Part shown: piece by piece, positions 1 through 64,000 of the stretch | Position numbering within the stretch: the stretch's first letter is position 1 | Layout: each line of letters opens with the position of its first letter | NCBI GenBank assembly: GCA_964507955.1 | Contig: CAZDRR010000001.1 | Span: 344 to 64,343, forward strand | Reading direction: 5' to 3' | DNA from: an uncultured Candidatus Saccharibacteria bacterium | Lineage (GTDB): Bacteria > Patescibacteriota > Minisyncoccia > Phycocordibacterales > JAACPR01 | DNA: 64,000 nucleotides | Program-made: the position numbers and the translations under genes | The notes under the pieces: model-generated | The model's database searches: none | Seen by the model: the letters and a program-made list of their open reading frames with translations, nothing else | Told to the model about the DNA's origin: nothing

Positions 1-46
1 GAACTCTCCAATCCAATTCAAAGGCACCGATTCAATCAGTGATATT

Positions 47-319
47 TTGTCTAACTTCGGCAAGATCAAGACGAACCGCACGCTGCGGTTTACTTTGAGC
101 ATCAAGCTTGATAGCAAGATGCAAGTGGTGAATGTTCCTATCATCCCGAACAAGGATGACAAGGCGAGCGCGATGGAATCCCTAACGGAAACCGAACGGG
201 CGGAATTTGAACGCCTGACAGCGAAACTTGATAGGGAAGCGAAACGCCTTGCTAGTCTAAGAATCGACGGCGCGACTCAAGAGCGATGGACTACACGCGG
301 CGAGTGCGAGCTTGTCTAA
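47..319 (+). CDS. hypothetical 90-aa protein in an atypically GC-rich segment
   Basis: Intact ORF with in-frame stop upstream at 41-43; about 50% GC against about 33% for the window; immediately followed by strong intrinsic terminator; no recognisable motif. Confidence 0.35.
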   Translation: MSNFGKIKTNRTLRFTLSIKLDSKMQVVNVPIIPNKDDKASAMESLTETERAEFERLTAKLDREAKRLASLRIDGATQERWTTRGECELV

Positions 320-332
320 CCGAATCTAACGG

Positions 333-367
333 CCCTCCCCGTCGGAAACGATGGGGAGGGTTTTTTT
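333..367 (+). terminator. rho-independent terminator (8-bp GC stem CCCTCCCC/GGGGAGGG, GAAA-containing loop, T7 tract)
   Basis: ccctccccgtcggaaacgatggggaggg followed by ttttttt directly after stop of ORF 47..319. Confidence 0.75.
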
Positions 368-630
368 AAAGGTTTGTTCTAACGGTTAGAAATTGAAAAA
401 CGGGCGGGGGTGGGTATTACTATGAACTACCACCTTCTCAACCATTCCACATAAATAAACAAACGAATACATCATCCATCAACCATCCCAACTAAAAACA
501 TCTTTCTTCTTGCTTATATCCCTACCTATATATATCAAGAAAAAAAAGAACCCATGGGGGTTTTCTGAAAATCCACCTTTAACAAACCAAAGCACCGAAT
601 CTCCGAGGCCTAAAAAAAAGGGGCCACCTA

Positions 631-900
631 TTATTTCTGGCACTCTTTGTCCCGAATACCATTTTTATAAGTGAATCCTCCCGTTTCTATGTCTATGGAG
701 AATTCTTTACAAATATCCAAAACAACCCACCTTGGAGCATCTGTTTTTGCTTCCCTCCATAAAGGAATATGCCCCGTTTTGAATTTTCGGTAATAGATTA
801 AACTAAAGCCCCTCTTAAATAATTCATTAAAAAAGATATCTTCAAGAAATGAATGCTCGCTTTCCGTAGCCCGCAAGGTGAAAAAACATCCTTCTTTCAT
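631..900 (-). CDS. hypothetical small protein (early-gene cassette)
   Basis: 89-aa ORF, start overlaps stop of upstream gene (ATGA), part of co-oriented tightly packed minus-strand array. Confidence 0.4.
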   Translation of the reverse strand: MKEGCFFTLRATESEHSFLEDIFFNELFKRGFSLIYYRKFKTGHIPLWREAKTDAPRWVVLDICKEFSIDIETGGFTYKNGIRDKECQK

Positions 901-1175
901 TTTTTATCTTCTCTAGGAGCGTAAAGTGTTGGAAAGTTTTCGGGCATCTTATGGATTTTTTTATAGTCCGTTTGTCCTATACTATCATTATATTGAATAA
1001 ATTGAACAATATAAGCGTAAGCATCCGCCAATCCCCTATCTCGGGATCTCATTATTTCAGGCCGAGAAACATCGTTGGCCCGAGAATCATTTTGTTGATA
1101 ATGATAAAGGGCGGCAAAATAAACATTCTCCAATAATTTTTTATGTGATAGTTTTTTCATGTTAAATCCTTCCAA
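897..1175 (-). CDS. hypothetical small protein
   Basis: 92-aa ORF in coupled minus-strand array. Confidence 0.4.
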   Translation of the reverse strand: MEGFNMKKLSHKKLLENVYFAALYHYQQNDSRANDVSRPEIMRSRDRGLADAYAYIVQFIQYNDSIGQTDYKKIHKMPENFPTLYAPREDKK

Positions 1176-1573
1176 GCCGTATTTCTCTGAACTCCTTCAC
1201 AATCACAAACATCATAAGAATAATCGGTATGATCGTGACCTGTGGCAATGTATTTTTGCATGATTGGTTTCTCGCAACAAGAACAAACCCAGCATCCATA
1301 CATTTTCCTTGTAGTAATGTTTATGCCCATTTCTTTCCAAACCGCCTTTGCTTCATGAAGCGCGGATGTTTTGACATTTCTATCATAATCCATCTCAAAA
1401 ATAGGAACTTCATTAGTGGCCCAAAAATTCTCAATTTCTTTTATTCTCCTATGGACATCTCTAACCTCAGATTCGTAATGTTCTTTTAAAGATTTCAGGC
1501 TGTCTTTTTGTCTTTGGATATCCTCTAAAATTCTTTTTTTTTGTTGGGGAGTTGTAGAAACTTTTATTTTCAT
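1157..1573 (-). CDS. hypothetical Cys-rich (putative zinc-binding) protein
   Basis: 138 aa; N-terminal coiled-coil-like basic region, C-terminal cluster GCWVCSCCEK...HDH...CDCEG consistent with metal binding. Confidence 0.45.
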   Translation of the reverse strand: MKIKVSTTPQQKKRILEDIQRQKDSLKSLKEHYESEVRDVHRRIKEIENFWATNEVPIFEMDYDRNVKTSALHEAKAVWKEMGINITTRKMYGCWVCSCCEKPIMQKYIATGHDHTDYSYDVCDCEGVQRNTAWKDLT

Positions 1574-1574
1574 T

Positions 1575-1808
1575 TTAAGCAGTTTTTTTGGTTGTTTCTT
1601 CTTTTACGAAAGGAATGATATTGTTTGGCTTAATCGAAATTTTGAAGTCAATAATTTCGGCAGGGGAAGCCGCCGAAAACATAAATTCACCATTCTCATT
1701 CATCAATCCCTCTATTTGCAAAAGTTTGGCCAGATTAATCAAAATCTCCACTACTTGAGCGGCCTTGTCTTCGGGAGAAAGTTCCACTACATCGTTATTT
1801 TCACTCAT
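1575..1808 (-). CDS. hypothetical small acidic protein
   Basis: 77-aa ORF; stop/start 1 nt from next gene. Confidence 0.4.
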   Translation of the reverse strand: MSENNDVVELSPEDKAAQVVEILINLAKLLQIEGLMNENGEFMFSAASPAEIIDFKISIKPNNIIPFVKEETTKKTA

Positions 1809-1849
1809 ACCTTCTTATATTCGACCCCTAGAGAAAGTCAAGAATTTTT

Positions 1850-2314
1850 TCAATCAAAAAGCAATGATCCAATATCCACCCCAAAAGAATACAAGGAAGT
1901 AAAAACAAAATCTTCTTTTCTCAGAATGGCTTTAAAAATATCATCGCAATCTCTTCTTGATAAAGGAAAATCATCTTTTTTGTGAAATTGTAGTAGCGCA
2001 TCATGGGCTAAGGAAGCAAAAATAGTGGCCTTGAAATCTGGCGCTCCAAACCACAAACCGAAAATACAATATTTTGGAGTGCATCCATCCCATTGATAAC
2101 CCTTGTGAACGATCATTTCATATGCTTTAAGGGTCAGGAGAGGATTACCGTGTTTGTCGCGATAAACAATTTTATTTCCTATTGGCAATATTAATTCAGA
2201 GCTTTTAAAAGAAATGTCGCATAATGTTTCAAAACGATATTTAAAGAAAATATCCTTTGGATCACAATATTTAAAATTCTGATTTACTACTGGAGATGGA
2301 CATAGAACGTTCAT
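1850..2314 (-). CDS. hypothetical protein
   Basis: 154-aa ORF; start overlaps preceding gene (ATGA at 2311-2314). Confidence 0.4.
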   Translation of the reverse strand: MNVLCPSPVVNQNFKYCDPKDIFFKYRFETLCDISFKSSELILPIGNKIVYRDKHGNPLLTLKAYEMIVHKGYQWDGCTPKYCIFGLWFGAPDFKATIFASLAHDALLQFHKKDDFPLSRRDCDDIFKAILRKEDFVFTSLYSFGVDIGSLLFD

Positions 2315-2595
2315 GATTCGGTATATTTTCTAATTCCCATAATAACATGATCCGCAATCCAGCAAGCGGCTGCAACAGCAAATCCAAATTCCAATGCTTT
2401 GTCAAGCGATAAATCGCGAATAACCCAATTAATCCAGAATCCAATATGGAACCCCAAACATAAAGAGCAAGAAAACAATTTTTTGAAAAAGTCTATTCGC
2501 GACAAGAATTCTCTTATTTCTTTCAGGATGCTTCCATATCGCAGGACAAAGCATAGCCCGATATAAAACAGATATTCTTGTATGAACGCTTCCAT
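2311..2595 (-). CDS. hypothetical small membrane protein with CxxC pair
   Basis: 94 aa; two hydrophobic segments, CSLC motif. Confidence 0.4.
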   Translation of the reverse strand: MEAFIQEYLFYIGLCFVLRYGSILKEIREFLSRIDFFKKLFSCSLCLGFHIGFWINWVIRDLSLDKALEFGFAVAAACWIADHVIMGIRKYTES

Positions 2596-2774
2596 TATTT
2601 TTGTTGAATTTTAATTAGAGCTTCTGGCAAAAACGCGGCTTGTTCTGGAGTTAAAACAGCTACTCCTCCAAAATCATCCACAATTTTAATAAAACCATTT
2701 TCCTCTACGGAAATGACTGGACAATTACCTGAACAACATATGGAAACTGCGGTTTCTGAAATTTTTTTAATCAT
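2595..2774 (-). CDS. unlisted 59-aa ORF (MIKKISETAVSICCSGNCPVISVEENGFIKIVDDFGGVAVLTPEQAAFLPEALIKIQQK)
   Basis: Found by hand translation of the reverse strand; below the 60-aa track cutoff; stop overlaps start of 2311..2595 (TAATG); CCSGNC motif; first gene of the minus-strand cassette next to the divergent promoter region. Confidence 0.3.
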   Translation of the reverse strand: MIKKISETAVSICCSGNCPVISVEENGFIKIVDDFGGVAVLTPEQAAFLPEALIKIQQK

Positions 2775-2858
2775 ATTGATGATTACACTTTAATTTTAGT
2801 CGAAATAATTTAGAATTTTACTGATAAGTAAATTATCTATAAAGTGTAAAAATAACAG

Positions 2859-3614
2859 ATGCAATCTACTTCTTCCCGTCCAAAAAAGGGCGCAATCAAA
2901 AATGATATCGAGTCTTCGTTAGAAGCAAATTTCAAAGAGTTCGATTTTAAACTAAAGAAAAGGGAATTCAAGTTTACAGACAAGCAAAAATCCTTGATAG
3001 AATTGATCAATAGAGAAGGAACAAAAATTGTCCTTATTGAAGGCCCCGCAGGAACATCCAAATCCATCATTGGAGTATATTGTGGTCTGATGCAGTTGAA
3101 GGAGAAGCGAGTAACCAACATTATGTATCTTAGATCTGTTGTTGAAAGCGCACAAAAATCAATGGGATATCTCCCAGGTTCGTCCGACGAAAAATTATCA
3201 TTCTTTACGGCAATTGTAGATGATAAATTATCTGAACTTGTGGAACCTCAAGATATCAGCGGCTTTCATGCCAAGAAAAAACTTGAGACGATGCCCCTCA
3301 ATTATATCCGTGGGTGTAGTTGGAGAAAACAATTCATTCTTGCTGACGAAGCGCAAAACTATAATCTAAAGGAACTATTAAGCACCATGACTCGTATTGG
3401 GGAAGGAAGTGTTATGGTTATCTGTGGTGATAGAACCCAATCTGATATCAATAACAGCGGATTTGGGCAAGTTATCGAGATTTTCGACAACGATGAGGCT
3501 CGTTCAATGGGCATTCATACTTTTCAATTTACAGAAGACGATATTGTTCGTTCAGAAATTGTTAAATTTATTGTAAAAATGTTTAAAAGTGTGGAAAAAA
3601 AAGAAAAAGTGTAG
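2859..3614 (+). CDS. phoH: PhoH-like ATPase
   Basis: Walker A LIEGPAGTSKS, Walker B ILADEAQN, and PhoH-type VICGDRTQSD motif; 251 aa typical of phage PhoH. Confidence 0.85.
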   Translation: MQSTSSRPKKGAIKNDIESSLEANFKEFDFKLKKREFKFTDKQKSLIELINREGTKIVLIEGPAGTSKSIIGVYCGLMQLKEKRVTNIMYLRSVVESAQKSMGYLPGSSDEKLSFFTAIVDDKLSELVEPQDISGFHAKKKLETMPLNYIRGCSWRKQFILADEAQNYNLKELLSTMTRIGEGSVMVICGDRTQSDINNSGFGQVIEIFDNDEARSMGIHTFQFTEDDIVRSEIVKFIVKMFKSVEKKEKV

Positions 3615-3657
3615 ATTATTAGTGTATGGATGCAACAATCCTGCGTAATAATCTACT

Positions 3658-4038
3658 ATGAATAAAGAATTCTGTATGTCGTGTGGCCACAAAAATCTCT
3701 TTGAGATTAATAGGCCGAAATTCTGTGCTGGATGTGGATCGCCATTGAATACAAGTTTGGCGTCCATTACTAAAAGTAATTCTCCTTCCAAACAATCGTC
3801 TGATGATGAAGACTCTTTGGAAGAATTCGATTTGGAAAGTATTGATATCAATGCTATGCGCAATGGTATTCAGTTTGAAGGATTAGGTCGCAAAGTTTCT
3901 TTGGATGATCTGTGGCGTTCTCCAGCACCAAGCGATGGCACCCGCCGTCCACCAGCAAAAGGACCAGAAGGCAAGGAATTGCTGAAAGTCGTGCAAACAG
4001 AATGCGGTCCATCCAAATCAAGAGATATTGATGAGTAA
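3658..4038 (+). CDS. zinc-ribbon protein (CxxC...CxxC) with acidic/Ser-rich tail
   Basis: N-terminal CMSCGH...CAGCGSP four-Cys ribbon; low-complexity C-terminus. Confidence 0.45.
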   Translation: MNKEFCMSCGHKNLFEINRPKFCAGCGSPLNTSLASITKSNSPSKQSSDDEDSLEEFDLESIDINAMRNGIQFEGLGRKVSLDDLWRSPAPSDGTRRPPAKGPEGKELLKVVQTECGPSKSRDIDE

Positions 4039-4711
4039 TTTCAAATTTGAAGATAAAATAGATGATATCAATGATTTGCTATCCCGATATAGGGCTAAAT
4101 GGCAATTGAATGCCATTGCGTGGATGGATTATGATGATGTGTGTCAAATAATCCGTCTTCATTTTTATAATAAATGGCATTTGTGGAATCAGGATATGCC
4201 ATTCAAACCTTGGGCGTCAATGGTAATATCCAACCAGATGAAAAATATCGGTAGGAACAATTATTCCAACTTTGCCAAACCTTGTTTGAAATGTCCGCAT
4301 TTTCTTGGCAATGATGGTTGTGGGTGGACTAAAAGTGGAGTTCAGGATGAGGAATGCCCAGCAATGAAAAAATGGAAAGCTAAAAAAGAAAAAGTATATA
4401 ACCTGAAATTACCCCTTCCAATAGAAGAAGGGATCTTTATCGGACAAACTCATAAAGATGATCATTTCGACTATTCTTCTTCTGTGGATAGGCTACACGC
4501 TTCCATCATGGCGAAATTGAATGACAAGCACAAAATTATTTATGAAATGATTTATATTCATGGTAATACTGATGAGGAAATTGCGGAAAGATTCAAATTT
4601 AAATCTGATCCATCCAAACGCAAGCGCACACGTTATAAGCAAATAGCAAATCTAAAAAAGAAATTTTACGAATTGGCTGCAAAAATTTTAGAAGAGGAGG
4701 ATATCATATGA
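4028..4711 (+). CDS. hypothetical Cys/His-rich protein, possibly a divergent sigma-like or DNA-binding regulator
   Basis: CLKCPHFLGNDGCGW...ECP cluster; C-terminal segment EEIAERFKFKSDPSKRKRTRYKQIANLKKKFYEL resembles a sigma-70 region-4 style HTH; weak. Confidence 0.3.
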   Translation: MMSNFKFEDKIDDINDLLSRYRAKWQLNAIAWMDYDDVCQIIRLHFYNKWHLWNQDMPFKPWASMVISNQMKNIGRNNYSNFAKPCLKCPHFLGNDGCGWTKSGVQDEECPAMKKWKAKKEKVYNLKLPLPIEEGIFIGQTHKDDHFDYSSSVDRLHASIMAKLNDKHKIIYEMIYIHGNTDEEIAERFKFKSDPSKRKRTRYKQIANLKKKFYELAAKILEEEDII

Positions 4712-5772
4712 ATGAGGAATTCCAATTAACGGATGAACAAAAAGCTCAAATTCTGGAAGAGTTCAAAAAAAATCCAGATTTAAGAACTGTTGTCCAAGCC
4801 GTTTTCAATAATCCTGCCATAGATGGCCGTAGTGTTCAAGGTAGGGCCGTAAGATCATTTTTGGCAGAACAAAATAGACCCTATAAAACATCTCTTTTTG
4901 AACGTGCGGATTATGTTGAATTCACTTCCGAACAGAAAGAGTTCATGATGAGCAATAATGTTGAGGCGGGAATGAATGCCTTGGAAGTTGCTCGTTTGAC
5001 TTTCAAAGATAATAACATCGCTTCTTTAAGCCTTAAACATAGGGCTGTTTCTGAATTCTTGACGAAATACCGTCCAGAGATATTGGACGAAAATACAATG
5101 CTTGCTACGGAAAAATGGATAGCCCCAAAAGCTTTGTCAAGAGCTATAAAAAAAGTAAATGATTTTACTGGTAGCGAATGGGATGAACTAACCATGCCTA
5201 CCAAAATAAAAAGAAACTGCGAAAAGCTTTTGATTTATTTAAGAAGCCCTAGATTTTGTAGTTTAATCAATCAATTCAATACTGTCGCGGACAGGGAATT
5301 GTTTGAAAGCGAATTTGTCAGAGTTGTTTGGGATAAGGCTGATTTGACAAACGATGAATTAAATCTATACATTACTGTTTGTGCGAACTATATACGACAA
5401 AAAAATATCCAGTCCAGATTGGATAAATTGAATGCTTTATTGGAAGATGCGGAAAATGAACGTGATATTACTCTTCGATTGACTGAAATCATCAAGGCAA
5501 CCAGCGAAGAATTGAACCAGTGTGAAAAACGTATTGAGTCAATGTTGAAAGATCTAAACGGAAGTCGCACCAACCGTTTAAAAGCTCAAGGGGAACAAAA
5601 CTCCAATATTTTAGCTCTCGTTCAAGCATTTCAAGATGCGGAAGAACGTAGTCGTATGCAAAAAATGGCACAAATGCAAAATAGTTTAATTGAAAAAGAG
5701 TCGAATCGTTTAGAATCTATGGATGAGTTCAAGGCCAGAATCCTTGGAATAACGAAACGAGAATTATTATGA
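4708..5772 (+). CDS. hypothetical protein with long C-terminal coiled coil
   Basis: 354 aa; SD GAGGAGG upstream; heptad-rich Q/E/K/L C-terminal half; start overlaps upstream stop. Confidence 0.4.
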   Translation: MNEEFQLTDEQKAQILEEFKKNPDLRTVVQAVFNNPAIDGRSVQGRAVRSFLAEQNRPYKTSLFERADYVEFTSEQKEFMMSNNVEAGMNALEVARLTFKDNNIASLSLKHRAVSEFLTKYRPEILDENTMLATEKWIAPKALSRAIKKVNDFTGSEWDELTMPTKIKRNCEKLLIYLRSPRFCSLINQFNTVADRELFESEFVRVVWDKADLTNDELNLYITVCANYIRQKNIQSRLDKLNALLEDAENERDITLRLTEIIKATSEELNQCEKRIESMLKDLNGSRTNRLKAQGEQNSNILALVQAFQDAEERSRMQKMAQMQNSLIEKESNRLESMDEFKARILGITKRELL

Positions 5773-6710
5773 GCAATGTTTGTTTGGAATGCGGCAAGGA
5801 TTTTCCTTCTTTAAGGGCTTTACATGGGCATCTTAAAGCTCACGAAACATGCATCGGGGATTATTATGTAAAAAATTTCCAAAGAAGGGATTTGCTCACA
5901 AAAGATCTTCTCCAATTCACTAATTATGATAAATATTTCAATGAAGATTTTTCTTCTTACGAGAATTATTTGAATTGGATTAGAACCGCTCCACAACAAA
6001 CAGTCAAGGAATATATTGTCAAAAAAGCTAAAACCAAATTTGTTGAAAAAAATATACGAAAAGCCCCTCCAGACCTTTATTATAAATTAGGCAAAATGGC
6101 TGGAGTAAATGAATTGAATGTCCATTTTGGCAATTACGAAAATTTTTTGTCGGAAATTGGATTGGAGAATCATTTTAATAAAATGCTTCCAGATGAATTT
6201 TGGGAAACGAACTGTGCGGATATTCCAATCTGGATTGATACCAGAGAACAAAACCCCATTCATTTCCACAATGGTTTTTTTCATAAATTGGATTTCGGGG
6301 ATTATACAACTAATGGTAAATTATATTCAAAAACATTCATAGATAGAAAGGCACAAGATGATTTTAGAGGAACATTTGGAAAAGGTATCGACAGGTTTAA
6401 GAAAGAAATGGATCGTTGTAAGGATTTTGGCTCTTACATGTTTGTTGTGGTCGAATCTAGCATCAATAAAATCGAAGAAGACAACCGATCTTCGCGATTT
6501 AAAAGTAATCTGGAATTTGCATGGCACAATGTCAGGGAATTGATGTTGGATTATCCAGATAATATACAGTTTATTTTCGCGCACTCCCGCGAGGGAGCTA
6601 AAAAGATCATTCCTAAAATTCTGTATTATGGTAGGGATTTATGGAATGTTGACCTGCAATTTTTCTTAACAAAACGAATTAATGAGTTGGCACAAAGGAA
6701 TTCAAAATGA
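5769..6710 (+). CDS. C2H2 zinc finger fused to ERCC4/XPF-type nuclease domain
   Basis: N-terminal CLECGKDFPSLRALHGHLKAH (C-x2-C-x12-H-x3-H); central WIDTRE...LDFGDY...IDRKAQDDF matching the ERCC4 signature (V/IDxRE, GDY, ERKxxxD); overlaps start of terminase gene. Confidence 0.5.
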   Translation: MSNVCLECGKDFPSLRALHGHLKAHETCIGDYYVKNFQRRDLLTKDLLQFTNYDKYFNEDFSSYENYLNWIRTAPQQTVKEYIVKKAKTKFVEKNIRKAPPDLYYKLGKMAGVNELNVHFGNYENFLSEIGLENHFNKMLPDEFWETNCADIPIWIDTREQNPIHFHNGFFHKLDFGDYTTNGKLYSKTFIDRKAQDDFRGTFGKGIDRFKKEMDRCKDFGSYMFVVVESSINKIEEDNRSSRFKSNLEFAWHNVRELMLDYPDNIQFIFAHSREGAKKIIPKILYYGRDLWNVDLQFFLTKRINELAQRNSK

Positions 6711-8577
6711 ACGCCTAGAGTTCTCATCCGCAGAGTTGGATAAAGAACTTGAAAAGTATGATGGCAAGCATATGTCGGAAGAAGATGCCAAATATTGGCT
6801 ATATCGTTTCTTGCGCAATAATGTAACTTATTCTGCCGAACTGTTCTTGGGCGTTAAATTATTCCCGTTCCAATCCATGGCAATCAAAGGAATGTTGATT
6901 TCCGATTATTCCATGTTTGTTTTTTCCCGTGGTATGTCCAAGACTTATTCTACGGCTATTTATATTTTAATGGAGTGTTTGCTTCACCCGAAAGCCAATA
7001 TTGGCGTTATCGCGGGATCATTCCGTCAGGCGAAGATGATTTTCCTAAAAATGGAAGATATTTTATCGAAACCAGAAGCAAAATTAGCTAGAGATTGTGG
7101 TTTCAAAATCACAAAAGGAACAGACATGTGGACTTTGGAACTAGGTAATAGTAAGGCTATTGCTTTACCTTTGGCTAATGGAGAACGTCTTCGTGGTTTC
7201 CGTTTTAATAGGATCGTTCTTGACGAGTTCATCACTATTCCAGAAAAGATCTTTACCGAAGTTATTCTTCCTTTCATTGGTGTTATCGAAAACCCTACGG
7301 AAAGAGAAGATTTGTATAATTTGGAAAGTCAGTTGATTGATGCGGGTGGAATGACGGAAAATGACCGTTATGTTTGGCCAAATAACAAATTAATCATTCT
7401 TTCTTCTCCCTCTTATAAATTTGAATACATGTATAAATTGTATAAAAAATATGAGGCTTTAATTTTTGGAGAGGACGCTTCTCAAGAGGATGATGATGAA
7501 GATACTGTGGATAATGCTTATCGGCTTATCATGCAATTAAGTTATGAGTGCGCTCCAGTAAGATTATATGACCAAAACTTGCTCAAGCAAGCTAAAGCAA
7601 CAATGTCCGAAATGCAATATGCAAGAGAGTTCGGGGCGCAGTTTGTTGATGAAAGTGATGGTTATTATAGATTGTCTAAAATGTCTGCCTGCACGATTCC
7701 AGAAGGGGAAAAACCTCATGTGGAAATTGTAGGCAATCCAAAAGATGAATATACTCTTTCTTTTGACCCTAACTGGGCTGGAAATAGCAGCGCCGACCAT
7801 TTCGCAATGCATGTTTTCAAGCTTTTAAGAGATGAACAAAAAGCCGTTCTAGTTCATAGTTATGCTATAGCTGGAGTGGATTTGAAACTACATATGTTTT
7901 ATTTCTTATATCTATTGACTCACTTCAATATTGTTGGAATGTGTGGTGACTATAACGGTGGGCTTCAATTCATCAATTCCTGCAATGAAAGCGAAATCTT
8001 TAAAAAGGCAGGAATTAATATTAAATTAATAGAAGTAGATTTGGACAAGCCAGAAGTCTATCATGATGATCTTTTAGAAATGAAGAATCAATATAATTTG
8101 AAAGATCGTCGTATTTGTATCTTGCGCAAACCAACTTCCAATTGGATCAGAATTGGCAACGAAATGCTTCAAGCCGCAATTGATCATAAACACATCTTAT
8201 TCGCATCAAGGGCTGTGGAAGAGGATTTTGATATCCAAAGGAAACAACATTTGCCAATCGAACAATTAAAATGGGATCTTGGGGTGCCGAAATCATCTCC
8301 AGATAGTCTGAAAATTGATTTTCTTGATCACCAAAAAACAATTATTGAATTAACAAAAACCGAATGTGCGAATATCGAAGTTGTCTCCAATCCTCAAGGT
8401 AGCCAATCTTTCCAATTGCCTCAAAATTTAAAAAGACAAACTGGACCTAATCGCGCCCGCAAGGACTCTTATTCAGCATTGGTCTTGGGTAACTGGTTCA
8501 ATAAGGTATTCTTTGATATGGGTAAGGTCAAGGCAGAAAAGCCACCAACAGCAACGTTTATTCCATTTACAATCTGA
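6682..8577 (+). CDS. terminase large subunit
   Basis: 631 aa; Walker A-like FSRGMSKTYS, Walker B IVLDEF, C-terminal acidic nuclease-like region; position before portal-size gene. Confidence 0.8.
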   Translation: MSWHKGIQNERLEFSSAELDKELEKYDGKHMSEEDAKYWLYRFLRNNVTYSAELFLGVKLFPFQSMAIKGMLISDYSMFVFSRGMSKTYSTAIYILMECLLHPKANIGVIAGSFRQAKMIFLKMEDILSKPEAKLARDCGFKITKGTDMWTLELGNSKAIALPLANGERLRGFRFNRIVLDEFITIPEKIFTEVILPFIGVIENPTEREDLYNLESQLIDAGGMTENDRYVWPNNKLIILSSPSYKFEYMYKLYKKYEALIFGEDASQEDDDEDTVDNAYRLIMQLSYECAPVRLYDQNLLKQAKATMSEMQYAREFGAQFVDESDGYYRLSKMSACTIPEGEKPHVEIVGNPKDEYTLSFDPNWAGNSSADHFAMHVFKLLRDEQKAVLVHSYAIAGVDLKLHMFYFLYLLTHFNIVGMCGDYNGGLQFINSCNESEIFKKAGINIKLIEVDLDKPEVYHDDLLEMKNQYNLKDRRICILRKPTSNWIRIGNEMLQAAIDHKHILFASRAVEEDFDIQRKQHLPIEQLKWDLGVPKSSPDSLKIDFLDHQKTIIELTKTECANIEVVSNPQGSQSFQLPQNLKRQTGPNRARKDSYSALVLGNWFNKVFFDMGKVKAEKPPTATFIPFTI

Positions 8578-8628
8578 AATTGAAAGTTGAAAAGTGACTT
8601 TTGAAAGTTTTAGTGTAACTTTTAAAGC

Positions 8629-10689
8629 ATGAACGACGGACAAAAAAGAGGCTATCAAAAACGATCTGATTATTGGAACAAGTTTCAGAAAAAAGATGTT
8701 TCCATAGAATCTTTTCTGACACCAACAACTACCTACGAACCAGAATTAATTGGTGAAAGTTTTTATCAGGCTTCGGCATCTACCACGTCGTCTGGTTCTT
8801 CCAATGCAAGCCGTAGCAATCGCATTCACAAATCTTCTACAAAGGATAGATTTAAAAATATTGCAGAGGGTCTTTTGCCATTCAATTATACTTCTGATTT
8901 GGTAAATGCGAGCGAAGCTATCGAGCTATGCCAAAAAGCTTACTTCAATATCCCTACTTATAGGGCTACGATAGATTTAATGGCTGAATTTGCTGATGCA
9001 GAACTCTATCTTGAAGGGGGTTCTGCAAATGCAAAAAAGTTCATTAATGCTTGGTGGAAGCGCATTCAAATACATAATTTGAAGGGGCAATTTTTCAGGG
9101 AATATTATCGTTCGGGAAATGTTTTCTTTTTTCGTTTTGACGGAAAATTTAAATCAAATCAATCCAAGAAGGTCATTGAAGCTTATGGAGCGACAAATGC
9201 CAGAGCAGGAGTCCCTGTGAAATATCTTTTGCTTAACCCAACTACAATCGGCACCAATTCTACCCTTTCTTTTGATAATAATTATTGTAAGATTCTTACT
9301 TCTTATGAAATTGCACGCTTGAAAAAACCTTTGACGGAACAAGAAAAAGAATTCTATGAAGCTTTACCTCCAGAAGTTAAACAATCTTTGCAAGCCTCCT
9401 CGCGAGTAGGAAACCATATCCAATTTCCATTGGATAAAAGCAGGTTACATGCTGTTTTCTTCAAAAAGCAAGACTATGAGCCTTTTTCAATTCCATTAGG
9501 TTTTTCTGTTCTTGATGATATCAACAAAAAACTGGAACTCAAGAAAATAGACCAAGCTATCGCGAGGACTATTGAAAACGTTATTCTGCTTGTTACAATG
9601 GGCGCGGAACCCGACAAAGGCGGAATCAATGCTGCGAATATGGCAGCAATGCAAAATATTTTCAAAAATCAAAGCGTAGGTCGGGTTCTTGTGGCCGATT
9701 ATACAACAAAAGCGGACTTTATCATTCCTGACTTGAATAAAGTTTTAGGTAAAGAAAAATACGAAGTTCTGAATAAGGATATTGAAGAAGGTTTACAAAA
9801 TGTATTACTTGGCGAATCAAAGTATGCGGATACTCAACTTAAATTGCGCATTTTCATGCAACGTTTGGAAGAGGCTCGCGAGGTTTTCCTTGTAGAATTC
9901 CTACAACCAGAAATCAAGAGAATCTGCCTAAATCTTGGTATTAAAAATATTCCAGAAGCAAAATTCAAAACAACTGATACTTTGGACAATGCAGATTTGC
10001 AGAAATTAGTTATTAGAATGACTGAATTGGGTATTCTAACTCCAGAACAAGGAATCTCCACAATCAATACGGGAGCGTTTCCAAAGGCAGAAGAACTCGC
10101 ACCAGCACAAGAAAAATTCCTTTCGGAACGCGAATTAGGCTATTGGACTCCTTTGGTGAACAGCATTCAAATTCAACAACAGGAAGATCAATTGAAGCAA
10201 CAAGAGTTCGATAATCAATTGGCGCTGAAACAGCAAAAACTGAGCGAAAAAACCGCTGAAAATCAAGTCAAGATCGCCAAACAAGCGGCTACTCAAAAAC
10301 AAGCGAATAATAAAACCGCATCTGTTTCTGGACCTTCGGGCGGAAGACCAATGGGAACATCGAAAGCCGAACAATACTCGGCCAAGAATATTTCCCAAGC
10401 CGTGAAATTGATCAACGAATTCGAATTAAGAGCTTTTAGGGATTTTGCTTTGAAATTTGGGCTTGAACAACTTGAAGGATCGAAGCAAGAAACTGTGGAA
10501 AAAATCTGCGAACAAATCATTTCTTCTACAGAAATAGGTGAATGGGATGATGTTCTGGCCAGCGTTGTTGAAGATATATCAAACTTGGCTGAGAAAAAAA
10601 TCTCGGATAATGTTCTACAAATTGCTGAAAAACACCAATTGGATGATTTAGCTGCATCAATTTTATATCATTCAACAAAAATTGTGTAA
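8629..10689 (+). CDS. portal protein (putative)
   Basis: 686-aa ORF immediately downstream of terminase; size and position typical; C-terminal Q-rich coiled coil; no motif-level confirmation. Confidence 0.5.
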   Translation: MNDGQKRGYQKRSDYWNKFQKKDVSIESFLTPTTTYEPELIGESFYQASASTTSSGSSNASRSNRIHKSSTKDRFKNIAEGLLPFNYTSDLVNASEAIELCQKAYFNIPTYRATIDLMAEFADAELYLEGGSANAKKFINAWWKRIQIHNLKGQFFREYYRSGNVFFFRFDGKFKSNQSKKVIEAYGATNARAGVPVKYLLLNPTTIGTNSTLSFDNNYCKILTSYEIARLKKPLTEQEKEFYEALPPEVKQSLQASSRVGNHIQFPLDKSRLHAVFFKKQDYEPFSIPLGFSVLDDINKKLELKKIDQAIARTIENVILLVTMGAEPDKGGINAANMAAMQNIFKNQSVGRVLVADYTTKADFIIPDLNKVLGKEKYEVLNKDIEEGLQNVLLGESKYADTQLKLRIFMQRLEEAREVFLVEFLQPEIKRICLNLGIKNIPEAKFKTTDTLDNADLQKLVIRMTELGILTPEQGISTINTGAFPKAEELAPAQEKFLSERELGYWTPLVNSIQIQQQEDQLKQQEFDNQLALKQQKLSEKTAENQVKIAKQAATQKQANNKTASVSGPSGGRPMGTSKAEQYSAKNISQAVKLINEFELRAFRDFALKFGLEQLEGSKQETVEKICEQIISSTEIGEWDDVLASVVEDISNLAEKKISDNVLQIAEKHQLDDLAASILYHSTKIV

Positions 10690-10698
10690 GGAGAATAA

Positions 10699-12252
10699 AT
10701 GGATCTATCCGAGAACGTTCTTCACGCAAGTTTCAATGGCAGTATTCGTGCTGTGGACGAAGATGTTTTGTCCAAAATGGGAGTTTCCCAAGCATCTATC
10801 AACGAAAATGCGGCACCATTATTTCCCGAAGGATTTGACAAAAACAAAAACGTGGATGTTCTACCTGTTGTCTTTAATTTAGCTGTAGTTAATCAATTTA
10901 ATAAAAATGGAGATGGGATAGATGCAAAAACAGCTATGGCCGCTGTTAAACATTTTATCAACAAACCTATTAATGTTGAACATAAAAAGGACAAGATCGT
11001 TGGACATATTCTCAATGCTTCTTTTTCTTATGATGAACAGGATTTTAAAGATAATGATTTAGAAGCTTTTGCCTCTGAAACAAAACCTTTTTATATTACT
11101 GCCGCAGGAGTCATCTATCGAAAGATATTCCCAAAATTAGCGGCGGCAATCATTAAGGCGTCAGATGAAGAAAGTCCTGAGTATAAAAGTATTTGCACAA
11201 GTTGGGAGATTGCTTTCAAAGAGTTTTTGATGACTAAAGGATCTTCCATGTTGGAAGATTGCACTATCATTTCCGATCCAGATGAAATTGCCAAAGCTAA
11301 AAAATGCCATAAAGCTTTTGGTGGCAAAGGTGTTGATGAAAATGGAGTTATCATTAATAGATGGATTGTGGGAGAAACTTTACCGTTAGGTGCGGGCTTG
11401 ACATATGCTCCCGCCGCAAGTGTTGAAGGCGTTTTTGTCGTGGAAGATTTTGAAGAAGAAGATGATTTAGAAGAAACAGATGACGACGAAGAAGAAAATT
11501 CAGCAAATAATAAACAAAAAAATTCCCTTATAACTAAAAATGTTGTAAGGATTGGAAAATTCAAAGAAATTTTAAATATGGATAACGAACAATTCGATAA
11601 ATTCCTCCAAAAGTTAGAAGAGTCTGTGGCTTCTATCGGAACTGCTGGAGAAGGCCAAACCAAATCCGTAGGTTTGGTTGTTAAGGATGCTCTCGTTGAA
11701 TACAACAAGGTTTGGGAAAATAAAGTGGAAGCGGAAAAGCAATCTGCTGCTGCGGACAAACAAGCTTTGGCAAGTCTTCAAGAACAATTCCAAGCCGTGC
11801 AGTCCGAACTCGCGACTCTGAAACAAGAACAGGAAACTCAAGCGGCTGCATCCCTATTCAATCAACGCATGAACTTCATTGATGAAACTTATGTTTTAGG
11901 CGAAGATGAAATCAAGTTGGTAACAGAAGAACTTAAAGCCGTCGCTTCTACTGACGAAGCATTCGATGCTTTTAAAAACAAAATCGGCATCCTATTCGGT
12001 CATAAATCCAAGGCTTCTATCGCTGCAAACGAAAAAGCTATCGCTGATCGTATCGAAGAAGAAGTGGCAAAGAGAAGCAAGTCTCTTGAATCCAACGCTT
12101 CCACTACCGATAACAAGGAAGAAAATCAAGAAGATCTTGAAATCGAAGAAACTCAAGGATCTTCAATTCCAAACAATAACGAAGGAAATTCAAAACAAGA
12201 ATCTTTAATCGAAAAATTCCGCAAGAGTTTCGAAGTTAAAGTAGAAATCTAA
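10699..12252 (+). CDS. putative prohead protease/scaffolding protein
   Basis: 517 aa; AAGGAG SD; globular N-half then highly acidic segment (EDFEEEDDLEETDDDEEE) and long coiled coil, as in scaffold proteins; between portal and capsid genes. Confidence 0.35.
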   Translation: MDLSENVLHASFNGSIRAVDEDVLSKMGVSQASINENAAPLFPEGFDKNKNVDVLPVVFNLAVVNQFNKNGDGIDAKTAMAAVKHFINKPINVEHKKDKIVGHILNASFSYDEQDFKDNDLEAFASETKPFYITAAGVIYRKIFPKLAAAIIKASDEESPEYKSICTSWEIAFKEFLMTKGSSMLEDCTIISDPDEIAKAKKCHKAFGGKGVDENGVIINRWIVGETLPLGAGLTYAPAASVEGVFVVEDFEEEDDLEETDDDEEENSANNKQKNSLITKNVVRIGKFKEILNMDNEQFDKFLQKLEESVASIGTAGEGQTKSVGLVVKDALVEYNKVWENKVEAEKQSAAADKQALASLQEQFQAVQSELATLKQEQETQAAASLFNQRMNFIDETYVLGEDEIKLVTEELKAVASTDEAFDAFKNKIGILFGHKSKASIAANEKAIADRIEEEVAKRSKSLESNASTTDNKEENQEDLEIEETQGSSIPNNNEGNSKQESLIEKFRKSFEVKVEI

Positions 12253-12270
12253 TCTCAATAAACTACGACT

Positions 12271-12870
12271 ATGGCAAATACAATTACAAGAATGCTACCA
12301 TTCCGTCAGTATAATGAACAAGATGTTGTCAACATCTATGCTCTTGATGCTGCTACAGGGCAAGCTGGTTCTCTTGTTAAGGTAAGCAGTGCTGATCTTA
12401 ACGCAGAAACCATCGAACTCGTCAACTATGGCTTTACTAACCAAATGGGCCATGCTTCCTCCCAATATCCACAAAACCCACTAAAGGTTTCGAAAGTTAC
12501 CGCAACGGGTCAAGTAGCTTTGGGTATTCTTCTACGCGACGTTCGCACTGTAGATGAAAATGGTGAAAACCTTCTTTTCTATCCTCAGAAGAAAGACGAA
12601 CTTCAATGCGTTGTTTCTGGCGAAACAGTGCCTATCGCAACTCGCGGTCTGTTCATGTTCAACGTGGCAGGATTAGCGGGTGGTGTGGCACCAGCGATCA
12701 ACTCTTACGCTATTCCTGTGGGCGATGGCCTATTGACAGGCGTTGCTTCTCCAAGCGCAACCCAACTCCAATATTCTGTTGGCAAGTGGATTGCTACTGG
12801 TAGCCGTGCTTCCGTCTCCGATACGGACGCTTTCGAAGGTGCATATGCTCTGTTAAAACTTGAACTCTAA
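12271..12870 (+). CDS. hypothetical head protein (decoration/auxiliary capsid protein?)
   Basis: 199 aa; elevated GC and C-ending codon bias like the capsid gene; directly upstream of MCP. Confidence 0.3.
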   Translation: MANTITRMLPFRQYNEQDVVNIYALDAATGQAGSLVKVSSADLNAETIELVNYGFTNQMGHASSQYPQNPLKVSKVTATGQVALGILLRDVRTVDENGENLLFYPQKKDELQCVVSGETVPIATRGLFMFNVAGLAGGVAPAINSYAIPVGDGLLTGVASPSATQLQYSVGKWIATGSRASVSDTDAFEGAYALLKLEL

Positions 12871-12884
12871 TACCTTATAACTAG

Positions 12885-14021
12885 ATGAAAATTACCCTGA
12901 AAAAAACTGACGAGCAAGTTGCCTTGGTAAAGGCGATGGCAAGCAACAACCGTGATGAAGCTTATGAAGCGCAAGCTGCTGTAGCTACTCTGATGGGTCC
13001 AGTGCTTAATGAAGTGGTTAACAATGCTCCTACAGTGAGCAATGTTTTCACCACAATGTCTTTCAACGAAGACGACAATCCATCTCTTCCATTGGACTTG
13101 TTCCATGACATTACTGATGAAGATTTCATCACCGTTTACTCTCAACAAGTAGCGGGTGGTCTTCCATACAGCCAAGTGTTCCCTGCTCACAATGAATTGA
13201 AATTCACAACCTACAACCTTGATAGCGCGTTCGCTTTCGATAAGAAATACGCTCGCCGTTCCCGTTTGGACGTTGTTGGAAAGACATTCACCCGTATGGC
13301 GCAGGAAATCCTGTTGAAGCAAGAAAAAACCTCCTTCAATGTTTTGGCTTCCGCTCTTATCAACGCTCAAACCATCTCTACTGCGGGTGGTTCCAAGGCA
13401 AAGGGCAACCATATCATTGCAGCGACAACCGCTGATAGGTTCGTCTTGCATGATTTCAACCGTCTGATCACTCTTAGCAAGCGCATCAACGCTTCCTTCT
13501 CTAATGGAACTCCAGTTGGAGGTTCTAAGGTTGGGGTAACTGATTTGCTTGTATCTCCAGAAATGGTGCAAGAACTTCGTGCGATGGCTTACAATCCAAT
13601 CAACACATCCGAAGCTCCTTTTGGTTCGGCTCTTAAAGATTCGATTGCGGCTCCAGAAGCTCTTCGTATGCAACTCTATACCGCTGCTGGTCTTCCAGCG
13701 TTCTACGGCATCAACATTGTTGAAGTCCTTGAACTTGGTATCGGACAACGTTTCAACAAGATCTTTGATGCTCTTCTTACCGCCAATAGCGTATCGCTTT
13801 CTGGATGGTCTCAAACGGCTGACGAAATCTTGATTGGTATTGACCGCTCCCGCGATTCCTTGATTCGCCCTGTGGTTCAAGCCGAAGACGCTCCTTCGGA
13901 ATTCAATCTGATGGTGGATGATCAATTCGTTGGTCGCCAAAACAAGATTGGATATTACGGCAAGCTTGATGAAGGTCGTATGTGTATTGATGACCGCGCA
14001 TTAGTCGGTATCTACGTCTAA
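12885..14021 (+). CDS. major capsid protein (putative)
   Basis: 378 aa; highest GC/codon bias in the window; followed by a very strong terminator; canonical position after scaffold. Confidence 0.6.
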   Translation: MKITLKKTDEQVALVKAMASNNRDEAYEAQAAVATLMGPVLNEVVNNAPTVSNVFTTMSFNEDDNPSLPLDLFHDITDEDFITVYSQQVAGGLPYSQVFPAHNELKFTTYNLDSAFAFDKKYARRSRLDVVGKTFTRMAQEILLKQEKTSFNVLASALINAQTISTAGGSKAKGNHIIAATTADRFVLHDFNRLITLSKRINASFSNGTPVGGSKVGVTDLLVSPEMVQELRAMAYNPINTSEAPFGSALKDSIAAPEALRMQLYTAAGLPAFYGINIVEVLELGIGQRFNKIFDALLTANSVSLSGWSQTADEILIGIDRSRDSLIRPVVQAEDAPSEFNLMVDDQFVGRQNKIGYYGKLDEGRMCIDDRALVGIYV

Positions 14022-14037
14022 TAAACCATAACAACTA

Positions 14038-14069
14038 GGGTCGTCCCGCTGGGGCGACCCTTTTTTTTT
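14038..14069 (+). terminator. rho-independent terminator after capsid gene
   Basis: gggtcgtcccgctggggcgaccc hairpin plus T9 tract. Confidence 0.8.
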
Positions 14070-14103
14070 GTTTAAAATTTAGATTTTCTTTTTATCATAT
14101 AGT

Positions 14104-14544
14104 ATGAGCATTGATCCACAAAAATATCAAGAAGCTGAGAAAGAATATTCTCAAGAAGAACCAAAAAAAGATCTCGATTTATCAACCGTTGAAGAATTTG
14201 AAGTCGCGGATGGTAAAGATCGTGACGAAAAACAATTGGATGAACTGCGTAATTTGGAGGCTTTATTTGGAATCAAGGAGTCAAATCCTTATGGCACAAT
14301 GAATCGCCAAATTTTTAATGAAAAATTGGAAGAAATGACTGCTACTGATATGCAAAATCTTGCGATGAGAGTTGGAGTTCCCCCTTCTCGTAATAAAAAT
14401 GATTTACGCAGATTATTGATTAATTCTTTTAATGATTTTGTTAAAAGACATGATTACGGTGTAGCTTCTGCAATTAAACCAGTCATTAGTCCTTCTTCCC
14501 CTAACTATGAATCTGCTGTAAAGCTATTTAAGGAAGGCATTTAA
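14104..14544 (+). CDS. hypothetical protein (head completion region)
   Basis: 146-aa ORF, acidic N-terminus. Confidence 0.4.
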   Translation: MSIDPQKYQEAEKEYSQEEPKKDLDLSTVEEFEVADGKDRDEKQLDELRNLEALFGIKESNPYGTMNRQIFNEKLEEMTATDMQNLAMRVGVPPSRNKNDLRRLLINSFNDFVKRHDYGVASAIKPVISPSSPNYESAVKLFKEGI

Positions 14545-15029
14545 TGAACGATTTCGGTGATATCGCATATGACATTGTAAAATATGACTTTAAGGAAGAC
14601 GTTTCTCGTTTTCCTATCTCTTATATTTCTGGTTGGTTAGAAACTAATTTAGGAGAACTTAATGCGATAACACACGAAGAATTCTATATTAATGATAGTG
14701 GAAATATCGGGCCTAGTGGTTTAGCTCCAGTTGAAGAAAATATCTTTCGCAAATTATATACAATCCATTATTATAAAAAAGCTTCGCGAGAAGTTCTGAG
14801 AGGAATTGTCTGGAGCGATTCTTCCAGCGCGTCTGACTGGATTTCTATTAAAGAAGGAGACTCTTCCGTTCAAAGAACCAGTAAGAATTCCATTGCCAAA
14901 ACTCTTTCAGAAATGGCCACGAAAGAAGAAGAGGAATTAAAATTTCTTGTTTATTCTTATAATTCTGCCAAAGCCTCCCCTATTCAAGTTTTTGGAGAAG
15001 ACGCTTATTCTCCATTAATAACTAATTAA
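14544..15029 (+). CDS. hypothetical protein (head-tail connector region)
   Basis: 161 aa; AAGGAAGG SD; start overlaps previous stop. Confidence 0.4.
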   Translation: MNDFGDIAYDIVKYDFKEDVSRFPISYISGWLETNLGELNAITHEEFYINDSGNIGPSGLAPVEENIFRKLYTIHYYKKASREVLRGIVWSDSSSASDWISIKEGDSSVQRTSKNSIAKTLSEMATKEEEELKFLVYSYNSAKASPIQVFGEDAYSPLITN

Positions 15030-15031
15030 CA

Positions 15032-15478
15032 ATGCCTTCTCTTTTATCAGATGCCGAAAAAACAAGTGTTAATGCTATCTTGAGGGATTTGCATGATACC
15101 TTTGCGCAAGATATTGTCTTATATACAGAAATTAGAGAAGAGATTGTCGATGATAGTGACTATAATCCCCTTTATGGTCGAAAGAAAAATAATGGACAGA
15201 GTTCTTCATCTATTTCTTTTGCTAAAGAAACTGTTCAAGCTAGAGTCGCATATGTAAACGATCAAACTGATTTGCCTGACGCTTTAAGCAATCAATCAAA
15301 TATTTCTATTTCGAAAGGAATTGTTCGTTTGAAAATAAAAGAGGATATTTTTGAAAAAATAAAAAATGCAGCGAAGATTGAGATTGATGATCGGCTTTTT
15401 TCTTTAATTTCCGACGCGCAAATTGCGGGTCCATTCGGTTCTGAATTTTTTATTGTCTTTTTACAACGTGAAGGCTAA
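15032..15478 (+). CDS. hypothetical protein (head-tail joining region)
   Basis: 148-aa ORF. Confidence 0.4.
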   Translation: MPSLLSDAEKTSVNAILRDLHDTFAQDIVLYTEIREEIVDDSDYNPLYGRKKNNGQSSSSISFAKETVQARVAYVNDQTDLPDALSNQSNISISKGIVRLKIKEDIFEKIKNAAKIEIDDRLFSLISDAQIAGPFGSEFFIVFLQREG

Positions 15479-15560
15479 ATTTTTAAAAACGTCCACGTTC
15501 AATGTCACTGTTAATTCCAAACAGTTGATGAAAGAACTGTCTAATAGTAGGAGTCCGAGC

Positions 15561-16094
15561 ATGACGACTCTTATTACAGAACACGTTCGCCCTCGCGTTC
15601 TAGCGGCTCAAGAAGAAGCTATTCAACAATTTACTCTCCATCCTGTCACTGTGGAAATCCATGGAGGACCATACGCCTCTAATTCATCCAAATTGCTTGG
15701 AGGTATCGGAAACCTATTTTCCTTTATTGGGTTTGAATATGATGATGATCCTACCGAACCAATCTATAATATTCTACAAAGAGATATAAAATTGCATACA
15801 GTCCGCAGAGGGGCTGCTGGCAAATTTACAATCAAAATGGTATTACCAACAAAACAAGAAATTTTTGCGGAAACTCCTATGCCATGGGCCGCAGGACAAA
15901 GTTGGGCGGAAGGTATCGAAAAAGGTATTGCTGGTTTCGGCAAATACATGTATAATGATGAAATTGGATGGAAATCTTCAAGATCGGATAGTGGTTTGGA
16001 GGCTAAAGGAGATTTCCGAAGCGGTAAATTTAAAAATACGAAATATATTTCTGAAATCATCAGGGATTTTCATAAGAAAATAGGAATTAAATGA
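15561..16094 (+). CDS. hypothetical protein; start moved to internal ATG with AGGAG SD
   Basis: Track ORF 15423..16094 overlaps the previous gene by 56 nt; in-frame ATG at 15561 is preceded by taggag. Confidence 0.4.
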   Translation: MTTLITEHVRPRVLAAQEEAIQQFTLHPVTVEIHGGPYASNSSKLLGGIGNLFSFIGFEYDDDPTEPIYNILQRDIKLHTVRRGAAGKFTIKMVLPTKQEIFAETPMPWAAGQSWAEGIEKGIAGFGKYMYNDEIGWKSSRSDSGLEAKGDFRSGKFKNTKYISEIIRDFHKKIGIK

Positions 16095-16963
16095 ATACGC
16101 AATTTGATCACATCTTATTATCTAGTTTTTATTTATGGTTTGAACATGAATTGATCAGTTCGAACTCTAAGGCTTATGTCACAAATTTATCCAATGAATT
16201 CAAAAAAATCAATTTTACAGACTTGCCTTCTAATGTTTATGGATATCAAGGGATGTATAGGCAATTGGTTGCAGATAATTCCGTGGATGTTATTAATTCT
16301 GGCATTTTTATTAATGGAAATTTCATTTCTGGAGGAACTCCTAACATCTTTTTGGACTATGATAATGGAAGAGTTATCGTCCCAAAAGCTTCTGGTGCCT
16401 CATTAACTATTACCGCTAATTCTACGGTAAAAGAAATCAATACCTATATTGCGAATGATGATGATGAACATCTTTTGATTCACGGAGATTTTGTCGAACA
16501 AAACGCATCTCAACCATATTTCTATAATAAGGACAATCAACTTGATGAAAAAACGTATTTCTTACCTGCTTGTTTTATTTCTTTAACCAATTCTGAAAAC
16601 GAGGAATTTTCTTTTGGAGGAGAAGAGAATACAAAAACTCGTATTCATGTAACCGTTGTTACAAAGGACGATTATTTATTAGATTCTGTTCTATCGTATT
16701 TCAGAGATAGGGCGAGGGAAATGATTGTTCATATCCCATATGAACAATATCCTTATGGACGGTTCTCTTCTATTAAAAATTATCCATATAGTTATGAGGC
16801 TTTGAAAAATTCTCAAACCATTACTTCTGCCAACGTATCTTTGATTGATAAAGTCTCTTGTTCAAAGATCACCAATTCCGCTGTAAGAAAAGCGATCAAT
16901 AAAGACTTTTCGGTAGGATTTTTAGATTTTGATCTGGAAACTTATAGATTCCCTAGAATTTAA
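16091..16963 (+). CDS. hypothetical protein (tail completion/neck region)
   Basis: 290-aa ORF overlapping upstream stop. Confidence 0.4.
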   Translation: MNTQFDHILLSSFYLWFEHELISSNSKAYVTNLSNEFKKINFTDLPSNVYGYQGMYRQLVADNSVDVINSGIFINGNFISGGTPNIFLDYDNGRVIVPKASGASLTITANSTVKEINTYIANDDDEHLLIHGDFVEQNASQPYFYNKDNQLDEKTYFLPACFISLTNSENEEFSFGGEENTKTRIHVTVVTKDDYLLDSVLSYFRDRAREMIVHIPYEQYPYGRFSSIKNYPYSYEALKNSQTITSANVSLIDKVSCSKITNSAVRKAINKDFSVGFLDFDLETYRFPRI

Positions 16964-16995
16964 AAATGTGTAATTACAGGAAATAACTTACCATT

Positions 16996-18123
16996 ATGGC
17001 TAGAACAAGAATTATTTCTCAATCCAAAGCGGTGTATGCTTCTTCCACTGGCGCACCAACAACTCCTGATCAACTTCACAGAATTGATAAATTCTCTTTC
17101 GACGTTGATATCGCAGGCGCACGACAAGATGTTCGTGAATTCGGTCAATTAGCCCGTATCGCAACTGTTAGAGCGTCTGAATTAACTCCAAAAGTTTCCT
17201 TCGGTTATTATCTGACAGATGGTGAAAATGAAGGACATTTGGGTTTTAACATCAAAGGACTTACAGGATCAGTTGGAGGAATTGGATTGTCTGGGACAAG
17301 TCAATTTATTTCGGGTATTCTATCCGAAGACGCATCCAAAAAAGAAAAGAACATTTATGTAGTAACCGTAGGAGAAGGCGTTGATGCTTTTGATACGAAC
17401 TTCACTGGACAAAGAGCAAATCACTCTACCATCGGTTTCGGTAATGCGAACGTAACAAGTTATACAGCGAACTTTGCTGTCGGTGAAATCCCACGCGCAG
17501 ACGTTGAAATGGAATGCGGAAATATTATTTTCTATTCTGGATCTACTGGTATTAATCCTGCCGTTAATCGTCAAACTGCTGCATCTATTGGTGGCAGCTT
17601 TACTCTCCCTGCTCCTTCAACTGGAGACAGTGCTGTTGACGTATTAAAAGCGGGCGATGTTGCAGTAAGTTTCTCCGCTTCGTCTTTTGGTATTGGTGGA
17701 GCAAATTTCTCCAATATACATATTCAAAGCGCAAGTATTGAAGTTCCTCTTTCCCGCGCTCCAATCGAAAAACTCGGAAGCCAACTCCCATTTGCTCGCA
17801 CTTTGGAATTCCCAATTAATGTTACTTGCACAATCAATGGTATTGTCGATGACTTCACCACTGGAACACTGCAAACTCTATTGACTGGTTGCACAATCAG
17901 CGCAGGAACAGATATTGGAATTGTTGTTACTGATCGTTGTGGAACTAGCGCAAGAAAAGTTGTTTATCTATTGAAGAATGCCGTTCTCGATAGCCAAAAC
18001 TTCTCTATCGGCCTTGATGATAACGAAACAGTTGACTTAACATTCTCGGCGCAAATCGCGGGAACAACCACAACTACGGCTGGTGTGTTCATGTCGGGTT
18101 CTTCTACAACGACATTCGCGTAA
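16996..18123 (+). CDS. major tail (tube) protein, putative
   Basis: 375 aa; elevated GC/codon bias; Gly/Thr/Ser-rich beta-rich composition; followed by strong terminator; located before chaperone-like pair and tape measure. Confidence 0.45.
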   Translation: MARTRIISQSKAVYASSTGAPTTPDQLHRIDKFSFDVDIAGARQDVREFGQLARIATVRASELTPKVSFGYYLTDGENEGHLGFNIKGLTGSVGGIGLSGTSQFISGILSEDASKKEKNIYVVTVGEGVDAFDTNFTGQRANHSTIGFGNANVTSYTANFAVGEIPRADVEMECGNIIFYSGSTGINPAVNRQTAASIGGSFTLPAPSTGDSAVDVLKAGDVAVSFSASSFGIGGANFSNIHIQSASIEVPLSRAPIEKLGSQLPFARTLEFPINVTCTINGIVDDFTTGTLQTLLTGCTISAGTDIGIVVTDRCGTSARKVVYLLKNAVLDSQNFSIGLDDNETVDLTFSAQIAGTTTTTAGVFMSGSSTTTFA

Positions 18124-18142
18124 CCAAAATTGAATGATAATA

Positions 18143-18179
18143 CCGCTCCTCCTGTTTGGGGGGAGCGGTTTTTCTTTTT
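18143..18179 (+). terminator. rho-independent terminator after major tail gene
   Basis: ccgctcctcctgtttggggggagcgg hairpin plus tttttcttttt. Confidence 0.75.
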
Positions 18180-18194
18180 AGTGTAAAATGTAGT

Positions 18195-19118
18195 GTGTCA
18201 GTAACCCGTGTTCATTCTAGTAACTCTCAAATTTCTGTTAACGGAACCAGATTAACAGGCGTCTCACAATTTTCTTTCTCAAAAGAACAAGATGCTACTG
18301 ATTTAAGAGGTCTTGGCAGTTTTTATGTAGATGATCGAATTACACAATCTAATTCTAAAATAGAAACAACTATAGAATGGGCTTTAGGCAAAAACATTTC
18401 CGATCCATTTTTCGATATTCAACAAAGCGGACTTCTCTCTATAGAAAATTTCTTAATTGAAGCTAAAGATACTGTCGGAACTAATACTTTTAGTGGAGCT
18501 TATTTAACATCTTACGGTATCAATGCTTCCGTTGGGGATATCATCAAAGGCACCGTCAAATATGATGTGGATTCTCAAAATTGGAGTCCAAACGCCTTAT
18601 CTATTACCGATCAAACAAATGATTCCTGCCTTCCTTTTGTTCCAAGTAGAATAACAATTCATTCTACTGCCGAAGGGGGAGTTTCTTCCTCTGGAATGTC
18701 GATTCAATCCTTTAATTTTTCACTTCCTATTAATAGAAAGCCTGTTAAACGTGCTGGTAGTAAAAATGTTTCATTTAGATATCCAGAATTGCCGATTATT
18801 GGAGATATTTCGTTTTCTATTTTGAAAAATACCTTAACGGGTATGAAAGAAATCACGGTTTTGGAAAAAGGAACTATAGAAATCAATCTTGAAGACTGTT
18901 TAACTTCTGGAGAAAGAAATTTTCTTTTTCAAAATTGTAATTTGATTTCAATTAACGAATCTCTCAGTTTAGATGGGAATGCTTCTATTGATTTTGGTTA
19001 TAAATTTTCTTATGTTGATGTTTACGATACTCAAAATTATCTTCTTGATTCCAATAATTTAATTATGAAATCTTCTGAAGGTTATATTCTTCTTCCAACA
19101 TTAGTTTTTGCACCATGA
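18195..19118 (+). CDS. tail-associated hypothetical protein (start uncertain)
   Basis: Track start 18156 is a TTG inside the terminator stem; first plausible in-frame start is GTG 18195; no in-frame ATG nearby. Confidence 0.35.
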   Translation: MSVTRVHSSNSQISVNGTRLTGVSQFSFSKEQDATDLRGLGSFYVDDRITQSNSKIETTIEWALGKNISDPFFDIQQSGLLSIENFLIEAKDTVGTNTFSGAYLTSYGINASVGDIIKGTVKYDVDSQNWSPNALSITDQTNDSCLPFVPSRITIHSTAEGGVSSSGMSIQSFNFSLPINRKPVKRAGSKNVSFRYPELPIIGDISFSILKNTLTGMKEITVLEKGTIEINLEDCLTSGERNFLFQNCNLISINESLSLDGNASIDFGYKFSYVDVYDTQNYLLDSNNLIMKSSEGYILLPTLVFAP

Positions 19119-19567
19119 AAGTATATTCCCAACAAAATCTTCATAGTGATTTCACGGCTAATTTAGAGTTTACAATCAATTCTCCTTCAGAAATTTTTGC
19201 TTTCTCTGTCGGTCTTGGCACGGGCGAAGGGTTTTTCCAAACAGGATTTTCTTTTTCTGGCTATAATGGTTATTTATTTGATCAAAGTGGAAATTTCTTT
19301 GGAGGATATCAAAGTGGCAAATCTTTTTCCATTCAAGCAAATGTTTTCGATGGGAATAGACTTAGTTATTTTTATAACGATACTCTTATTGCGAATAATA
19401 TTGCTGTAGCAACAGGATTGAATTGCTTTGAATTTAATAAAAATTCCGATGATTCAGTTCAAATTAGTTTTGCATCTATTAAACCGTCAAATTATCTAGG
19501 ATTTTTAAATGATGTTGATGGAATTTATCTTCTTTCTTCTGAAACTTTGTTCTTGAAGACAAATTAA
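19115..19567 (+). CDS. hypothetical tail protein
   Basis: 150 aa; ATGA overlap with upstream gene. Confidence 0.35.
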   Translation: MKVYSQQNLHSDFTANLEFTINSPSEIFAFSVGLGTGEGFFQTGFSFSGYNGYLFDQSGNFFGGYQSGKSFSIQANVFDGNRLSYFYNDTLIANNIAVATGLNCFEFNKNSDDSVQISFASIKPSNYLGFLNDVDGIYLLSSETLFLKTN

Positions 19568-19606
19568 TTGAAATATTCGTTTTTGCGCCTATAATTTATC
19601 ATAGAA

Positions 19607-20467
19607 ATGAAAGAGATCTACACTTTTATCGCAACAAGCAAGGTTGAAAAACAAGTGCCAATTATGAAAAAGGTTGGCAAGGAAAATGTCCAATCTACAA
19701 AATCTGTAATTGAAGACGTAAAAACCAGAATTGTCTTCGTCAAGCCTTCAATGTCCACGGTGGAAGCTGCCGAATTCTTTTACGGACAAAAATTTAATGA
19801 ATATATTAATGCTGGTTTCTTGACCAGAGCCATGTTGAATAAAAAGATGGGGGATATTGGTGGACTAGCATCTAAAATGACTCAAGAGGGTCTTCAAAAA
19901 CTGATTCTGGATAATATCAATGCAACACAACTTGTAGAATTTTATGGAGGTTCTAAAACCCTCAACGAAGAACAAACTAAATTGCTGGAACAAGCTAAAG
20001 AAAAAATCGTTTCGACAAGAACTGAAATTTTGGAATACGAACAAGCCATGCGTTCCCAATTCTCGCAAACAGCAGATACTAAAGCAGAACAAAAATTAAT
20101 TGAATGGCTTGTTTTCAACCAATCTTTTTATGAAGAAGAAGTTGATAATAAGAAACAACTTTTCCCATTGTTCGCTGGCGACTCCTTCGATGAAAAAAGA
20201 GCTTTATATTTGGAACTTTGCGAAGATATCTCAGATATCCAAGATCCAACTGTTTTAAAAATTAAAAACATTTTTGACCAATCTTTCTCTACTTTGGTAA
20301 GGGTAGCGAGCATTTGGTATAATAAAATTGCAGATACTCAGGAAACGATTGATAAAGCTTTGCAGGAAATGTTTGACGATACAGAAGTAAAAGTTGATAC
20401 ATTGACCTCTCCTGAACAAGCTCAAGATGAAACAGGAGCAACAATCGAAGCTTCTCAAGAGGGCTAA
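19607..20467 (+). CDS. putative tail assembly chaperone (G-like)
   Basis: 286 aa; second-to-last gene before tape measure; 41-nt overlap with next ORF in a different frame. Confidence 0.4.
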   Translation: MKEIYTFIATSKVEKQVPIMKKVGKENVQSTKSVIEDVKTRIVFVKPSMSTVEAAEFFYGQKFNEYINAGFLTRAMLNKKMGDIGGLASKMTQEGLQKLILDNINATQLVEFYGGSKTLNEEQTKLLEQAKEKIVSTRTEILEYEQAMRSQFSQTADTKAEQKLIEWLVFNQSFYEEEVDNKKQLFPLFAGDSFDEKRALYLELCEDISDIQDPTVLKIKNIFDQSFSTLVRVASIWYNKIADTQETIDKALQEMFDDTEVKVDTLTSPEQAQDETGATIEASQEG

Positions 20468-21317
20468 TTCAGCTTTATTGGATATATATCGAGGCCATAG
20501 CGTGTTAAACGCGAATGGCCGTATTTTTTATTTTAAGCACTTCTCCATTTTAGATACTTTAAAAATGGAGGAAGAATACGAAAAATATTTGCTGATTGCT
20601 AAAAAGAATGGCATTAAAACCGAAGAAGAATTGATTGATATGGCCATCAGTCAAAAAAAATGGTCAAAAGCCAAGGAAGAATCCCAACAATCTTTAAGAT
20701 GGAGTATAGATAAGTTGAATGAAACTTTAAAGAAAATTTCTGATACTCAAATGCAGAAAAATGTCAAAGCTTCGATTGAAGGCAAAGAAAAGGAACTTGA
20801 ATCTCTTGCCTTGGAGCGTAAGGCAATTACTAATTACAGCGCCGAAAATTTTGCAGAACATAAAAGAATGAAGTATTTACTGGAAATCAGTTGTTTTGAA
20901 GATGAAGCCTGCACGACTAATCTTAAAGAAGAAGATCTACTTATTGCTTATTTTGCATTCTTTGAAAAATTAGGAGAATTGAATGAACGCAATTTTTTAT
21001 TAAATGTCGCGTTTAATACTCCGTTTTTTGAATTGTTTTCTTTAAACTATAGACAACCAAGCGTTCTATTTGAAAAATCGGGCCTTAATCTAACCATTTT
21101 TCAGAGAAATTTGTTGGTTTACGCAAATTCCCTGTTAAATAAATTGAAGTCCACAACTATTCCTGATGGTATAGCGAATGATCCAGTGAAGATTCTGGAT
21201 TATTCAGAAGAAACGGCTAATACAAAAGCTTCAAAAGTTTCTCATGGTATTGGAGATTTAGTTGAAAAGAATAAAGCCAGAGGCGGAACTTTAAAACCCG
21301 AAGATTTTCTGACTTAA
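20427..21317 (+). CDS. putative chaperone extension (GT-like, +1 frame) or independent ORF
   Basis: 296 aa; begins inside the 3' end of the previous ORF in the +1 frame; immediately upstream of tape measure. Confidence 0.35.
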   Translation: MKQEQQSKLLKRANSALLDIYRGHSVLNANGRIFYFKHFSILDTLKMEEEYEKYLLIAKKNGIKTEEELIDMAISQKKWSKAKEESQQSLRWSIDKLNETLKKISDTQMQKNVKASIEGKEKELESLALERKAITNYSAENFAEHKRMKYLLEISCFEDEACTTNLKEEDLLIAYFAFFEKLGELNERNFLLNVAFNTPFFELFSLNYRQPSVLFEKSGLNLTIFQRNLLVYANSLLNKLKSTTIPDGIANDPVKILDYSEETANTKASKVSHGIGDLVEKNKARGGTLKPEDFLT

Positions 21318-21336
21318 TTATGTGTAATTAAGATAG

Positions 21337-24300
21337 ATGCCTCAAGGTCAAGGAAGTTTTAATGTTAGTGCGAATCTGGTTCTGAATCCTCAGAGCCTTG
21401 TTCAAGCGTCTCGTCAAGCTAAACAAGCTTTGGGACGTATTACTGGACAAGCTTCGGAATTCCAAAAATCTCTGGATGCATCTACAGCGCGTGTTTTCGC
21501 GTTCGGCGCTACTACAAGCGTTTTAACAGGTGTGGCTTCTGCTTTTAAAGCTTTGGTTGCTTCGACTATTAGCGTTGAAAAACGTTTGGTCGAAATTAAC
21601 TCTATTTTAAATGCTTCGGCATCTGATTTTGCTGACTTTAGAAACACAATTTTCTCTGTAGCAAAATCTACTGGACAATCTTTTGATATTGTCGCTGATG
21701 CGGCTGCGGAATTAGCTCGTCAAGGTTTAAGTGCCGCAGAGACAGCAAAAAGATTAGAAGCGGCGTTAATTTTGACTCGCGTATCGGGTTTGGATTCTGT
21801 TAAATCAGTTAATGCCCTTACAGCCGCAATTAATGGCTATACTTCTGCTGGACTCACTGCCGAACAAATTACTAATAAATTAGTTGCTGTGGATACGAAC
21901 TTTGCTGTATCTGCAAAAGATTTAGCGGAAGCTTTAAGTCGTGCGGGTTCTACGGCGGAAGATGCTGGGGTTAGTTTCGATGAATTATTGGGTATCGTTA
22001 CCGCCGTTCAACAAACAACGTCGCGTGGTGGCGCTGTTATTGGTAACGCTTTAAAATCCATCTTCACTCGTTTAGGTAGAGGAAAAACTATTGATTCCTT
22101 ACAAGCTCTTGGTGTAGCTATTGATGCTTCGCAATCTGGCGTTCAAAAGTTACAAGCATTAGCTTCGGCATTATCTCAAATTAGTGATCCAACACAAGCA
22201 AACGCTATTAAAGAACTCGCTGGTGGTGTTTATCAAATCAACCTTGTAAGTGCGGCTTTAAAAGATTTACAATCGCAATCTTCGATTTTTTCTCAAGCTA
22301 CTGCGATTTCTTCTAAAGCAACGAATGAAGCATTAATTAAAAACGAACAATTAAATCAATCTATTGCAGCTCAAATTAATACTTTGGTCGCTGGAGTTAC
22401 TAATTTAGCTGAAAAAATTGGACAATTGACATTTGCCCCTGTTCTAAAAAGTCTTCTTTCTTTAACCAATAAATTTGTTGGATGGTTGGATACAGCTTTA
22501 GATCCAGAAAAAGGTAATAAATTTATTCAAGCATTATTTAAAACAATAGGTTCTTTCTTAGGAGGTCCAGCTATCGTATTAGTAACAGCAGCATTTTTGA
22601 AAATTTTTACATTAGTTGCTAGATATGCTAAAGAAGGTTTTAAAACGGTTCTAAATATCGGCACACAAACTGAACGTATTAAAAATCTTGAAGCTGGGAT
22701 CAAAACATTCCTAGACAAAAATGCCAAACTCCATGAATTAATTAGCAATTCTACATTAACAGAAGCTCAAAAACATCAATTAATTTTAGATGTTATTAAA
22801 CAAGAAAATAGAGAATTAGCAAAACAGCAACAATTATTAACAAGTCTAGCAAATTTTGCATATTCAAAAGGCGTTCGTGGTTTCAATGAAGATTTATCCG
22901 CTTATGGGAAAGGCGGTAAGAAAATCAGCGCGGCTGGTTTTATTCCTAATTTCGCCAATGGGCAAATGCTTGAAAATATTGGGGCGCAACAACATGGCTA
23001 CAAAGCTGGAAAAGCCCGCCAAATCCGCATCCACGATGGAAATGGAAAATCTTTTAATTCTTTCGTAAACGACAGGGAAAAGATCTTTAACTTCACTAAC
23101 TCGAAAGGTAATAGAGCAACCATTGTTCGTCCTCCAAATGGATTCGGCGCAGGAACGCAAGTTGCTGGTATGGCATCTGGATTTATTCCTAATTTTGCGA
23201 ACTTTGAAGGTTGGAGTCGTGCTGCTTTAGACGCAGTATTAAATGGTTTAAGAAAAAGTCCTCGCGAATTACAAGCAAAACTTTCAGGAGCAAGAACCAC
23301 TCCCGCAGAATTACAAGCTATTCAATTTTTATTGAAAGCCATGGGTTCAGGCACTTTTAATAAAAATGAAATCAAACAAGAAGTTGAAGCTCTGATTAGA
23401 AAACCTCGCGAAGTAGCAAAAGAATTTGTTACTCCTCAAAGTTTAAATCAAGGAGACAGTTTAAGATTAATTCTTGGGAAGATTGGAGCTAAATCTATTG
23501 ATGATCTAGCTAAATATAAAAATGCTGGTTTAGACTCTTATAATTTATCTTCTCTTGGAGGATCTTCGAAAGTTTATCGTTCTGTATTAGATAGTTATTT
23601 TTCCAGAAATGCCCAAGCAAGATTTGAAAATCAAGCCAAAGAAGAAAAAAATCGCTTAGAAAATTTCATTGACGAATATACTGTCAGCGCAAATAGCATC
23701 GGAGGTATTGGATTAATTAGTCCTCGTTTCGGAGGGCAGGGCAGAACTTTTGCTAAAATGCCTTTATATGGAATTAACTCCCTATATAAACTAAAAGGAG
23801 CGGATGGAACGCCATTTTTAGGCAAGAAAGACGAAAAAGCTATATTTAATAAGAAATCTACAATGACGATTTCTGACATTACAACTTCTGGAGTGCCTTC
23901 TGGTCAAGATGTTGTAGATATATCTAAAAATATAAATGAATTCTTCGCGGGACCATTAGTTAATCTTGCGGATAGCATGTATGGTCAATTGTTTGATGTA
24001 TCCAATCGTTCGGAATTCCAAAACGATTTAGCTAAATTTAAAGCTACAAGTGCGGGGGGTATATTATCTCCATCCGCAGAAGGAGCTATTTTTGAATCTG
24101 CAAGTAAAATTGCTCTTTCTTCGATGAAAGAGATGAAGAGTATTTTTGATCCTACTGATACAAATAGGCCATTTGACTTTTCAAATTCCGCCGCTCTTAA
24201 AAAAATCTTAGGTATTAATGTTCTTAAAGGTGAAGCTAAAAGGCTTGGTGAAAAACAAATAACTGGACAAACCAACGGCCTTGTTATCAAGGCTTTCAAT

Positions 24301-27300
24301 GATCCAGATTATAGCCCAAAATTAATCAAGCAAATGTATGAACAATACTTGTCTTCTCCAAATCGAGTATTAGAAAAAACGAAAAAAGCTGCAAGTGGTT
24401 TTATCCCAAATTTTGTAGGTAAGAGTTCTTTAATTGGAGAGGGATTCTTTGGAAAGTTTCATAAATTAAACGATACTTTGGGAGTGAAACGTTTTAAGAA
24501 AAATCGTTATAAGAACCCCGACGCCCTTTCAGAAGCGATAGCCGAAGAATTCGCGATTTCTAAAATTCTTGCAGAAGAACCTTTGGTTTCTGGCGTAGAT
24601 GCTCCAGATGTTGTCGATACTTTACAACGAGCATTGCAAGCTAAAAGCGTTCGCAAAAAAATAATTTCTGATCCAGTTGCGATAAAGGCTATTGGTGGAC
24701 ATGAATCTAATCAATTAGGCGATGTTATCTCTAATTTGTTAGATAACGCGGGCATGCAAGCAGAAGACTTGCATGGCAATAACTTCACAGTAAATCAAGC
24801 TGCCGAAGAATATATTCGTAAAAATGATGATTGGTTAACTTTAAAATCGTCTTTTGAAAGAACATATGCTGGTAATAAAAATTATTTACAAGATATTGCT
24901 CAAGCAGGAGGTAAAATTAACATTTTGGACGCAGGTTATATGCGCCCAATGACTGAGCATTTATTTAATCTCTATAAAAAATATAGCACTCTACCAGCAT
25001 CACAAGCCGCAGGTTTCATTCCAAACTATTCCAAAGCATTAAAAGACGCTGTTAAACGTGAAATTTCCGCAGGAGTAGATCCTTCCAAGGTTTATATTGA
25101 TCAACATTCTTCATTACGTTCTTCCCGTAATCCAAGTGGATTAATGGTAGCGAATACTATTGATGAACCAAAAGGAGGAATCCAAGGAATTAATAGGGCC
25201 AGAAAAGAAGGTCGTAATCCAAAAATGTATGGTGCCGCAAAAGGATTTATTCCTAATTATGCAAAAAAAAGATATGGTAAAAAAGAGAATAAAATATCTG
25301 ATACTTCTCAAATTACTACTCCTCTTTTACCACAAATTAAAGAAAATGCATTAATTGCTTTGCCGAAAGAAATTAATGATATGATTCGCAATGCTCATAA
25401 TTTTAACGTAGCTTCTTTAGAAGCGTCTAAAGATTTACAAAAATTAAATAAAGAATTATCTCCAGAAAAAACGCCTTTTTCAAAAAAAATTTCTAAATTA
25501 AAAGAAAAAACGTCTCTTTTTACAGAAGCTTATTCTGAATCTAGTTTGAAGAGAGACCAAGGCCAAGGATTTTTAGGAAAAATTCAATCTCATACAGGTA
25601 AAATTCAAGGATCTTTATTGAGCTTGTCTTTAGGAGCAAATATGCTTGGAGATTCAATGCCAGAATTATCTGATACTATTACAAAAGCAACTACAGCTCT
25701 TTCTATTCTTGATTTATCAAGTGGTCTTTTTGGCCCTCTAGTTTCTGGAATAAAAGGTTTATCCGCTGCTATAGGAGGAGCAACTGTTGGAATTTTTGCA
25801 ATTACAGCGGCAGCAGCAGGCGTATCCGCATACTTATTCAATAAAGAAACAAGTAGGTTAGTAGATGCTCAAGAAAAAAATATTGCAGGTATAGAAGAAG
25901 AAACCCGAGTAAGGGCGCAAAAATTGACATTAAGCAGAACTGCAAAAGAAGCTGGAGTTACTGATTTGACAGGTTTGTATAGGCAAACTCGCGGAACAAA
26001 AATTGGTAATCAAATTAATTCTTTGCAAGATCAATTAAAACAAGCCTATAAAGCAAATGATTACGATAAAATCGAAGAAGTTCGTCAAAAATTATTAGAG
26101 GCATTTCGAGAAGCTGCTAAAGAAACTAATATTTATAATATTCAATTAAAGGAATTAAAAGATAGTTCTTTATTACTTGCCGATACATTCATCGCTCAAT
26201 CTGATAAAATCTCCACCGCTATTGGAAAAATAGTTTCTAAACTAGAAAATCAAGCTTTAGCCAATAAAGTTGCAAGCAATGTTCCTTTAAGAGACGAAGC
26301 CAAATATGGAGATAGACTAAGTAATTTGTTAAAAATTCAATCTAATAAAAACCAAGCTCTTCAAGCGAATGCTGGATTTTTACAGTCCTTTTTCCAAAAG
26401 GCAAAATTTGATGAAGCGGGCAAATTAACTTCTGGAGGTATTTTTGATTTGATCAAACAACGTTTGGAAACAGATCAAGCTTTTGGTCTAACAAGTCCCA
26501 CTGGTTATAACAAGCAACAAGATATCAGTAATCAAATTACTTCTGGAAAGTTTTTGAAAGATTCATTCAAGTCTTTTATGGAAGGCGGAACAGACGCTTT
26601 AAAATCAAAGTTAGAAGAAGCAATCGGTCCTATTAAAGATAATGAAGCGGGGCAACAATTTTTAGATTCTGTCAAAGAAGCGGCTCTAAATTTTCGTGAT
26701 CAAACTATTGAAGCCTACCAATCGGTTAAAAATACTCAGTTGGAAATCATTAATAAATTAATTGATTCTATTAGTGAATTAAAAAATGCACAAAATGAAT
26801 CCTTGAGGACTCTTCCTTCAAAAGTTTCAGAAATTAAATCAGGTGAATCTGTCGATCCATTATTCTTGTTCAAGAAATTTCAAGAAGCGGCAAAATTATT
26901 GAATTCTTCTGATTTATCTACACGCGCACAAGGAACTAATATTTTAGGATCTATTTCTGGAGGCACAGATATCTTTAAAAAACTTTTTGGGGACAAGGCT
27001 TTGACAAGCCTCCAAGTATCGGCGGGATTAAAACCTTCCGATGTTTCCAAGGCTGTCGGTTCTGCAACAATGGATAGAACAAATTTCGCAATGATAAAAA
27101 ATTCTATCAAAGAAATGTTTGGCGGTAATGAATTTTTCAGAGCATCTCAAGCATTAGATAAAGCCAAGCAAGATCCAACAAAAATTAATGATCTAATTAA
27201 TATAATTAAATCTTCTTTAACAACAAGAAATGCTGAAAAAGGAAAAGCTTTAATTAACACTTTGACATCTATTTCTCAAGCTTCTTTTGAAAATGAAGAA

Positions 27301-27558
27301 GTTGAAAAAATTAAAAAGAGCCAAAACGAATTGGCTTCAAAATTACAAGAAACAACAATCGAAGTCGAAAAATTCCGCACTCTTATGAAAGATACTGGAA
27401 TTCCAGACTCTATTGATAGCCTAAGCAAATCTGTATTTGAAGCATCTGAGAATCTTAAAGATTTTAACTCTTTTACAAAAAGTTTATCAAACCTATCTCT
27501 TTCTGTAACTTCTCGTTTAGATGAATTAACTCAAAGAGTCAATAAATTAAGCTCTTAA
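21337..27558 (+). CDS. tail tape measure protein
   Basis: 2073 aa; long alpha-helical Ala/Gln/Leu-rich protein; hydrophobic Gly-rich segment (GLSAAIGGATVGIFAITAAAAG); five GFIPN[FY] repeats. Confidence 0.85.
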   Translation: MPQGQGSFNVSANLVLNPQSLVQASRQAKQALGRITGQASEFQKSLDASTARVFAFGATTSVLTGVASAFKALVASTISVEKRLVEINSILNASASDFADFRNTIFSVAKSTGQSFDIVADAAAELARQGLSAAETAKRLEAALILTRVSGLDSVKSVNALTAAINGYTSAGLTAEQITNKLVAVDTNFAVSAKDLAEALSRAGSTAEDAGVSFDELLGIVTAVQQTTSRGGAVIGNALKSIFTRLGRGKTIDSLQALGVAIDASQSGVQKLQALASALSQISDPTQANAIKELAGGVYQINLVSAALKDLQSQSSIFSQATAISSKATNEALIKNEQLNQSIAAQINTLVAGVTNLAEKIGQLTFAPVLKSLLSLTNKFVGWLDTALDPEKGNKFIQALFKTIGSFLGGPAIVLVTAAFLKIFTLVARYAKEGFKTVLNIGTQTERIKNLEAGIKTFLDKNAKLHELISNSTLTEAQKHQLILDVIKQENRELAKQQQLLTSLANFAYSKGVRGFNEDLSAYGKGGKKISAAGFIPNFANGQMLENIGAQQHGYKAGKARQIRIHDGNGKSFNSFVNDREKIFNFTNSKGNRATIVRPPNGFGAGTQVAGMASGFIPNFANFEGWSRAALDAVLNGLRKSPRELQAKLSGARTTPAELQAIQFLLKAMGSGTFNKNEIKQEVEALIRKPREVAKEFVTPQSLNQGDSLRLILGKIGAKSIDDLAKYKNAGLDSYNLSSLGGSSKVYRSVLDSYFSRNAQARFENQAKEEKNRLENFIDEYTVSANSIGGIGLISPRFGGQGRTFAKMPLYGINSLYKLKGADGTPFLGKKDEKAIFNKKSTMTISDITTSGVPSGQDVVDISKNINEFFAGPLVNLADSMYGQLFDVSNRSEFQNDLAKFKATSAGGILSPSAEGAIFESASKIALSSMKEMKSIFDPTDTNRPFDFSNSAALKKILGINVLKGEAKRLGEKQITGQTNGLVIKAFNDPDYSPKLIKQMYEQYLSSPNRVLEKTKKAASGFIPNFVGKSSLIGEGFFGKFHKLNDTLGVKRFKKNRYKNPDALSEAIAEEFAISKILAEEPLVSGVDAPDVVDTLQRALQAKSVRKKIISDPVAIKAIGGHESNQLGDVISNLLDNAGMQAEDLHGNNFTVNQAAEEYIRKNDDWLTLKSSFERTYAGNKNYLQDIAQAGGKINILDAGYMRPMTEHLFNLYKKYSTLPASQAAGFIPNYSKALKDAVKREISAGVDPSKVYIDQHSSLRSSRNPSGLMVANTIDEPKGGIQGINRARKEGRNPKMYGAAKGFIPNYAKKRYGKKENKISDTSQITTPLLPQIKENALIALPKEINDMIRNAHNFNVASLEASKDLQKLNKELSPEKTPFSKKISKLKEKTSLFTEAYSESSLKRDQGQGFLGKIQSHTGKIQGSLLSLSLGANMLGDSMPELSDTITKATTALSILDLSSGLFGPLVSGIKGLSAAIGGATVGIFAITAAAAGVSAYLFNKETSRLVDAQEKNIAGIEEETRVRAQKLTLSRTAKEAGVTDLTGLYRQTRGTKIGNQINSLQDQLKQAYKANDYDKIEEVRQKLLEAFREAAKETNIYNIQLKELKDSSLLLADTFIAQSDKISTAIGKIVSKLENQALANKVASNVPLRDEAKYGDRLSNLLKIQSNKNQALQANAGFLQSFFQKAKFDEAGKLTSGGIFDLIKQRLETDQAFGLTSPTGYNKQQDISNQITSGKFLKDSFKSFMEGGTDALKSKLEEAIGPIKDNEAGQQFLDSVKEAALNFRDQTIEAYQSVKNTQLEIINKLIDSISELKNAQNESLRTLPSKVSEIKSGESVDPLFLFKKFQEAAKLLNSSDLSTRAQGTNILGSISGGTDIFKKLFGDKALTSLQVSAGLKPSDVSKAVGSATMDRTNFAMIKNSIKEMFGGNEFFRASQALDKAKQDPTKINDLINIIKSSLTTRNAEKGKALINTLTSISQASFENEEVEKIKKSQNELASKLQETTIEVEKFRTLMKDTGIPDSIDSLSKSVFEASENLKDFNSFTKSLSNLSLSVTSRLDELTQRVNKLSS

Positions 27559-29078
27559 TGTCCTTATTAATTCATAATGTTTTAAGTTGTTCATCCAAAA
27601 TAGATTTTTCTTATTTGGATGGAACGGCTTCTTTCGGATATAACGTTTCCAACACTTATACGATTGATATTTCTGACGTTCAATTCTTCGATGGGGACAT
27701 TCCCCTATTAAGCGGAGAAGCGGCCTTAAAAGAGGCTTATATGCGTCCTAATTTAGTCGCCCGTATCGGCACCGACGAATTTATCAATGGGCGAATTACA
27801 AACCTATCTTTGCCTTCTTCTTCATTAAGCGGATCTTCCACGGCAACAATTACAATTGAAGAATCTAAAAAGTTGGATTCATATGCGAACAATGTTTTCG
27901 CGCAAAACATCCCTTCTCCGCATCTTTTAGATTCCTTTCAGGAGAACTTCTCTTTTTCTCGTTCCGAGGATTCTTATTCTTATACCAGAACTGTTTCTAT
28001 AAAATATAAGCAAGGTATTGGGGATCAATTTCTAAATCACGCCCACTTTTTCTTAAAAAACTTCTATTTTGTAAATAGACCGAACTTTGGCTATGCCGTC
28101 GATGGAATTTCTGAAAATGCCAGAACGGATTCTGGTTTCAAACCCCTGTTAACGGAATCTTATGATTTAATAGATCTTTCGGTTTCTCTTACAGAAAATT
28201 TTGAATCATCCTCTATTAGTGGAGATGTATCCGTAAAAAAGAGTTACAACATTGGTATTAACGAGTCTGGATTTACTGAAAAAAAATATACAATTGAAAT
28301 CAAGGCTTTAAAAGAACCTTTGGAAATTGTTGCGAATAATGCTTGCGCCGATATCTTAGACAATTTGATTTACGAAAATTCTTCTTTCAATAACCCCGTT
28401 TCTATTGAAAAAGGGATTAATAAAGATGGTGGCATTATTAGCCTTTCTGTAGAATTTTCCAACGATCCAAGCAAATCTGAAACAAATAAAATCTCTTATA
28501 CTGTCACTAAAACCAAAAGAGACGCATTTTACGATTATACTTTATCCATTAATTTTTCATCTTTAGGAAAATCTTATACAGAACGTTTTATTAAAACAAA
28601 AACGCTTTGGAAAGGATTTCAGTCTTCTATAAAGACAAAAATCCAAACTATGTTCCCCGAAGCCAACCCTATTTACGAAAAATCGCATTCAACAACTTTT
28701 GCAAAGTTAGAGGGTAAAATTTCTGAATCCGTAGTTTATACGGACGATCCTGCGTATATACAAGATGGTCTTCCAGAAAATGCTTTAAAATTAAAAGTGA
28801 CTAATAAAGTCACAGAACAAAACAGCCGATTTTTTAGATTTCTTAATCTTCTTGATTTAAAAGAAAAATTTATCTTATCTGAATTACCAACAATTGGAGA
28901 AGGAAGTATCTCTATCGAAATAGTTACTAAAACTCCAGAAGATATTTTTGGCGGATATAAAATTCTGCAATCAATGTCTTTTTTAAATGGAAATCAATAC
29001 CCAACTTCTGACGTTATTACAATTGATACTGCCAATGGCGCGACTACCCGTGTAATTGGTTATGTATTCTATCAATGA
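27558..29078 (+). CDS. distal tail protein (putative)
   Basis: 506 aa; directly follows TMP (TAATG overlap). Confidence 0.4.
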   Translation: MSLLIHNVLSCSSKIDFSYLDGTASFGYNVSNTYTIDISDVQFFDGDIPLLSGEAALKEAYMRPNLVARIGTDEFINGRITNLSLPSSSLSGSSTATITIEESKKLDSYANNVFAQNIPSPHLLDSFQENFSFSRSEDSYSYTRTVSIKYKQGIGDQFLNHAHFFLKNFYFVNRPNFGYAVDGISENARTDSGFKPLLTESYDLIDLSVSLTENFESSSISGDVSVKKSYNIGINESGFTEKKYTIEIKALKEPLEIVANNACADILDNLIYENSSFNNPVSIEKGINKDGGIISLSVEFSNDPSKSETNKISYTVTKTKRDAFYDYTLSINFSSLGKSYTERFIKTKTLWKGFQSSIKTKIQTMFPEANPIYEKSHSTTFAKLEGKISESVVYTDDPAYIQDGLPENALKLKVTNKVTEQNSRFFRFLNLLDLKEKFILSELPTIGEGSISIEIVTKTPEDIFGGYKILQSMSFLNGNQYPTSDVITIDTANGATTRVIGYVFYQ

Positions 29079-30634
29079 TTGTCAAATATGGTAACTATTT
29101 TTTCCCATCTCCTCTGCCGTTTGTTGCAGTAGAAGATAATCCAATTATTGCCGAAGGGAATATTGATAGCGTTCTTAAAAAAATTACTTTAATTGGTTCT
29201 ATTACTGGAGAAAATTTGCCAACATTAGCTTCTGGCAAAAGAGATATTTTATCAGGACTAAAATCTGAATATTTGGGATTAACAATTGGGGATCAATCCT
29301 TTTCTTGCGTCAAACCTGTTTCTCTATCTTTTGATGAGTCGCCATTAACCACAGTTTTACCTTATTCCATAGAATTCGAAGTATATGAAGAAACTACTTT
29401 CTCAAATTATTTTAGAGTTAAAAATCCTGTTAATACTTGGACTTTTACCGAACAACAAGGGAGAATTGTCAAGGCTTCTCACCAAGCATCTGCTGTAGGA
29501 GCCAAAGTCGATAATGAAGACCCTTTGGTTAATGCGAAAACTTTTGTTGATAATTTATTTAATGGTCTGGAAAATCTAAGTGTTTTTAATAGCGGGACTT
29601 ACCCTATACTCAGCGCCTCCACAGAAGAAATTGATAGACAAAAAGGCAGCTACTCACGTTCTCAAGAATTTACTTTCTCCACAAGTTCAAATTTGATAAA
29701 TACGGGGGCAATTATTTCCGCCACAACGCAATTATCTTATTCACAAGAAGGAAATCTACAAGCGTCTGTGAATGGTTCTATTGTCGGTCCATTAAATGGA
29801 GATATGGTTAATACGGGAATGTTTTCGCCATCCCACGCAACGGAATTAGCGAAAAATGCTGCCATCAACAGTATGTCGGCTTATGAAAATGATCTTTACG
29901 GATACATTTGCAATGGCCCTTCTTCTTACAATTATGAAGTAAATGAAGCGGCAAATTCAATTAATTTTACTTTCAATTTTAAAGATCCTACCGACGAAAC
30001 ATCAACAAATATCTACAATAACCAAACAGTTGTAGTTTCTGCAACAAAAGATTCAAATATTTTCAATGTAAGTGTCAATGGCAATATTACTTATAGGTCT
30101 GATTTTGATATTTTTGGGGGAGGAAATATTGATACAAATCAACGATTTGTGTTAATCGAAGATGCCTTTGAAAAAATTGATTTCGCAGCAGTCGCTTTGG
30201 ATGGTCTAGTTACTTTCTTAGACGGGGTTGAAAACTATGATTCCAAAGCTTATATCAATCCTCAACCAAGGGAATCCTCTGTTACTAAAAATCCATTTAT
30301 CCCATCCATAGATTATGATTATACTTTCACGAATGCCATAGATTTTTCAAATGGACAATTAAATAATCTTTCTTTTACTATTTCCGATAATCTTCCAATT
30401 GCCATTACGGGAGTAAAAGAATCTATTGCGGGCTTTGTCGCCCAAAAAATCATGGACAGAAAACTTGGAGAATTGGACGTTCAAGCTTCCTGCAAAGATG
30501 GAATCGACAAATTGCCTACGTTAAAATCCATTACTACAGGATTATTTAAAGATAAAATCTGTGAAAGAATTACAACCAGCAACTACACTTCTGGCGAATC
30601 TCTTCTTAATTATTCCTTTACCTCATTATATTAA
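29075..30634 (+). CDS. tail/baseplate protein (putative)
   Basis: 519 aa; Asn/Ser/Thr-rich beta composition; coupled to neighbours. Confidence 0.4.
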   Translation: MIVKYGNYFFPSPLPFVAVEDNPIIAEGNIDSVLKKITLIGSITGENLPTLASGKRDILSGLKSEYLGLTIGDQSFSCVKPVSLSFDESPLTTVLPYSIEFEVYEETTFSNYFRVKNPVNTWTFTEQQGRIVKASHQASAVGAKVDNEDPLVNAKTFVDNLFNGLENLSVFNSGTYPILSASTEEIDRQKGSYSRSQEFTFSTSSNLINTGAIISATTQLSYSQEGNLQASVNGSIVGPLNGDMVNTGMFSPSHATELAKNAAINSMSAYENDLYGYICNGPSSYNYEVNEAANSINFTFNFKDPTDETSTNIYNNQTVVVSATKDSNIFNVSVNGNITYRSDFDIFGGGNIDTNQRFVLIEDAFEKIDFAAVALDGLVTFLDGVENYDSKAYINPQPRESSVTKNPFIPSIDYDYTFTNAIDFSNGQLNNLSFTISDNLPIAITGVKESIAGFVAQKIMDRKLGELDVQASCKDGIDKLPTLKSITTGLFKDKICERITTSNYTSGESLLNYSFTSLY

Positions 30635-31992
30635 TGTCCTTTAATGCTCTTACATATGTTTTGGATGAAAATGCCTTAAATGATAGTTTGAAGGTTTGTT
30701 ATGATTTTGGAAATTACTCCGTTGTTACTTTAGGAATTCAACAAGGAGTTTTGGAAAATATTGCCCCTTTATCGTCGGGAGTAAATAAGGGGATTATCTA
30801 TAACGGAACTGGAACAACAACTAATCAAGCATTAAATCAAATTACAGGAGCCAACAAATTTTTATCCAATAGTGGATCAGGCGATTTCTCTAAAAGCAAT
30901 ATTCTGATTAGTGGCAATGTTGATTTTAATCTCAATGGCAGTTCTGCTATTTTTCAATTCCATAATATCAATGCTTATAAAAATGGTATCATTTTTGGAT
31001 GTTTAGAACATCTCACAGAAACTTATAATGGGGTAGATTACAAAAGCGCAAAAGGTATAAATTTTGGCATAACGGATCGAGGCCATCTATTCATGGAACT
31101 TTTCTCAAATAATGGTCCAGAAATTCATGTTTTTAATAATATAGAATTATCTCCAAAAAACATTGTATCTTTTTCTATTGGCGCTGGAGAAATTGAAGTC
31201 TGCCGATTTGATTATATCAATCAACAAACATATTCTGAAAGTTTCAATTTTGATACAAGTCTAATCATTAATCCTTCAAATATTTATTTAGGAGCTTCTC
31301 CTTCTTATTATAGGGCTAGTGGAATTGCGACCCCAACTTTTAGCGGATATATCAACAACTTTTTGCTTTTCTCCGAAAGATTGAATAAAGACACTTTATA
31401 TCGAGTTGGAGAGGGGCTTGTTTCTGAATATTATTATTCATCAGGTATTGAAGAAACTGCATCCCGAATTACAGGTTATAATTCCATACCTCTCTACAAT
31501 ACAGGAATTACAGGATATTCTTTCTCCCAAACTGGTTATTTACTATTACCATCTGGATCTTCTTTTCTTTCTGGAGGATTTGCGATGACGGGAACATATT
31601 CCATAAGGGAAGGAGATCGCTATTTTATTTTTACAAGCGGCCAAAATCCAGAAATCGAAACCTATTTTAAAGAAGAAGTCGGATTTTTGAATCCTACTTT
31701 GTTCGGTTCATATGAACCCACGGGAACAAATGCTTTTGATACACTTGGTTTACAAAATTCAAGCGGTATTGTAACTGGTTATACAGAAACAACTGGTTTT
31801 TATACTAATTACGTTCAACAACCTTTATATGATATACAACCATTAACTGGCATAACTACCGAAATCACAGGTTATTCCAGCACTCCTTTATATGAGGAAT
31901 ATTTGATTTCTCGTCCAAATTCTTCTGGCATTGCCCTTTCAGGGTCTTCCTATGGTTACTTGAAAAACTATTTATTTTATTTGGATCAATGA
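30634..31992 (+). CDS. tail/baseplate protein (putative)
   Basis: 452 aa; Gly/Tyr/Ser/Thr-rich repeats (TGYxxxxxYxxxxxxP-like) in C-terminal third. Confidence 0.35.
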   Translation: MSFNALTYVLDENALNDSLKVCYDFGNYSVVTLGIQQGVLENIAPLSSGVNKGIIYNGTGTTTNQALNQITGANKFLSNSGSGDFSKSNILISGNVDFNLNGSSAIFQFHNINAYKNGIIFGCLEHLTETYNGVDYKSAKGINFGITDRGHLFMELFSNNGPEIHVFNNIELSPKNIVSFSIGAGEIEVCRFDYINQQTYSESFNFDTSLIINPSNIYLGASPSYYRASGIATPTFSGYINNFLLFSERLNKDTLYRVGEGLVSEYYYSSGIEETASRITGYNSIPLYNTGITGYSFSQTGYLLLPSGSSFLSGGFAMTGTYSIREGDRYFIFTSGQNPEIETYFKEEVGFLNPTLFGSYEPTGTNAFDTLGLQNSSGIVTGYTETTGFYTNYVQQPLYDIQPLTGITTEITGYSSTPLYEEYLISRPNSSGIALSGSSYGYLKNYLFYLDQ

Positions 31993-32756
31993 ATATTAAC
32001 TTTGAATTAAATACTGGAAGTTCAACCTTGTCTGGATGTAGATCGCTATCCAGAATTTCGAATTATTATGCTTCCACTACAGAACAAACAATCTATTTCA
32101 ATAATACGATTACGGGAGATAATAGCACTAAACTTTCTTTGAATTCCCAAACATTAACAGAAGGGCCATTGGAAATTGTTGATCTGGCTTTCGAAGATTT
32201 ATATCTTTCTTCTGGCGATTATTACTTATTACCGAATACTAATAAAGTTGCCTCTATTACCAATGATCTTACTTTAAATGAAATAGAAGGAGATATTACT
32301 ATTTTATACGAATCTCGTCCACAAGCTTCTGGCGCTATTTTTATCTTTTCTAACTCTGGAGAAGTTAATACTGGACTAAAAAATCAGATTAATCTGAACT
32401 TGCCAACATATACAAATAATTTAAGTGCATTAGATTTCTTTTTGAACGGACAAAAAATTTATAGTGGAGAATCTTATACTATTACAGGAGCGAACAATGG
32501 ATTTTCTTATCTATCAAATGTTACTGGAAAAATTTTCGCAATTCCAAAATATTCAAACCTTTTAAATATTACTGGAGAATCAGGCCAAGTTTATGCTACA
32601 GAATTCATAGAAAACAACAATGCCATTTATTTAAATGGAATGGAACAAGCAAGTATATCTTGGCTTGAAATTAATACTGGTGTAAATATGATTGTCAAAA
32701 ATAATCCTGTAAATTTTACGATAGATAATCCTTTTTATCAAACATTTGCATTATGA
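31989..32756 (+). CDS. tail/baseplate protein (putative)
   Basis: 255 aa; coupled ORF. Confidence 0.35.
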   Translation: MNINFELNTGSSTLSGCRSLSRISNYYASTTEQTIYFNNTITGDNSTKLSLNSQTLTEGPLEIVDLAFEDLYLSSGDYYLLPNTNKVASITNDLTLNEIEGDITILYESRPQASGAIFIFSNSGEVNTGLKNQINLNLPTYTNNLSALDFFLNGQKIYSGESYTITGANNGFSYLSNVTGKIFAIPKYSNLLNITGESGQVYATEFIENNNAIYLNGMEQASISWLEINTGVNMIVKNNPVNFTIDNPFYQTFAL

Positions 32757-35302
32757 GCATTTCTAATATTGAAATTAATCTTTCTTCTAATGGCAGTCCC
32801 CATCAAGCAACTGTCACAGAGGTTATTGGTAAAAATGCTTGTGATCGAAAATCTATAGCTTCTATTATTAGTGCATCTAAGGGGCAAAGCCTTCGCGTCA
32901 ACAACGATAAAATCAATAATTTATTATCGCAATTTGTTATAGAATCTATTACGACAACTGTTGATCCTTCTTCTGAAAAGAAAGATTATAAATTAATTGA
33001 TAAATTATCCGCTATCCTAGATAGTTATATTGTTTTAGTAAGAGGAATTACGGCTCCTCCTATTATCGACAAATTTCCTTCTCCTATAGAATTTTTAAAT
33101 GATCCTAAATTTCCAAATAGCAAAACTGTTTTTGCAGGGCCAGTATTTCCATCTTCTGAACTCCCTTTAAGTGCTTTCGGACCTACTACAGAAGGAGCAA
33201 CTACCTCTGTTTATAAACCCAAAGCTATTTTGGATACTAGAGGAAGCTATTCTTCTCCTATAATTGATATTCTTGGTAATGTGGTTATTCTCGGTTCCAC
33301 ATATAGTATTATAACTCAACAGATCCATAACGAACGTTCTTTTCAAACATACAATAAAGGAAAAAAAATTAGTAAACTTTCTGAAAATTCTCAATATACG
33401 GAACCTGTTGTCATTATGGATAACGGAGATCCTCCAAAAGAAATAAAATTTATTGATCCTTTAGAGGGCCAGAAACAAGATCCAACAAAAGCGACTATAA
33501 AATATGGATATACGGCTAAAGAATTTTTTAAAATTTTTGACCTATTATCCATTAAATTCGATAAAAATCCATTAAAAAATATGGATAATGTTTTATTCGA
33601 AACTACTGGTAATTTAAGAGATTGTCTTTCCGCTATTTGTTCTTTTTATGGATATTATTGGTATATTCAATTAAATAGCGATTCTAATAAATTTCCATCT
33701 TTATACATTTTATCATCAGAGGAAGCGTTTGCTTTAACAATAGAAGATCCTCGCACAGAAGCATTATCTGATCCGTCTTTAGTATCCTATTCCTTTTCCG
33801 AAGGAGGAAGATCTCCTTATACAGTAGCTTCTTTTGTAGGAAATTCCGCCCCTCCAGAAAGAGCAGACCAATCGCCTTTCCAAATTGAAGATACTCCTAT
33901 TCATAAAGAATTTAAAAGAGTAAACTGTGAAAAATTTTTCAAAATTCGCTCTGAAAATATCTCAGAGGAAGAAGCTAAAACAATTGAAGCCTTTTTCTTA
34001 TTTTTTTATTCGGAAGAAGCTGATTCAACAGAATCCTTTGATAAATTTTTTCTTTTGGGCAAACATTTCTTTGAAAATTTTCAATGCGATTATTTTTATG
34101 ATTACAAAATTGCAGACAAATATAAAGGTTTCGCAAAATATTTAAATGAAGCGGCTTCCGAAGAATCTGCCGATATGAGTTTGATTAAAGAAACGATTAA
34201 AAATTCAAAATACAGCGGTGCTTTCCCTATAGATACTTCTAAAACTTTAACAATGCTTCAAGAAGAAGGGTCTCCACTTCCTTTGCCAAGCACTATGACT
34301 GTTTATACAATTTTCAAAAACTATTTTAAATATTTTGGATCTCTATTTATTTCTAATGGATATTCGAAATCTTTTACCGAAAGAGTTAATTTTACAGGTG
34401 GAGATATTTCCATCTCAAAAGCTTATTTAGGATCTACAAAATTATCAGAAGTAGAAGAATTAGTTGATTTTAATAATTTCTTAGAGGCTTTTGGAATTAA
34501 GAATGTAACGATGCAGGACTTAGCTAATTATGCCAATGTAAATATTGGATTAGGCACTGATAAATATTTTTATATTGCCATGTTGCCAATCAATAAAACT
34601 CTTGGCGCAAAGACAAAAAATGATGAAGCTAGTTTTGAAGCAAAACGTTTTGAATTTTTAGAAAAAAAAGTTTGGCTAGGATTCCCTTTGGGATCTTCCG
34701 CTTCTCGTCAAGTTATTTTATATAATATCTCAACAGAAGAAGAAGCCGATATGCGCAAAAAAATTAATGATTTATATACTACTTCGCGAGAAAAATTCTT
34801 AAAAGCCCACAAAAATTTAAAAGAAAGAGTTCTTGTCCAAATGTCTCGTATAGATAATGGTCCAGATGGCACAGAAGACTCTGGAGAAAGAGAAAGACTT
34901 TCTTTTGAGAATTCTATTTATAAAATTTTCATCCCAACAATTGATGGGAAAGAACGTTCTATTTCTATGGTAAAAGCCGAATTGAAAACTTTTACTGGAA
35001 GTATCACCGATATAAAAACATTAATAAAAGCAAATAGATCTCAACTCATAGGTCTTGACTATAATTTAAATTCGGCAAGCAAAACTTATTATAGATTATA
35101 TATCCCAACATTTTCAATAAAAATTGATTCAATTTCTATTCAATTTGCCAATGATGGTATCTCTACAACTATTGCGGAAAGTAATAAAGGAATTATTCCT
35201 GTAGATCAAACATTAATCTTAAGCGACTCTAAAGTTGCAAGATCTTCTAACTTTAGAACATTCTTTACCGCTGGCCAGAAGAATTTCTTTAGAATGAATT
35301 AA
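32753..35302 (+). CDS. large tail fibre/baseplate protein (putative)
   Basis: 849 aa; last gene of the + strand structural block. Confidence 0.35.
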   Translation: MSISNIEINLSSNGSPHQATVTEVIGKNACDRKSIASIISASKGQSLRVNNDKINNLLSQFVIESITTTVDPSSEKKDYKLIDKLSAILDSYIVLVRGITAPPIIDKFPSPIEFLNDPKFPNSKTVFAGPVFPSSELPLSAFGPTTEGATTSVYKPKAILDTRGSYSSPIIDILGNVVILGSTYSIITQQIHNERSFQTYNKGKKISKLSENSQYTEPVVIMDNGDPPKEIKFIDPLEGQKQDPTKATIKYGYTAKEFFKIFDLLSIKFDKNPLKNMDNVLFETTGNLRDCLSAICSFYGYYWYIQLNSDSNKFPSLYILSSEEAFALTIEDPRTEALSDPSLVSYSFSEGGRSPYTVASFVGNSAPPERADQSPFQIEDTPIHKEFKRVNCEKFFKIRSENISEEEAKTIEAFFLFFYSEEADSTESFDKFFLLGKHFFENFQCDYFYDYKIADKYKGFAKYLNEAASEESADMSLIKETIKNSKYSGAFPIDTSKTLTMLQEEGSPLPLPSTMTVYTIFKNYFKYFGSLFISNGYSKSFTERVNFTGGDISISKAYLGSTKLSEVEELVDFNNFLEAFGIKNVTMQDLANYANVNIGLGTDKYFYIAMLPINKTLGAKTKNDEASFEAKRFEFLEKKVWLGFPLGSSASRQVILYNISTEEEADMRKKINDLYTTSREKFLKAHKNLKERVLVQMSRIDNGPDGTEDSGERERLSFENSIYKIFIPTIDGKERSISMVKAELKTFTGSITDIKTLIKANRSQLIGLDYNLNSASKTYYRLYIPTFSIKIDSISIQFANDGISTTIAESNKGIIPVDQTLILSDSKVARSSNFRTFFTAGQKNFFRMN

Positions 35303-36060
35303 TTCAATTCGGACAACATCTTTGTTAAAATTCTACATTCTTTTGTTGGAATGTCTTTAAACGATTTCCATTGAGAGCAATCATCATTACGATATTTATT
35401 CTCTTTCCAAAGAGTTCTCAACCATTGGATAAATTGATCGAAATTTAAATTCTTTTCTTCTGCTGTTTTTTCAAGAAGCGCCCAAGGTTTTAAAATAACA
35501 TTTTCTTCTTCCGTTTGAGAACTTTCTGATCCAGAAGAACGCATGATTTCATCTGCCCCGACAATATGGATATTTAAAAAATTGCGCACGGCACGGACAA
35601 AAGCCCTATTACAAGCCATGGTTTCTAAAAATTTTTGACCAAAATCATCTGTATTTTTTACAGATGCATTTGCGCAATCCGAAAATTTTACAACATAAGG
35701 TGTTTCATAATTCGGAATCCATGTAATTGTGCAGGTAGCTATAGCATTTTCTGTATTACCAGAAATATTATATGAGACTTCGGAAAATCCCCTTAATTTA
35801 GCTAACTCTTTAATACCCCCGAGCATTATTAATAATTGTTTGTCTTTTAAGCCTTCAATAGAAGAAGGAATTGGCTTTTGTCTGTTTTCAAACCATTCCT
35901 TATTCACATAAAGGAATTCTGGTTTGATCATTTCTCTCCAATTAATTGATCCATCTTCATTAAAGACGTATGCAACATTAGGATAAAGTCCTGTAGAAGT
36001 ATTACGAGAATATTTTTGAACAGCTTGCTCTACAAGCGTTGCGGGGATTTCTTCACTCAT
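35299..36060 (-). CDS. hypothetical protein
   Basis: 253 aa; terminal gene of minus-strand operon; start overlaps the stop of the upstream gene (CATCAT at 36053..36060). Confidence 0.4.
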   Translation of the reverse strand: MSEEIPATLVEQAVQKYSRNTSTGLYPNVAYVFNEDGSINWREMIKPEFLYVNKEWFENRQKPIPSSIEGLKDKQLLIMLGGIKELAKLRGFSEVSYNISGNTENAIATCTITWIPNYETPYVVKFSDCANASVKNTDDFGQKFLETMACNRAFVRAVRNFLNIHIVGADEIMRSSGSESSQTEEENVILKPWALLEKTAEEKNLNFDQFIQWLRTLWKENKYRNDDCSQWKSFKDIPTKECRILTKMLSELN

Positions 36061-37186
36061 GATTGTTACTATAAATATACATCCAGTCTAAGTCAAGTAA
36101 AAACAAGTCCATAGACTTGTAAACTGCGAATATATTTGGATAAACGTCCGCGCCACAAACAATTTTTTTATTAGATATAATCGAAATATCTTCGTAAGAA
36201 GCGTTATTGATTTTTTGTCGATTGTCTTCTATCGTTTTTTCAACATTAAAATTAATAATGGCGTTATTGAAAAACTTAGCTCTTTCGTTTTTTAAATTTT
36301 CCTCGTTTGTGCAAATTAAATTAACTGGAATACCAAGTAATTTTAAATCTTCCACAAATTTCTTATCGAAAGATCCTGAAACATAATTGACACATAGAAG
36401 ATTTTTAACGAAAGGAAAGTTTAAGTTAAATGGTTGCGCCGTAGTTACTTCTCCAGTATTGCGCGAAAGAATATCTACCATTATTTTATGAGTTTCCATA
36501 TCACAAAATAAATCAAGTCTAATATTGACATTTTTTAAAACTAATGGACAGGGTAAAGATGGAATAATATCTATACATTTATCTTTATATCTCAAACCAG
36601 CATAAATCGTTTTAAATGGAATGTTATTGTTAAATCCAAGCATCTCAAGAATAGTTTGAGCAATAATTTCGGGATTTATTTTGTTGATTTTTTTAGGGAA
36701 TTCATTTAATATAAAAGATGGATTTTCATCTTTTTCGCGAGGAGTTTCGATAAGAAATTGTTTCTTTTTATCTCCCCAATATGGTGCCGAACAATTCGCA
36801 AAAGATTCCCCGAAAATAGCCGTAATTGGTTTGTTATAAACACTCGCAATTTGTGCTGCCAAAGAATCTACTCCAACAAATGCCATGCTGTTCTTAATGA
36901 CATTTGATGTTTGTCTAAAATTTAACTTGCCTCTTAAATCCAAATCACATTGCACGGATGGGTCTTTTAGAGAACCAATTTGAACAACCTTTATATTTTC
37001 ACGTTGCAAAAATGGCAAACAGAGATTCAAAACTAAATTCCAATGGTCATAATCTCTTAAATTGTTTTTTTTAGAAGCGTAAAAACAAATATATTTATCA
37101 AAAACTATAGGATAGTAATGTTCCAAAATTTCTATGGAAGAAATTGGAACGCCTGTCGATAATGCATATCTCTCAATTAAATGCAT
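36053..37186 (-). CDS. GT9 (heptosyltransferase-like) C-terminal domain protein with about 230-aa extension
   Basis: N-terminal 150 aa carry GT9 C-domain motifs (YASKKNNLRDYDHW ~ GASxxxKRWP; GVDSLAAQIASVYNKPITAIFG ~ GNDSGPMHLAAALGxPxVALFG); no GT9 N-domain present in this ORF. Confidence 0.55.
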   Translation of the reverse strand: MHLIERYALSTGVPISSIEILEHYYPIVFDKYICFYASKKNNLRDYDHWNLVLNLCLPFLQRENIKVVQIGSLKDPSVQCDLDLRGKLNFRQTSNVIKNSMAFVGVDSLAAQIASVYNKPITAIFGESFANCSAPYWGDKKKQFLIETPREKDENPSFILNEFPKKINKINPEIIAQTILEMLGFNNNIPFKTIYAGLRYKDKCIDIIPSLPCPLVLKNVNIRLDLFCDMETHKIMVDILSRNTGEVTTAQPFNLNFPFVKNLLCVNYVSGSFDKKFVEDLKLLGIPVNLICTNEENLKNERAKFFNNAIINFNVEKTIEDNRQKINNASYEDISIISNKKIVCGADVYPNIFAVYKSMDLFLLDLDWMYIYSNNHE

Positions 37187-37190
37187 GTTC

Positions 37191-38897
37191 TTATTCTTTA
37201 ATGTTCAAAGTAATGATATCGTTGCCATGATGCAAGTAATCCAAATGTTTTTGAGTCCCAATATGAGGCAGAAAACAAATTTCGAAATATCCTTTATGAG
37301 ATCCTTGTCCTTCCATCATGAATAAATTTTCCATATGAGGATGAAAATCAAGCACTTTATAGATGAACCTATTGCCTAAAAGAATTTCTTTGAATTGGGG
37401 CTTTGTAGCGAAATAAATGTCTTTATCTGGATAAGCCTTTTTGATTGATGGCAGCAAAGCTGTAGATAAAAAGACATCTTCTTCGGATTCTGGCATCACG
37501 AACAAAATACGATCTTTCCTTTCTTTATCTAAAAATGAATCAAAAGGAATCACTTTTAATTCTTCGGAAGGCTTGGCATTTTTGAAACTTATTATGGGTT
37601 GCTTTACTGTTTCGAGAATTTTTCCTTTTAGATTCTCAACAATTTTCTCAACGCTAAATTCTGCTTCTATCCATTTCTTGCCATTATCAACTAATTCTTG
37701 TTTTCTCTCTTGATCCAATCCATAAACATACAACAATGTATTACATATCGAATTAGCGTCGGTAGAAGCTTTGATGAATTGGGATTGGGGTTCTCTATAT
37801 TCATGCCATTTTAAAGGAAGTCCCCCTTGATGCTCATAGCACGAATCTGTGCCACAAGAGTATTCTGTAACCAATGTAATTAAGCCTGCGGCTTTAGCTT
37901 CTTGAATTGGTAATTCTTGCCCTCCAGAAGTAAATGGATGACAATATACGTCCATACAATTATAAACTTCATTTAATTGTTCCTCGGTTAATCCAGCAAT
38001 CGCTGTTTTTGTTTTAAAGGTTTTGGCCGAATTGCAGAATGGGCAATTAATTTCCGCACCTTCAAAATTTTTAATAGAATATCGTCCGCAAGAACTACAA
38101 CGATAAGTTGCTAAAACATCATGCGGACTAATCTTCTTTTCTTTTAAATATCGAACGATATCCCAGCCAGCTTGATTATCTCCCCAATCCGTATGCAAAA
38201 TTAGTTTAGCTTCTGGAACTATTTGTTTGAATAATTTAAATCCATCTAGGAGATTTGGAACAGATTTTCTCAATTGATTTTTGAAAACAAAACCTATGAC
38301 AAAATTTTTATCAAGGCCGTGTCTTTGGCGAATTTCGCGTCTATTTTCAAGAGGTTTAAAATGATTTAAATCAATAGCCCCATGTATTGTTGAAATATTA
38401 TGAATGCCAAATTTTTTCATTTCCTGTGTGGCGAAATCAGCCCAAACAAGAAATTTGTCGCAAGACTTCGCCATAATCATAGATTCTTCCATCAATGGAA
38501 GGCTGTCTAACGTTGTCCAAATGATTTTATGGGTAGTGTTCCACCAAGGCTTTGCAACGAAGCCAGAGAAGGCCCAAATGTCTTCAATGCCTACGTAAAC
38601 ATCTGGTTTTACAATATCAATAATCTTGTCTATTTCGTAATAGCCATATGATGCAGCGCGGTTTTTAAACGGATCGTTTGCAATTGAAGCCAATACTTCT
38701 GGATTCTCTGTCATAGTTCCATAACAAGGCCAAGGAGTCTTAACATCCCTACCAAATGGAACGCCATTCGCTGCTTCATAAACCTCAATATCTGGATCAT
38801 TATGCAATGCGAGAAGAACATTCTTCATGTTCTTCCCGAATCCAGTAACCATTCTACTGTAATTAGAATGAAAAAGAACTTTGATTTTCTTGTTCAT
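37191..38897 (-). CDS. GT4-type glycosyltransferase with inserted zinc ribbon and C-terminal GT9 N-domain-like module
   Basis: GT-B C-domain E-x7-E region GGQELPIQEAKAAGLITL; inserted CSSCGRYS...CPFCNS; C-terminal 150 aa (ILFVMPESEEDVFLSTALLPSIKKAYPDKDIYF...) resemble the N-terminal domain of WaaC/WaaF-type GT9 enzymes. Confidence 0.6.
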   Translation of the reverse strand: MNKKIKVLFHSNYSRMVTGFGKNMKNVLLALHNDPDIEVYEAANGVPFGRDVKTPWPCYGTMTENPEVLASIANDPFKNRAASYGYYEIDKIIDIVKPDVYVGIEDIWAFSGFVAKPWWNTTHKIIWTTLDSLPLMEESMIMAKSCDKFLVWADFATQEMKKFGIHNISTIHGAIDLNHFKPLENRREIRQRHGLDKNFVIGFVFKNQLRKSVPNLLDGFKLFKQIVPEAKLILHTDWGDNQAGWDIVRYLKEKKISPHDVLATYRCSSCGRYSIKNFEGAEINCPFCNSAKTFKTKTAIAGLTEEQLNEVYNCMDVYCHPFTSGGQELPIQEAKAAGLITLVTEYSCGTDSCYEHQGGLPLKWHEYREPQSQFIKASTDANSICNTLLYVYGLDQERKQELVDNGKKWIEAEFSVEKIVENLKGKILETVKQPIISFKNAKPSEELKVIPFDSFLDKERKDRILFVMPESEEDVFLSTALLPSIKKAYPDKDIYFATKPQFKEILLGNRFIYKVLDFHPHMENLFMMEGQGSHKGYFEICFLPHIGTQKHLDYLHHGNDIITLNIKE

Positions 38898-39523
38898 TAA
38901 AATGGAACATCGTCGTCAACATCATTGTCATCTACTTCTTCCGATTGGGAATTTTTGGAATTGGAAGATTGATTGTCTAAACCGAAATCATCATCATTTT
39001 GATTCTTATCGTTTTGTTTATTGTCAGGACGGAATTCTTCCTTCGCAGCATATAAAACTTGGGCAATAAATTCTTTTAAAAGAACGGCTAAAACTTCCGT
39101 TTCTCCAGCTTCTAAAGCAATCTTGAATGTCAATGCGGAATTTTTAACAATAGAAAGGCCAAAAGCATCAGAATCATAAGTCAAATTCTCATCTTTACCT
39201 TTGATTGTTCTTGGCTTATCCCAAGGAGTAAATTTGATAGAAGTTGAATCGTCGTTATTCTTATGGAAGGTAGCATAAGGAATTCTCGTCTTTAGAGATG
39301 ACAGTAATTCTCCAGCTTCATTCGCATTTAACTTGATTGTAATTGATTTTTTAGGGTTCTTAGCATTTTCTTTAAAAGACCCTGTTTTTGAGTTATCATT
39401 CCAACTGCTTTGGAGGACTGCGGAAACGAATAAAGCTACTCCTCCATCTCGGAGAGTGCCGATTTCAAAGCTCATTGCGCAACCATTATTTTTTGAGTTC
39501 GGTTTATAAAGAGTGTATTTCAT
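38897..39523 (-). CDS. ssDNA-binding protein candidate with bacterial-SSB-like acidic tail (DDDVPF)
   Basis: C-terminus ...EEVDDNDVDDDVPF closely mimics the E. coli SSB tail tip DDDIPF; long acidic/Asn-Gln linker before it; start placed at MKYTLYKP (alternatives 39475 or 39640). Confidence 0.45.
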   Translation of the reverse strand: MKYTLYKPNSKNNGCAMSFEIGTLRDGGVALFVSAVLQSSWNDNSKTGSFKENAKNPKKSITIKLNANEAGELLSSLKTRIPYATFHKNNDDSTSIKFTPWDKPRTIKGKDENLTYDSDAFGLSIVKNSALTFKIALEAGETEVLAVLLKEFIAQVLYAAKEEFRPDNKQNDKNQNDDDFGLDNQSSNSKNSQSEEVDDNDVDDDVPF

Positions 39524-39562
39524 TTTGAAATAAGTGTAATTTCTTCTGACATATTGTAAAAG

Positions 39563-41116
39563 ATGTATTCCAAAATTCAACCCCAACAAATCAATTTGCA
39601 TACATTTTCCAGCCCAAGCGGACATTTTACGATTTCGCAAGGTTCCGATTATGTTTATCTTGATTTAAACAAGTATTTAACTGGAGATTTTAATTTTACA
39701 GGAAATATTTTAATTAATGGATCTCCTATTTTTACATCGGATACCACTAATGTCGTTGATCATTCTGATAATTTAATTTTATTGGGATCAAATAATACAG
39801 CCAATGGAACAGGAAACGTCATTGTAAATTCTATTTCAACAACAATTCATGGAACGAATAATCTTGTTTTAAATTCTTTTCCTGCTGGAACTTTTGACCA
39901 AAGCGTTACAAAATGCACAATTTTAGCAGGAACTTATGCTGGATTTAATAATAGTATTTCTGGATCAACTATTTTAAAAGATCAATCCAATTCAACATCT
40001 TGCACCGCTACAAAAAATAATGCTCTTTATGTTTCTTTTGTTGGAGGGAGTTATTTTGATGGCAATGTTAATTTTAGTAATTCTGTTTCTCTGGAAGATT
40101 TTGCCGATTTAAAATTAGCATCACAAAGTTCGGGCCTCTTTTCTGGAGATATTAATGTTTTAGGTAATATCTATTGGAAAAATACTTTAATTCCTTCTAT
40201 TAGTGATGTTACAGGAATTAGCGGAAGCTTACAGACTCAAATTACCAATTCTGGAGCTTTGTTAACAAGCGATTTAGACGCCTTAGAATTTCTTGTTACT
40301 GGAACATCTACAAATCTAAGTGGCAAAAGTGTTTTTACAACAGGCGATCAAACAATTTCTGGAATTAAAACTTTTTATAATGATATCCTTTTATCTTCTT
40401 CTTCTTTAATTGGAGATACGGGAATAAGTAACTTTATTCAATTTGCGGATAAAAACGTCGTTAATTCTTCTGGTGATTTGCTCAAAATAGTTTCAAAAGA
40501 CTCTTGCGCTATTTTAATTGATTCTAATGATACTAAGTCTGGAGATTCAAATTTCTTTAATGGAGATACTTCTTTCAATAATTCTTTTGTTATTGGTAAG
40601 GGATTTGATGATTTGGATGGGGCAGATCCTTTAATGGCAGTAGATTACTATGGCAATTTAGTTGTTACTGGAAATTTAATCTTAAAAAATAGTGCGGGAT
40701 TAGTGCCTACTGGAGATTCTGACGCTATAGGAACTCATGGAGCTTTTGTTCAAAAAAATCAATATCTTTACATTAAAAATAACAATACTTGGATGAGATT
40801 CTCTGGAATCAGCACTTGGGATAATTCTAATCCAGATATCATCGCAGCGGGTTATCAAATTGTGCCAAATAATGGAACTGCCAATAGTCATGGATTTTTC
40901 CGCTCAAATGGCACTACACCAAGTTCTTCTGGACTTGATCTTGCCAGCGGCATATATACGGCAACCGTTATTTCTCCACCAGTATTAATTGCATGGTCCT
41001 ACACAACCTCAGATGCGCAATGGCCAAGTTATGCGGAGTGTTCAATAAGCACTCATACTATCAGAACAACTTATGATTTGGAAAATGAAGCCTTTTATGT
41101 AAAGGTTATTTCTTAA
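39563..41116 (+). CDS. beta-helix tail fibre/tailspike-like protein
   Basis: 517 aa; Asn/Gly/Ser/Thr-rich short repeats typical of right-handed beta-helix receptor-binding or depolymerase proteins; lone + gene; start overlaps divergent neighbour, so one start is miscalled. Confidence 0.45.
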   Translation: MYSKIQPQQINLHTFSSPSGHFTISQGSDYVYLDLNKYLTGDFNFTGNILINGSPIFTSDTTNVVDHSDNLILLGSNNTANGTGNVIVNSISTTIHGTNNLVLNSFPAGTFDQSVTKCTILAGTYAGFNNSISGSTILKDQSNSTSCTATKNNALYVSFVGGSYFDGNVNFSNSVSLEDFADLKLASQSSGLFSGDINVLGNIYWKNTLIPSISDVTGISGSLQTQITNSGALLTSDLDALEFLVTGTSTNLSGKSVFTTGDQTISGIKTFYNDILLSSSSLIGDTGISNFIQFADKNVVNSSGDLLKIVSKDSCAILIDSNDTKSGDSNFFNGDTSFNNSFVIGKGFDDLDGADPLMAVDYYGNLVVTGNLILKNSAGLVPTGDSDAIGTHGAFVQKNQYLYIKNNNTWMRFSGISTWDNSNPDIIAAGYQIVPNNGTANSHGFFRSNGTTPSSSGLDLASGIYTATVISPPVLIAWSYTTSDAQWPSYAECSISTHTIRTTYDLENEAFYVKVIS

Positions 41117-41490
41117 AATTCAATAATTGCAGATTTTGTCTCAATTTTCTTTGGCGTATCTTTTAAGTGCTTTTTACCCTTATTTTTCTTCTTATAATCG
41201 TCAAAGAATTTACGTTTAACAGGATCTTCTCCAGTTGCAGATGCCCGTTTTTCAGAAAGTTCGGCAGATAAATCCATCATATCTCCAACAGTTCCTTTTT
41301 TGGAACCTGTTTTATTTACGAAATCTTTTGCAGAATGAGGATCAATAGTTGTATCTATTGAGGCATTTGGAATAGTAAAAATTCTTTTCCACGCAATACC
41401 ATCTTGGTAATACTCATGTTTGTCATTCATGCCTTGGAGAATTTCTTTGATTTCTCCAGTTTCTTCATTCTGGTAAAGGTAAAGTGGCAT
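41113..41490 (-). CDS. hypothetical basic protein
   Basis: 125 aa; Lys-rich C-terminus. Confidence 0.4.
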   Translation of the reverse strand: MPLYLYQNEETGEIKEILQGMNDKHEYYQDGIAWKRIFTIPNASIDTTIDPHSAKDFVNKTGSKKGTVGDMMDLSAELSEKRASATGEDPVKRKFFDDYKKKNKGKKHLKDTPKKIETKSAIIEF

Positions 41491-42569
41491 TATAGCATCT
41501 TTGTTAAAATTTGATCAACTGTATTTTTATAAGTAAATTGTTTCCCCATTATCAATCCGTTTGTATTGACGGTTTTGGCTTTTAATACCGCTCTTTCCAT
41601 ACCATCAATCAAAGAATCTTCGCTAAGAAGAAAGTAATTGCCCTGATTAAAAGGAAGACCTTTTCTGAAAAAGAAATTATCGTAGCACGGTTGTTCTCCG
41701 ACAGGCTCAACAAGAATTGAATTATCTTCTGTAGCCCAATCTTTATGAGAAGAACAATTAGAAACTACCGACCATTTTCCTAAAGCCGTCGTATTAAATG
41801 CCCCCATATTCCAACCCTCTCCATTCGAAAAACCAGATAAATCAATATCTATAGCGTTCATCAATTCAAGAACTTCGGAATTTGTATCGAGCGATGGAAG
41901 AAAATTGATATTTGTCCACTCTTTATCCCCAAGGGTTTCTTGTAAAATTTGTTTGTATTGTTCTGGAGTAAAAAAGGGATTATTGACAAGGCAAGTTAAT
42001 AAATATTTTGGGTCGTTGCCATATTTTTTCAACCAAGTTTGGATAATTTGTCGAGTATTTTTCCTGCGTTCAAATTTTCCAATTAATCCAAAATGTATAA
42101 CGTCATCGTTAAACTTTTTATCAATTACATGAAAGTCTTCGTCAAATCCTAAAGGAACATGGGAAACATTATCGCAGCCAGCATTTTTAAAGATATTTGC
42201 GGCAATGGAACTTGAAAAGAAAACATGTTCTTGACTTTTCACTAAAGCGATTTCTTCTTGGGTTGGAGAAGAAACTTCGTAATATGTATAAAGAAATTGT
42301 TTTGGAGCAATTCTGTTTTCAGAACCATTGATATGCCAATTTTTAAGAACAGGATACTTTTTGTCCAACGTTTTGAATCTATTCTGTCCAGATTCCTTAA
42401 TCCAATCAATGAATTCTTTTGGAGCTTTGTCGAAGGCTTGGAAATTAGCCTGATCGCCTACGGGGAAAAGGGAAACTTCGGCATTTCTTTTCCAAAGTTC
42501 CTTTAAAAAATTCATTGATACATTCCCTAAACTCAAGGAATTGATGGGGCCATTAAAGTGAAGTTTCAT
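41490..42569 (-). CDS. GT-B glycosyltransferase (GT1/GT4-like)
   Basis: HFGLIGKFERRKN and SGFSNGEGWNMGAFNTTALGKWSVVSN resemble GT-B C-domain sugar-donor binding motifs. Confidence 0.55.
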   Translation of the reverse strand: MKLHFNGPINSLSLGNVSMNFLKELWKRNAEVSLFPVGDQANFQAFDKAPKEFIDWIKESGQNRFKTLDKKYPVLKNWHINGSENRIAPKQFLYTYYEVSSPTQEEIALVKSQEHVFFSSSIAANIFKNAGCDNVSHVPLGFDEDFHVIDKKFNDDVIHFGLIGKFERRKNTRQIIQTWLKKYGNDPKYLLTCLVNNPFFTPEQYKQILQETLGDKEWTNINFLPSLDTNSEVLELMNAIDIDLSGFSNGEGWNMGAFNTTALGKWSVVSNCSSHKDWATEDNSILVEPVGEQPCYDNFFFRKGLPFNQGNYFLLSEDSLIDGMERAVLKAKTVNTNGLIMGKQFTYKNTVDQILTKML

Positions 42570-43146
42570 TTTCTTCTATTTTTTTGAGAATTTTTGAGAG
42601 ATTTTTATCATGTATTCCAATACATCCTTGAATAGATAGATTCATTTTTTCGGCAACTTCTTTCCATGCTTTTAATTTCCCGTTAGTTGTAGAAAAATAT
42701 CTTTCCATAAAGATTTCTTTGATACGCTTATCAGTAAATGAGTCAAGAGCTTTATTAATTTTTTCAAGCAATTCACTTTTCTCCATGGCGCAATCAGGGC
42801 TATCACTTTCCGAAGGAAGACAATAACCTAAAGAATCGAAATCTACAATATTCGCGCTTTTTTTGTTATTTGTTTTGTTTGTCAAACATAAGTATCTTGT
42901 GCGTAAAGCTAAAAAAGTAGAAAATTTGCTTTTTGTTGGATCGTAATTTAATGCCGCATTATAAATATTGTAATTCTTTTCAAGCATTAAATCGTCAAAT
43001 TGGGTATCTGTCAAACTTGATCCACCATACTTCATTATCATGTCAACGTAAATACCAGAATGTCTTTGGATCAATTCATCCAAAGCCATAGGATCATTTT
43101 CTTGTTTAACTTTATCTACTAATTGGCTATCTAAAATTTCTGTCAT
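42553..43146 (-). CDS. sigma-70 family RNA polymerase sigma factor (phage-encoded)
   Basis: 197 aa; region-2-like FSTFLALRTRYLCL and C-terminal region-4-like segment (KEVAEKMNLSIQGCIGIHDKNLSKILKKI). Confidence 0.6.
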   Translation of the reverse strand: MTEILDSQLVDKVKQENDPMALDELIQRHSGIYVDMIMKYGGSSLTDTQFDDLMLEKNYNIYNAALNYDPTKSKFSTFLALRTRYLCLTNKTNNKKSANIVDFDSLGYCLPSESDSPDCAMEKSELLEKINKALDSFTDKRIKEIFMERYFSTTNGKLKAWKEVAEKMNLSIQGCIGIHDKNLSKILKKIEENETSL

Positions 43147-43745
43147 AGAAAATACTTAATATTGTTCATAACGAAAGACTCACACAATTTTTTTGACATG
43201 ATTTTCAAATCTTCTGGAGTTTTGGCGGAAGGCCAATCTATTTGAAAGTCTGCATTTTTATGCAGGACTGGATCATTGCGTTTTTCGTCTTCGTTTGGAG
43301 CTTTAAAATATTTCTTTTTGTCTGCCACAAGATCAAAGCGTTTAATATGAATTAATTTACCATTTTGATTTTTAAGCCAAAACAATTCATCCGCTTCGTT
43401 GTCAGCATATCGAATATCTGAAATGATATATACGTCGGCTTTCTCAATGTCCATTCTTTGTTGCAACATAGATGTGAAATATCCGCCTTTGGTAGCTATT
43501 CGCTTGGCATATCCATAAGCGACCAATAAAGGGCGAAATCGTTCTTTTTCTTCACCATCTAATTCAAAGACATCGACATTAAATTTTTCTTTTAAGAAAG
43601 GGGCCATTTCTTCTTTTAAGCACTGCGCTAAAGAAACCCTCTGAACGTTAAGATTTGGAAAGGAATTTTTGATTTCCTTTTCCAAGGCGTCCGCGATTGT
43701 ATCTTTTCCAGAACGAGCTAATCCTGATACTCCAATAATTTTCAT
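43143..43745 (-). CDS. deoxynucleoside monophosphate kinase (T4 gp1-like)
   Basis: MKIIGVSGLARSGKDTIAD closely parallels the T4 gene 1 N-terminus MKLIFLSGVKRSGKDTTAD; 200 aa. Confidence 0.7.
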   Translation of the reverse strand: MKIIGVSGLARSGKDTIADALEKEIKNSFPNLNVQRVSLAQCLKEEMAPFLKEKFNVDVFELDGEEKERFRPLLVAYGYAKRIATKGGYFTSMLQQRMDIEKADVYIISDIRYADNEADELFWLKNQNGKLIHIKRFDLVADKKKYFKAPNEDEKRNDPVLHKNADFQIDWPSAKTPEDLKIMSKKLCESFVMNNIKYFL

Positions 43746-44251
43746 AATCCTGTGCTGCCAAAGCCTCCTTCTCCTCTTTCGGATTCGCCCACTTCGCCAA
43801 CCTCCAAAGTTGGAACGGAAACTGGCATGAACACCAATTGGGCAATTTTATCTCCTTTTTTGTAAATGTTTTGAAAGCCTGACCAATTGCTGACACTTAC
43901 CTGAATCCCAATTAAATCCTTGAAAACAAGATCTTTGGGCTGAATAATGTATTTAAATCGGACAATTAAATTTCCTTTGTAAGAAGGGTCAATGACACCT
44001 ACAGAATTTGCCAAAACCAAATCGTATTTTGACAAAGAGGATCTTGGGATAATCATCGTAAAAAATCCCTGTGGGGGATTTACTTTTACACCAGTATCAT
44101 ACTCAATATAGTCAATTCTTGTCCAATCACCATTAAAATTCTTTTCTCCAACAATTTTTGGATCTGTGGCTGCGATCAAATCGAATCCTACGTCTCCCTC
44201 AAGTGCTGGGGTGCGGATGCCATCTAAATTAGAAACCGTTGCTTTCGACAT
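43742..44251 (-). CDS. dut: dUTP diphosphatase
   Basis: dUTPase motifs GDVGFDL, RSSL, VGVIDPSYKG, and C-terminal glycine-rich motif. Confidence 0.85.
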   Translation of the reverse strand: MSKATVSNLDGIRTPALEGDVGFDLIAATDPKIVGEKNFNGDWTRIDYIEYDTGVKVNPPQGFFTMIIPRSSLSKYDLVLANSVGVIDPSYKGNLIVRFKYIIQPKDLVFKDLIGIQVSVSNWSGFQNIYKKGDKIAQLVFMPVSVPTLEVGEVGESERGEGGFGSTGL

Positions 44252-44295
44252 TGCCTTATAGTAAATTTTGTGTTCGAAATGTCAAGAACTTTTTA

Positions 44296-44333
44296 CGATT
44301 ACAAAAAAAGTTGCCCGATTACAAAAAAAGTTG
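44296..44333. repeat. two tandem 18-bp direct repeats cgattacaaaaaaagttg (2-bp spacer)
   Basis: Exact copies at 44296-44313 and 44316-44333 in the dut/RNR divergent intergenic region. Confidence 0.8.
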
Positions 44334-44513
44334 TTGAATTCCTTTTTTTCGTGCCTATATATTTAAGTGGGTTCTGATGGATCAAACTTAATCTTACGAT
44401 AACCAAATTTAACTATAACTTCGTTTAGTTTAAATATAGTTACGTTAAAGTTATTTAATTACTCACTACGTTCGTAATTAAATGGGAAATTTGGGTTCCG
44501 AGCAAAAAAGTTC

Positions 44514-44541
44514 TTGACAAGAAAAATTTCCTTGTTATAAT
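44514..44541 (+). promoter_or_regulatory. consensus sigma-70-type promoter TTGACA-16-TATAAT directed toward the RNR gene
   Basis: TTGACA at 44514-44519 and TATAAT at 44536-44541; about 290 nt upstream of the RNR start. Confidence 0.55.
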
Positions 44542-44630
44542 TAAAAAGTCCAAGCTAGTTGCGACAAAGTTTCGCACTTGATCAATTCCGATTATTGGGC
44601 TAAGGTTACGACAAAATTAAAACGCCCAAT

Positions 44631-44658
44631 GGGACTCACAAGTTCGTCCCCCTTTTTT
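44631..44658 (+). promoter_or_regulatory. terminator-like hairpin within the RNR 5' leader (possible attenuator/riboswitch expression platform)
   Basis: gggac-tcacaagttc-gtccc followed by cctttttt then aaaaaa; lies between the promoter and the start codon. Confidence 0.4.
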
Positions 44659-44835
44659 AAAAAATTATTTCTAAGACTCTGTGCTAACGTCAAAGTTCCG
44701 ACTTCTTCTTCGAAGAAAAGCTAGTGAAATCTCGCAAGCTCGATTTCATATTATACATCGCGTTTATGAAAAATTTTTGGCAAAAATGTGTTGCCAATTT
44801 TGGATATCGCGTTAGAATGTGTAAGATAAGAGACT

Positions 44836-46839
44836 ATGATTGACGTGCGCGATTTACGACAAAATGAGGTTAGAGAGTATCATGAAAAATATTGCATTTC
44901 CGAACTACTTCCAGAAGATTTTTTAAACAAATACAAGAATAAACAGCCTAATTGGGGCTTTAATGGGTTGGGCTATATTGTTTACAAAAGGACTTACGCT
45001 AGAGAAATTGTCAAGGGATTGACGGAGGAATGGTGGGAAACAGTTGCTCGTTGCGTTAACGGTGCGCAAAAAATTGGTGCGAAATATTCTGTTGAAGAAG
45101 CCCAAAGATTATATGATCTAGTCTTCAATTTAAAATGTAATTTTGCAGGACGAATGCTTTGGCAGTTGAATACGTCAACTGTTGAAAGATTCGGACTTGC
45201 CAGTTTGCTCAATTGCTGGTATTGCGCGATGAGGGACATTGATGACTTTTGTTTTGTATTTGAACATTTGATGTTAGGTGGGGGAGTGGGTTTTTCGGTC
45301 AAAAGGGAAGACGTTCATGAACTGCCTAGAGTTAAAAAAGGAGTAAGGATTACTCATGAAAAAACCAAAGATGCTGATTTTATTGTCCCTGATTCTCGAC
45401 AAGGATGGGTTGAATTGTTAAGAAAAACCATGCAATCATTTTTTGTCACGGGTAAATCTTTTTCATATTCAACAATTCTTGTGCGTGGCGCTGGAGAAAA
45501 AATTGCTGGATTCGGCGGCACTGCGAGCGGCCCACAAATCTTGATAGACGGAATCCAACAAATCGCGAATATTATCGCGAAAAGAGAAGGTAAAAAATTG
45601 CGTTCAATAGACGTTTTAGATATTAACAATATTATTGGCGATATTGTTGTGGCGGGCAATGTCAGGAGAAGTGCGGAAATTGCAATTGGAGATGCGGATG
45701 ATTATTTATATTTAAGGGCTAAAAATTGGAGTAATGGCAATATTCCAAACTGGAGGAGTAAATCGAACAATAGTATTGAAGCAGATTCATTTGAACACAT
45801 CAGCGATGAACTTTGGGAAAATGGTTATGTTCTTGATCCAAAGACAGGATTAGCAAAAGGCGAAGCTTACGGCTTCATCAATTTACAACTTTGTAAACAA
45901 TATGGGCGCTTAGGGGAAGAAAGAAAGGAAAACTGCGAAGGAGTTAATCCATGTGCGGAAATCACTCTTGCGGATGGGGAAGCATGTAATTTGGCAGAAC
46001 TTTATTTAAACAATATTGATTCTAAAGAAGAATTAATTGAATGTGCGAAACTACTTTATAAAACCCAAAAAGCGGTTTGGAATCTACCAGCACTTTACGA
46101 GAAAACAGAAAAAATTGTTTCCAAGAACAGGCGTATTGGGCTTGGAGTAACAGGTGTATGCCAATCTCTTGATAAACTTGATTGGTTGGACGAATGTTAC
46201 GTTACTCTTAGAGAATATGATAAAGAATGGAGTGCGCAAAATGGACTTCCAGAGAGCATCAAATTAACAACAGTTAAGCCAAGCGGCACCCTTTCCTTAT
46301 TGGCTGGATCAACAGCAGGAGGACATGCGGGCTATTCTCGTTGGATGATCAGAAGAGTAAGAATGGCTTCAACAGACCCTCTTATCAAGTTGTGCAGAGA
46401 AGCTGGATATAAAACCGAATACCTGTTACGCTTTGATGGAACAGAAGATTATTCTACAACTGTTGTAGAATTTCCTTGTGAGTTTTCTCCAGAAACCGTA
46501 TTGGCGAAAGATTTATCGGCTGTGGACCAAATGAATTTGGTGAAAAAGTTACAGACAATTTGGGCTGACAATTCCGTATCGGTGACGATTTATTATCAAC
46601 CAGAAGAATTGGATTCCATCAAAGATTGGATGAAGGAAAATTATAAAAATAGCACGAAAACACTAAGCTTTTTAATGCATAACAAACACGGATTTAAACA
46701 AGCTCCATTAGAAGAAATTTCCGAAGAAACATATCGCAAGATGATTAAAAAAGTTAAACCAATTGAACAAATTTTTGATATTGGTTCTACTCTCATTGAA
46801 GGTTTGGAATGCGAAGGAGGAGCATGTCCATTGAGGTAA
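44836..46839 (+). CDS. ribonucleotide reductase, class II-like (B12-dependent type), monomeric size
   Basis: 667 aa; active-site VNPCAEITL...EACNLAELYLNN matching RNR NPC[GA]E...CNL.S motifs; C-terminal CEGGAC redox pair; no NrdB-like partner in window. Confidence 0.6.
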   Translation: MIDVRDLRQNEVREYHEKYCISELLPEDFLNKYKNKQPNWGFNGLGYIVYKRTYAREIVKGLTEEWWETVARCVNGAQKIGAKYSVEEAQRLYDLVFNLKCNFAGRMLWQLNTSTVERFGLASLLNCWYCAMRDIDDFCFVFEHLMLGGGVGFSVKREDVHELPRVKKGVRITHEKTKDADFIVPDSRQGWVELLRKTMQSFFVTGKSFSYSTILVRGAGEKIAGFGGTASGPQILIDGIQQIANIIAKREGKKLRSIDVLDINNIIGDIVVAGNVRRSAEIAIGDADDYLYLRAKNWSNGNIPNWRSKSNNSIEADSFEHISDELWENGYVLDPKTGLAKGEAYGFINLQLCKQYGRLGEERKENCEGVNPCAEITLADGEACNLAELYLNNIDSKEELIECAKLLYKTQKAVWNLPALYEKTEKIVSKNRRIGLGVTGVCQSLDKLDWLDECYVTLREYDKEWSAQNGLPESIKLTTVKPSGTLSLLAGSTAGGHAGYSRWMIRRVRMASTDPLIKLCREAGYKTEYLLRFDGTEDYSTTVVEFPCEFSPETVLAKDLSAVDQMNLVKKLQTIWADNSVSVTIYYQPEELDSIKDWMKENYKNSTKTLSFLMHNKHGFKQAPLEEISEETYRKMIKKVKPIEQIFDIGSTLIEGLECEGGACPLR

Positions 46840-46997
46840 CAAAGTGTATCTGTCACAATATCTCTTTTCAGGAGATTCTCAAAAAGAATAAACCCCTTCC
46901 TCTTTTACAGGAGGCGGGGGTTTGTGCTAATAAATGTAAATTATGCGTTCCCTTTTTGGAAAAAATAATTTTGAAAAAAGAAGAGAAAAATGAATAA
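46824..46997 (+). CDS. small Bfd-like [2Fe-2S]-binding domain protein (putative)
   Basis: 57 aa from in-frame ATG 46824; CICH...CANKCKLC gives the C-x-C...C-x2-C pattern of BFD-like domains; overlaps the RNR 3' end. Confidence 0.35.
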   Translation: MSIEVTKCICHNISFQEILKKNKPLPLLQEAGVCANKCKLCVPFLEKIILKKEEKNE

Positions 46998-47003
46998 TCT
47001 GAT

Positions 47004-47852
47004 GTGGACGTATTATTCATTTCAGATTTTAATTTAGAACATAACTCTGGCGGTGCGCAGGTAAGCAATGACGCTATTATTCGTGCAGGACGAGAACGAG
47101 GATTGTCTATTACAGAATTTAATCATGATACAAGTTCTTTAAAATTAATGTATCGGTATGATTTGTTGATTAGTTCCAATTTGGAAGTTTTGAGTCATCG
47201 TTCTGATTATATATTTGATAGGATTATTAATCACCCAAACCATATACGATTAGAACACGATTCCTGTAGTTATCTGCCTGCGGATAAACGTCGTAAACTG
47301 TTTTCTTCGACAAAGAAAAATTTCTTTTTATCGCAGTTTCATCTGGATTTCTTTAAAGAAGCATATGGTGATTATTTCGAGAATGTAGAAATAAACTTTG
47401 ATCCTATTGATACTAAAATTTTTTATCCAAGTTCCAATAAAAAGCGAAAGTATGATATTGTTTATTGCGGATTCTTGCATGAGCTAAAAGGAGCATATAA
47501 TCTCATTCATACTGCGGTTTTCAATCCCCAAAGGAAATTTGATGTTTTTGGATGGAGCGACAATGAGAGATTGATAAAGGAGTTGCAACAATATCCAAAT
47601 ATAGAATTACATCAACCCGTCCCTTTAAATGAAGTCGGAGAGATTTATAGAAATGCAAAATTTATTTTCCATGATCCAGTTGTTAACGAACCATTTTGTA
47701 GAATGGTTGGTGAGGCACTGATTTGTGGTTGCGAATTGATGGGCAACGGAGATAAAATTGGCAGTTATCAGGAATTTTACAAATTAGGGAGTGACGAATT
47801 CCGCGCACAAACAGAGAAAGCACAACACACGTTTTGGGATAAAATTTTATGA
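47004..47852 (+). CDS. GT-B glycosyltransferase (GT4-like)
   Basis: C-domain EPFCRMVGEALICGCELMGNGD matches the GT4 E-x7-E donor-binding region; GTG start per track. Confidence 0.6.
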   Translation: MDVLFISDFNLEHNSGGAQVSNDAIIRAGRERGLSITEFNHDTSSLKLMYRYDLLISSNLEVLSHRSDYIFDRIINHPNHIRLEHDSCSYLPADKRRKLFSSTKKNFFLSQFHLDFFKEAYGDYFENVEINFDPIDTKIFYPSSNKKRKYDIVYCGFLHELKGAYNLIHTAVFNPQRKFDVFGWSDNERLIKELQQYPNIELHQPVPLNEVGEIYRNAKFIFHDPVVNEPFCRMVGEALICGCELMGNGDKIGSYQEFYKLGSDEFRAQTEKAQHTFWDKIL

Positions 47853-48580
47853 AATCAGTTTCCGCAATTATTAATTGTTTTCAACGCCCACACGCTTTAA
47901 GAAGTCAATTTGAAGCGATAGAATCTCAATCTATCAAGCCGAAAGAGATTATGATTTGGCAAAATGCCCCAATGAATGGAGCGCAATTTGATTATTCTTT
48001 TTTAAATAAATCAATTATTAGCTTAAATAATTATAATTATGGAGTATGGGCTCGATTCGCATTTGCTTTAAATTCTCATTCTGATTATATTTGTATATTT
48101 GATGACGATACTATTCCAAACGAAAATTGGTTTGAAAATTGTTTAGAACAAATTGAACAAAATGGGAATGGTCTTTATGGAACTATTGGAGTAACATTTA
48201 ACGATTTAGATTATCGTTCTTATATTCGTCATGGTTGGGCGAATCCAAATAATAAGGTTGAGCAAGTAGATATTGTAGGACATTCTTGGTTCTTCCATAG
48301 AGATTTATTATCTGCATTTTGGAGAGAAACAGATTTGCCACTTTCCTATTTGTGTGGTGAAGACATGCATTTTTCATATTCAATTCAGAAATATCTTGGA
48401 TTAAATACTTTTGTGCCTCCTCATCCGATAGAAGATTTGTCTTTATGGGGTAGCCGACCCCAATCAGCGATGGAATTAGGCGTTGATAATAATGCTATTT
48501 CTGTGAATTTTCATTCACAAATTTTTGGAGAATCTTTAAAGCATTATCATAAAAAAGGCTTTAAATTATTAAATTTATGA
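47849..48580 (+). CDS. GT-A fold glycosyltransferase (GT2-like)
   Basis: N-terminal Rossmann-like SAIINCFQRP, DxD-type motif FDDDTI; 243 aa. Confidence 0.6.
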   Translation: MKSVSAIINCFQRPHALRSQFEAIESQSIKPKEIMIWQNAPMNGAQFDYSFLNKSIISLNNYNYGVWARFAFALNSHSDYICIFDDDTIPNENWFENCLEQIEQNGNGLYGTIGVTFNDLDYRSYIRHGWANPNNKVEQVDIVGHSWFFHRDLLSAFWRETDLPLSYLCGEDMHFSYSIQKYLGLNTFVPPHPIEDLSLWGSRPQSAMELGVDNNAISVNFHSQIFGESLKHYHKKGFKLLNL

Positions 48581-49584
48581 AAAAAATACTTGTAATATAT
48601 GGGACTCGCCCAGAATATTTAAAAGTTAAAAATTTCTTGAAAAAAAATGACGTTTTTGACATAAAAAGTTTACATATTAAACAACACTCTAATATCATTA
48701 ATTTTGGCGATCCCGATTATTTAATAGAAATTGAAAATAAAAATATAGATAGGTTAAACAATATTTTTAGTGAAATTTTTTTAAAATTACCAGAAATTAT
48801 TAAAGACTTTGATTATATTGTTATTCAGGGAGATACGGCATCTGTTATGGCTTCTGCTGTTTGCGCTTTTAATTTGAAGAAAAAAATTATTTATATTGAA
48901 TCAGGATTAAGAACTTGGGATTTGGATAATCCTTTTCCAGAAGAGGGATATAGACAAATGGTTGCGCGTATTTCATATATAAATTTTTGTCCGACAGAAC
49001 GTTCTAATTTAAATTTAATTAAAGAAAATATTAACCAAAATTGTTTTGCTGTAGGCAATACGTCTTTAGATAATTTATTGAATTTAAAAGAAAAATGCTC
49101 TTATCAGGACAAGGTTTTAATTACTTTACATAGAAATGAAAATTTAAATATTTTATCAGAATGGTTGTCCATAATAGATCAATTTGCAAGAGAACATCCA
49201 GAATTAATGTTTATTTTTCCAGCGCATTTAAATCCTATTGTGCAAACAGCGGCGTCTAAAACAAAATATTTAAAAATAATTAAACCTTTAGAACACGAAG
49301 ATCTTTTAGATATTTTAAAAGATGCAAAATTCGTTATTACTGATTCTGGAGGAATCCAAGAAGAGGCTTGTTTTTTAAATAAAAAAATTATTGTATGTCG
49401 TAAAACAACAGAACGTCCAGAAGGCATTTCGACTGGACATATAAAAATTGCAGAAGATCCTTCTAAATTGAAAAATCTATTAGAAGAAGTAAATACGAAT
49501 TTTATAATAGATGGATCATGCCCATATGGAGACGGGCAATCTACCCAGCGAATTTTACGAATATTAGCAAATGAAAGACTTTAA
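48577..49584 (+). CDS. UDP-N-acetylglucosamine 2-epimerase family enzyme (WecB/NeuC/CapG-like)
   Basis: Signature motifs GTRPE (N-terminus), VIQGDT, DSGGIQEE, TERPE. Confidence 0.8.
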   Translation: MKKILVIYGTRPEYLKVKNFLKKNDVFDIKSLHIKQHSNIINFGDPDYLIEIENKNIDRLNNIFSEIFLKLPEIIKDFDYIVIQGDTASVMASAVCAFNLKKKIIYIESGLRTWDLDNPFPEEGYRQMVARISYINFCPTERSNLNLIKENINQNCFAVGNTSLDNLLNLKEKCSYQDKVLITLHRNENLNILSEWLSIIDQFAREHPELMFIFPAHLNPIVQTAASKTKYLKIIKPLEHEDLLDILKDAKFVITDSGGIQEEACFLNKKIIVCRKTTERPEGISTGHIKIAEDPSKLKNLLEEVNTNFIIDGSCPYGDGQSTQRILRILANERL

Positions 49585-50263
49585 ACAAGAATTATTAATA
49601 ATGCATGATAGACTTATAAAAGGAGAGTCGTTTGCATTTTCTAAATATGCGGATGGGGAATGGGCCGCGATGTTAAATTTACCTTTAGATAATAGAGAAT
49701 TTAAAAACGAAAATTCTTTCGAAACTTCTCGCAAAGAGTTAATTGAATCTTTTAGATTTAAACACCCAAACTATTTTGTTGGAATTTCTTGTGAGTGTTG
49801 TCAAGGAGAAAACCATTTTCGAATGAAAGAATTTTCAACACAACCTATTGAAAATTTAACTTATGCGAATTTATTTGTTAATAGCAATTATCCGATTTAT
49901 AAACAATTATTTCTTCCAGAATATGAAAAAAGAGATGTTCATTTAGTGTGCAATAAATTATCGAAAATAGAAAATTTACCTTTTGTGCCAGAAGAAACAT
50001 ATTTTGTTGGATATAATGCATGGGTAGAAGACCACGATCTTATTAAAAAAATACAAGATAAGAATTTATCGGATAAATTATTTTTATTTTGTTGCGGGCC
50101 ATTCGGTAATTTATTAGCCCACCAACTATTTTCGTCAAATCAAAAAAATATATATTTAGACATTGGATCAACATTAAATCCGTGGTTACAATCAGAAGGA
50201 TTTAAAAGAGATTATTATTCTAATGGATTCTACGCTGGTCGAAAATGTTTTTGGAGGGAATAA
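49571..50263 (+). CDS. hypothetical protein, possible GT-D/DUF1792-like glycosyltransferase
   Basis: 230 aa; N-terminal FSKYADGEWAAM (DxE-type metal motif); weak. Confidence 0.3.
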   Translation: MKDFKQELLIMHDRLIKGESFAFSKYADGEWAAMLNLPLDNREFKNENSFETSRKELIESFRFKHPNYFVGISCECCQGENHFRMKEFSTQPIENLTYANLFVNSNYPIYKQLFLPEYEKRDVHLVCNKLSKIENLPFVPEETYFVGYNAWVEDHDLIKKIQDKNLSDKLFLFCCGPFGNLLAHQLFSSNQKNIYLDIGSTLNPWLQSEGFKRDYYSNGFYAGRKCFWRE

Positions 50264-50265
50264 CA

Positions 50266-51117
50266 ATGATACAAAAAAATAAACGATACTTAATTACTGG
50301 AGGAACTGGATTTTTGGGAGAGGCTTTAATTGCTCGACTACAAAAATTCGGATGCACAATAAGAATTTTGGCAAGAAATGAGGGAAAGCTAATAGCTTTA
50401 AAACAAAAATATCCAAATTTAGAAATTCATACAGGAGATATTTCAGATCCTTTTGAAGTAAAACAAGCAATGAAGGATGTCGATGGAGTTTTCCATCTAG
50501 CAGCTTCAAAACACGTTGGATTAGCAGAAACATTTGTTAGAGAATGCGTTAAGTCTAATACTATAGGATCATTAAATATATTAGAAAATTCATTGAATCA
50601 AAAATTAGATTTTGTTATCGGAATTTCGACAGATAAAGCCGCCCAAGTAGCAGGGGTTTATGGAGCTTCAAAACTTTTAATGGAGCGTTTATTTAAACAG
50701 TTTGAGGAATTAAATCCTCTTTGTAAATATAGAATTGTTCGATATGGTAACGTTTTATATTCTACAGGTTCGGTTTTGTGTAAATGGAAAGAATTAATTC
50801 AATCAGGACAACCATGTGCAGTTTCAGATTTAAATGCTACTAGATTTTATTGGACAGTAGAACAGGCAATTGAGTTAATTTTTGAATGTTTATCCAAAGC
50901 AGAAAATGCTTCCCCTTTTGTTCCTCAAATGAAGTCTATTAGAATCAAAGATTTATTAGAAGCAATGTATGAAAAATATGGCAATGGATTTCAGTTAAAT
51001 CCAATTGTTTATGGATTACAACAAGGGGAAAATTTACACGAAAGGATTTTGGAGGATGGACCTTATTCCAACGAAGTTCCCTTATATAGCAAGAAAGAAA
51101 TTTTAGAACTGATATGA
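50266..51117 (+). CDS. UDP-GlcNAc 4,6-dehydratase, PseB/CapE/FlaA1-like SDR
   Basis: TGGTGFLG NAD motif; ISTDKAAQVAGVYGASK (YxxxK); RYGNVLYSTGSVLCKWKELIQSGQPCAVSDLNATRF closely parallels PseB RYGNVMASRGSVIPLFIEQIKANQPLTITDPNMTRF; start moved to ATG 50266 with GGAGGG SD. Confidence 0.8.
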   Translation: MIQKNKRYLITGGTGFLGEALIARLQKFGCTIRILARNEGKLIALKQKYPNLEIHTGDISDPFEVKQAMKDVDGVFHLAASKHVGLAETFVRECVKSNTIGSLNILENSLNQKLDFVIGISTDKAAQVAGVYGASKLLMERLFKQFEELNPLCKYRIVRYGNVLYSTGSVLCKWKELIQSGQPCAVSDLNATRFYWTVEQAIELIFECLSKAENASPFVPQMKSIRIKDLLEAMYEKYGNGFQLNPIVYGLQQGENLHERILEDGPYSNEVPLYSKKEILELI

Positions 51118-51788
51118 AAGAACTAACTTTATTAATTGGTAGTTGCGATAACTATGCTTCTTTATGGCCTATTTGCGCAGATTTAATTCAAAAATATTGG
51201 GAGATTGATTGCGATAAAATTATAGTTGCAGAAAATTATTCACAATCATGTCCACAAGAATTTAAGTTAATTAATGCTGGGTGCAGAACTTGGACGGAAA
51301 GAATGTTATATGCATTAGATTCTGTTAAAACTCCGTATGTTTTTTTTATATTAGAAGATTATTTTTTAAGCGAAAGAGTTTCTAAGGAAATGATTGATCA
51401 ATTTTTATTTTTTCTGAAAATTCACGAAGCTAATAAAATAGCTTTAACAACAATTCCAGAAGGATTTTATAAAACATCGAAATTTTATGAAAATTTATAT
51501 GATAATATTTATAAAATGGATGACGATAGCGATTACTTAACAAGTGTTCAACCTGCAATTTGGAAGACTTCTTTTTTAAAAGAATTATTACAACAAGATA
51601 ATTGGAATCCATGGGAATTTGAAATTATTGGTAGCGCAAGGATAAAAGGGAAGGATAATAAAATTTTTATCAAGAAAAAAAATGACCCAATTTATTTTAA
51701 TGCAGTTAGAAAAGGAGGTTATTTTTCAGAAGGTTATTTTGAATTTATAGAGAAAGAATTGAATAAAGAAGTTGACAAGAATCATTGA
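51114..51788 (+). CDS. hypothetical protein in sugar-nucleotide operon
   Basis: 224-aa coupled ORF; no recognisable motif. Confidence 0.4.
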   Translation: MKELTLLIGSCDNYASLWPICADLIQKYWEIDCDKIIVAENYSQSCPQEFKLINAGCRTWTERMLYALDSVKTPYVFFILEDYFLSERVSKEMIDQFLFFLKIHEANKIALTTIPEGFYKTSKFYENLYDNIYKMDDDSDYLTSVQPAIWKTSFLKELLQQDNWNPWEFEIIGSARIKGKDNKIFIKKKNDPIYFNAVRKGGYFSEGYFEFIEKELNKEVDKNH

Positions 51789-52879
51789 ATACGCATAATA
51801 TGAACGCGAATATGAAAAAAGTGCTAATAACAGGAGTCACAGGAATGGACGGGAGCCTTATGGCAGATTATTTATTAAAGCATACAGATAATTTTATTGT
51901 TGGAGGTATTCGTAGATTGAGTGTGCCGAATCATAAAAATATAGAACATCTCATTGGGCATCCTAGATTTAAACTTATTGATTTAGATATTACAGATGCG
52001 ATTAATGTTGCGTTAGTGATTAAAGAAGAACGACCAGATTATTTTATTAATTTTGCGGCGAATTCTTTTGTAGGCAATAGTTGGACGATGCCAGTTAATC
52101 ATTTTACGACGAATTGTTTATCGGTGCTTTATCAATTAGAAGCTATTCGCAAATATGCTCCAAACTGTCATTATTATAATGCAGGCTCTTCTGAGGAGTT
52201 TGGTGATGTTGTAACTGTTCCTCAGTCAGAAAGTCATCCTTTACGCCCACGAAGTCCTTATGGGGCAGCTAAGGCTTCTTCAAGACATCTTGTGAAGGTT
52301 TATAGAGAATCTTATAATCTTTACGCTATTCAGGGTTGGTTATTTAACCACGAAGGAATTCGCAGGGGAGAAGAATTTGTCACCCGCAAAATTACCAAAG
52401 GCGTTGCAAGAATTAAACATGCCATTGAAAATAAACTTCCATTTGAACCTCTTGAACTCGGTAATCTTGATTCAACAAGGGATTGGAGCGATGCAGAAGA
52501 TTTTGTAGATGGTATATGGAAAATGCTCAATCAAGAATTTCCAAAAGAATATGTTCTATCGTCTAATGAGACCCATTCTATTAAAGAATTTGTAGAATTA
52601 GCTTTTTTATCGGCTGGGATTCATGGTGTTTGGGTTGGAGAAAAATTAGATACATTATATCTTCTTCCAAATGCTGACGCGGAATATTGTGAATTTGCAT
52701 CAATTAAATTAGTAAAAATTAATGAAAAATTTTATCGCCCAGCAGAAGTAGAAATTCTTTATGGGGATTCAAGTAAAGCACGGACAGAATTAAATTGGCA
52801 ACCAAAAATTTCTTTTAAAAACCTTGTAAAAAAAATGGTTGAAAACGATATAAAAGAATATGCCAAAACCCATTCGTAA
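51785..52879 (+). CDS. gmd: GDP-mannose 4,6-dehydratase
   Basis: ITGVTGMDGSLMADYLL, SPYGAAK, LFNHEGIRRGEEFVTRKIT, YFRPAEVE and the C-terminus align closely with E. coli Gmd. Confidence 0.92.
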   Translation: MNTHNMNANMKKVLITGVTGMDGSLMADYLLKHTDNFIVGGIRRLSVPNHKNIEHLIGHPRFKLIDLDITDAINVALVIKEERPDYFINFAANSFVGNSWTMPVNHFTTNCLSVLYQLEAIRKYAPNCHYYNAGSSEEFGDVVTVPQSESHPLRPRSPYGAAKASSRHLVKVYRESYNLYAIQGWLFNHEGIRRGEEFVTRKITKGVARIKHAIENKLPFEPLELGNLDSTRDWSDAEDFVDGIWKMLNQEFPKEYVLSSNETHSIKEFVELAFLSAGIHGVWVGEKLDTLYLLPNADAEYCEFASIKLVKINEKFYRPAEVEILYGDSSKARTELNWQPKISFKNLVKKMVENDIKEYAKTHS

Positions 52880-53210
52880 ATTTTCTAAAGAAAGAAAAAT
52901 TTTCATTCAGAGAATGCTTCAAGGCCGTCCAAAGAATTTCGCTTTGGAAATGAAAACGGCTTATGAGCTTTTCGAAATGCACGAATTTGACTTGAATTTT
53001 TTCGAGAAAGTTTCTCCTCCTCCATTTAAAATCAATAGCCTTTTATGGTTTAAAACCAGAGATGGTTTAAAGTTCTTGGCTAAGAAAAAAATGGAAATGA
53101 AGTTCCAAGTGCCTGAATATGAAAAAGTTGTTGAAATTGGGGAGAAATGCGGAGAAGATACATTGACTGAAATCAAACCACGAACAATCAGAAAATTTTT
53201 AAATGGCTAG
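52860..53210 (+). CDS. hypothetical protein
   Basis: 116-aa ORF. Confidence 0.4.
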   Translation: MPKPIRKFSKERKIFIQRMLQGRPKNFALEMKTAYELFEMHEFDLNFFEKVSPPPFKINSLLWFKTRDGLKFLAKKKMEMKFQVPEYEKVVEIGEKCGEDTLTEIKPRTIRKFLNG

Positions 53211-54363
53211 AACAAAAAATAATCCAACAACTCCAGAACAAGATAAAAAAGAAAAGCCTGATGATCAAGCTTTTGCTTCGTCTTTCTTTAATTCTAATAA
53301 AGAATTCCACTATAATCTTGTGGAAGAAGCGGAAGATTTTACCGTATCAAGCGGCTCATTAAAATTTGACTATATTCTTTCTGGAGGTTTTAAAAAAGGA
53401 CTATTCCGTTTTACAGGCGTAACAGAAGGCGGCAAAACTTCATGTGCTTTGACAGTTTTGAAAAACATGCTGGATACCGTTCCTAATTCCAAAGGGATTT
53501 ATGTCAAGGCGGAAGGACGTTTGCGTAAAGAGATTCAGGAGAGATCTGGTATTAAATTTGTTTTCTCTCCCGAAGAATGGGAAGTAGGAACTTGTCTTGT
53601 TTTCGAATGTAATGTTTTCGAAACAGTATTTGATTTTTTTAGGGGTTTGTTAAAAAATAATCCTAAGAAAATTCGTTTCGGTTTTATTGTTGATTCTGCT
53701 GATGGATTAATTCCAAAAGGCGATTTGGAAAAATCTTCGGAAGAGGCTGGGAAAGTTGCGGGTGGAGCTTTATTAAGTTCTGACTTCTTCAAGAGAGTTT
53801 CTTTGGGAATGTCTAAATTCGGGCATTTAGGAATCTTTTTATCTCAAGTTCGGGCTAGAGTCGAAGTGAATCAATACGCTCCAAAAGATCAAAACAACAG
53901 GACTTCTGCGAGTGGCGGCAACGCCCATTTGCATTATCCAGATTGGATTATCGAATTCAAGAGACCGAATAAGGACGACTTTATTGCAAAAAATCCAGAA
54001 GCACCTTTATCTTTAGATAATCCTCCTATTGGTCATAAGGCAAAAATTCTTATCTGCAAATCTCCTAATGAAACTACTGGTATGATTTTGGATTATCCAA
54101 TCAAACATGGTAGAACTGGAGGTCGTTCTGTTTGGATCGAAAGAGAAATTATTGATCTATTATTAATGTGGGAATTTTTCACTAAGAAAGGATCATGGTA
54201 TTCTTTTGACGAAGAGATTCAAGCTCACTGTCAAGAATTCGGTTATGATTTGTCGAACGCCATTCAAGGTATTCCAAACTTATACAAACTCTTGGAAGAA
54301 GACGCAAAATTAGCAGAAATTTTGAAGAACTTTGTAAAAGTTAACTGTTTAGTAATGAAATGA
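53203..54363 (+). CDS. RecA/UvsX-family recombinase
   Basis: Walker A GVTEGGKTS, Walker B FIVDSADGL, GGNAHLHY region comparable to RecA GGNALKFY. Confidence 0.75.
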   Translation: MARTKNNPTTPEQDKKEKPDDQAFASSFFNSNKEFHYNLVEEAEDFTVSSGSLKFDYILSGGFKKGLFRFTGVTEGGKTSCALTVLKNMLDTVPNSKGIYVKAEGRLRKEIQERSGIKFVFSPEEWEVGTCLVFECNVFETVFDFFRGLLKNNPKKIRFGFIVDSADGLIPKGDLEKSSEEAGKVAGGALLSSDFFKRVSLGMSKFGHLGIFLSQVRARVEVNQYAPKDQNNRTSASGGNAHLHYPDWIIEFKRPNKDDFIAKNPEAPLSLDNPPIGHKAKILICKSPNETTGMILDYPIKHGRTGGRSVWIEREIIDLLLMWEFFTKKGSWYSFDEEIQAHCQEFGYDLSNAIQGIPNLYKLLEEDAKLAEILKNFVKVNCLVMK

Positions 54364-54773
54364 TTTTTAAATCAGCAACATCTAATAAAAATGTTAAACT
54401 CAGAAATGCCACTCGATATTTAATAAAATGGAATGGTAAATGTAGGAGTAAAATACAAGCCAAGGTAAAGGACAAACTTTACCCATTTTGGTTTGCAGAT
54501 ATCGTTTTTGAAGAGTTGCCAGTTGTAGGAACCCGATTGACGTTAGATTTTTATAACGCTAATAAGCAAATTGCTATTGAAGTAGATGGTTCCCAGCATT
54601 ATAAATTCAATAAATTTTTCCACAATAACTCCCGTATAAAATTTTTAAATCAACTTGAGAGAGACGATATCAAAGAAAAATTCTGTGAGAAAAACAATAT
54701 CAAGCTTGTTAGAATTTTGGATACAGATGTGCTTGACAAAGAGCTATTTAGGAAGTTAGGATTAATCAAATGA
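54360..54773 (+). CDS. DUF559/Vsr-like PD-(D/E)xK endonuclease domain protein
   Basis: LDFYNANKQIAIEVDGSQHY...ERDDIKEKFCEKNNIKLVRI matches the DUF559 pattern; inserted between recA-like and dnaB-like genes. Confidence 0.55.
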   Translation: MIFKSATSNKNVKLRNATRYLIKWNGKCRSKIQAKVKDKLYPFWFADIVFEELPVVGTRLTLDFYNANKQIAIEVDGSQHYKFNKFFHNNSRIKFLNQLERDDIKEKFCEKNNIKLVRILDTDVLDKELFRKLGLIK

Positions 54774-54988
54774 AGGCAACAAATAATATTCCAGAAACCT
54801 TATTAAGTAAGGTCTTTGACGCAACAGGCTCCGCTTCTGGCGGCAATAGAGGTTATATTATTGCCATGGTTAATTCCAATGGAGACCCGACAATCATTTC
54901 TCGATTTGAAAATTCTTGTGTGAGCCTTGCTTTGAGAAAAGCCCTTGAATTATTTGTTGACACAGATAATCAACAATTAAACCAATGA
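54770..54988 (+). CDS. hypothetical small protein
   Basis: 72-aa coupled ORF. Confidence 0.35.
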   Translation: MKATNNIPETLLSKVFDATGSASGGNRGYIIAMVNSNGDPTIISRFENSCVSLALRKALELFVDTDNQQLNQ

Positions 54989-56541
54989 TTTATTCTTACG
55001 AGTTGGAAAAAAAAGTGCTGTCTGGTATTTTACAGCACCAACATAAATGGGCGGAAATATCCCTTTTTTTAAAGGAGTCGGATTTTTATTCTGACGATTC
55101 TAAAGTAAACGTTTCCATTTTTCGTTTGTTAAAAAATGCATTGGATAATAAAGAAGTTGTTGATGAAACGATTTTAACACAAAGAATTCAACAATTAAAA
55201 GTTAGTTTTCCAGATTGTATTGATATCGGAGAATATATCTATTCTTTGGCGTTTTATAAAATTTCGGAAGATGTTTTTATTTCATCAATCAAAGAACTCA
55301 AAAAGTTTTCTGCCCGAAGAGGAATCTACATTGCTGCTAAAGACGTAGCTTCTTTTGTCAAAAAAACAGATCCAAATTTATCCTATTCTTCTATTGTCGA
55401 ACAGGCGGATAAATTATACAACGACGCAATTCAAAAATTTGAGTCTTTAGATTCTGGCCCCATTAATTTGTTTGAAGTAATGGAGGAAATGATTGAAGAA
55501 CGCGGGAATAATCCTATACAAGAGTTTGGATTAATGGGTCCTCATCCACGCATTAATCAAATTTATGGCTCTTTGCTTAGAGGAGGGAATATTACGGTTA
55601 TTGTAGCTCGTTCTGGAGTGGGCAAGAGTCAATTTGCGATGGATTTTTCTACCAAAGTTGCAGCGATGAATAACGATATTCCCGTGCTTCATTTGGATAA
55701 CGGAGAAATGAGCGAAGAAGAGCTTATTTTCCGTCAGATGGCCGCTATGACAGGTTTACCCGTTCACTTGTTCGAAACAGGTTTATGGCGCTCTTGCACA
55801 TACAAAGACATGTCTTCTAGGGAAATTGTTGACTTAGTTCGTCATACATTTTCAAAGATTAAAAACATGAAGTTCTTTTACGTTAATGTCGCGGGCATGA
55901 CGGTTGAGGAAATGGTAGCTTTGACAAAGAGATTTTACTTTTCCAAGGTTGGACGCGGGAACAAAATGATTCTCAGTTTCGACTATATTAAGAGTGATTT
56001 TAGCAATATAGGTAAAGCAGACGGATGGCAACAAGTAGCCTTTATGGTTAATAAATTTAAACAATGTATCCATCGGGAACTTTGTTTTGATGGTGATCGT
56101 CCCGTGGCTATGATTACATCCGTTCAGTCAAATAGGCTGGGTATTACGACGAATAGGGCTGCTGAAAATATTGTTGACGATGAAAGCGTTGTTAGTTTAT
56201 CAGATGCTATTACTCAATTTTGTTCTCATTTGTTTTTGTTGCGCAAAAAAGTAATGGAGGAGATTCAGGAGGAGGGAACAAAGTTTGGCACCCATAAATT
56301 TATCAATTTAAAATCTAGGCATTTGGGCAAAGACCCAATGAGGGCTATTAATCCCGTCACGATGCCTGATGGTTCTAAAAAGAACAATTATATCAATCTG
56401 GATTTCAATAACTTTTCTATTACAGAGAAAGGCGATCTTGTTGATTGGGTTGAAACAATGAATGGTGGAGGCTCAACAGAATTGGAGACTTTTGATGCGG
56501 AATTTGTTGATGATATTCCAGAATTATTAACTAATGGTTGA
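54985..56541 (+). CDS. DnaB-like replicative helicase
   Basis: DnaB-type N-terminal domain; RecA-fold ATPase with Walker A VIVARSGVGKSQ and Walker B LHLDNGEM. Confidence 0.75.
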   Translation: MIYSYELEKKVLSGILQHQHKWAEISLFLKESDFYSDDSKVNVSIFRLLKNALDNKEVVDETILTQRIQQLKVSFPDCIDIGEYIYSLAFYKISEDVFISSIKELKKFSARRGIYIAAKDVASFVKKTDPNLSYSSIVEQADKLYNDAIQKFESLDSGPINLFEVMEEMIEERGNNPIQEFGLMGPHPRINQIYGSLLRGGNITVIVARSGVGKSQFAMDFSTKVAAMNNDIPVLHLDNGEMSEEELIFRQMAAMTGLPVHLFETGLWRSCTYKDMSSREIVDLVRHTFSKIKNMKFFYVNVAGMTVEEMVALTKRFYFSKVGRGNKMILSFDYIKSDFSNIGKADGWQQVAFMVNKFKQCIHRELCFDGDRPVAMITSVQSNRLGITTNRAAENIVDDESVVSLSDAITQFCSHLFLLRKKVMEEIQEEGTKFGTHKFINLKSRHLGKDPMRAINPVTMPDGSKKNNYINLDFNNFSITEKGDLVDWVETMNGGGSTELETFDAEFVDDIPELLTNG

Positions 56542-57586
56542 TTATAGAAATATTTTAGAGAATTTGGGCTACAAGCTAATAGATCGAGGATCATATTGGC
56601 ATACAGCCGCTATTTTTCGTAATGGAGATAATCCAACAGCAATTCAAATTTATAAAGATACTGGAGTATGGCGAGATTTTGTAGAAGATTCTCCTTTTGC
56701 TCCATTTGAGGCTTTGGTAAAAAAAACTTTAAATACGAATGATTCATCGCTCATTAAAAGCATATTAAATAATAATAGCAACGATATAGAAGCCGTTTCC
56801 TCGAAAAAAAAATTATTGAAAGAAGAGCGCGTTTTCGAAAGTTCTTGTTTGAAAAGACTATTGCCACATTACGACTTTTATACTTCTCCAGAGAGAAATA
56901 TTTCAATCCAAACGCTTGAAGATTATCAATGCGGATTGGCTACTTCTGGTAAATTTTATCAAAGATTAGTTTTTCCTATTTTCAGATATGACGGCAAAAT
57001 ACATGGGTTCTCTGGTAGAAAAATTCTCGAAAGCAACAACAAAAGCAAGTGGTTTCATTCTGGCAAAGTTGCTAATTGGGTATATCCAACTTACACCACT
57101 CCTTTTACAAGTTCGGCTATTTTAAATAAGAAAAGAGTATTTCTTGTAGAATCCATTGGAGATTCGTTGGCGATGTATGATAAAGGAATTCAAGAAAATC
57201 TTGTTTCTTTTGGTTTATCTATTTCTCCAAAATTAGCTGCTCATTTAGGATCATTAGAAGTTGAGAAGATTGTTTTCGCATTCAATAACGATTTTGAAGC
57301 AGAAAAAAATAGGGGTGTAATCGCCGCTGTTAAAAATATCATCAAACTTTCTAGTCACTTGGATTTCACAAAAATTTATATATGTCCTCCTCATAAAAGT
57401 GATTTTGGCAAAATGACGGATCAAAAAGATTTTGAACTTTATCTAAAATATTTTGATAATATGACTCACGAAGAGTCTATGCGCAAAGTAGTCGATCAGG
57501 CGGAAGCGTTAGGAAATAATGTTTCTGACGATTTTAAAATATTAAGAAGAAAGTTCAACAAACTCTATTCATTCCATTATGAATAA
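56534..57586 (+). CDS. DnaG-like primase (Toprim) with degenerate zinc-binding domain
   Basis: Toprim-like FLVESIGDSLAMYDKG; N-terminus follows the DnaG zinc-domain pattern but with SYWH...TGVW replacing CxxH...CxxC. Confidence 0.5.
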   Translation: MVDYRNILENLGYKLIDRGSYWHTAAIFRNGDNPTAIQIYKDTGVWRDFVEDSPFAPFEALVKKTLNTNDSSLIKSILNNNSNDIEAVSSKKKLLKEERVFESSCLKRLLPHYDFYTSPERNISIQTLEDYQCGLATSGKFYQRLVFPIFRYDGKIHGFSGRKILESNNKSKWFHSGKVANWVYPTYTTPFTSSAILNKKRVFLVESIGDSLAMYDKGIQENLVSFGLSISPKLAAHLGSLEVEKIVFAFNNDFEAEKNRGVIAAVKNIIKLSSHLDFTKIYICPPHKSDFGKMTDQKDFELYLKYFDNMTHEESMRKVVDQAEALGNNVSDDFKILRRKFNKLYSFHYE

Positions 57587-58619
57587 ACCATTATCAGCTT
57601 CCAGAATCAAAGTCTTACAAACTTGCTCTTATTTATATTGGGCGAAGTATCATTTAAAACTTCCCGATAAGGCTAACGAGGGTAGTTTGAGAGGCAACAT
57701 TTGTCATACTGTTTTTGAAGTTCTTGGCGATCCTCGCCATAGGAAACATTATGATGCAATTGTCTCTTTGCAAGATGTTGCTGCTTCACAAGCAATAGAG
57801 AGATTGATTTTGTCTTATGCCAAAAAGAATGGCATAGATTCTTTCGAGAATTTGGATTTAATCAACAAGATGATCTTGGAAGGATTGAATTATGATTTTT
57901 TTGGAACCAAAAATGGGAAACCCACATATGGATTAAGCGAATGCGATTTCGATATTGATGTGAATACTGATAAGAAAAATTATCGCATTTTGGGTTTCAT
58001 AGATAAATTGTTCTTGTTCAAAAAGAAAAAACTAGCAATTATTCGTGACTTTAAAACATCAAAGGGAATTTTTTCTGGAGAAGAAGTCGAGGATAATTTG
58101 CAAAATTTAATGTATTGCCTTGCAGTAAAATACTTGTATCCAGAATATTTACAGAGAAAAATGGAATTTCTGTTTTTGAAATTTGATTTGAATAACGGAG
58201 GCTTGCTGGAAATGGCAGAGGTTTCAACAGATGAATTGGAAGGTTTCGAAATTTTCTTGACTCAGGTTCAAAAAGTTATCAATAATTTCAACGAAAAAGC
58301 CGCATTGGCAGATATGGCGTATCACAAAGGCTTTGGACAAGGATTTACTGGAAGGACAGTATGCGGACAAGGAATGAACCCAAATGCTCTTAAAAAGGAT
58401 GGAACGCCCATGTGGGCATGTGCGGCAAAATGGCCTTTCGACTATTATGTATTATTGGATGAAAAGAAAACTGTGATAGGCTCTTCGTTAGATAAAATTG
58501 ATTTGGAGCAAAAACAAACAAAGTATCCAAATTCTAAAATTGAAAAACGCAAATATGAAGGATGCCCAGCTTGGAACGTAAAGAAGAAAATTCTTGACAA
58601 ATACGATCCATTTTTATAA
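57579..58619 (+). CDS. Cas4/RecB-family PD-(D/E)xK exonuclease with Fe-S cysteine set
   Basis: IIRDFKTSK and QNLMYC (QxxxY) nuclease motifs; one N-terminal Cys plus three C-terminal Cys. Confidence 0.55.
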   Translation: MNKPLSASRIKVLQTCSYLYWAKYHLKLPDKANEGSLRGNICHTVFEVLGDPRHRKHYDAIVSLQDVAASQAIERLILSYAKKNGIDSFENLDLINKMILEGLNYDFFGTKNGKPTYGLSECDFDIDVNTDKKNYRILGFIDKLFLFKKKKLAIIRDFKTSKGIFSGEEVEDNLQNLMYCLAVKYLYPEYLQRKMEFLFLKFDLNNGGLLEMAEVSTDELEGFEIFLTQVQKVINNFNEKAALADMAYHKGFGQGFTGRTVCGQGMNPNALKKDGTPMWACAAKWPFDYYVLLDEKKTVIGSSLDKIDLEQKQTKYPNSKIEKRKYEGCPAWNVKKKILDKYDPFL

Positions 58620-59316
58620 AAAAAGAATAGTGATTCCATTATTTAAAACTCATTACAGCGTTGGAAAGAGTATTTTAACTCCTTCTAATATTTTTTCATT
58701 TATAGATGATTCTCCGCAGGTTGTTTTTGTTGAGGATAGTTTTTGTGGTTTCCGTAATATTTTCAATGAGGCTACGAAACATAAAAAGCAATTGATTTTT
58801 GGAATTCGGCTACCAGTTATCCAAAATTCTTTGGAAGAACGTCCGAGTAAACTTGTTTTTTTTGCAAAAAACGATGAAGGAGTTGGGGATTGCAAACAAC
58901 TTTTTTCAAAAACTTATTGTTCTGATGAAAAAGTTTTAAAATTAGGGGATTTAAAACCCAAGAATCTTAAAAACATCAAAATAGGAGTGCCTTTTTATGA
59001 CTCTTATGTTTACAATAACGTATTTTATTTTGGGTTGTCGGAATTGCATTTGAAAAAATTTGATCATTTTTACTTTGAAGAAAGCAACAATCATCCTTTT
59101 GATTTTCAAATTTCGAATGCCCTAAAAGAAGTTTCAGAAGAAACAGTCTTGGCGAAAACAATCTTGTATAAGAATTACGATGATTTTGATGCCTTTACAA
59201 TGTATAAGGCAATTTGTAATAGAGGTCACGGGAAATCGCCAACGCATTCAGCGCCGAATATCAATCATCTATGTTCCAACGAATTTTGCTGGGAATCTTT
59301 CAAATTAAATAAATGA
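58594..59316 (+). CDS. degenerate PHP-domain protein (detached N-terminal domain of Pol III alpha)
   Basis: LFKTHYSVGKSIL, FVEDSFCGFRNIFNEATKHKKQLIFGIRL and LVFFAKNDEGVGDCKQLFS parallel DnaE PHP-domain segments but lack the metal-ligand histidines. Confidence 0.45.
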   Translation: MTNTIHFYKKRIVIPLFKTHYSVGKSILTPSNIFSFIDDSPQVVFVEDSFCGFRNIFNEATKHKKQLIFGIRLPVIQNSLEERPSKLVFFAKNDEGVGDCKQLFSKTYCSDEKVLKLGDLKPKNLKNIKIGVPFYDSYVYNNVFYFGLSELHLKKFDHFYFEESNNHPFDFQISNALKEVSEETVLAKTILYKNYDDFDAFTMYKAICNRGHGKSPTHSAPNINHLCSNEFCWESFKLNK

Positions 59317-59978
59317 GCTTACCATTTGACCAAAAATACATAACCTTTGATACAGAAACAGAAGGCTTGAATTTACATAATTCTCGTCCATGGCAATTGG
59401 CGTGGAATCGAGCAAAAGGAAACAAGTCTCTTAATGCAGAAAATAGATTTTTATATTGGTCTGATTTAAAAGTATCAAGAGACGCGGCGAGGATCACAGG
59501 ATTTGATATAGATTTTTATGAAAATATTGGCAGGGATAATCATAAATACAAAATTTTTGGCAAGGAGTTTAAAGCGGAAAATCCAGAGGTCGTTTTAAAC
59601 GATTTTGAAAAAGAGTTGTATGATCCCAAGAACATTATTGTTGGGCAAAACTTATTAGGATACGACGTTTATATTATTGCCACTTTACAACGTATTTGTG
59701 GCAAAAAACAGGATTTCTCTTATTTATCCCGCATTTATGATACGAGACCGCTGGGTATGGCTTATAGAGAAGGATTGACAAAACCAAAGAATTGCGACAT
59801 GCTTTCTTGGCAATATAAAATATTAAATGACGCATCTTTGAAAGCAAAAGTTTCACAACTCGCACAATTGAAATTTTTAGGCATTGAATTTGATGAAACG
59901 AAACTTCATGATGCCTTATATGATAATGAAATGTGCTTCCAAATTTTTCAAGCACATAAAAAGAATTTAAGCCTATGA
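59313..59978 (+). CDS. DnaQ-like DEDDh 3'-5' proofreading exonuclease
   Basis: Exo I FDTETEG, Exo II GQNLLGYDV, Exo III HDALYDNEM; ATGA-coupled to both neighbours. Confidence 0.8.
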   Translation: MSLPFDQKYITFDTETEGLNLHNSRPWQLAWNRAKGNKSLNAENRFLYWSDLKVSRDAARITGFDIDFYENIGRDNHKYKIFGKEFKAENPEVVLNDFEKELYDPKNIIVGQNLLGYDVYIIATLQRICGKKQDFSYLSRIYDTRPLGMAYREGLTKPKNCDMLSWQYKILNDASLKAKVSQLAQLKFLGIEFDETKLHDALYDNEMCFQIFQAHKKNLSL

Positions 59979-62545
59979 TTTTTCATGATGTAAAACCATA
60001 TGTCGAACCAGAGCCAGTAGGCGTCGAACTACCTAAAATTTTTGTTACAGAACAAGAATTAAAAGAAATTGACGACAAACTTACCGTCAACAGCAGCAGT
60101 TTTGATCTTTTGAAGTCGCTGGTCAGAAAGGGATTGAAAGACAAGGGAATTGTTAATCGAGACGATAAACAAACATATTTTGATAGGGCAAAACAAGAAC
60201 TGGATACTTTCGAAGAATTGGGATTCACAGACTATGTTCTTTTAAATTGGGACATTTTGAATTTTTGTCATAAGAACAATATCCCTACAGGCGCGGGCAG
60301 AGGTTCTGCGGCAGGCAGTTTAGTTCTTTTTTTATTAGGGGTTACAAATATAGATCCGCTTGAACATAATTTATTCTTCGAAAGATTCGTTTCCAAATCC
60401 CGTGCGAAGAAAATCCTTTCCAAATCAGGAAAACAATTTCTTGTTGGAAGCTTGTTACCCGACGTTGATTCAGACATTTCATATGATCAACGCTCCAAAG
60501 TTATCGCTTATATTGAGGAAAAACACAGAGGAAAGACTTCTAAAATTTTGACCTTTAATACTTTCAGTTCCAAACTTTGCATTAGAGAAACAGCGAAGTA
60601 TTTTTGTGAAGCTTCTGAATTTGAAGCCAGTGAAGTTAGCGACATGATTCCGAAATTACACGGAGTCGTTGCTGATTTGGAAGATGCATATGAAGAAGTT
60701 GAATCTTTTAAAAATTGGGCAAACCGTTATCCAGACGCTTATAAAAATGCTTTAAAAATAGAGAACTTGAATAAAAATACGGGAGTTCATCCTTCTGGAA
60801 TTGCTATTTGCTCCGATACAATTTCGAATATTATTCCTCTTCAAAAAACAAAGGATGGAGATTTGGTGTCGGGTTATGATATGAATGGAGTATCGGATTT
60901 GATGGTTAAATTCGATATCTTGGGACTAAGAACACTTACTGTCGCCCAAAATACCTGTAATCGTCTAGGCATCTCTCTGGACGATATTCCATATAATGAT
61001 GAGTTCATTTATAAAGCGTTACAGGATTTCAAACATCCGATGGGATTATTCCAAATTTCTGCGGATACAAACTTTAGGGTAGCGCAAGCAATTAAGCCAA
61101 GCAACTTACAAGAATTGTCTGATGTTATCGCTCTTGCAAGGCCCGGAGCCTTGCAATTCCTTACAGACTATAAAGAGAACAAACAGACCTTAAAAGAACT
61201 TGGTATGCATGAAGAGTTAGATCATATTCTTTCATGGTCAAAGAATGTTATCTTATATCAGGAACAATTGATGATGATCGCCAACAAGGTTTTCGGATTC
61301 TCTTTAGAAGAAGCTGAAATCTTGAGAAGAATTGTTGGTAAGAAAAAACGTGATGAGATGCCCCCATGGAAAGAAAAAATTTATAATGCGGGCAAAGAAA
61401 GAGGATTGGATACAAAAATCAGCGATTTCTATTGGTCCGCTCTTGAAGCCTCTGCGGATTATTCTTTCAATTTAAGTCATAGCGTTAGTTATGCGACTTT
61501 GGCGGCGAAAACCGTATATTTGAAATACAAGTATCCTCAAGAATTCTTTATTTCTCTATTAGAATCTGCTGAATTCGAACCAGATCCATTAGCGGAAATT
61601 TCCCTTATCCAAAAAGAATTACAGGATTTTGGTATTAAACTTCTTCCACCTTCCCTTGAAGTATCCGATATGACATTTTCGGTTGAAAATGAAAATATTC
61701 GTTATGGATTAAGAACTATTAAAGGTATCTCCTCCAAGTCATTAGCTTCATTGGTTGATTTTCGAGGCAAGAAATTTGCAAATAAGTATGAAGTGTTTTC
61801 TGCGGCCAAGAATGCAGGTATCAACATTTCTGTTCTCGCGGCATTGATTCAGGCTGGAACAATGGATCAGTCTGGACAGAATAGAAGTCGCATGGTTCTG
61901 GAGGCACAAGCATTTAACCTTTTAACAGATAGGGAAAAGCGTAATTTTATGCTTATCGGAGAAAGATTTGGATTTGACCTGTTGAATACAATTGCTGATG
62001 TGGTGGACAAACAAATTATTGGAGACGATAATCGGGTGATTATGTCCAATAAAAGGTTGGAAACCTTCAAACGCGATTTCCAAAAATATCTGACAATTTA
62101 TCGCCAAAATCGCAAGTATGATAAATTTGCAAAATGGTGGTATGAGAACACATTATTAGGGTATAGTTATTCGATTCTTTTAAAAGATTGTTTTGTTGAT
62201 ACGTTTGGTGTTTTGGATAACATTAAGGATTTGGAAGAAGCTGACGATAGATCGACATTTAAAGTTGCTGGTCAAGTTGAAGATTTCTTTGTTAAAACGA
62301 GCGCGGCTGGAAATAAATATATGTCCATTCTTCTTTCAGACAATACAGCGACCCAAAAATTTCTTTTTATGGATAATCGCAGGGCAGCTAAATTAACAGA
62401 ATTTTTAGAGTTTAATAAACTGATCAAAAAGGATATAATCGTATTGACAGGGACAAAAAGTTCGGATAGCTTATTTGTGAATTCTATAGAAAAAATAGAC
62501 TGTTCAATTTACATGAAACCGAAAGATATCAAAGATGAATCTTGA
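59975..62545 (+). CDS. dnaE: DNA polymerase III alpha catalytic core (lacking PHP domain)
   Basis: GAGRGSAAGSLV, PDVDSDI catalytic aspartates, FERF, C-terminal OB-fold; begins where DnaE thumb/palm starts. Confidence 0.85.
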   Translation: MIFHDVKPYVEPEPVGVELPKIFVTEQELKEIDDKLTVNSSSFDLLKSLVRKGLKDKGIVNRDDKQTYFDRAKQELDTFEELGFTDYVLLNWDILNFCHKNNIPTGAGRGSAAGSLVLFLLGVTNIDPLEHNLFFERFVSKSRAKKILSKSGKQFLVGSLLPDVDSDISYDQRSKVIAYIEEKHRGKTSKILTFNTFSSKLCIRETAKYFCEASEFEASEVSDMIPKLHGVVADLEDAYEEVESFKNWANRYPDAYKNALKIENLNKNTGVHPSGIAICSDTISNIIPLQKTKDGDLVSGYDMNGVSDLMVKFDILGLRTLTVAQNTCNRLGISLDDIPYNDEFIYKALQDFKHPMGLFQISADTNFRVAQAIKPSNLQELSDVIALARPGALQFLTDYKENKQTLKELGMHEELDHILSWSKNVILYQEQLMMIANKVFGFSLEEAEILRRIVGKKKRDEMPPWKEKIYNAGKERGLDTKISDFYWSALEASADYSFNLSHSVSYATLAAKTVYLKYKYPQEFFISLLESAEFEPDPLAEISLIQKELQDFGIKLLPPSLEVSDMTFSVENENIRYGLRTIKGISSKSLASLVDFRGKKFANKYEVFSAAKNAGINISVLAALIQAGTMDQSGQNRSRMVLEAQAFNLLTDREKRNFMLIGERFGFDLLNTIADVVDKQIIGDDNRVIMSNKRLETFKRDFQKYLTIYRQNRKYDKFAKWWYENTLLGYSYSILLKDCFVDTFGVLDNIKDLEEADDRSTFKVAGQVEDFFVKTSAAGNKYMSILLSDNTATQKFLFMDNRRAAKLTEFLEFNKLIKKDIIVLTGTKSSDSLFVNSIEKIDCSIYMKPKDIKDES

Positions 62546-64000
62546 TTATTATACCTCTCAATTACAATTTGTTATTAAAGAAAGCGAAAGGTTCGCTCAA
62601 AACAATGGATTTAAATATGTAACAGAAGATATTCTGTTTTATTCTTTAATATCTTCTCATAGTTCAACTTGTATTTTAGCATTTGAGAAGGCCCAAATTA
62701 ATATAGCGGCATTAGCGGGAGAAGCGATTAAATCAATTATTCTTCCTAAAAAACATCAAGAATTTTGTGGTTTTTCCAAAAAGGCAAAATCTATATTAAA
62801 ATTTGCGGAAGCTATCGCTGCGAGTCAATTCCGTCAGGAATATTTGTCTCCAGAAATTGTGCTGTTAGCTTTCTTTTCTCAAGAGCATTTGCCGAAAGCT
62901 TTGAAGAATTTTTTCAAAGTGAGTTTAACAGAAGAAATCTTGGAAAACCCTCAAGTGTTGTCTTTATTTGAAGGCGTTGCAATTGTGGTAAAAGATTTAG
63001 ATTTCTCAATTAAGGAAGAAGTTGAGCCAGAAAATGAGGATGTTAATAACATCCCTATGTTTGAATTGAATCCGATTCTTTCTCAATTTTCGGATAATTT
63101 GAATTTACAAGCAGCTATTGGGTTGTTTGATACCATTGTGGATTTTGATTCCAAGATAGATGAAATTGCGACAATTTTATGCCGCAAAAAGAAACCGAAT
63201 GCGATTTTGGTAGGTCCTGCGGGGACGGGAAAAACAAGTTTAGTGCAAGGTTTGGCTACAAAAATTGTAAAGGGAGAAGCTCCTGATTTACTTTTGAATA
63301 AGGTAATTTACTCAGTAAACTTATCTTCTATGGTGGCAGGGACACAATATCGCGGACAATTCGAAAAGCGCCTTGAAGATTTTATTAATGAAGCCAAGAA
63401 ATATTCCAACTTGATTCTTTTTATTGATGAAATTCACACGCTTGTAGGCGCGGGAGGAGGATCTTCATCTTCTCTTGAAGCCTCCAATATATTAAAACCT
63501 GAATTGGCAAGAGGAAGCATTTCTTGTATTGGAGCGACAACAATTAACGAATATACGAATACTATTAAAAAAGATTCAGCATTGGATCGTCGTTTTGAAA
63601 AAGTAATTGTCAGGGAACCGTCTAAGTTTCAAATGGAGAAAATTCTTCCTGAAATTTTGAATTATTATGAAGAGTTTCACGGCGTTGAATATACAGAAGA
63701 ATTTGTAAATAACATCATTTATTTTTGTGAACAGTTCTTGCCAAACAGAAGATATCCAGATAAGGCGATTGATGTTATAGACCACTGCGGAGCGCAAGCC
63801 AAAGTTAAGTTTTGGGAAATGGATGCTGAATTGAAAGATTACCAAAAGCATATTCGCGAAGGTATTGAAGAAACTGGTGAGGTTGATCAAAAAGCTTTGG
63901 ATCTTTTAAATAAAAAAATAGATGTGTGGGAAGGCAAACTGTTGTCGGAAACCGCTAAAGTTCAATTAAGCCATTTGAAAGCATTCTTCCTTAATAAAGG
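62534..64000 (+). CDS. ClpA/ClpC-like AAA+ unfoldase (5' partial, runs off window end)
   Basis: Hand-translated open frame with no stop by 64000: Clp_N-like N-domain, Walker A ILVGPAGTGKT, Walker B LFIDEIHTLVGAG, sensor/arginine-finger region ALDRRFEKVIVREPS, DKAIDVIDHCGAQ. Confidence 0.75.

Follow-up and report, generated by a model that had tools for sequence, protein, structure and literature searches.

Does a bacterial-type replicative DNA polymerase need its PHP domain in the same chain? In every member of the C family, according to PMC3666897, one chain comprises the PHP, palm, thumb, and fingers. A separate PHP gene matters because the PHP domain had been believed to belong to the polymerase chain without exception. 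In the window, the whole 64,000-nucleotide stretch of DNA that was analyzed, a bacterial-type replicative polymerase of an uncultured marine tailed phage is split over three consecutive plus strand genes. The earlier note had read these as the degenerate PHP, exonuclease, and PHP-less polymerase polypeptides of a DnaE-type replicase; that central reading is supported, and the three consecutive ORFs were confirmed. The features of the locus are as follows.

54985..56541, plus strand: DnaB-like replicative helicase (PF03796, PF00772), first gene of a conserved replication module
56534..57586, plus strand: DnaG-like primase (PF08275; weak Toprim matches), syntenic among relatives
57579..58619, plus strand: PD-(D/E)XK nuclease (PF12705, E 3.5e-16; phrog_69 exonuclease), directly 5' of the PHP gene
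58630..59316, plus strand: stand-alone, catalytically degenerate PHP-domain protein, 228 aa (family, profile, and fold evidence)
59313..59316, plus strand: ATGA start/stop overlap of the PHP and exonuclease genes (read in the sequence)
59313..59978, plus strand: DnaQ-like DEDDh 3'-5' exonuclease, 221 aa (phrog_192 "DNA polymerase exonuclease subunit," E 2.2e-10)
59975..59978, plus strand: ATGA start/stop overlap of the exonuclease and polymerase genes (read in the sequence)
59975..62545, plus strand: PHP-less DnaE-type polymerase (Pol III alpha), 856 aa (Pfam, phmmer, phrog_405)
62535..64000, plus strand: ClpA/B-like AAA+ ATPase (Clp_N, AAA, and AAA_lid_9 matches), running past the window end

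These genes form an operon-like module in the order DnaB, primase, PD-(D/E)XK nuclease, PHP, exonuclease, polymerase, and Clp-like ATPase. Synteny of the helicase gene is kept across 80 IMG/VR loci, and the nuclease gene is also syntenic among related loci. The ATPase gene, whose start overlaps the polymerase stop by 11 nt, is a conserved downstream neighbor that also lies 3' of the polymerase in loci L001 and L086. Those ORFs of the window that were scanned included no recognizable sliding-clamp gene. The PHP gene is present on at least 565 IMG/VR contigs, and no homologs of the PHP protein or the exonuclease were detectable in any deposited phage.

The three ORFs could have been produced by sequencing or assembly indels in one dnaE-like gene, an origin that the earlier note had itself raised. 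Each junction is a 4-nt overlap at which a single-base indel could fuse or split frames, and relatives with a single PHP-Exo-Pol chain exist. However, both ATGA junctions, which are as the note had described them, are identical in two independent assemblies from other sequencing runs, with 0 mismatches to the window over 1710 and 2561 nt. Three ORFs are kept in all 75 of the 83 related viral loci that had flank sufficient to judge the ORF count. The junctions of relatives vary (ATGA, TAATG, or gaps of 67 to 74 nt), and in some relatives LAGLIDADG homing-endonuclease genes or eight small ORFs, spanning 0.7 to 3.4 kb, are inserted between the three ORFs. The linkers of fused relatives, about 15 and 40 aa long, are genuine and do not arise by reading through an overlap. 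The independent assemblies and related loci therefore refute an indel artifact, the probability of which is close to nil.

Three real ORFs could still yield a single polypeptide, either by programmed -1 frameshifting or by split-intein protein trans-splicing. Every downstream ORF is in the -1 frame relative to the preceding ORF, the Lys-Lys codons AAA AAG occur 15 nt ahead of the exonuclease stop, and inteins are common in this polymerase family. Yet the Lys-Lys codons vary synonymously (AAGAAA, AAGAAG, AGGAAA) and some junctions are 67- to 74-nt gaps or hold whole inserted genes, so there is no conserved slippery site. In addition, a TAA in the exonuclease frame stands directly 5' of the exonuclease ATG. 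As for trans-splicing, the PHP and exonuclease ORFs are wholly occupied by their domains, which leaves no room for split-intein halves. Synthesis of one chain by either route is highly improbable.

The ATGA overlaps had also been taken to imply stoichiometric cotranslation, a weaker step. Overlaps of 4 nt occur at 16 of the 49 same-strand junctions in the window; they are the default packing of this genome, and the ATGA junctions thus say little about stoichiometry. Since the genes are kilobases apart in some relatives, tight coexpression is not obligatory.

The 856-aa polymerase matched PF07733 (palm/thumb, residues 45 to 317, E 7.8e-58), PF17657 (fingers, E 1.5e-31), and PF14579 [(HhH)2/beta-binding domain, residues 553 to 639, E 1.4e-16]. 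As the earlier note had claimed, it lacks the N-terminal PHP: Pfam gave no PHP match in this protein, which begins about 45 aa ahead of PF07733, and its N terminus is the PHP/palm linker, with the PHP encoded two ORFs upstream. By phmmer, the polymerase from residue 66 onward aligned with E. coli DnaE 319 to 899 (E 1e-67) and Taq DnaE 381 to 956 (E 8.6e-85). The polymerase covers positions 333 to 1091 of phrog_405, the full-length phage DnaE profile, aligned as far as residue 848, and the PHP ORF covers positions 50 to 292; the two are complementary parts of one profile. Three catalytic aspartates (D163, D165, and D314) are kept in PDVDSD at 162 to 167 and KFDILGL at 312 to 318, which align with the motifs of Taq and E. 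coli DnaE (D401, D403, and D555 in E. coli). The closest 120 polymerase relatives are all 779 to 875 aa long and all without PF02811. The C terminus is probably an OB region; PF01336 had no match in the window polymerase and is present at the equivalent C-terminal position in the relatives P0330 and P0380. A search of the polymerase for clamp-binding motifs gave loose regular-expression matches only.

The small ORF had been listed as 58594 (TTG) to 59316, 240 aa. The gene is real, but its start is more likely the GTG at 58630 than this TTG: the GTG lies 10 nt beyond the stop of the upstream gene and is favored by the family alignment and by a database gene call (P0001, 228 aa). The single ORF matched PF02811 weakly (E 0.0038, 18 bits, under the gathering score), and 22 of 27 members of its family, which comprises more than 150 proteins of 180 to 255 aa, matched PF02811 with a best E of 1.1e-10. 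The AlphaFold (AF2) model of the protein (pLDDT 85.6) contains all seven barrel strands, and its best Foldseek match was the E. coli DnaE PHP domain (2hnh, E 9e-11); the Taq, M. tuberculosis, and PolC PHP domains were matched as well. The small ORF is a PHP homolog with a (beta/alpha)7 barrel fold, and the homology asserted in the earlier note is established at the family and fold levels.

The canonical PHP metal site is made up of nine residues, H H D H E H C/H D/N H (PMC3666897, Table 1). At ligand positions 1 to 3, hhalign placed L4, K6, and K13 of the window protein; at positions 4 to 9, MAFFT placed E35 or S37, R60, K74, a gap, T, and L, positions 7 to 9 being assigned from sequence alignment only. 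Canonical residues were found at 0 of the 9 positions, two of which have Arg and Lys instead, and the proposed loss of the metal ligands is borne out. With 25 invariant columns and a mean column identity of 57%, the family alignment indicates that purifying selection on the PHP is strong. The invariant polar residues (E35, D36, R60, K74, Y123-D124-S125, E151, N153, H155, and D158) are grouped at the barrel strand ends. All of these but E151 and N153 are listed for the former active-site face, where they could signal a retained ligand-binding or catalytic role that is not purely structural.

Between the two genes lies that of a DEDDh exonuclease, as had been noted. Its ExoI (DxE), ExoII (D), and ExoIII (Hx4D) motifs are present, and none of D13, E15, D118, H199, and D204 varies among 59 unique relatives or in the fused forms. 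The match to PF00929 was weak, and sequence comparison with solved epsilon chains gave no match. The protein ends about 17 aa past the ExoIII aspartate, with no C-terminal tail beyond the ExoIII helix; no counterpart of the E. coli epsilon-type C-terminal PHP-binding segment and no clear clamp-binding motif were found in it. A ligand-less PHP beside an intact DEDDh exonuclease fits the published pattern in which PHP ligand loss goes together with a separate proofreader (PMC3666897, PMC12926913), and fits the published view that the PHP domain acts structurally, determining how stable and how active Pol III is (PMC3666897).

Among relatives, one genomic slot is occupied in four states: a PHP-Pol fusion with the orthologous exonuclease gene just upstream, a single PHP-Exo-Pol chain (at least 30 clusters, 1353 to 1914 aa), a PHP-Exo fusion (P0323, P0336, and P0367) plus Pol, and the fully split form. 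The PHP-Pol and PHP-Exo-Pol fusions of sister lineages share the degenerate PHP signature. In an AF2 model of a fused PHP-Exo-Pol relative (pLDDT 82, pTM 0.70), the exonuclease domain is of moderate confidence (pLDDT about 60 to 84) and is flanked on either side by a low-confidence linker. Superposition of the model on whole DnaE chains gave TM scores of 0.75 (2hnh) and 0.76 (5lew), versus 0.60 for PolC, and the superposition on DnaE implies canonical packing of PHP and polymerase. The fusion states are an argument that the three proteins associate physically.

We propose, with a probability of about 0.72, that the three genes encode parts of one DnaE-type replicase core that would assemble noncovalently. 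What the analysis shows is how the genes are built, their homology and fold, the state of their motifs, their conservation, and the fusion states in relatives; physical assembly, supported indirectly by the fusion states and synteny, is inferred, as are the PHP docking position and exonuclease binding. In the proposed core, the 856-aa protein would carry the polymerase active site, and the 228-aa PHP would be a metal-free structural subunit that docks on the palm and thumb, the site of the covalent PHP in every known Pol III alpha. There, it would stabilize the polymerase and probably help hold the exonuclease. The 221-aa DEDDh exonuclease would provide the proofreading no longer possible for a dead PHP. 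The ancestor was probably a phage PHP-Pol gene, its PHP already degenerate, with the cognate exonuclease gene just upstream. A rearrangement would then have placed the exonuclease between PHP and Pol, with one sister lineage probably arriving at a single chain and the other at separate genes.

Alternatively, the stand-alone PHP may have acquired a new function, working on its own as an enzyme or by binding a ligand (pyrophosphate or phosphoester handling via noncanonical residues, for instance), and not be a docked structural subunit of the polymerase. The invariant polar cluster at the strand ends is in keeping with this, the metal-poor PHP domain of E. coli has been suggested to act as a pyrophosphatase (PMC4822814), and PHP has other fusion partners (DUF4326-PHP, P0286; PHP plus an uncharacterized domain of about 200 aa). 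We regard it as unlikely, however, since the PHP gene is always alongside a PHP-less polymerase gene in the loci examined, the same degenerate signature occurs in the PHP-Pol and PHP-Exo-Pol fusions, and the fused-relative model predicts canonical packing of PHP on the polymerase. A new function and a structural-subunit role are not mutually exclusive.

It is similarly improbable that PHP and polymerase assemble and the exonuclease is not a stable subunit, proofreading in trans or having another DNA-processing role. The exonuclease has neither an epsilon-like C-terminal tether nor a clear clamp-binding motif, other ORFs separate the exonuclease and polymerase genes in basal relatives and L001, and B. 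subtilis DnaE3 offers a precedent, proofreading in trans being known there according to a citation in PMC12926913. Against this, an orthologous exonuclease gene neighbors the polymerase gene in every arrangement seen, and several lineages have the exonuclease covalently joined to PHP, with or without Pol in the same chain.

A three-subunit core invites a broader and more tentative reading, which we consider possible but doubtful: that the PHP-palm covalent link is dispensable in nature, that the strongly conserved polar cleft of the free PHP has a new job, and that the fusion series records how a PolC-like arrangement can come about. Docking of the tail-less exonuclease and pyrophosphate handling are two such jobs that may be suggested. 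If this broader reading is true, an abundant marine phage clade has the PHP as a free subunit despite a link regarded as invariant in C-family polymerases. The PHP-Pol, PHP-Exo-Pol, PHP-Exo plus Pol, and fully split states would then be a natural series in one clade, showing an exonuclease-beside-PHP architecture arising independently from a DnaE ancestor.

Compared with known systems, the window locus shares with the E. coli-type Pol III core (DnaE1 alpha plus separate DnaQ epsilon) a DnaE-type polymerase core and a PHP that has lost ligands, some to Arg or Lys, and whose partner is a DEDDh proofreader on a chain of its own (PMC3666897). In contrast to that core, the PHP is its own polypeptide with 0 of 9 canonical ligands versus four in E. 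coli, the exonuclease lacks the C-terminal PHP-binding segment and its gene separates those of the PHP and the polymerase, and a theta subunit was not identified. The DnaE1 of Bacteroidetes is also a DnaE-type enzyme with a DEDDh proofreader drawn into the same neighborhood or chain, but its exonuclease domain is fused N-terminally (Timinskas et al. 2014, PMC3919608), giving one Exo-PHP-Pol chain, whereas PHP, Exo, and Pol are separate genes in the window. PHROG families of DnaE fragments exist, and BFVD holds phage DnaE N-terminal fragments of 447 to 525 aa. In the cultured Cellulophaga phage phiST (gp044/gp045), a phage C-family polymerase likewise occupies more than one adjacent gene; there, however, the cut is inside the palm, the first gene (525 aa) takes in the PHP and a portion of Pol3, and the two dnaE pieces have no exonuclease gene between them.

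The sister single chains P0416 and P0277, on contigs of about 140 kb, have orthologous parts in the same order and slot as the window, but in each the parts are joined by flexible linkers into a single polypeptide, about 1354 aa long and longer where inteins are present, instead of three. The resemblance to PolC of Firmicutes drawn in the earlier note holds for the linear order of PHP, exonuclease, and polymerase, and both systems join a DEDDh exonuclease with an often inactive PHP. It does not extend further. PolC is one chain whose PHP domain is interrupted by the exonuclease (PMC3919608). In the window, there are three chains, and all seven barrel strands are present in the PHP model, so the exonuclease gene follows a complete PHP and falls at the PHP/palm linker. 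The polymerase is DnaE-like, with neither the PolC N-terminal domain nor an N-terminal OB fold. Identity with PolC is rejected on the position of the exonuclease outside the PHP, on sequence similarity (E 5e-4 to PolC versus about 1e-85 to DnaE), and on the fold of the fused relative (TM 0.60 versus 0.75). The single-chain PHP-Exo-Pol relatives make the echo of PolC more concrete but point to a convergent architecture.

Three consecutive genes in the window encode a stand-alone PHP protein, a DEDDh exonuclease (Exo) and a PHP-less DnaE-type polymerase (Pol). They lie in a tightly packed module of plus-strand genes that starts at 54985:

54985-56541, +, DnaB-like helicase
56534-57586, +, DnaG-like primase
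57579-58619, +, PD-(D/E)XK nuclease
58630-59316, +, small PHP-like ORF
59313-59978, +, DEDDh exonuclease
59975-62545, +, 856-aa DnaE homologue
62535 to the window end (64000), +, ClpA/B-like AAA+ ATPase (Clp_N, AAA, AAA_lid_9)

The window has a GC content of about 35%, contains no tRNA genes and encodes a large terminase, a 2073-aa tape-measure protein, a ribonucleotide reductase and a RecA/UvsX-like recombinase. On the basis of these genes, the window is part of a tailed-phage genome. According to a database record, a 138,977-bp contig also encodes an identical PHP protein. The ClpA/B-like ATPase gene overlaps the polymerase stop by 11 nt and runs off the window; it does not look like a clamp loader and, in split as well as fused lineages, is a conserved neighbor 3' of the polymerase (at 15573 onward in the related locus L001 and 11061-12569 in L086). 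An HNH homing-endonuclease-like gene (54360-54773; phrog_559, phrog_9084) lies between the recombinase gene (53203-54363), which it overlaps by 4 nt, and DnaB. Downstream of the ribonucleotide reductase (44836-46839) is a sugar/polysaccharide cluster (47004-52879) with two glycosyltransferases, a UDP-GlcNAc 2-epimerase, a Polysacc_synt_2-type dehydratase and a nucleotide-sugar epimerase, which may be an auxiliary surface-glycan or DNA-modification module. GC content rises to 0.448 at 12001-14000, compared with about 0.35 elsewhere in the window, and this spike coincides with a plus-strand ORF of 378 aa (12885-14021) that has no PHROG match and may be the major capsid gene. The 357-aa antisense ORF that overlaps it fully (12867-13940) is probably spurious. 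No PHROG match was found for the large structural-region ORFs of 686, 517, 375 and 849 aa at 8629-12252, 16996-18123 and 32753-35302, which fits a phage lineage without cultured relatives.

An earlier note on this DNA had described the PHP, exonuclease and polymerase ORFs as separate genes joined by ATGA overlaps. Both overlaps are present, at 59313-59316 (PHP/Exo) and 59975-59978 (Exo/Pol). The alternative that these boundaries are indel artifacts is refuted by L090 and L091, independent assemblies from other sequencing runs that were located through the PHP protein and that match this region without a mismatch and have the same junctions. We also examined 83 related loci. In all 75 with enough downstream sequence, PHP, Exo and Pol are three ORFs in that order, and DnaB and primase precede the set, in most cases together with the nuclease gene. 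The closest polymerase homologues (120/120) are 779 to 875 aa long and do not contain the PHP domain PF02811, and the PHP homologues listed (120/120) are 180 to 255 aa long.

The geometry of the junctions differs among relatives, which have ATGA, TAATG or gaps of 67 to 74 nt, and in the distant relative L001 eight small ORFs spanning 3.4 kb separate the exonuclease from the polymerase. Of the proposed ATGA coupling, only part stands: the overlaps fit co-expression but carry little weight. ATGA as a special coupling signal was rejected, since of the window's 49 junctions between same-strand genes, 16 have an overlap of exactly 4 nt and 32 have an overlap of any length. Programmed frameshifting was rejected and a conserved frameshift site excluded: close to the exonuclease stop the Lys-Lys codons show synonymous variation, and a TAA in the exonuclease frame lies directly ahead of its ATG. 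Split inteins were likewise rejected, since the domains fill the PHP and exonuclease ORFs and leave no space for intein halves.

Exactly at the PHP/Exo junction, the related loci L012 (9663-10685), L013 (9748-10662) and L024 (9749-10543) carry free-standing ORFs of 264 to 340 aa for LAGLIDADG-type homing endonucleases, with the LAGLIDADG-like motifs WFGFIAADGN ... GYFDGDG. Mobile elements concentrate at the PHP/Exo/Pol locus, and its fission and rearrangement may be due to them. Inteins interrupt the polymerase in L024 and in the related proteins P0266 and P0277.

The small ORF alone gave a subthreshold match to PF02811 (E 0.0038), and 22 of 27 of its homologues match this family, with a best E value of 1.1e-10. 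The small ORF covers positions 50-292 of phrog_405, the full-length phage DnaE profile, and the polymerase covers positions 333-1091. This complementary coverage indicates that the two proteins are consecutive parts of one ancestral chain. DnaE was not found in PDB sequences either by phmmer of the PHP ORF or by hmmsearch with the family profile, and a fold comparison was therefore needed. AlphaFold modeling from the family alignment gave a structure with seven strands (pLDDT 85.6), and its best solved-structure matches are DnaE PHP domains (E. coli 2hnh, E 9e-11); it also matches the PHP domains of Taq, M. tuberculosis and PolC. When the PHP family was aligned to E. coli DnaE 1-350 with hhalign, only residues 9-99 aligned (E 0.0012). 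These data bear out the earlier identification of the small ORF as a PHP homologue. Its start, previously placed at TTG 58594, was revised by the family alignment and the database gene call to GTG 58630, 10 nt past the upstream stop, giving a protein of 228 aa.

The canonical PHP metal ligands are, in order, H, H, D, H, E, H, C/H, D/N and H, and the nine corresponding E. coli residues are R10, H12, D19, F44, D69, H83, G134, D201 and R203 (PMC3666897, Table 1). Positions 1 to 3 of the window protein are L4, K6 and K13, as determined by hhalign only, because the N-terminus was misaligned in the MAFFT alignment that included E. coli and MA9V-3. Positions 4 to 9, determined by MAFFT, are E35 or S37, R60, K74, a gap, T and L. 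None of the nine positions holds a canonical residue, in agreement with the ligand loss already claimed. R60 and K74 are nearly invariant and are reminiscent of the Arg-for-metal substitutions known from E. coli. The PHP family as a whole is strongly conserved, with 25 invariant columns, many of which are polar residues at strand ends (VED, PFYDS, HPFD). Fused relatives carry the same degenerate ligand signature, so PHP degeneration is older than the split.

The 856-aa polymerase matches PF07733 from residue 45, followed by PF17657 and PF14579, and has no PHP match in Pfam. From residue 66 onward it aligns with E. coli DnaE 319-899 (E 1e-67) and Taq DnaE 381-956 (E 9e-85), and its match to PolC is weak (E 5e-4). 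The catalytic motifs PDVDSD (162) and KFDILGL (312) are kept. The exonuclease retains D13, E15, D118, H199 and D204, which are invariant across 59 unique relatives. Its C-terminus lacks a tail like that of epsilon, and no clear clamp-binding motif came out of a regex search.

A profile search of the PHP family over 1.84 billion cluster representatives yielded relatives in 518 clusters at 50% identity; 132 of the best 150 of these are at most 300 aa long. PHP-Pol fusions (P0330, P0339, P0354 and P0380; 1129-1256 aa) show the canonical architecture of PHP joined to Pol, with no exonuclease domain. Just upstream of PHP-Pol, in both of the contigs inspected, lies an orthologous exonuclease gene, with one or two small ORFs between, and these upstream genes match the exonuclease HMM with E values of 1e-50 and 1e-62. 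PHP-Exo fusions were also found (P0323, P0336 and P0367), and the related contig L092 (6001-12874) carries a 465-aa PHP-Exo fusion, then unrelated genes and then a polymerase in two pieces. In L092, the genes after the fusion are a Metallophos gene and a 271-aa gene weakly matching DNA-processing protein A (PF02481), and the polymerase parts are 602 and 397 aa, with a 316-aa ORF between them. PHP-Exo-Pol single chains include P0266 and P0277. With P0277 as the query, at least 30 clusters of this architecture emerged; their proteins are 1353-1914 aa long and vary in how many inteins they carry, and the contigs that encode them reach 147 kb. The gene for the single-chain relative P0416 occupies the same slot, in the order DnaB, primase, nuclease, fused gene and Clp-like ATPase. 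Synteny is conserved, and the same three modules are covalently fused in sister lineages.

In seven other PHP relatives (P0303, P0308, P0314, P0320, P0321, P0342 and P0343; 406-472 aa), the same degenerate PHP leads into a region of about 200 aa that has no match to the exonuclease, the polymerase or a Pfam family, and P0286 (366 aa) has DUF4326 fused ahead of PHP. The 200-aa region and DUF4326 are alternative, unexplained partners of the PHP module.

A rough neighbor-joining distance tree, computed from 781 columns of the polymerase region with 100 bootstraps, contains one viral clade (96% support). The PHP-Pol forms are basal within it, and the single-chain PHP-Exo-Pol forms group as sister (67%) to the split clade (87-97%). 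With only 67% support, the node that joins the fused and split clades favors neither order of origin. Residues 1-1190 of P0416 were modeled with AlphaFold from an alignment that took in the window's three proteins (pLDDT 82, pTM 0.70). The model superposes on whole DnaE chains with target-normalized TM scores of 0.75 (2hnh) and 0.76 (5lew) and fits PolC more poorly (TM 0.60). In this model the PHP domain packs on the polymerase in the manner of known DnaE structures, and the exonuclease is predicted to be a tethered excursion; segments of low confidence (254-261 and 469-484) flank the exonuclease domain. The window's three proteins correspond to a P0416-type chain cut within its two linkers.

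The three ORFs are real genes that encode a PHP barrel that is dead yet conserved and, both intact, a DEDDh exonuclease and a DnaE polymerase core; the earlier finding is confirmed, and its interpretation was essentially right. We infer that the three products would form a noncovalent Pol III-like core. The PHP protein would be a structural subunit of this core, since the stability and activity of Pol III were shown to depend on an intact PHP (PMC3666897), and the exonuclease would be its proofreader, since PHP ligand loss co-occurs with a DnaQ partner (PMC3666897, PMC12926913). For PHP domains that are catalytically dead in their replicases, the main roles proposed are structural stabilization, an epsilon-binding platform and pyrophosphatase activity. 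A naturally detached PHP, with relatives that fuse it to the exonuclease, the polymerase or both, is a ready-made system, and this natural series of fusion states makes the PHP role experimentally testable. Amenable to testing in vitro are the contribution of PHP to stability, activity and proofreader recruitment, the building of a PHP-exonuclease interface without the epsilon tail, and the evolution of PolC-like architectures. The split replicase belongs to an abundant uncultured marine phage clade. The PHP gene, which at present goes under "hypothetical protein" or, wrongly, "DNA polymerase III alpha subunit," has relatives in at least 565 contigs in an IMG/VR scan and in the 518 clusters, so its recognition improves marine virome annotation.

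All C-family members are described as having four domains in a single polypeptide, with PHP counted among the obligatory components of Pol III alpha (PMC3666897), and viral C-family polymerases as following the E. coli domain order from an N-terminal PHP (PMC3201878). The window polymerase lacks one feature that is treated as family-defining, a PHP in the same polypeptide; the link at which this well-known enzyme family has here undergone domain fission is one regarded as invariant. No description of a split or stand-alone PHP in phage DnaE was found in the limited literature searched. No homologue of the PHP or exonuclease protein was detectable by tblastn in 50,697 deposited phage genomes, and BFVD gave no strong stand-alone match. 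Cellulophaga phage phiST also has a split dnaE (gp044/gp045), but it is cut inside the palm with no exonuclease gene between; the other cultured phages checked, MA9V-3 and R12, have full-length DnaE. The E. coli alpha-epsilon core shares the inactive PHP and separate DEDDh proofreader, whereas the window PHP is a separate chain. In Bacteroidetes DnaE1 (PMC3919608), the proofreader is likewise brought next to the polymerase, but in the order Exo-PHP-Pol and in a single chain. The echo of PolC that the earlier note proposed holds for the order PHP, exonuclease, polymerase and not for the architecture: the PolC exonuclease lies inside PHP, whereas that of the window follows the whole barrel and its polymerase is of the DnaE type.

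What the first reader, a model, noticed from the sequence alone, without database searches (positions are those of the whole stretch)
62534..64000. Phage-encoded ClpA/ClpC-like AAA+ unfoldase with a Clp_N domain, not listed in the ORF track
Hand translation of the last 1.47 kb gives an open frame that aligns with ClpA/ClpC through the N-domain and the first AAA+ module (GPAGTGKT, DEIHTLVGAG, ALDRRFEKVIVREPS). Phages commonly borrow host Clp; carrying their own unfoldase, starting 12 nt before the dnaE stop, suggests remodelling of the replication complex or takeover of proteolysis. The gene continues beyond the window.
Basis: seen in the sequence. Interest (0 to 1): 0.5.

Follow-up and report, generated by a model that had tools for sequence, protein, structure and literature searches.

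The report
Phage ClpC-like unfoldase, dead second ring
An uncultured aquatic phage carries, right behind its DNA polymerase gene, a complete ClpC-like protein-unfolding ATPase whose first motor ring is intact and whose second ring has lost its motor residues but keeps the loop that normally docks onto the ClpP protease.

Summary
An open frame starts at ATG 62535 (not 62534), overlaps the dnaE stop by 11 nt and runs off the window end (488 codons).

It is a two-ring Clp/Hsp100 ATPase, closest to ClpC. The family profile aligns end to end with S. aureus ClpC (E 2e-116), and a ClpC/ClpP model and complex are the best fold matches.

The first ring (D1) is fully canonical. The second ring (D2) is degenerate across the family:
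- Walker B is an invariant Asp-Asp, not Asp-Glu.
- The GYVG pore loop is deleted.
- Sensor-1, sensor-2 and (mostly) the Arg finger are lost.
- The ClpP-docking [M/L/V/I]-G-F tripeptide is essentially invariant.

The gene follows phage dnaE in 80 of 80 related viral contigs. No clpP was found in a composite whole genome.

Best reading: a D1-powered phage unfoldase that docks on host ClpP, co-expressed with the replisome. Docking, activity and substrates are inferred, not shown. Phage Clp ATPases are already annotated, but this degenerate-D2 clade appears undescribed, so I rate it a new variant of a known kind.

The parts
62535..64000 (+). 5' 1466 nt (aa 1-488 of 766) of the phage ClpC-like Hsp100 gene. 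The full gene would end at window-equivalent 64835.
   Evidence: Open frame. 100% identical to the 766-aa P0001. L001/L002 DNA is identical to the window. The family profile aligns 6-765 with S. aureus ClpC 6-786, E 2e-116.
62535..62999 (+). Clp N-terminal domain (aa 1-155).
   Evidence: Pfam Clp_N 24-25 bits against a cutoff of 20.7. The profile aligns with the ClpC N-domain from residue 6. AlphaFold2 predicts nine helices over aa 8-152 at pLDDT about 76-93. This domain is poorly conserved in the family (36% mean pairwise identity).
63072..63620 (+). D1 large AAA+ subdomain (aa 180-362), fully canonical.
   Evidence: Pfam AAA E 5e-17. 82% mean pairwise identity across the family, the highest of any region. 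All catalytic columns are invariant in 116 homologs and in 79 IMG/VR copies.
63213..63236 (+). D1 Walker A, GPAGTGKT (aa 227-234).
   Evidence: Sequence. G227, G230, G232 and K233 are invariant in 116/116. In two distant family members an intein is inserted exactly here.
63339..63365 (+). D1 pore-1 loop, GTQYRGQFE (aa 269-277), with aromatic Y272.
   Evidence: Y in 115/116 and F in 1/116; R273, G274, Q275, F276 and E277 are invariant. Aligns with ClpC AGTKYRGEFE.
63414..63431 (+). D1 Walker B, ILFIDE (aa 294-299), with catalytic Glu299.
   Evidence: D298 and E299 are invariant in 116/116 and 79/79.
63588..63593 (+). D1 arginine fingers R352-R353 (in ALDRRFEK).
   Evidence: R352 and R353 are invariant in 116/116 and 79/79.
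63621..63809 (+). D1 small (lid) subdomain (aa 363-425), including the PDKAID sensor-2 region.
   Evidence: Pfam AAA_lid_9 E 1e-18. P408, D409, K410 and A411 are invariant.
63810..63959 (+). Short M-domain-like helical hairpin (aa 426-475).
   Evidence: AlphaFold2 helices 431-447 and 452-471. Aligns, with gaps, to the ClpC M-domain region. Only 33% mean pairwise identity, with W465 invariant.
59975..62545 (+). Phage DnaE (Pol III alpha without a PHP domain). Its stop overlaps the clp start by 11 nt.
   Evidence: Pfam DNA_pol3_alpha E 8e-58, finger domain and HHH_6. A DnaE homolog lies directly upstream of the clp homolog in 80/80 IMG/VR loci. The two genes overlap by 4-20 nt in L003-L005.
54985..59978 (+). 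Rest of the conserved replication module: DnaB-like helicase (54985-56541), primase (56534-57586), PD-(D/E)XK nuclease (57579-58619), a separate PHP-like ORF (58594-59316) and a DnaQ-like exonuclease (59313-59978).
   Evidence: Pfam. The same order is seen in L003-L005. Homologs are present in 70-80 of 80 IMG/VR loci.

Best explanation
The gene encodes a phage-borne, ClpC-type double-ring Hsp100 unfoldase in which the division of labour between the rings is shifted.

Shown here, by sequence and model only:
- The protein has the ClpC domain order: N-domain, D1, short M-like hairpin, D2, docking loop.
- D1 keeps every catalytic and pore-loop residue and is under very strong constraint.
- D2 keeps its fold, a Walker A P-loop and an invariant Asp-Asp. 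It has lost the Walker-B glutamate, the GYVG pore-1 loop, the sensor-1 Asn, the sensor-2 Arg and, in most members, the Arg finger.
- The [M/L/V/I]-G-F tripeptide sits on a flexible loop at the position of the ClpC/ClpA/ClpX ClpP-docking loop and is essentially invariant.
- The gene is always immediately 3' of phage dnaE, and overlaps it in the four loci where gene calls were checked.
- No clpP homolog was found in the phage genome.

Inferred, not shown:
- D1 is the working ATP-driven motor.
- D2 is a nucleotide-binding but hydrolysis-poor scaffold whose main job is to hold the hexamer together and present six docking loops.
- The partner is the host ClpP.
- The complex degrades or remodels selected host or phage proteins while the replication genes are expressed, so the phage supplies its own substrate selector for the host protease.
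- The substrates are unknown.
For: ClpC-type identity.
- PDB best hits are ClpC. The family profile aligns end to end at E 2e-116.
- The AlphaFold2 model has pLDDT 83.3. Its top Foldseek PDB hits are the CLPC-CLPP integrative model and the MecA/ClpC/ClpP complex, 9a66 and 9rai.

D1 intact.
- Walker A, Walker B (DE), pore-loop Tyr, sensor-1 and the RR fingers are invariant in 116 homologs and 79 IMG/VR copies.
- D1 shows 82% mean pairwise identity, against 53% for D2-large.
- Inteins sit in the D1 P-loop of two members. Inteins typically target indispensable sites (my own knowledge).

D2 degenerate.
- HMMER alignments to ClpC show DD opposite DE, a 5-6 residue deletion removing PPGYVG, and no GAR.
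- Family columns give DD in 116/116 and 77/77, and no conserved Arg at the finger column.
- Among the best 150 representatives at 50% clustering, the top ~31 (825 to 325 bits) form this clade. After them comes a plateau made up almost entirely of canonical ClpC-like proteins: 101 sequences in which DE and the GYVG-type loop define the set, GAR is present in 99 and an Arg finger in 97.
- Some clade members have lost even the Walker A Lys yet keep xGF.

Docking loop.
- VGF 661-663 aligns on the ClpC VGF.
- G662 and F663 are invariant in 116/116 and 77/77.
- The loop has low pLDDT, consistent with flexibility.

Genomic context.
- DnaE is directly upstream in 80/80 loci.
- The genes overlap by 4-20 nt in the four loci where calls were checked.

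No phage clpP.
- None in the window or within 10 kb either side in 80 loci.
- None in a composite genome made of the window plus 85 kb walked in a collinear relative. Best tblastn E was 0.57 and best HMM E was 1.4.

Literature benchmark. In E. coli ClpA, D2 does 80-90% of ATP hydrolysis and is the principal unfoldase (PMC7568338).
Against: - Nothing is experimental: ATPase activity, hexamer formation, ClpP binding and substrates are all inferred.
- An Asp-Asp Walker B can still support slow hydrolysis. DnaA has one (my own knowledge). D2 may therefore be a slow switch rather than dead.
- P0001 itself has an Arg (R684) at the finger-equivalent position, although the column is not conserved.
- According to the ClpA literature, a D1-only motor fails on many substrates (PMC7568338), so efficient proteolysis is not guaranteed.
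- The host is unknown. The only hint is two Flavobacteriales metagenome-assembled contigs, so compatibility with host ClpP is untested.
- The clpP-absence test is a composite of two phages whose Clp proteins are about 60% identical. It would also miss a non-homologous peptidase.
- Strict linkage to dnaE could equally point to a ClpP-independent role.
Confidence: 0.55

Rival explanations
1. A ClpP-independent replisome remodeller or chaperone. The D1 ring unfolds or disassembles replication-related complexes, for example activating an initiator, recycling the phage Pol III, or stripping host replisome or DNA-bound proteins. This would resemble the way ClpA activates P1 RepA or ClpX disassembles the MuA transpososome. 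On this reading the xGF loop contacts a different partner or is a structural relic.
For: - The gene is immediately downstream of dnaE in 80/80 loci and overlaps it in the four loci checked.
- It sits at the end of a conserved UvsX-DnaB-primase-nuclease-PHP-exonuclease-DnaE block.
- No clpP is found in the phage.
- The loss of D2 motor residues suggests it does not need strong processive translocation into a protease.
- Chaperone roles of ClpA and ClpX in replication are established (my own knowledge).
Against: - The [MLVI]-G-F tripeptide is the best-conserved feature of an otherwise decaying D2, and it survives even where the Walker A Lys is lost. That is hard to explain without a docking function.
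- ClpB, ClpV and ClpIb-type enzymes that work without ClpP lack this motif (PMC10149685).
- Module membership in phages often reflects timing of expression rather than physical partnership.
Confidence: 0.25
2. A ClpP decoy or blocker. The phage protein caps host ClpP through its six docking loops. This excludes host ClpX/ClpA/ClpC and so protects phage proteins from degradation or disables a ClpP-dependent host response, with little or no substrate delivery.
For: - D2, the ring that contacts ClpP and normally drives translocation, has lost its pore loop and catalytic residues while the docking loop is kept.
- Phages are known to interfere with ClpCP, for example through the SPO1 adaptor-like protein (PMC6873191).
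Against: - D1 is the most conserved part of the protein (82% identity), with every ATPase and pore-loop residue invariant. A passive cap would not need an intact motor or an N-domain.
Confidence: 0.1
3. An ordinary host-derived clpA/clpC copy, a bacterial contaminant, or a decaying pseudogene with no special function.
For: - JGI pipelines label homologs simply as ClpA or ClpC.
- Some 'phage' database hits are really bacterial. MT835472.1 carries a canonical 871-aa ClpB.
Against: - The window has a terminase, a tape measure and a replication module.
- 80 IMG/VR viral contigs carry the gene in the same context.
- Only 2 hits turn up in 185,579 species-representative genomes, both on short contigs from metagenome-assembled genomes.
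- The ORF is intact at about 740-790 aa in 116 of the 120 listed homologs.
- D1 identity is very high.
- It falls far below the ClpA, ClpB and ClpV equivalog cutoffs.
- D2 changes follow a conserved pattern (invariant DD, invariant GF) rather than random decay.
Confidence: 0.03

Closest known systems
ClpC (B. subtilis, S. aureus) and mycobacterial ClpC1: class I Clp/Hsp100 unfoldases that partner ClpP
   Same: - Same domain order: Clp N-domain, D1, short M-domain-like hairpin, D2, then a [LIVM]-G-F ClpP-docking loop at the same aligned position.
- Best sequence, profile and fold matches.
- D1 motifs are identical in kind.
   Different: - D2 lacks the Walker-B Glu (DD), the GYVG pore loop (deleted), the sensor-1 Asn and the sensor-2 GAR Arg, and usually the Arg finger.
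- The M-like insert is shorter and poorly conserved.
- Only about 22-28% identity overall.
- Encoded by a phage next to dnaE.
E. coli ClpA
   Same: - Two-ring ClpP-docking unfoldase with an N-domain.
- D1 aligns at E about 1e-62.
- ClpA has a known chaperone role in replication, through P1 RepA (my own knowledge).
   Different: - In ClpA, D2 is the main ATPase and unfoldase (PMC7568338). Here the D2 motor residues are gone.
- NCBIfam ClpA equivalog score is 355 bits against a cutoff of 993.
- ClpA has no M-domain insert.
Phage 'ATP-dependent protease' family PHROG 4871 (for example Klebsiella phage RaK2 ORF069 and K64-1 ClpA)
   Same: - Phage-encoded, about 770 aa, with a full-length match to the profile (E 3e-104).
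- Shows that phage Clp ATPases are already catalogued.
   Different: - The RaK2 protein has a fully canonical D2: GPSGTGKT, GYVG, LLLDE and GAR.
- RaK2 scores 1028 bits to the PHROG, against 351 for this protein.
- RaK2's gene lies among structural genes, not next to dnaE.
ClpI (ClpIa / ClpIb) of Actinomycetota (PMC10149685)
   Same: A ClpC/ClpB-like third lineage with a short M-domain and a variable N-domain. Presence or absence of the LGF motif is used there to infer ClpP partnership.
   Different: ClpI proteins are described as having intact ATPase modules in both rings. They are cellular and actinobacterial, and have no dnaE linkage.
NSF-type division of labour: one catalytic ring plus one nucleotide-binding structural ring (my own knowledge)
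   Same: The proposed logic is the same: D1 acts as the motor, and D2 acts as an ATP-binding, hydrolysis-poor oligomerisation ring.
   Different: - A different AAA+ clade with no protease partner.
- This is an analogy only, and was not tested here.

Membership tests
Clp/Hsp100 class I (double-ring) AAA+ superfamily | N-terminal Clp_N double-repeat domain | tested here: met
   Pfam Clp_N 24-25 bits against a cutoff of 20.7, though no single stretch passes alone. The family profile aligns with the ClpC N-domain from residue 6. AlphaFold2 predicts an all-helical domain of nine helices over aa 8-152.
Clp/Hsp100 class I (double-ring) AAA+ superfamily | D1 AAA+ module with Walker A, Walker B (DE), pore-loop aromatic residue, Arg fingers and the AAA_lid_9 lid | tested here: met
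   Pfam AAA and AAA_lid_9. All motif columns are invariant in 116 and in 79 sequences.
Clp/Hsp100 class I (double-ring) AAA+ superfamily | D2 module of the AAA_2 type (fold) | tested here: met
   Pfam AAA_2 49.7 bits against a cutoff of 27. AlphaFold2 gives a beta1-beta5 core plus lid at pLDDT about 74-92 apart from the flexible docking loop. Aligns to ClpC D2 through residue 760.
Clp/Hsp100 class I (double-ring) AAA+ superfamily | Catalytically competent D2: Walker-B Glu, GYVG pore loop, sensor-1 Asn, Arg finger, sensor-2 GAR | tested here: not met
   DD is invariant in place of DE. A 5-6 residue deletion removes GYVG. The sensor-1 column is A/G/S/D. The finger column is C/S/N/K. There is no GAR. 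Walker A GxxxxGK[ST] is retained.
ClpC | [LIVM]-G-F ClpP-docking loop after the D2 sensor-1 strand | tested here: met
   VGF 661-663 aligns on the ClpC VGF. The family shows M103/L9/V2/I2, then G in 116/116 and F in 116/116. IMG/VR copies are 77/77. Actual ClpP binding is not testable with these tools.
ClpC | Short coiled-coil M-domain inserted in the D1 small subdomain | tested here: inconclusive
   A helical hairpin at 431-471 lies at the right place. It aligns to the ClpC M-domain only with gaps, is about 15 residues shorter and shows 33% family identity.
ClpC | Adaptor (MecA/McsB-type) dependence and a resting-state assembly | not testable with these tools
   No adaptor-like Pfam hit in the three small downstream ORFs tested, out of four called. 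Biochemistry would be needed.
ClpA (NCBIfam TIGR02639 equivalog) | Score above the curated equivalog cutoff | tested here: not met
   354.7 bits against a cutoff of 993.15; PRK11034 scores 253 against 1350.
ClpB (TIGR03346) and ClpV/TssH (TIGR03345) | Score above the curated cutoff; long M-domain; no ClpP loop | tested here: not met
   ClpB scores 299 against 1232, and ClpV scores 307 against 885. The protein has an xGF loop and only a short insert.
PHROG 4871 (phage 'ATP-dependent protease') | Significant full-length match to the profile (there is no curated cutoff) | tested here: met
   E 3e-104 and 351 bits, covering residues 3-761 of the protein and positions 5-736 of the 764-position profile. 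It is a distant member: RaK2 ORF069 scores 1028 bits and has a canonical D2.

The most novel reading that the evidence does not exclude
These phages carry a dedicated, replisome-linked protease adaptor-motor. It would be a naturally 'D1-only' ClpC-like unfoldase whose pseudo-ATPase D2 ring serves purely as a ClpP-docking collar. It would be made together with the phage Pol III and would use host ClpP to destroy or process specific replication-related targets, such as host replisome or defence proteins, or phage replication factors that need processing. If so, it would be the first natural Clp unfoldase in which the ring next to the protease is not a motor, and a new mode of phage takeover of host proteolysis.
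Probability: 0.25. Interest if true: 0.75.

Novelty: new variant of a known kind. Interest (0 to 1): 0.55.

Why it matters
For double-ring Clp unfoldases the textbook view is that the ClpP-proximal D2 ring is the main engine. In ClpA it carries out 80-90% of ATP hydrolysis and is the principal unfoldase (PMC7568338).

This clade is large and diverse. It comprises about 30 clusters at 50% identity among the representatives, 116 full-length close homologs among the 120 listed, and 80 or more viral contigs. It has kept the docking loop and the D1 motor while letting the D2 motor decay.

If these proteins really drive ClpP, they are a natural experiment on three questions:
- how much work D1 alone can do;
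- what a non-motor D2 ring contributes;
- how a virus can plug its own substrate selector into a host protease.

The unbroken linkage to phage dnaE also gives a concrete, testable lead connecting proteolysis or remodelling to phage replication in an abundant, uncultured group of aquatic phages of about 140 kb, possibly infecting Flavobacteriales.

Tried and rejected
**Searches that led nowhere**
- Megablast of 60000-64000 against 50,697 phage records found no match. tblastn of the Clp fragment and of DnaE found only relatives below 46% identity, so there is no close cultured phage.
- The best-covering 'phage' hit, MT835472.1, is a canonical 871-aa ClpB in an UNVERIFIED record, so I discarded it as a relative.
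- The look-up of encoding contigs did not return the 138,977-bp NCBI contig listed for P0001, only 4.9 and 5.5 kb Logan contigs. I therefore could not read the query phage's own downstream 75 kb. Instead I walked 85 kb of a collinear relative using the seven remaining IMG/VR scans.
- Seven literature searches for phage-encoded Clp ATPases or degenerate-D2 Clp proteins found nothing on this family.
- BFVD holds only three viral full-length Clp-like structures, at 21-26% identity.

**The clpP search**
- tblastn with E. coli ClpP against the window and L001/L002 and against the 80 IMG/VR loci.
- tblastn with E. coli and B. subtilis ClpP, plus a two-sequence HMM, against the window and the walked relative.
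All results were negative.
- Pfam on the head-module ORFs found no CLP_protease or any other head-related family, so a ClpP-like prohead protease as partner is unsupported.

**Ideas considered and rejected**
- Clamp loader. Weak PHROG 'clamp loader' hits reflect generic AAA+ similarity only. The architecture is Hsp100, and a RuvB-like AAA+ protein exists elsewhere in the relative.
- Adaptor next door. Three of the four small ORFs downstream of clp were tested and have no ClpS- or MecA-like Pfam hit.
- Operon-ending terminator. The promoter/terminator scan downstream of the gene was at background level.
- Membership of ClpA, ClpB, ClpV, ClpK or ClpG. All NCBIfam cutoffs are missed by a wide margin.

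Full report
**1. The observation**

The open frame begins at ATG 62535 and stays open for 488 codons to the last base of the window.

The upstream ORF, 59975-62545, is a Pol III alpha (DnaE) homolog: DNA_pol3_alpha E 8e-58, plus the finger domain and HHH_6. It ends with TGA at 62543-62545.

The quoted motifs GPAGTGKT, DEIHTLVGAG and ALDRRFEKVIVREPS are present at aa 227-234, 298-307 and 349-363. The ORF is missing from the mechanical ORF list only because ORFs that run off the source are not listed.

The match to Clp ATPases is far beyond chance:
- Pfam AAA, E 5e-17.
- Pfam AAA_lid_9, E 1e-18.
- Pfam Clp_N, 25 bits against a cutoff of 20.7.
- PHROG 4871 'ATP-dependent protease', E 5e-88.
- ClpC structures, E about 1e-64.

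**2. The gene is complete**

A 766-aa protein, P0001, is 100% identical to the fragment. It is encoded on two Logan contigs. Their DNA has no mismatch to the window across the 1466 nt of the gene and 1.3-2.2 kb upstream.

The gene would end at window-equivalent position 64835.

**3. The setting is a phage**

The window encodes:
- a large terminase (6682-8577);
- a 2073-aa tape measure protein (21337-27558);
- a class II ribonucleotide reductase;
- a UvsX/RecA-like recombinase;
- a DnaB-primase-nuclease-PHP-exonuclease-DnaE block.

There is no close cultured relative. Megablast finds nothing, and all tblastn hits are below 60% identity, the listed ones below 46%. Homologs lie on viral contigs of up to 137-148 kb.

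The only two hits among 185,579 species-representative genomes are short contigs in Flavobacteriaceae and Flavobacteriales metagenome-assembled genomes. Together with 29-40% G+C, this is a weak hint at the host.

**4. What the protein is**

The full-length protein aligns with B. subtilis and S. aureus ClpC from residue 180 to 760. A profile of 80 family members aligns end to end, 6-765 against 6-786 of S. aureus ClpC, at E 2e-116, and this includes the N-domain.

An AlphaFold2 model (pLDDT 83.3) shows:
- an all-helical N-domain;
- two AAA+ modules;
- a helical hairpin at 431-471, where ClpC has its M-domain;
- a low-confidence loop at 664-666, immediately after the VGF tripeptide (aa 661-663).

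Its best matches among solved structures are a CLPC-CLPP integrative model and the MecA/ClpC/ClpP complex.

It is not an ortholog of a named type. It scores 355 bits on the ClpA equivalog (cutoff 993), 299 on ClpB (cutoff 1232) and 307 on ClpV (cutoff 885).

**5. The unexpected part: the two rings are not equal**

I examined 116 full-length homologs at 46-62% identity (motif columns) and, independently, 79 gene copies from IMG/VR.

D1 is canonical in every sequence:

| D1 feature | Finding |
|---|---|
| Walker A | invariant |
| Walker B | D-E, invariant |
| Pore loop | Y-R-G |
| Sensor-1 | Thr |
| Arg fingers | R-R |
| Sensor-2 region | PDKA motif conserved |

D2 is different:

| D2 feature | Finding |
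|---|---|
| Walker A | GxxxxGK[ST] retained |
| Walker B | invariant Asp-Asp (116/116 and 77/77), never Asp-Glu |
| Pore loop | 5-6 residues deleted; PPGYVG and its aromatic residue absent |
| Sensor-1 column | A/G/S/D instead of Asn |
| Arg-finger column | C/S/N/K (P0001 happens to have R684) |
| Sensor-2 | GAR motif absent |

The HMMER alignments to ClpC show the same substitutions independently of my MAFFT alignments.

Constraint follows the same pattern. Mean pairwise identity is 82% in D1-large, 73% in D1-small, 53% in D2-large, 37% in D2-small and 36% in the N-domain.

The best-conserved D2 feature is the tripeptide at the position of the ClpC VGF docking loop. It reads M/L/V/I, then Gly in 116/116 and Phe in 116/116, and it is present in 77/77 IMG/VR copies.

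**6. How far the variant extends**

An exhaustive HMMER search of 1.84 billion cluster representatives gives about 31 representatives scoring 825 down to about 325 bits. After that comes a plateau at or below 303 bits.

Motif extraction separates the two sets.
- The high-scoring set is the degenerate-D2 clade. It has no GYVG; Walker B reads DD, DN, ED and similar; and there is no NRxD finger and no GAR.
- The plateau is made up almost entirely of canonical ClpC-like proteins. In the 101 sequences classed as canonical by DE plus a GYVG-type loop, GAR is present in 99 and an Arg finger in 97.

Within the clade some members have lost even the Walker A lysine (P0130, P0146, P0150, P0154). These still keep LGF or IGF.

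Other phage Clp proteins are different. RaK2 ORF069, the core of PHROG 4871, has a fully canonical D2 and lies among structural genes.

**7. Genomic context**

- In three relatives with gene calls, the order is DnaB-primase-nuclease-PHP-exonuclease-DnaE-Clp, as in the window. There the clp start overlaps the dnaE stop by 4-20 nt.
- In 80 of 80 IMG/VR loci a DnaE homolog lies directly upstream of the clp homolog. The exonuclease, PHP-like ORF and primase are present in 80/80, DnaB in 79 and UvsX in 75.

**8. Is there a phage clpP?**

None was found in:
- the window;
- 10 kb either side in the 80 loci;
- Pfam scans of the head module.

To cover the rest of the genome I walked contig IMGVR_UViG_3300017766_003354, whose Clp is about 60% identical. 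The seven remaining viral scans took me from the clp gene to the contig end. Positions 1-84,990 assembled without conflicts.

Of the window's genes, this stretch shares only the replication module. It is therefore the complement of the window in a collinear genome.

Neither tblastn with two ClpP sequences (best E 0.57) nor a small ClpP HMM (best E 1.4) finds anything in the window or in this stretch. Ten of the larger ORFs there include RtcB, an RNA ligase, a RuvB-like protein, an HD domain, an Ogg-HhH glycosylase, DUF932 and GP88. None is a peptidase.

**9. Mechanism**

Shown by sequence and model:
- a ClpC-type architecture;
- an intact and strongly constrained D1;
- a D2 that keeps its fold, P-loop and docking tripeptide but lacks motor and hydrolysis residues;
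- obligate linkage to phage dnaE;
- no phage clpP.

Inferred:
- D1 is the working motor.
- D2 is a nucleotide-binding, hydrolysis-poor collar that stabilises the hexamer and presents the docking loops.
- The partner is host ClpP.
- The complex degrades or remodels selected proteins during the replication phase.

This inverts the ClpA arrangement, where D2 performs 80-90% of ATP hydrolysis and a D2-inactive enzyme fails on many substrates (PMC7568338). The phage enzyme may therefore be limited to labile or unstructured substrates, or its D1 may be adapted for more work.

I put this at about 0.55. The rivals are:
- a ClpP-independent replisome remodeller (0.25), favoured by the dnaE linkage and disfavoured by the invariant docking motif; ClpP-independent relatives lack that motif (PMC10149685);
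- a passive ClpP cap (0.10), disfavoured by the intact D1;
- host contamination or a pseudogene (0.03), effectively excluded.

**10. Novelty**

Phage-encoded ClpA/ClpC-like ATPases are already catalogued (PHROG 4871, RaK2, K64-1), and pipelines already label homologs of this gene as ClpA or ClpC. The bare statement 'a phage encodes a Clp ATPase' is therefore not new.

I could not find any of the following described elsewhere:
- the family-wide degenerate D2 combined with a conserved ClpP loop;
- the size and diversity of the clade;
- its invariable position behind phage dnaE.

Seven literature searches found nothing, and BFVD holds no member of the family. I rate it a new variant of a known kind, of moderate interest, because all functional claims are still inferences.

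Noticed in passing
P0121 (1167 aa) and P0142 (1053 aa), distant members of the same Clp family. The site corresponds to window 63213-63236.: An intein of about 380-390 aa with a LAGLIDADG homing endonuclease is inserted inside the D1 Walker A P-loop (GPAGTGK|C...THN|TS). This explains their extra length and fits D1 being the indispensable ATPase.
   Followed up: partly
window 58594-62545: The phage Pol III is split. A separate PHP-like ORF of about 240 aa (58594-59316; the PHP Pfam match is only weak to faint in the homologs of L003 and L004) and a DnaQ-like exonuclease (59313-59978) precede a DnaE that starts at the NTPase domain and has no PHP domain. All three ORFs overlap.
   Followed up: partly
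window 36053-42569 (- strand) and 47004-52879 (+ strand): The phage carries sugar-nucleotide and glycosylation genes. These include two phrog_2170 glycosyltransferases, GT1- and GT2-type transferases, a UDP-GlcNAc 2-epimerase (E 6e-66), a Polysacc_synt_2 (PseB-like) dehydratase (E 6e-60) and another nucleotide-sugar epimerase. This may be a nonulosonic-acid or surface-glycan pathway.
   Followed up: no
window 8629-19118 and 27558-35302: Of the large ORFs in the head, tail and baseplate regions, the nine tested have no significant Pfam or PHROG match, even at permissive thresholds. Only the terminase and the 2073-aa tape measure are recognisable, so the structural module is very divergent.
   Followed up: no
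window 12867-13940 (- strand) against 12885-14021 (+ strand): A 357-aa ORF on the minus strand lies almost exactly antisense to a 378-aa plus-strand ORF in the presumed capsid region. It is probably a shadow ORF, but I did not examine it.
   Followed up: no
L006 (MT835472.1, 'UNVERIFIED: Bacteriophage sp.', human faeces), ORF 5980-8595: The best-covering 'phage' database hit to the query is a canonical 871-aa ClpB with a long M-domain, GYVG, DE and GAR, and no xGF loop. It is most likely bacterial DNA in an unverified phage record.
   Followed up: partly
Relative contig IMGVR_UViG_3300017766_003354, positions 1-72,690 (loci L090, L091, L171-L174, L177): The half of the genome downstream of clp is mostly small ORFs. 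It also encodes RtcB (E 4e-64) and an RNA ligase, which may form an RNA-repair pair. In addition there is an HD-domain protein, a RuvB-like AAA+ protein, an Ogg-HhH glycosylase, DUF932 and a widespread GP88-family protein (more than 596 IMG/VR hits).
   Followed up: partly
L088 (CAKZOO010000148.1) and L089 (CAJQQA010000049.1): The only hits to this Clp family among species-representative genomes are contigs of 25 kb and 10 kb binned into uncultured Flavobacteriaceae and Flavobacteriales metagenome-assembled genomes. This is a weak host hint. It is consistent with the low G+C and, on my reading, the lack of an obvious Shine-Dalgarno sequence before the clp start.
   Followed up: no
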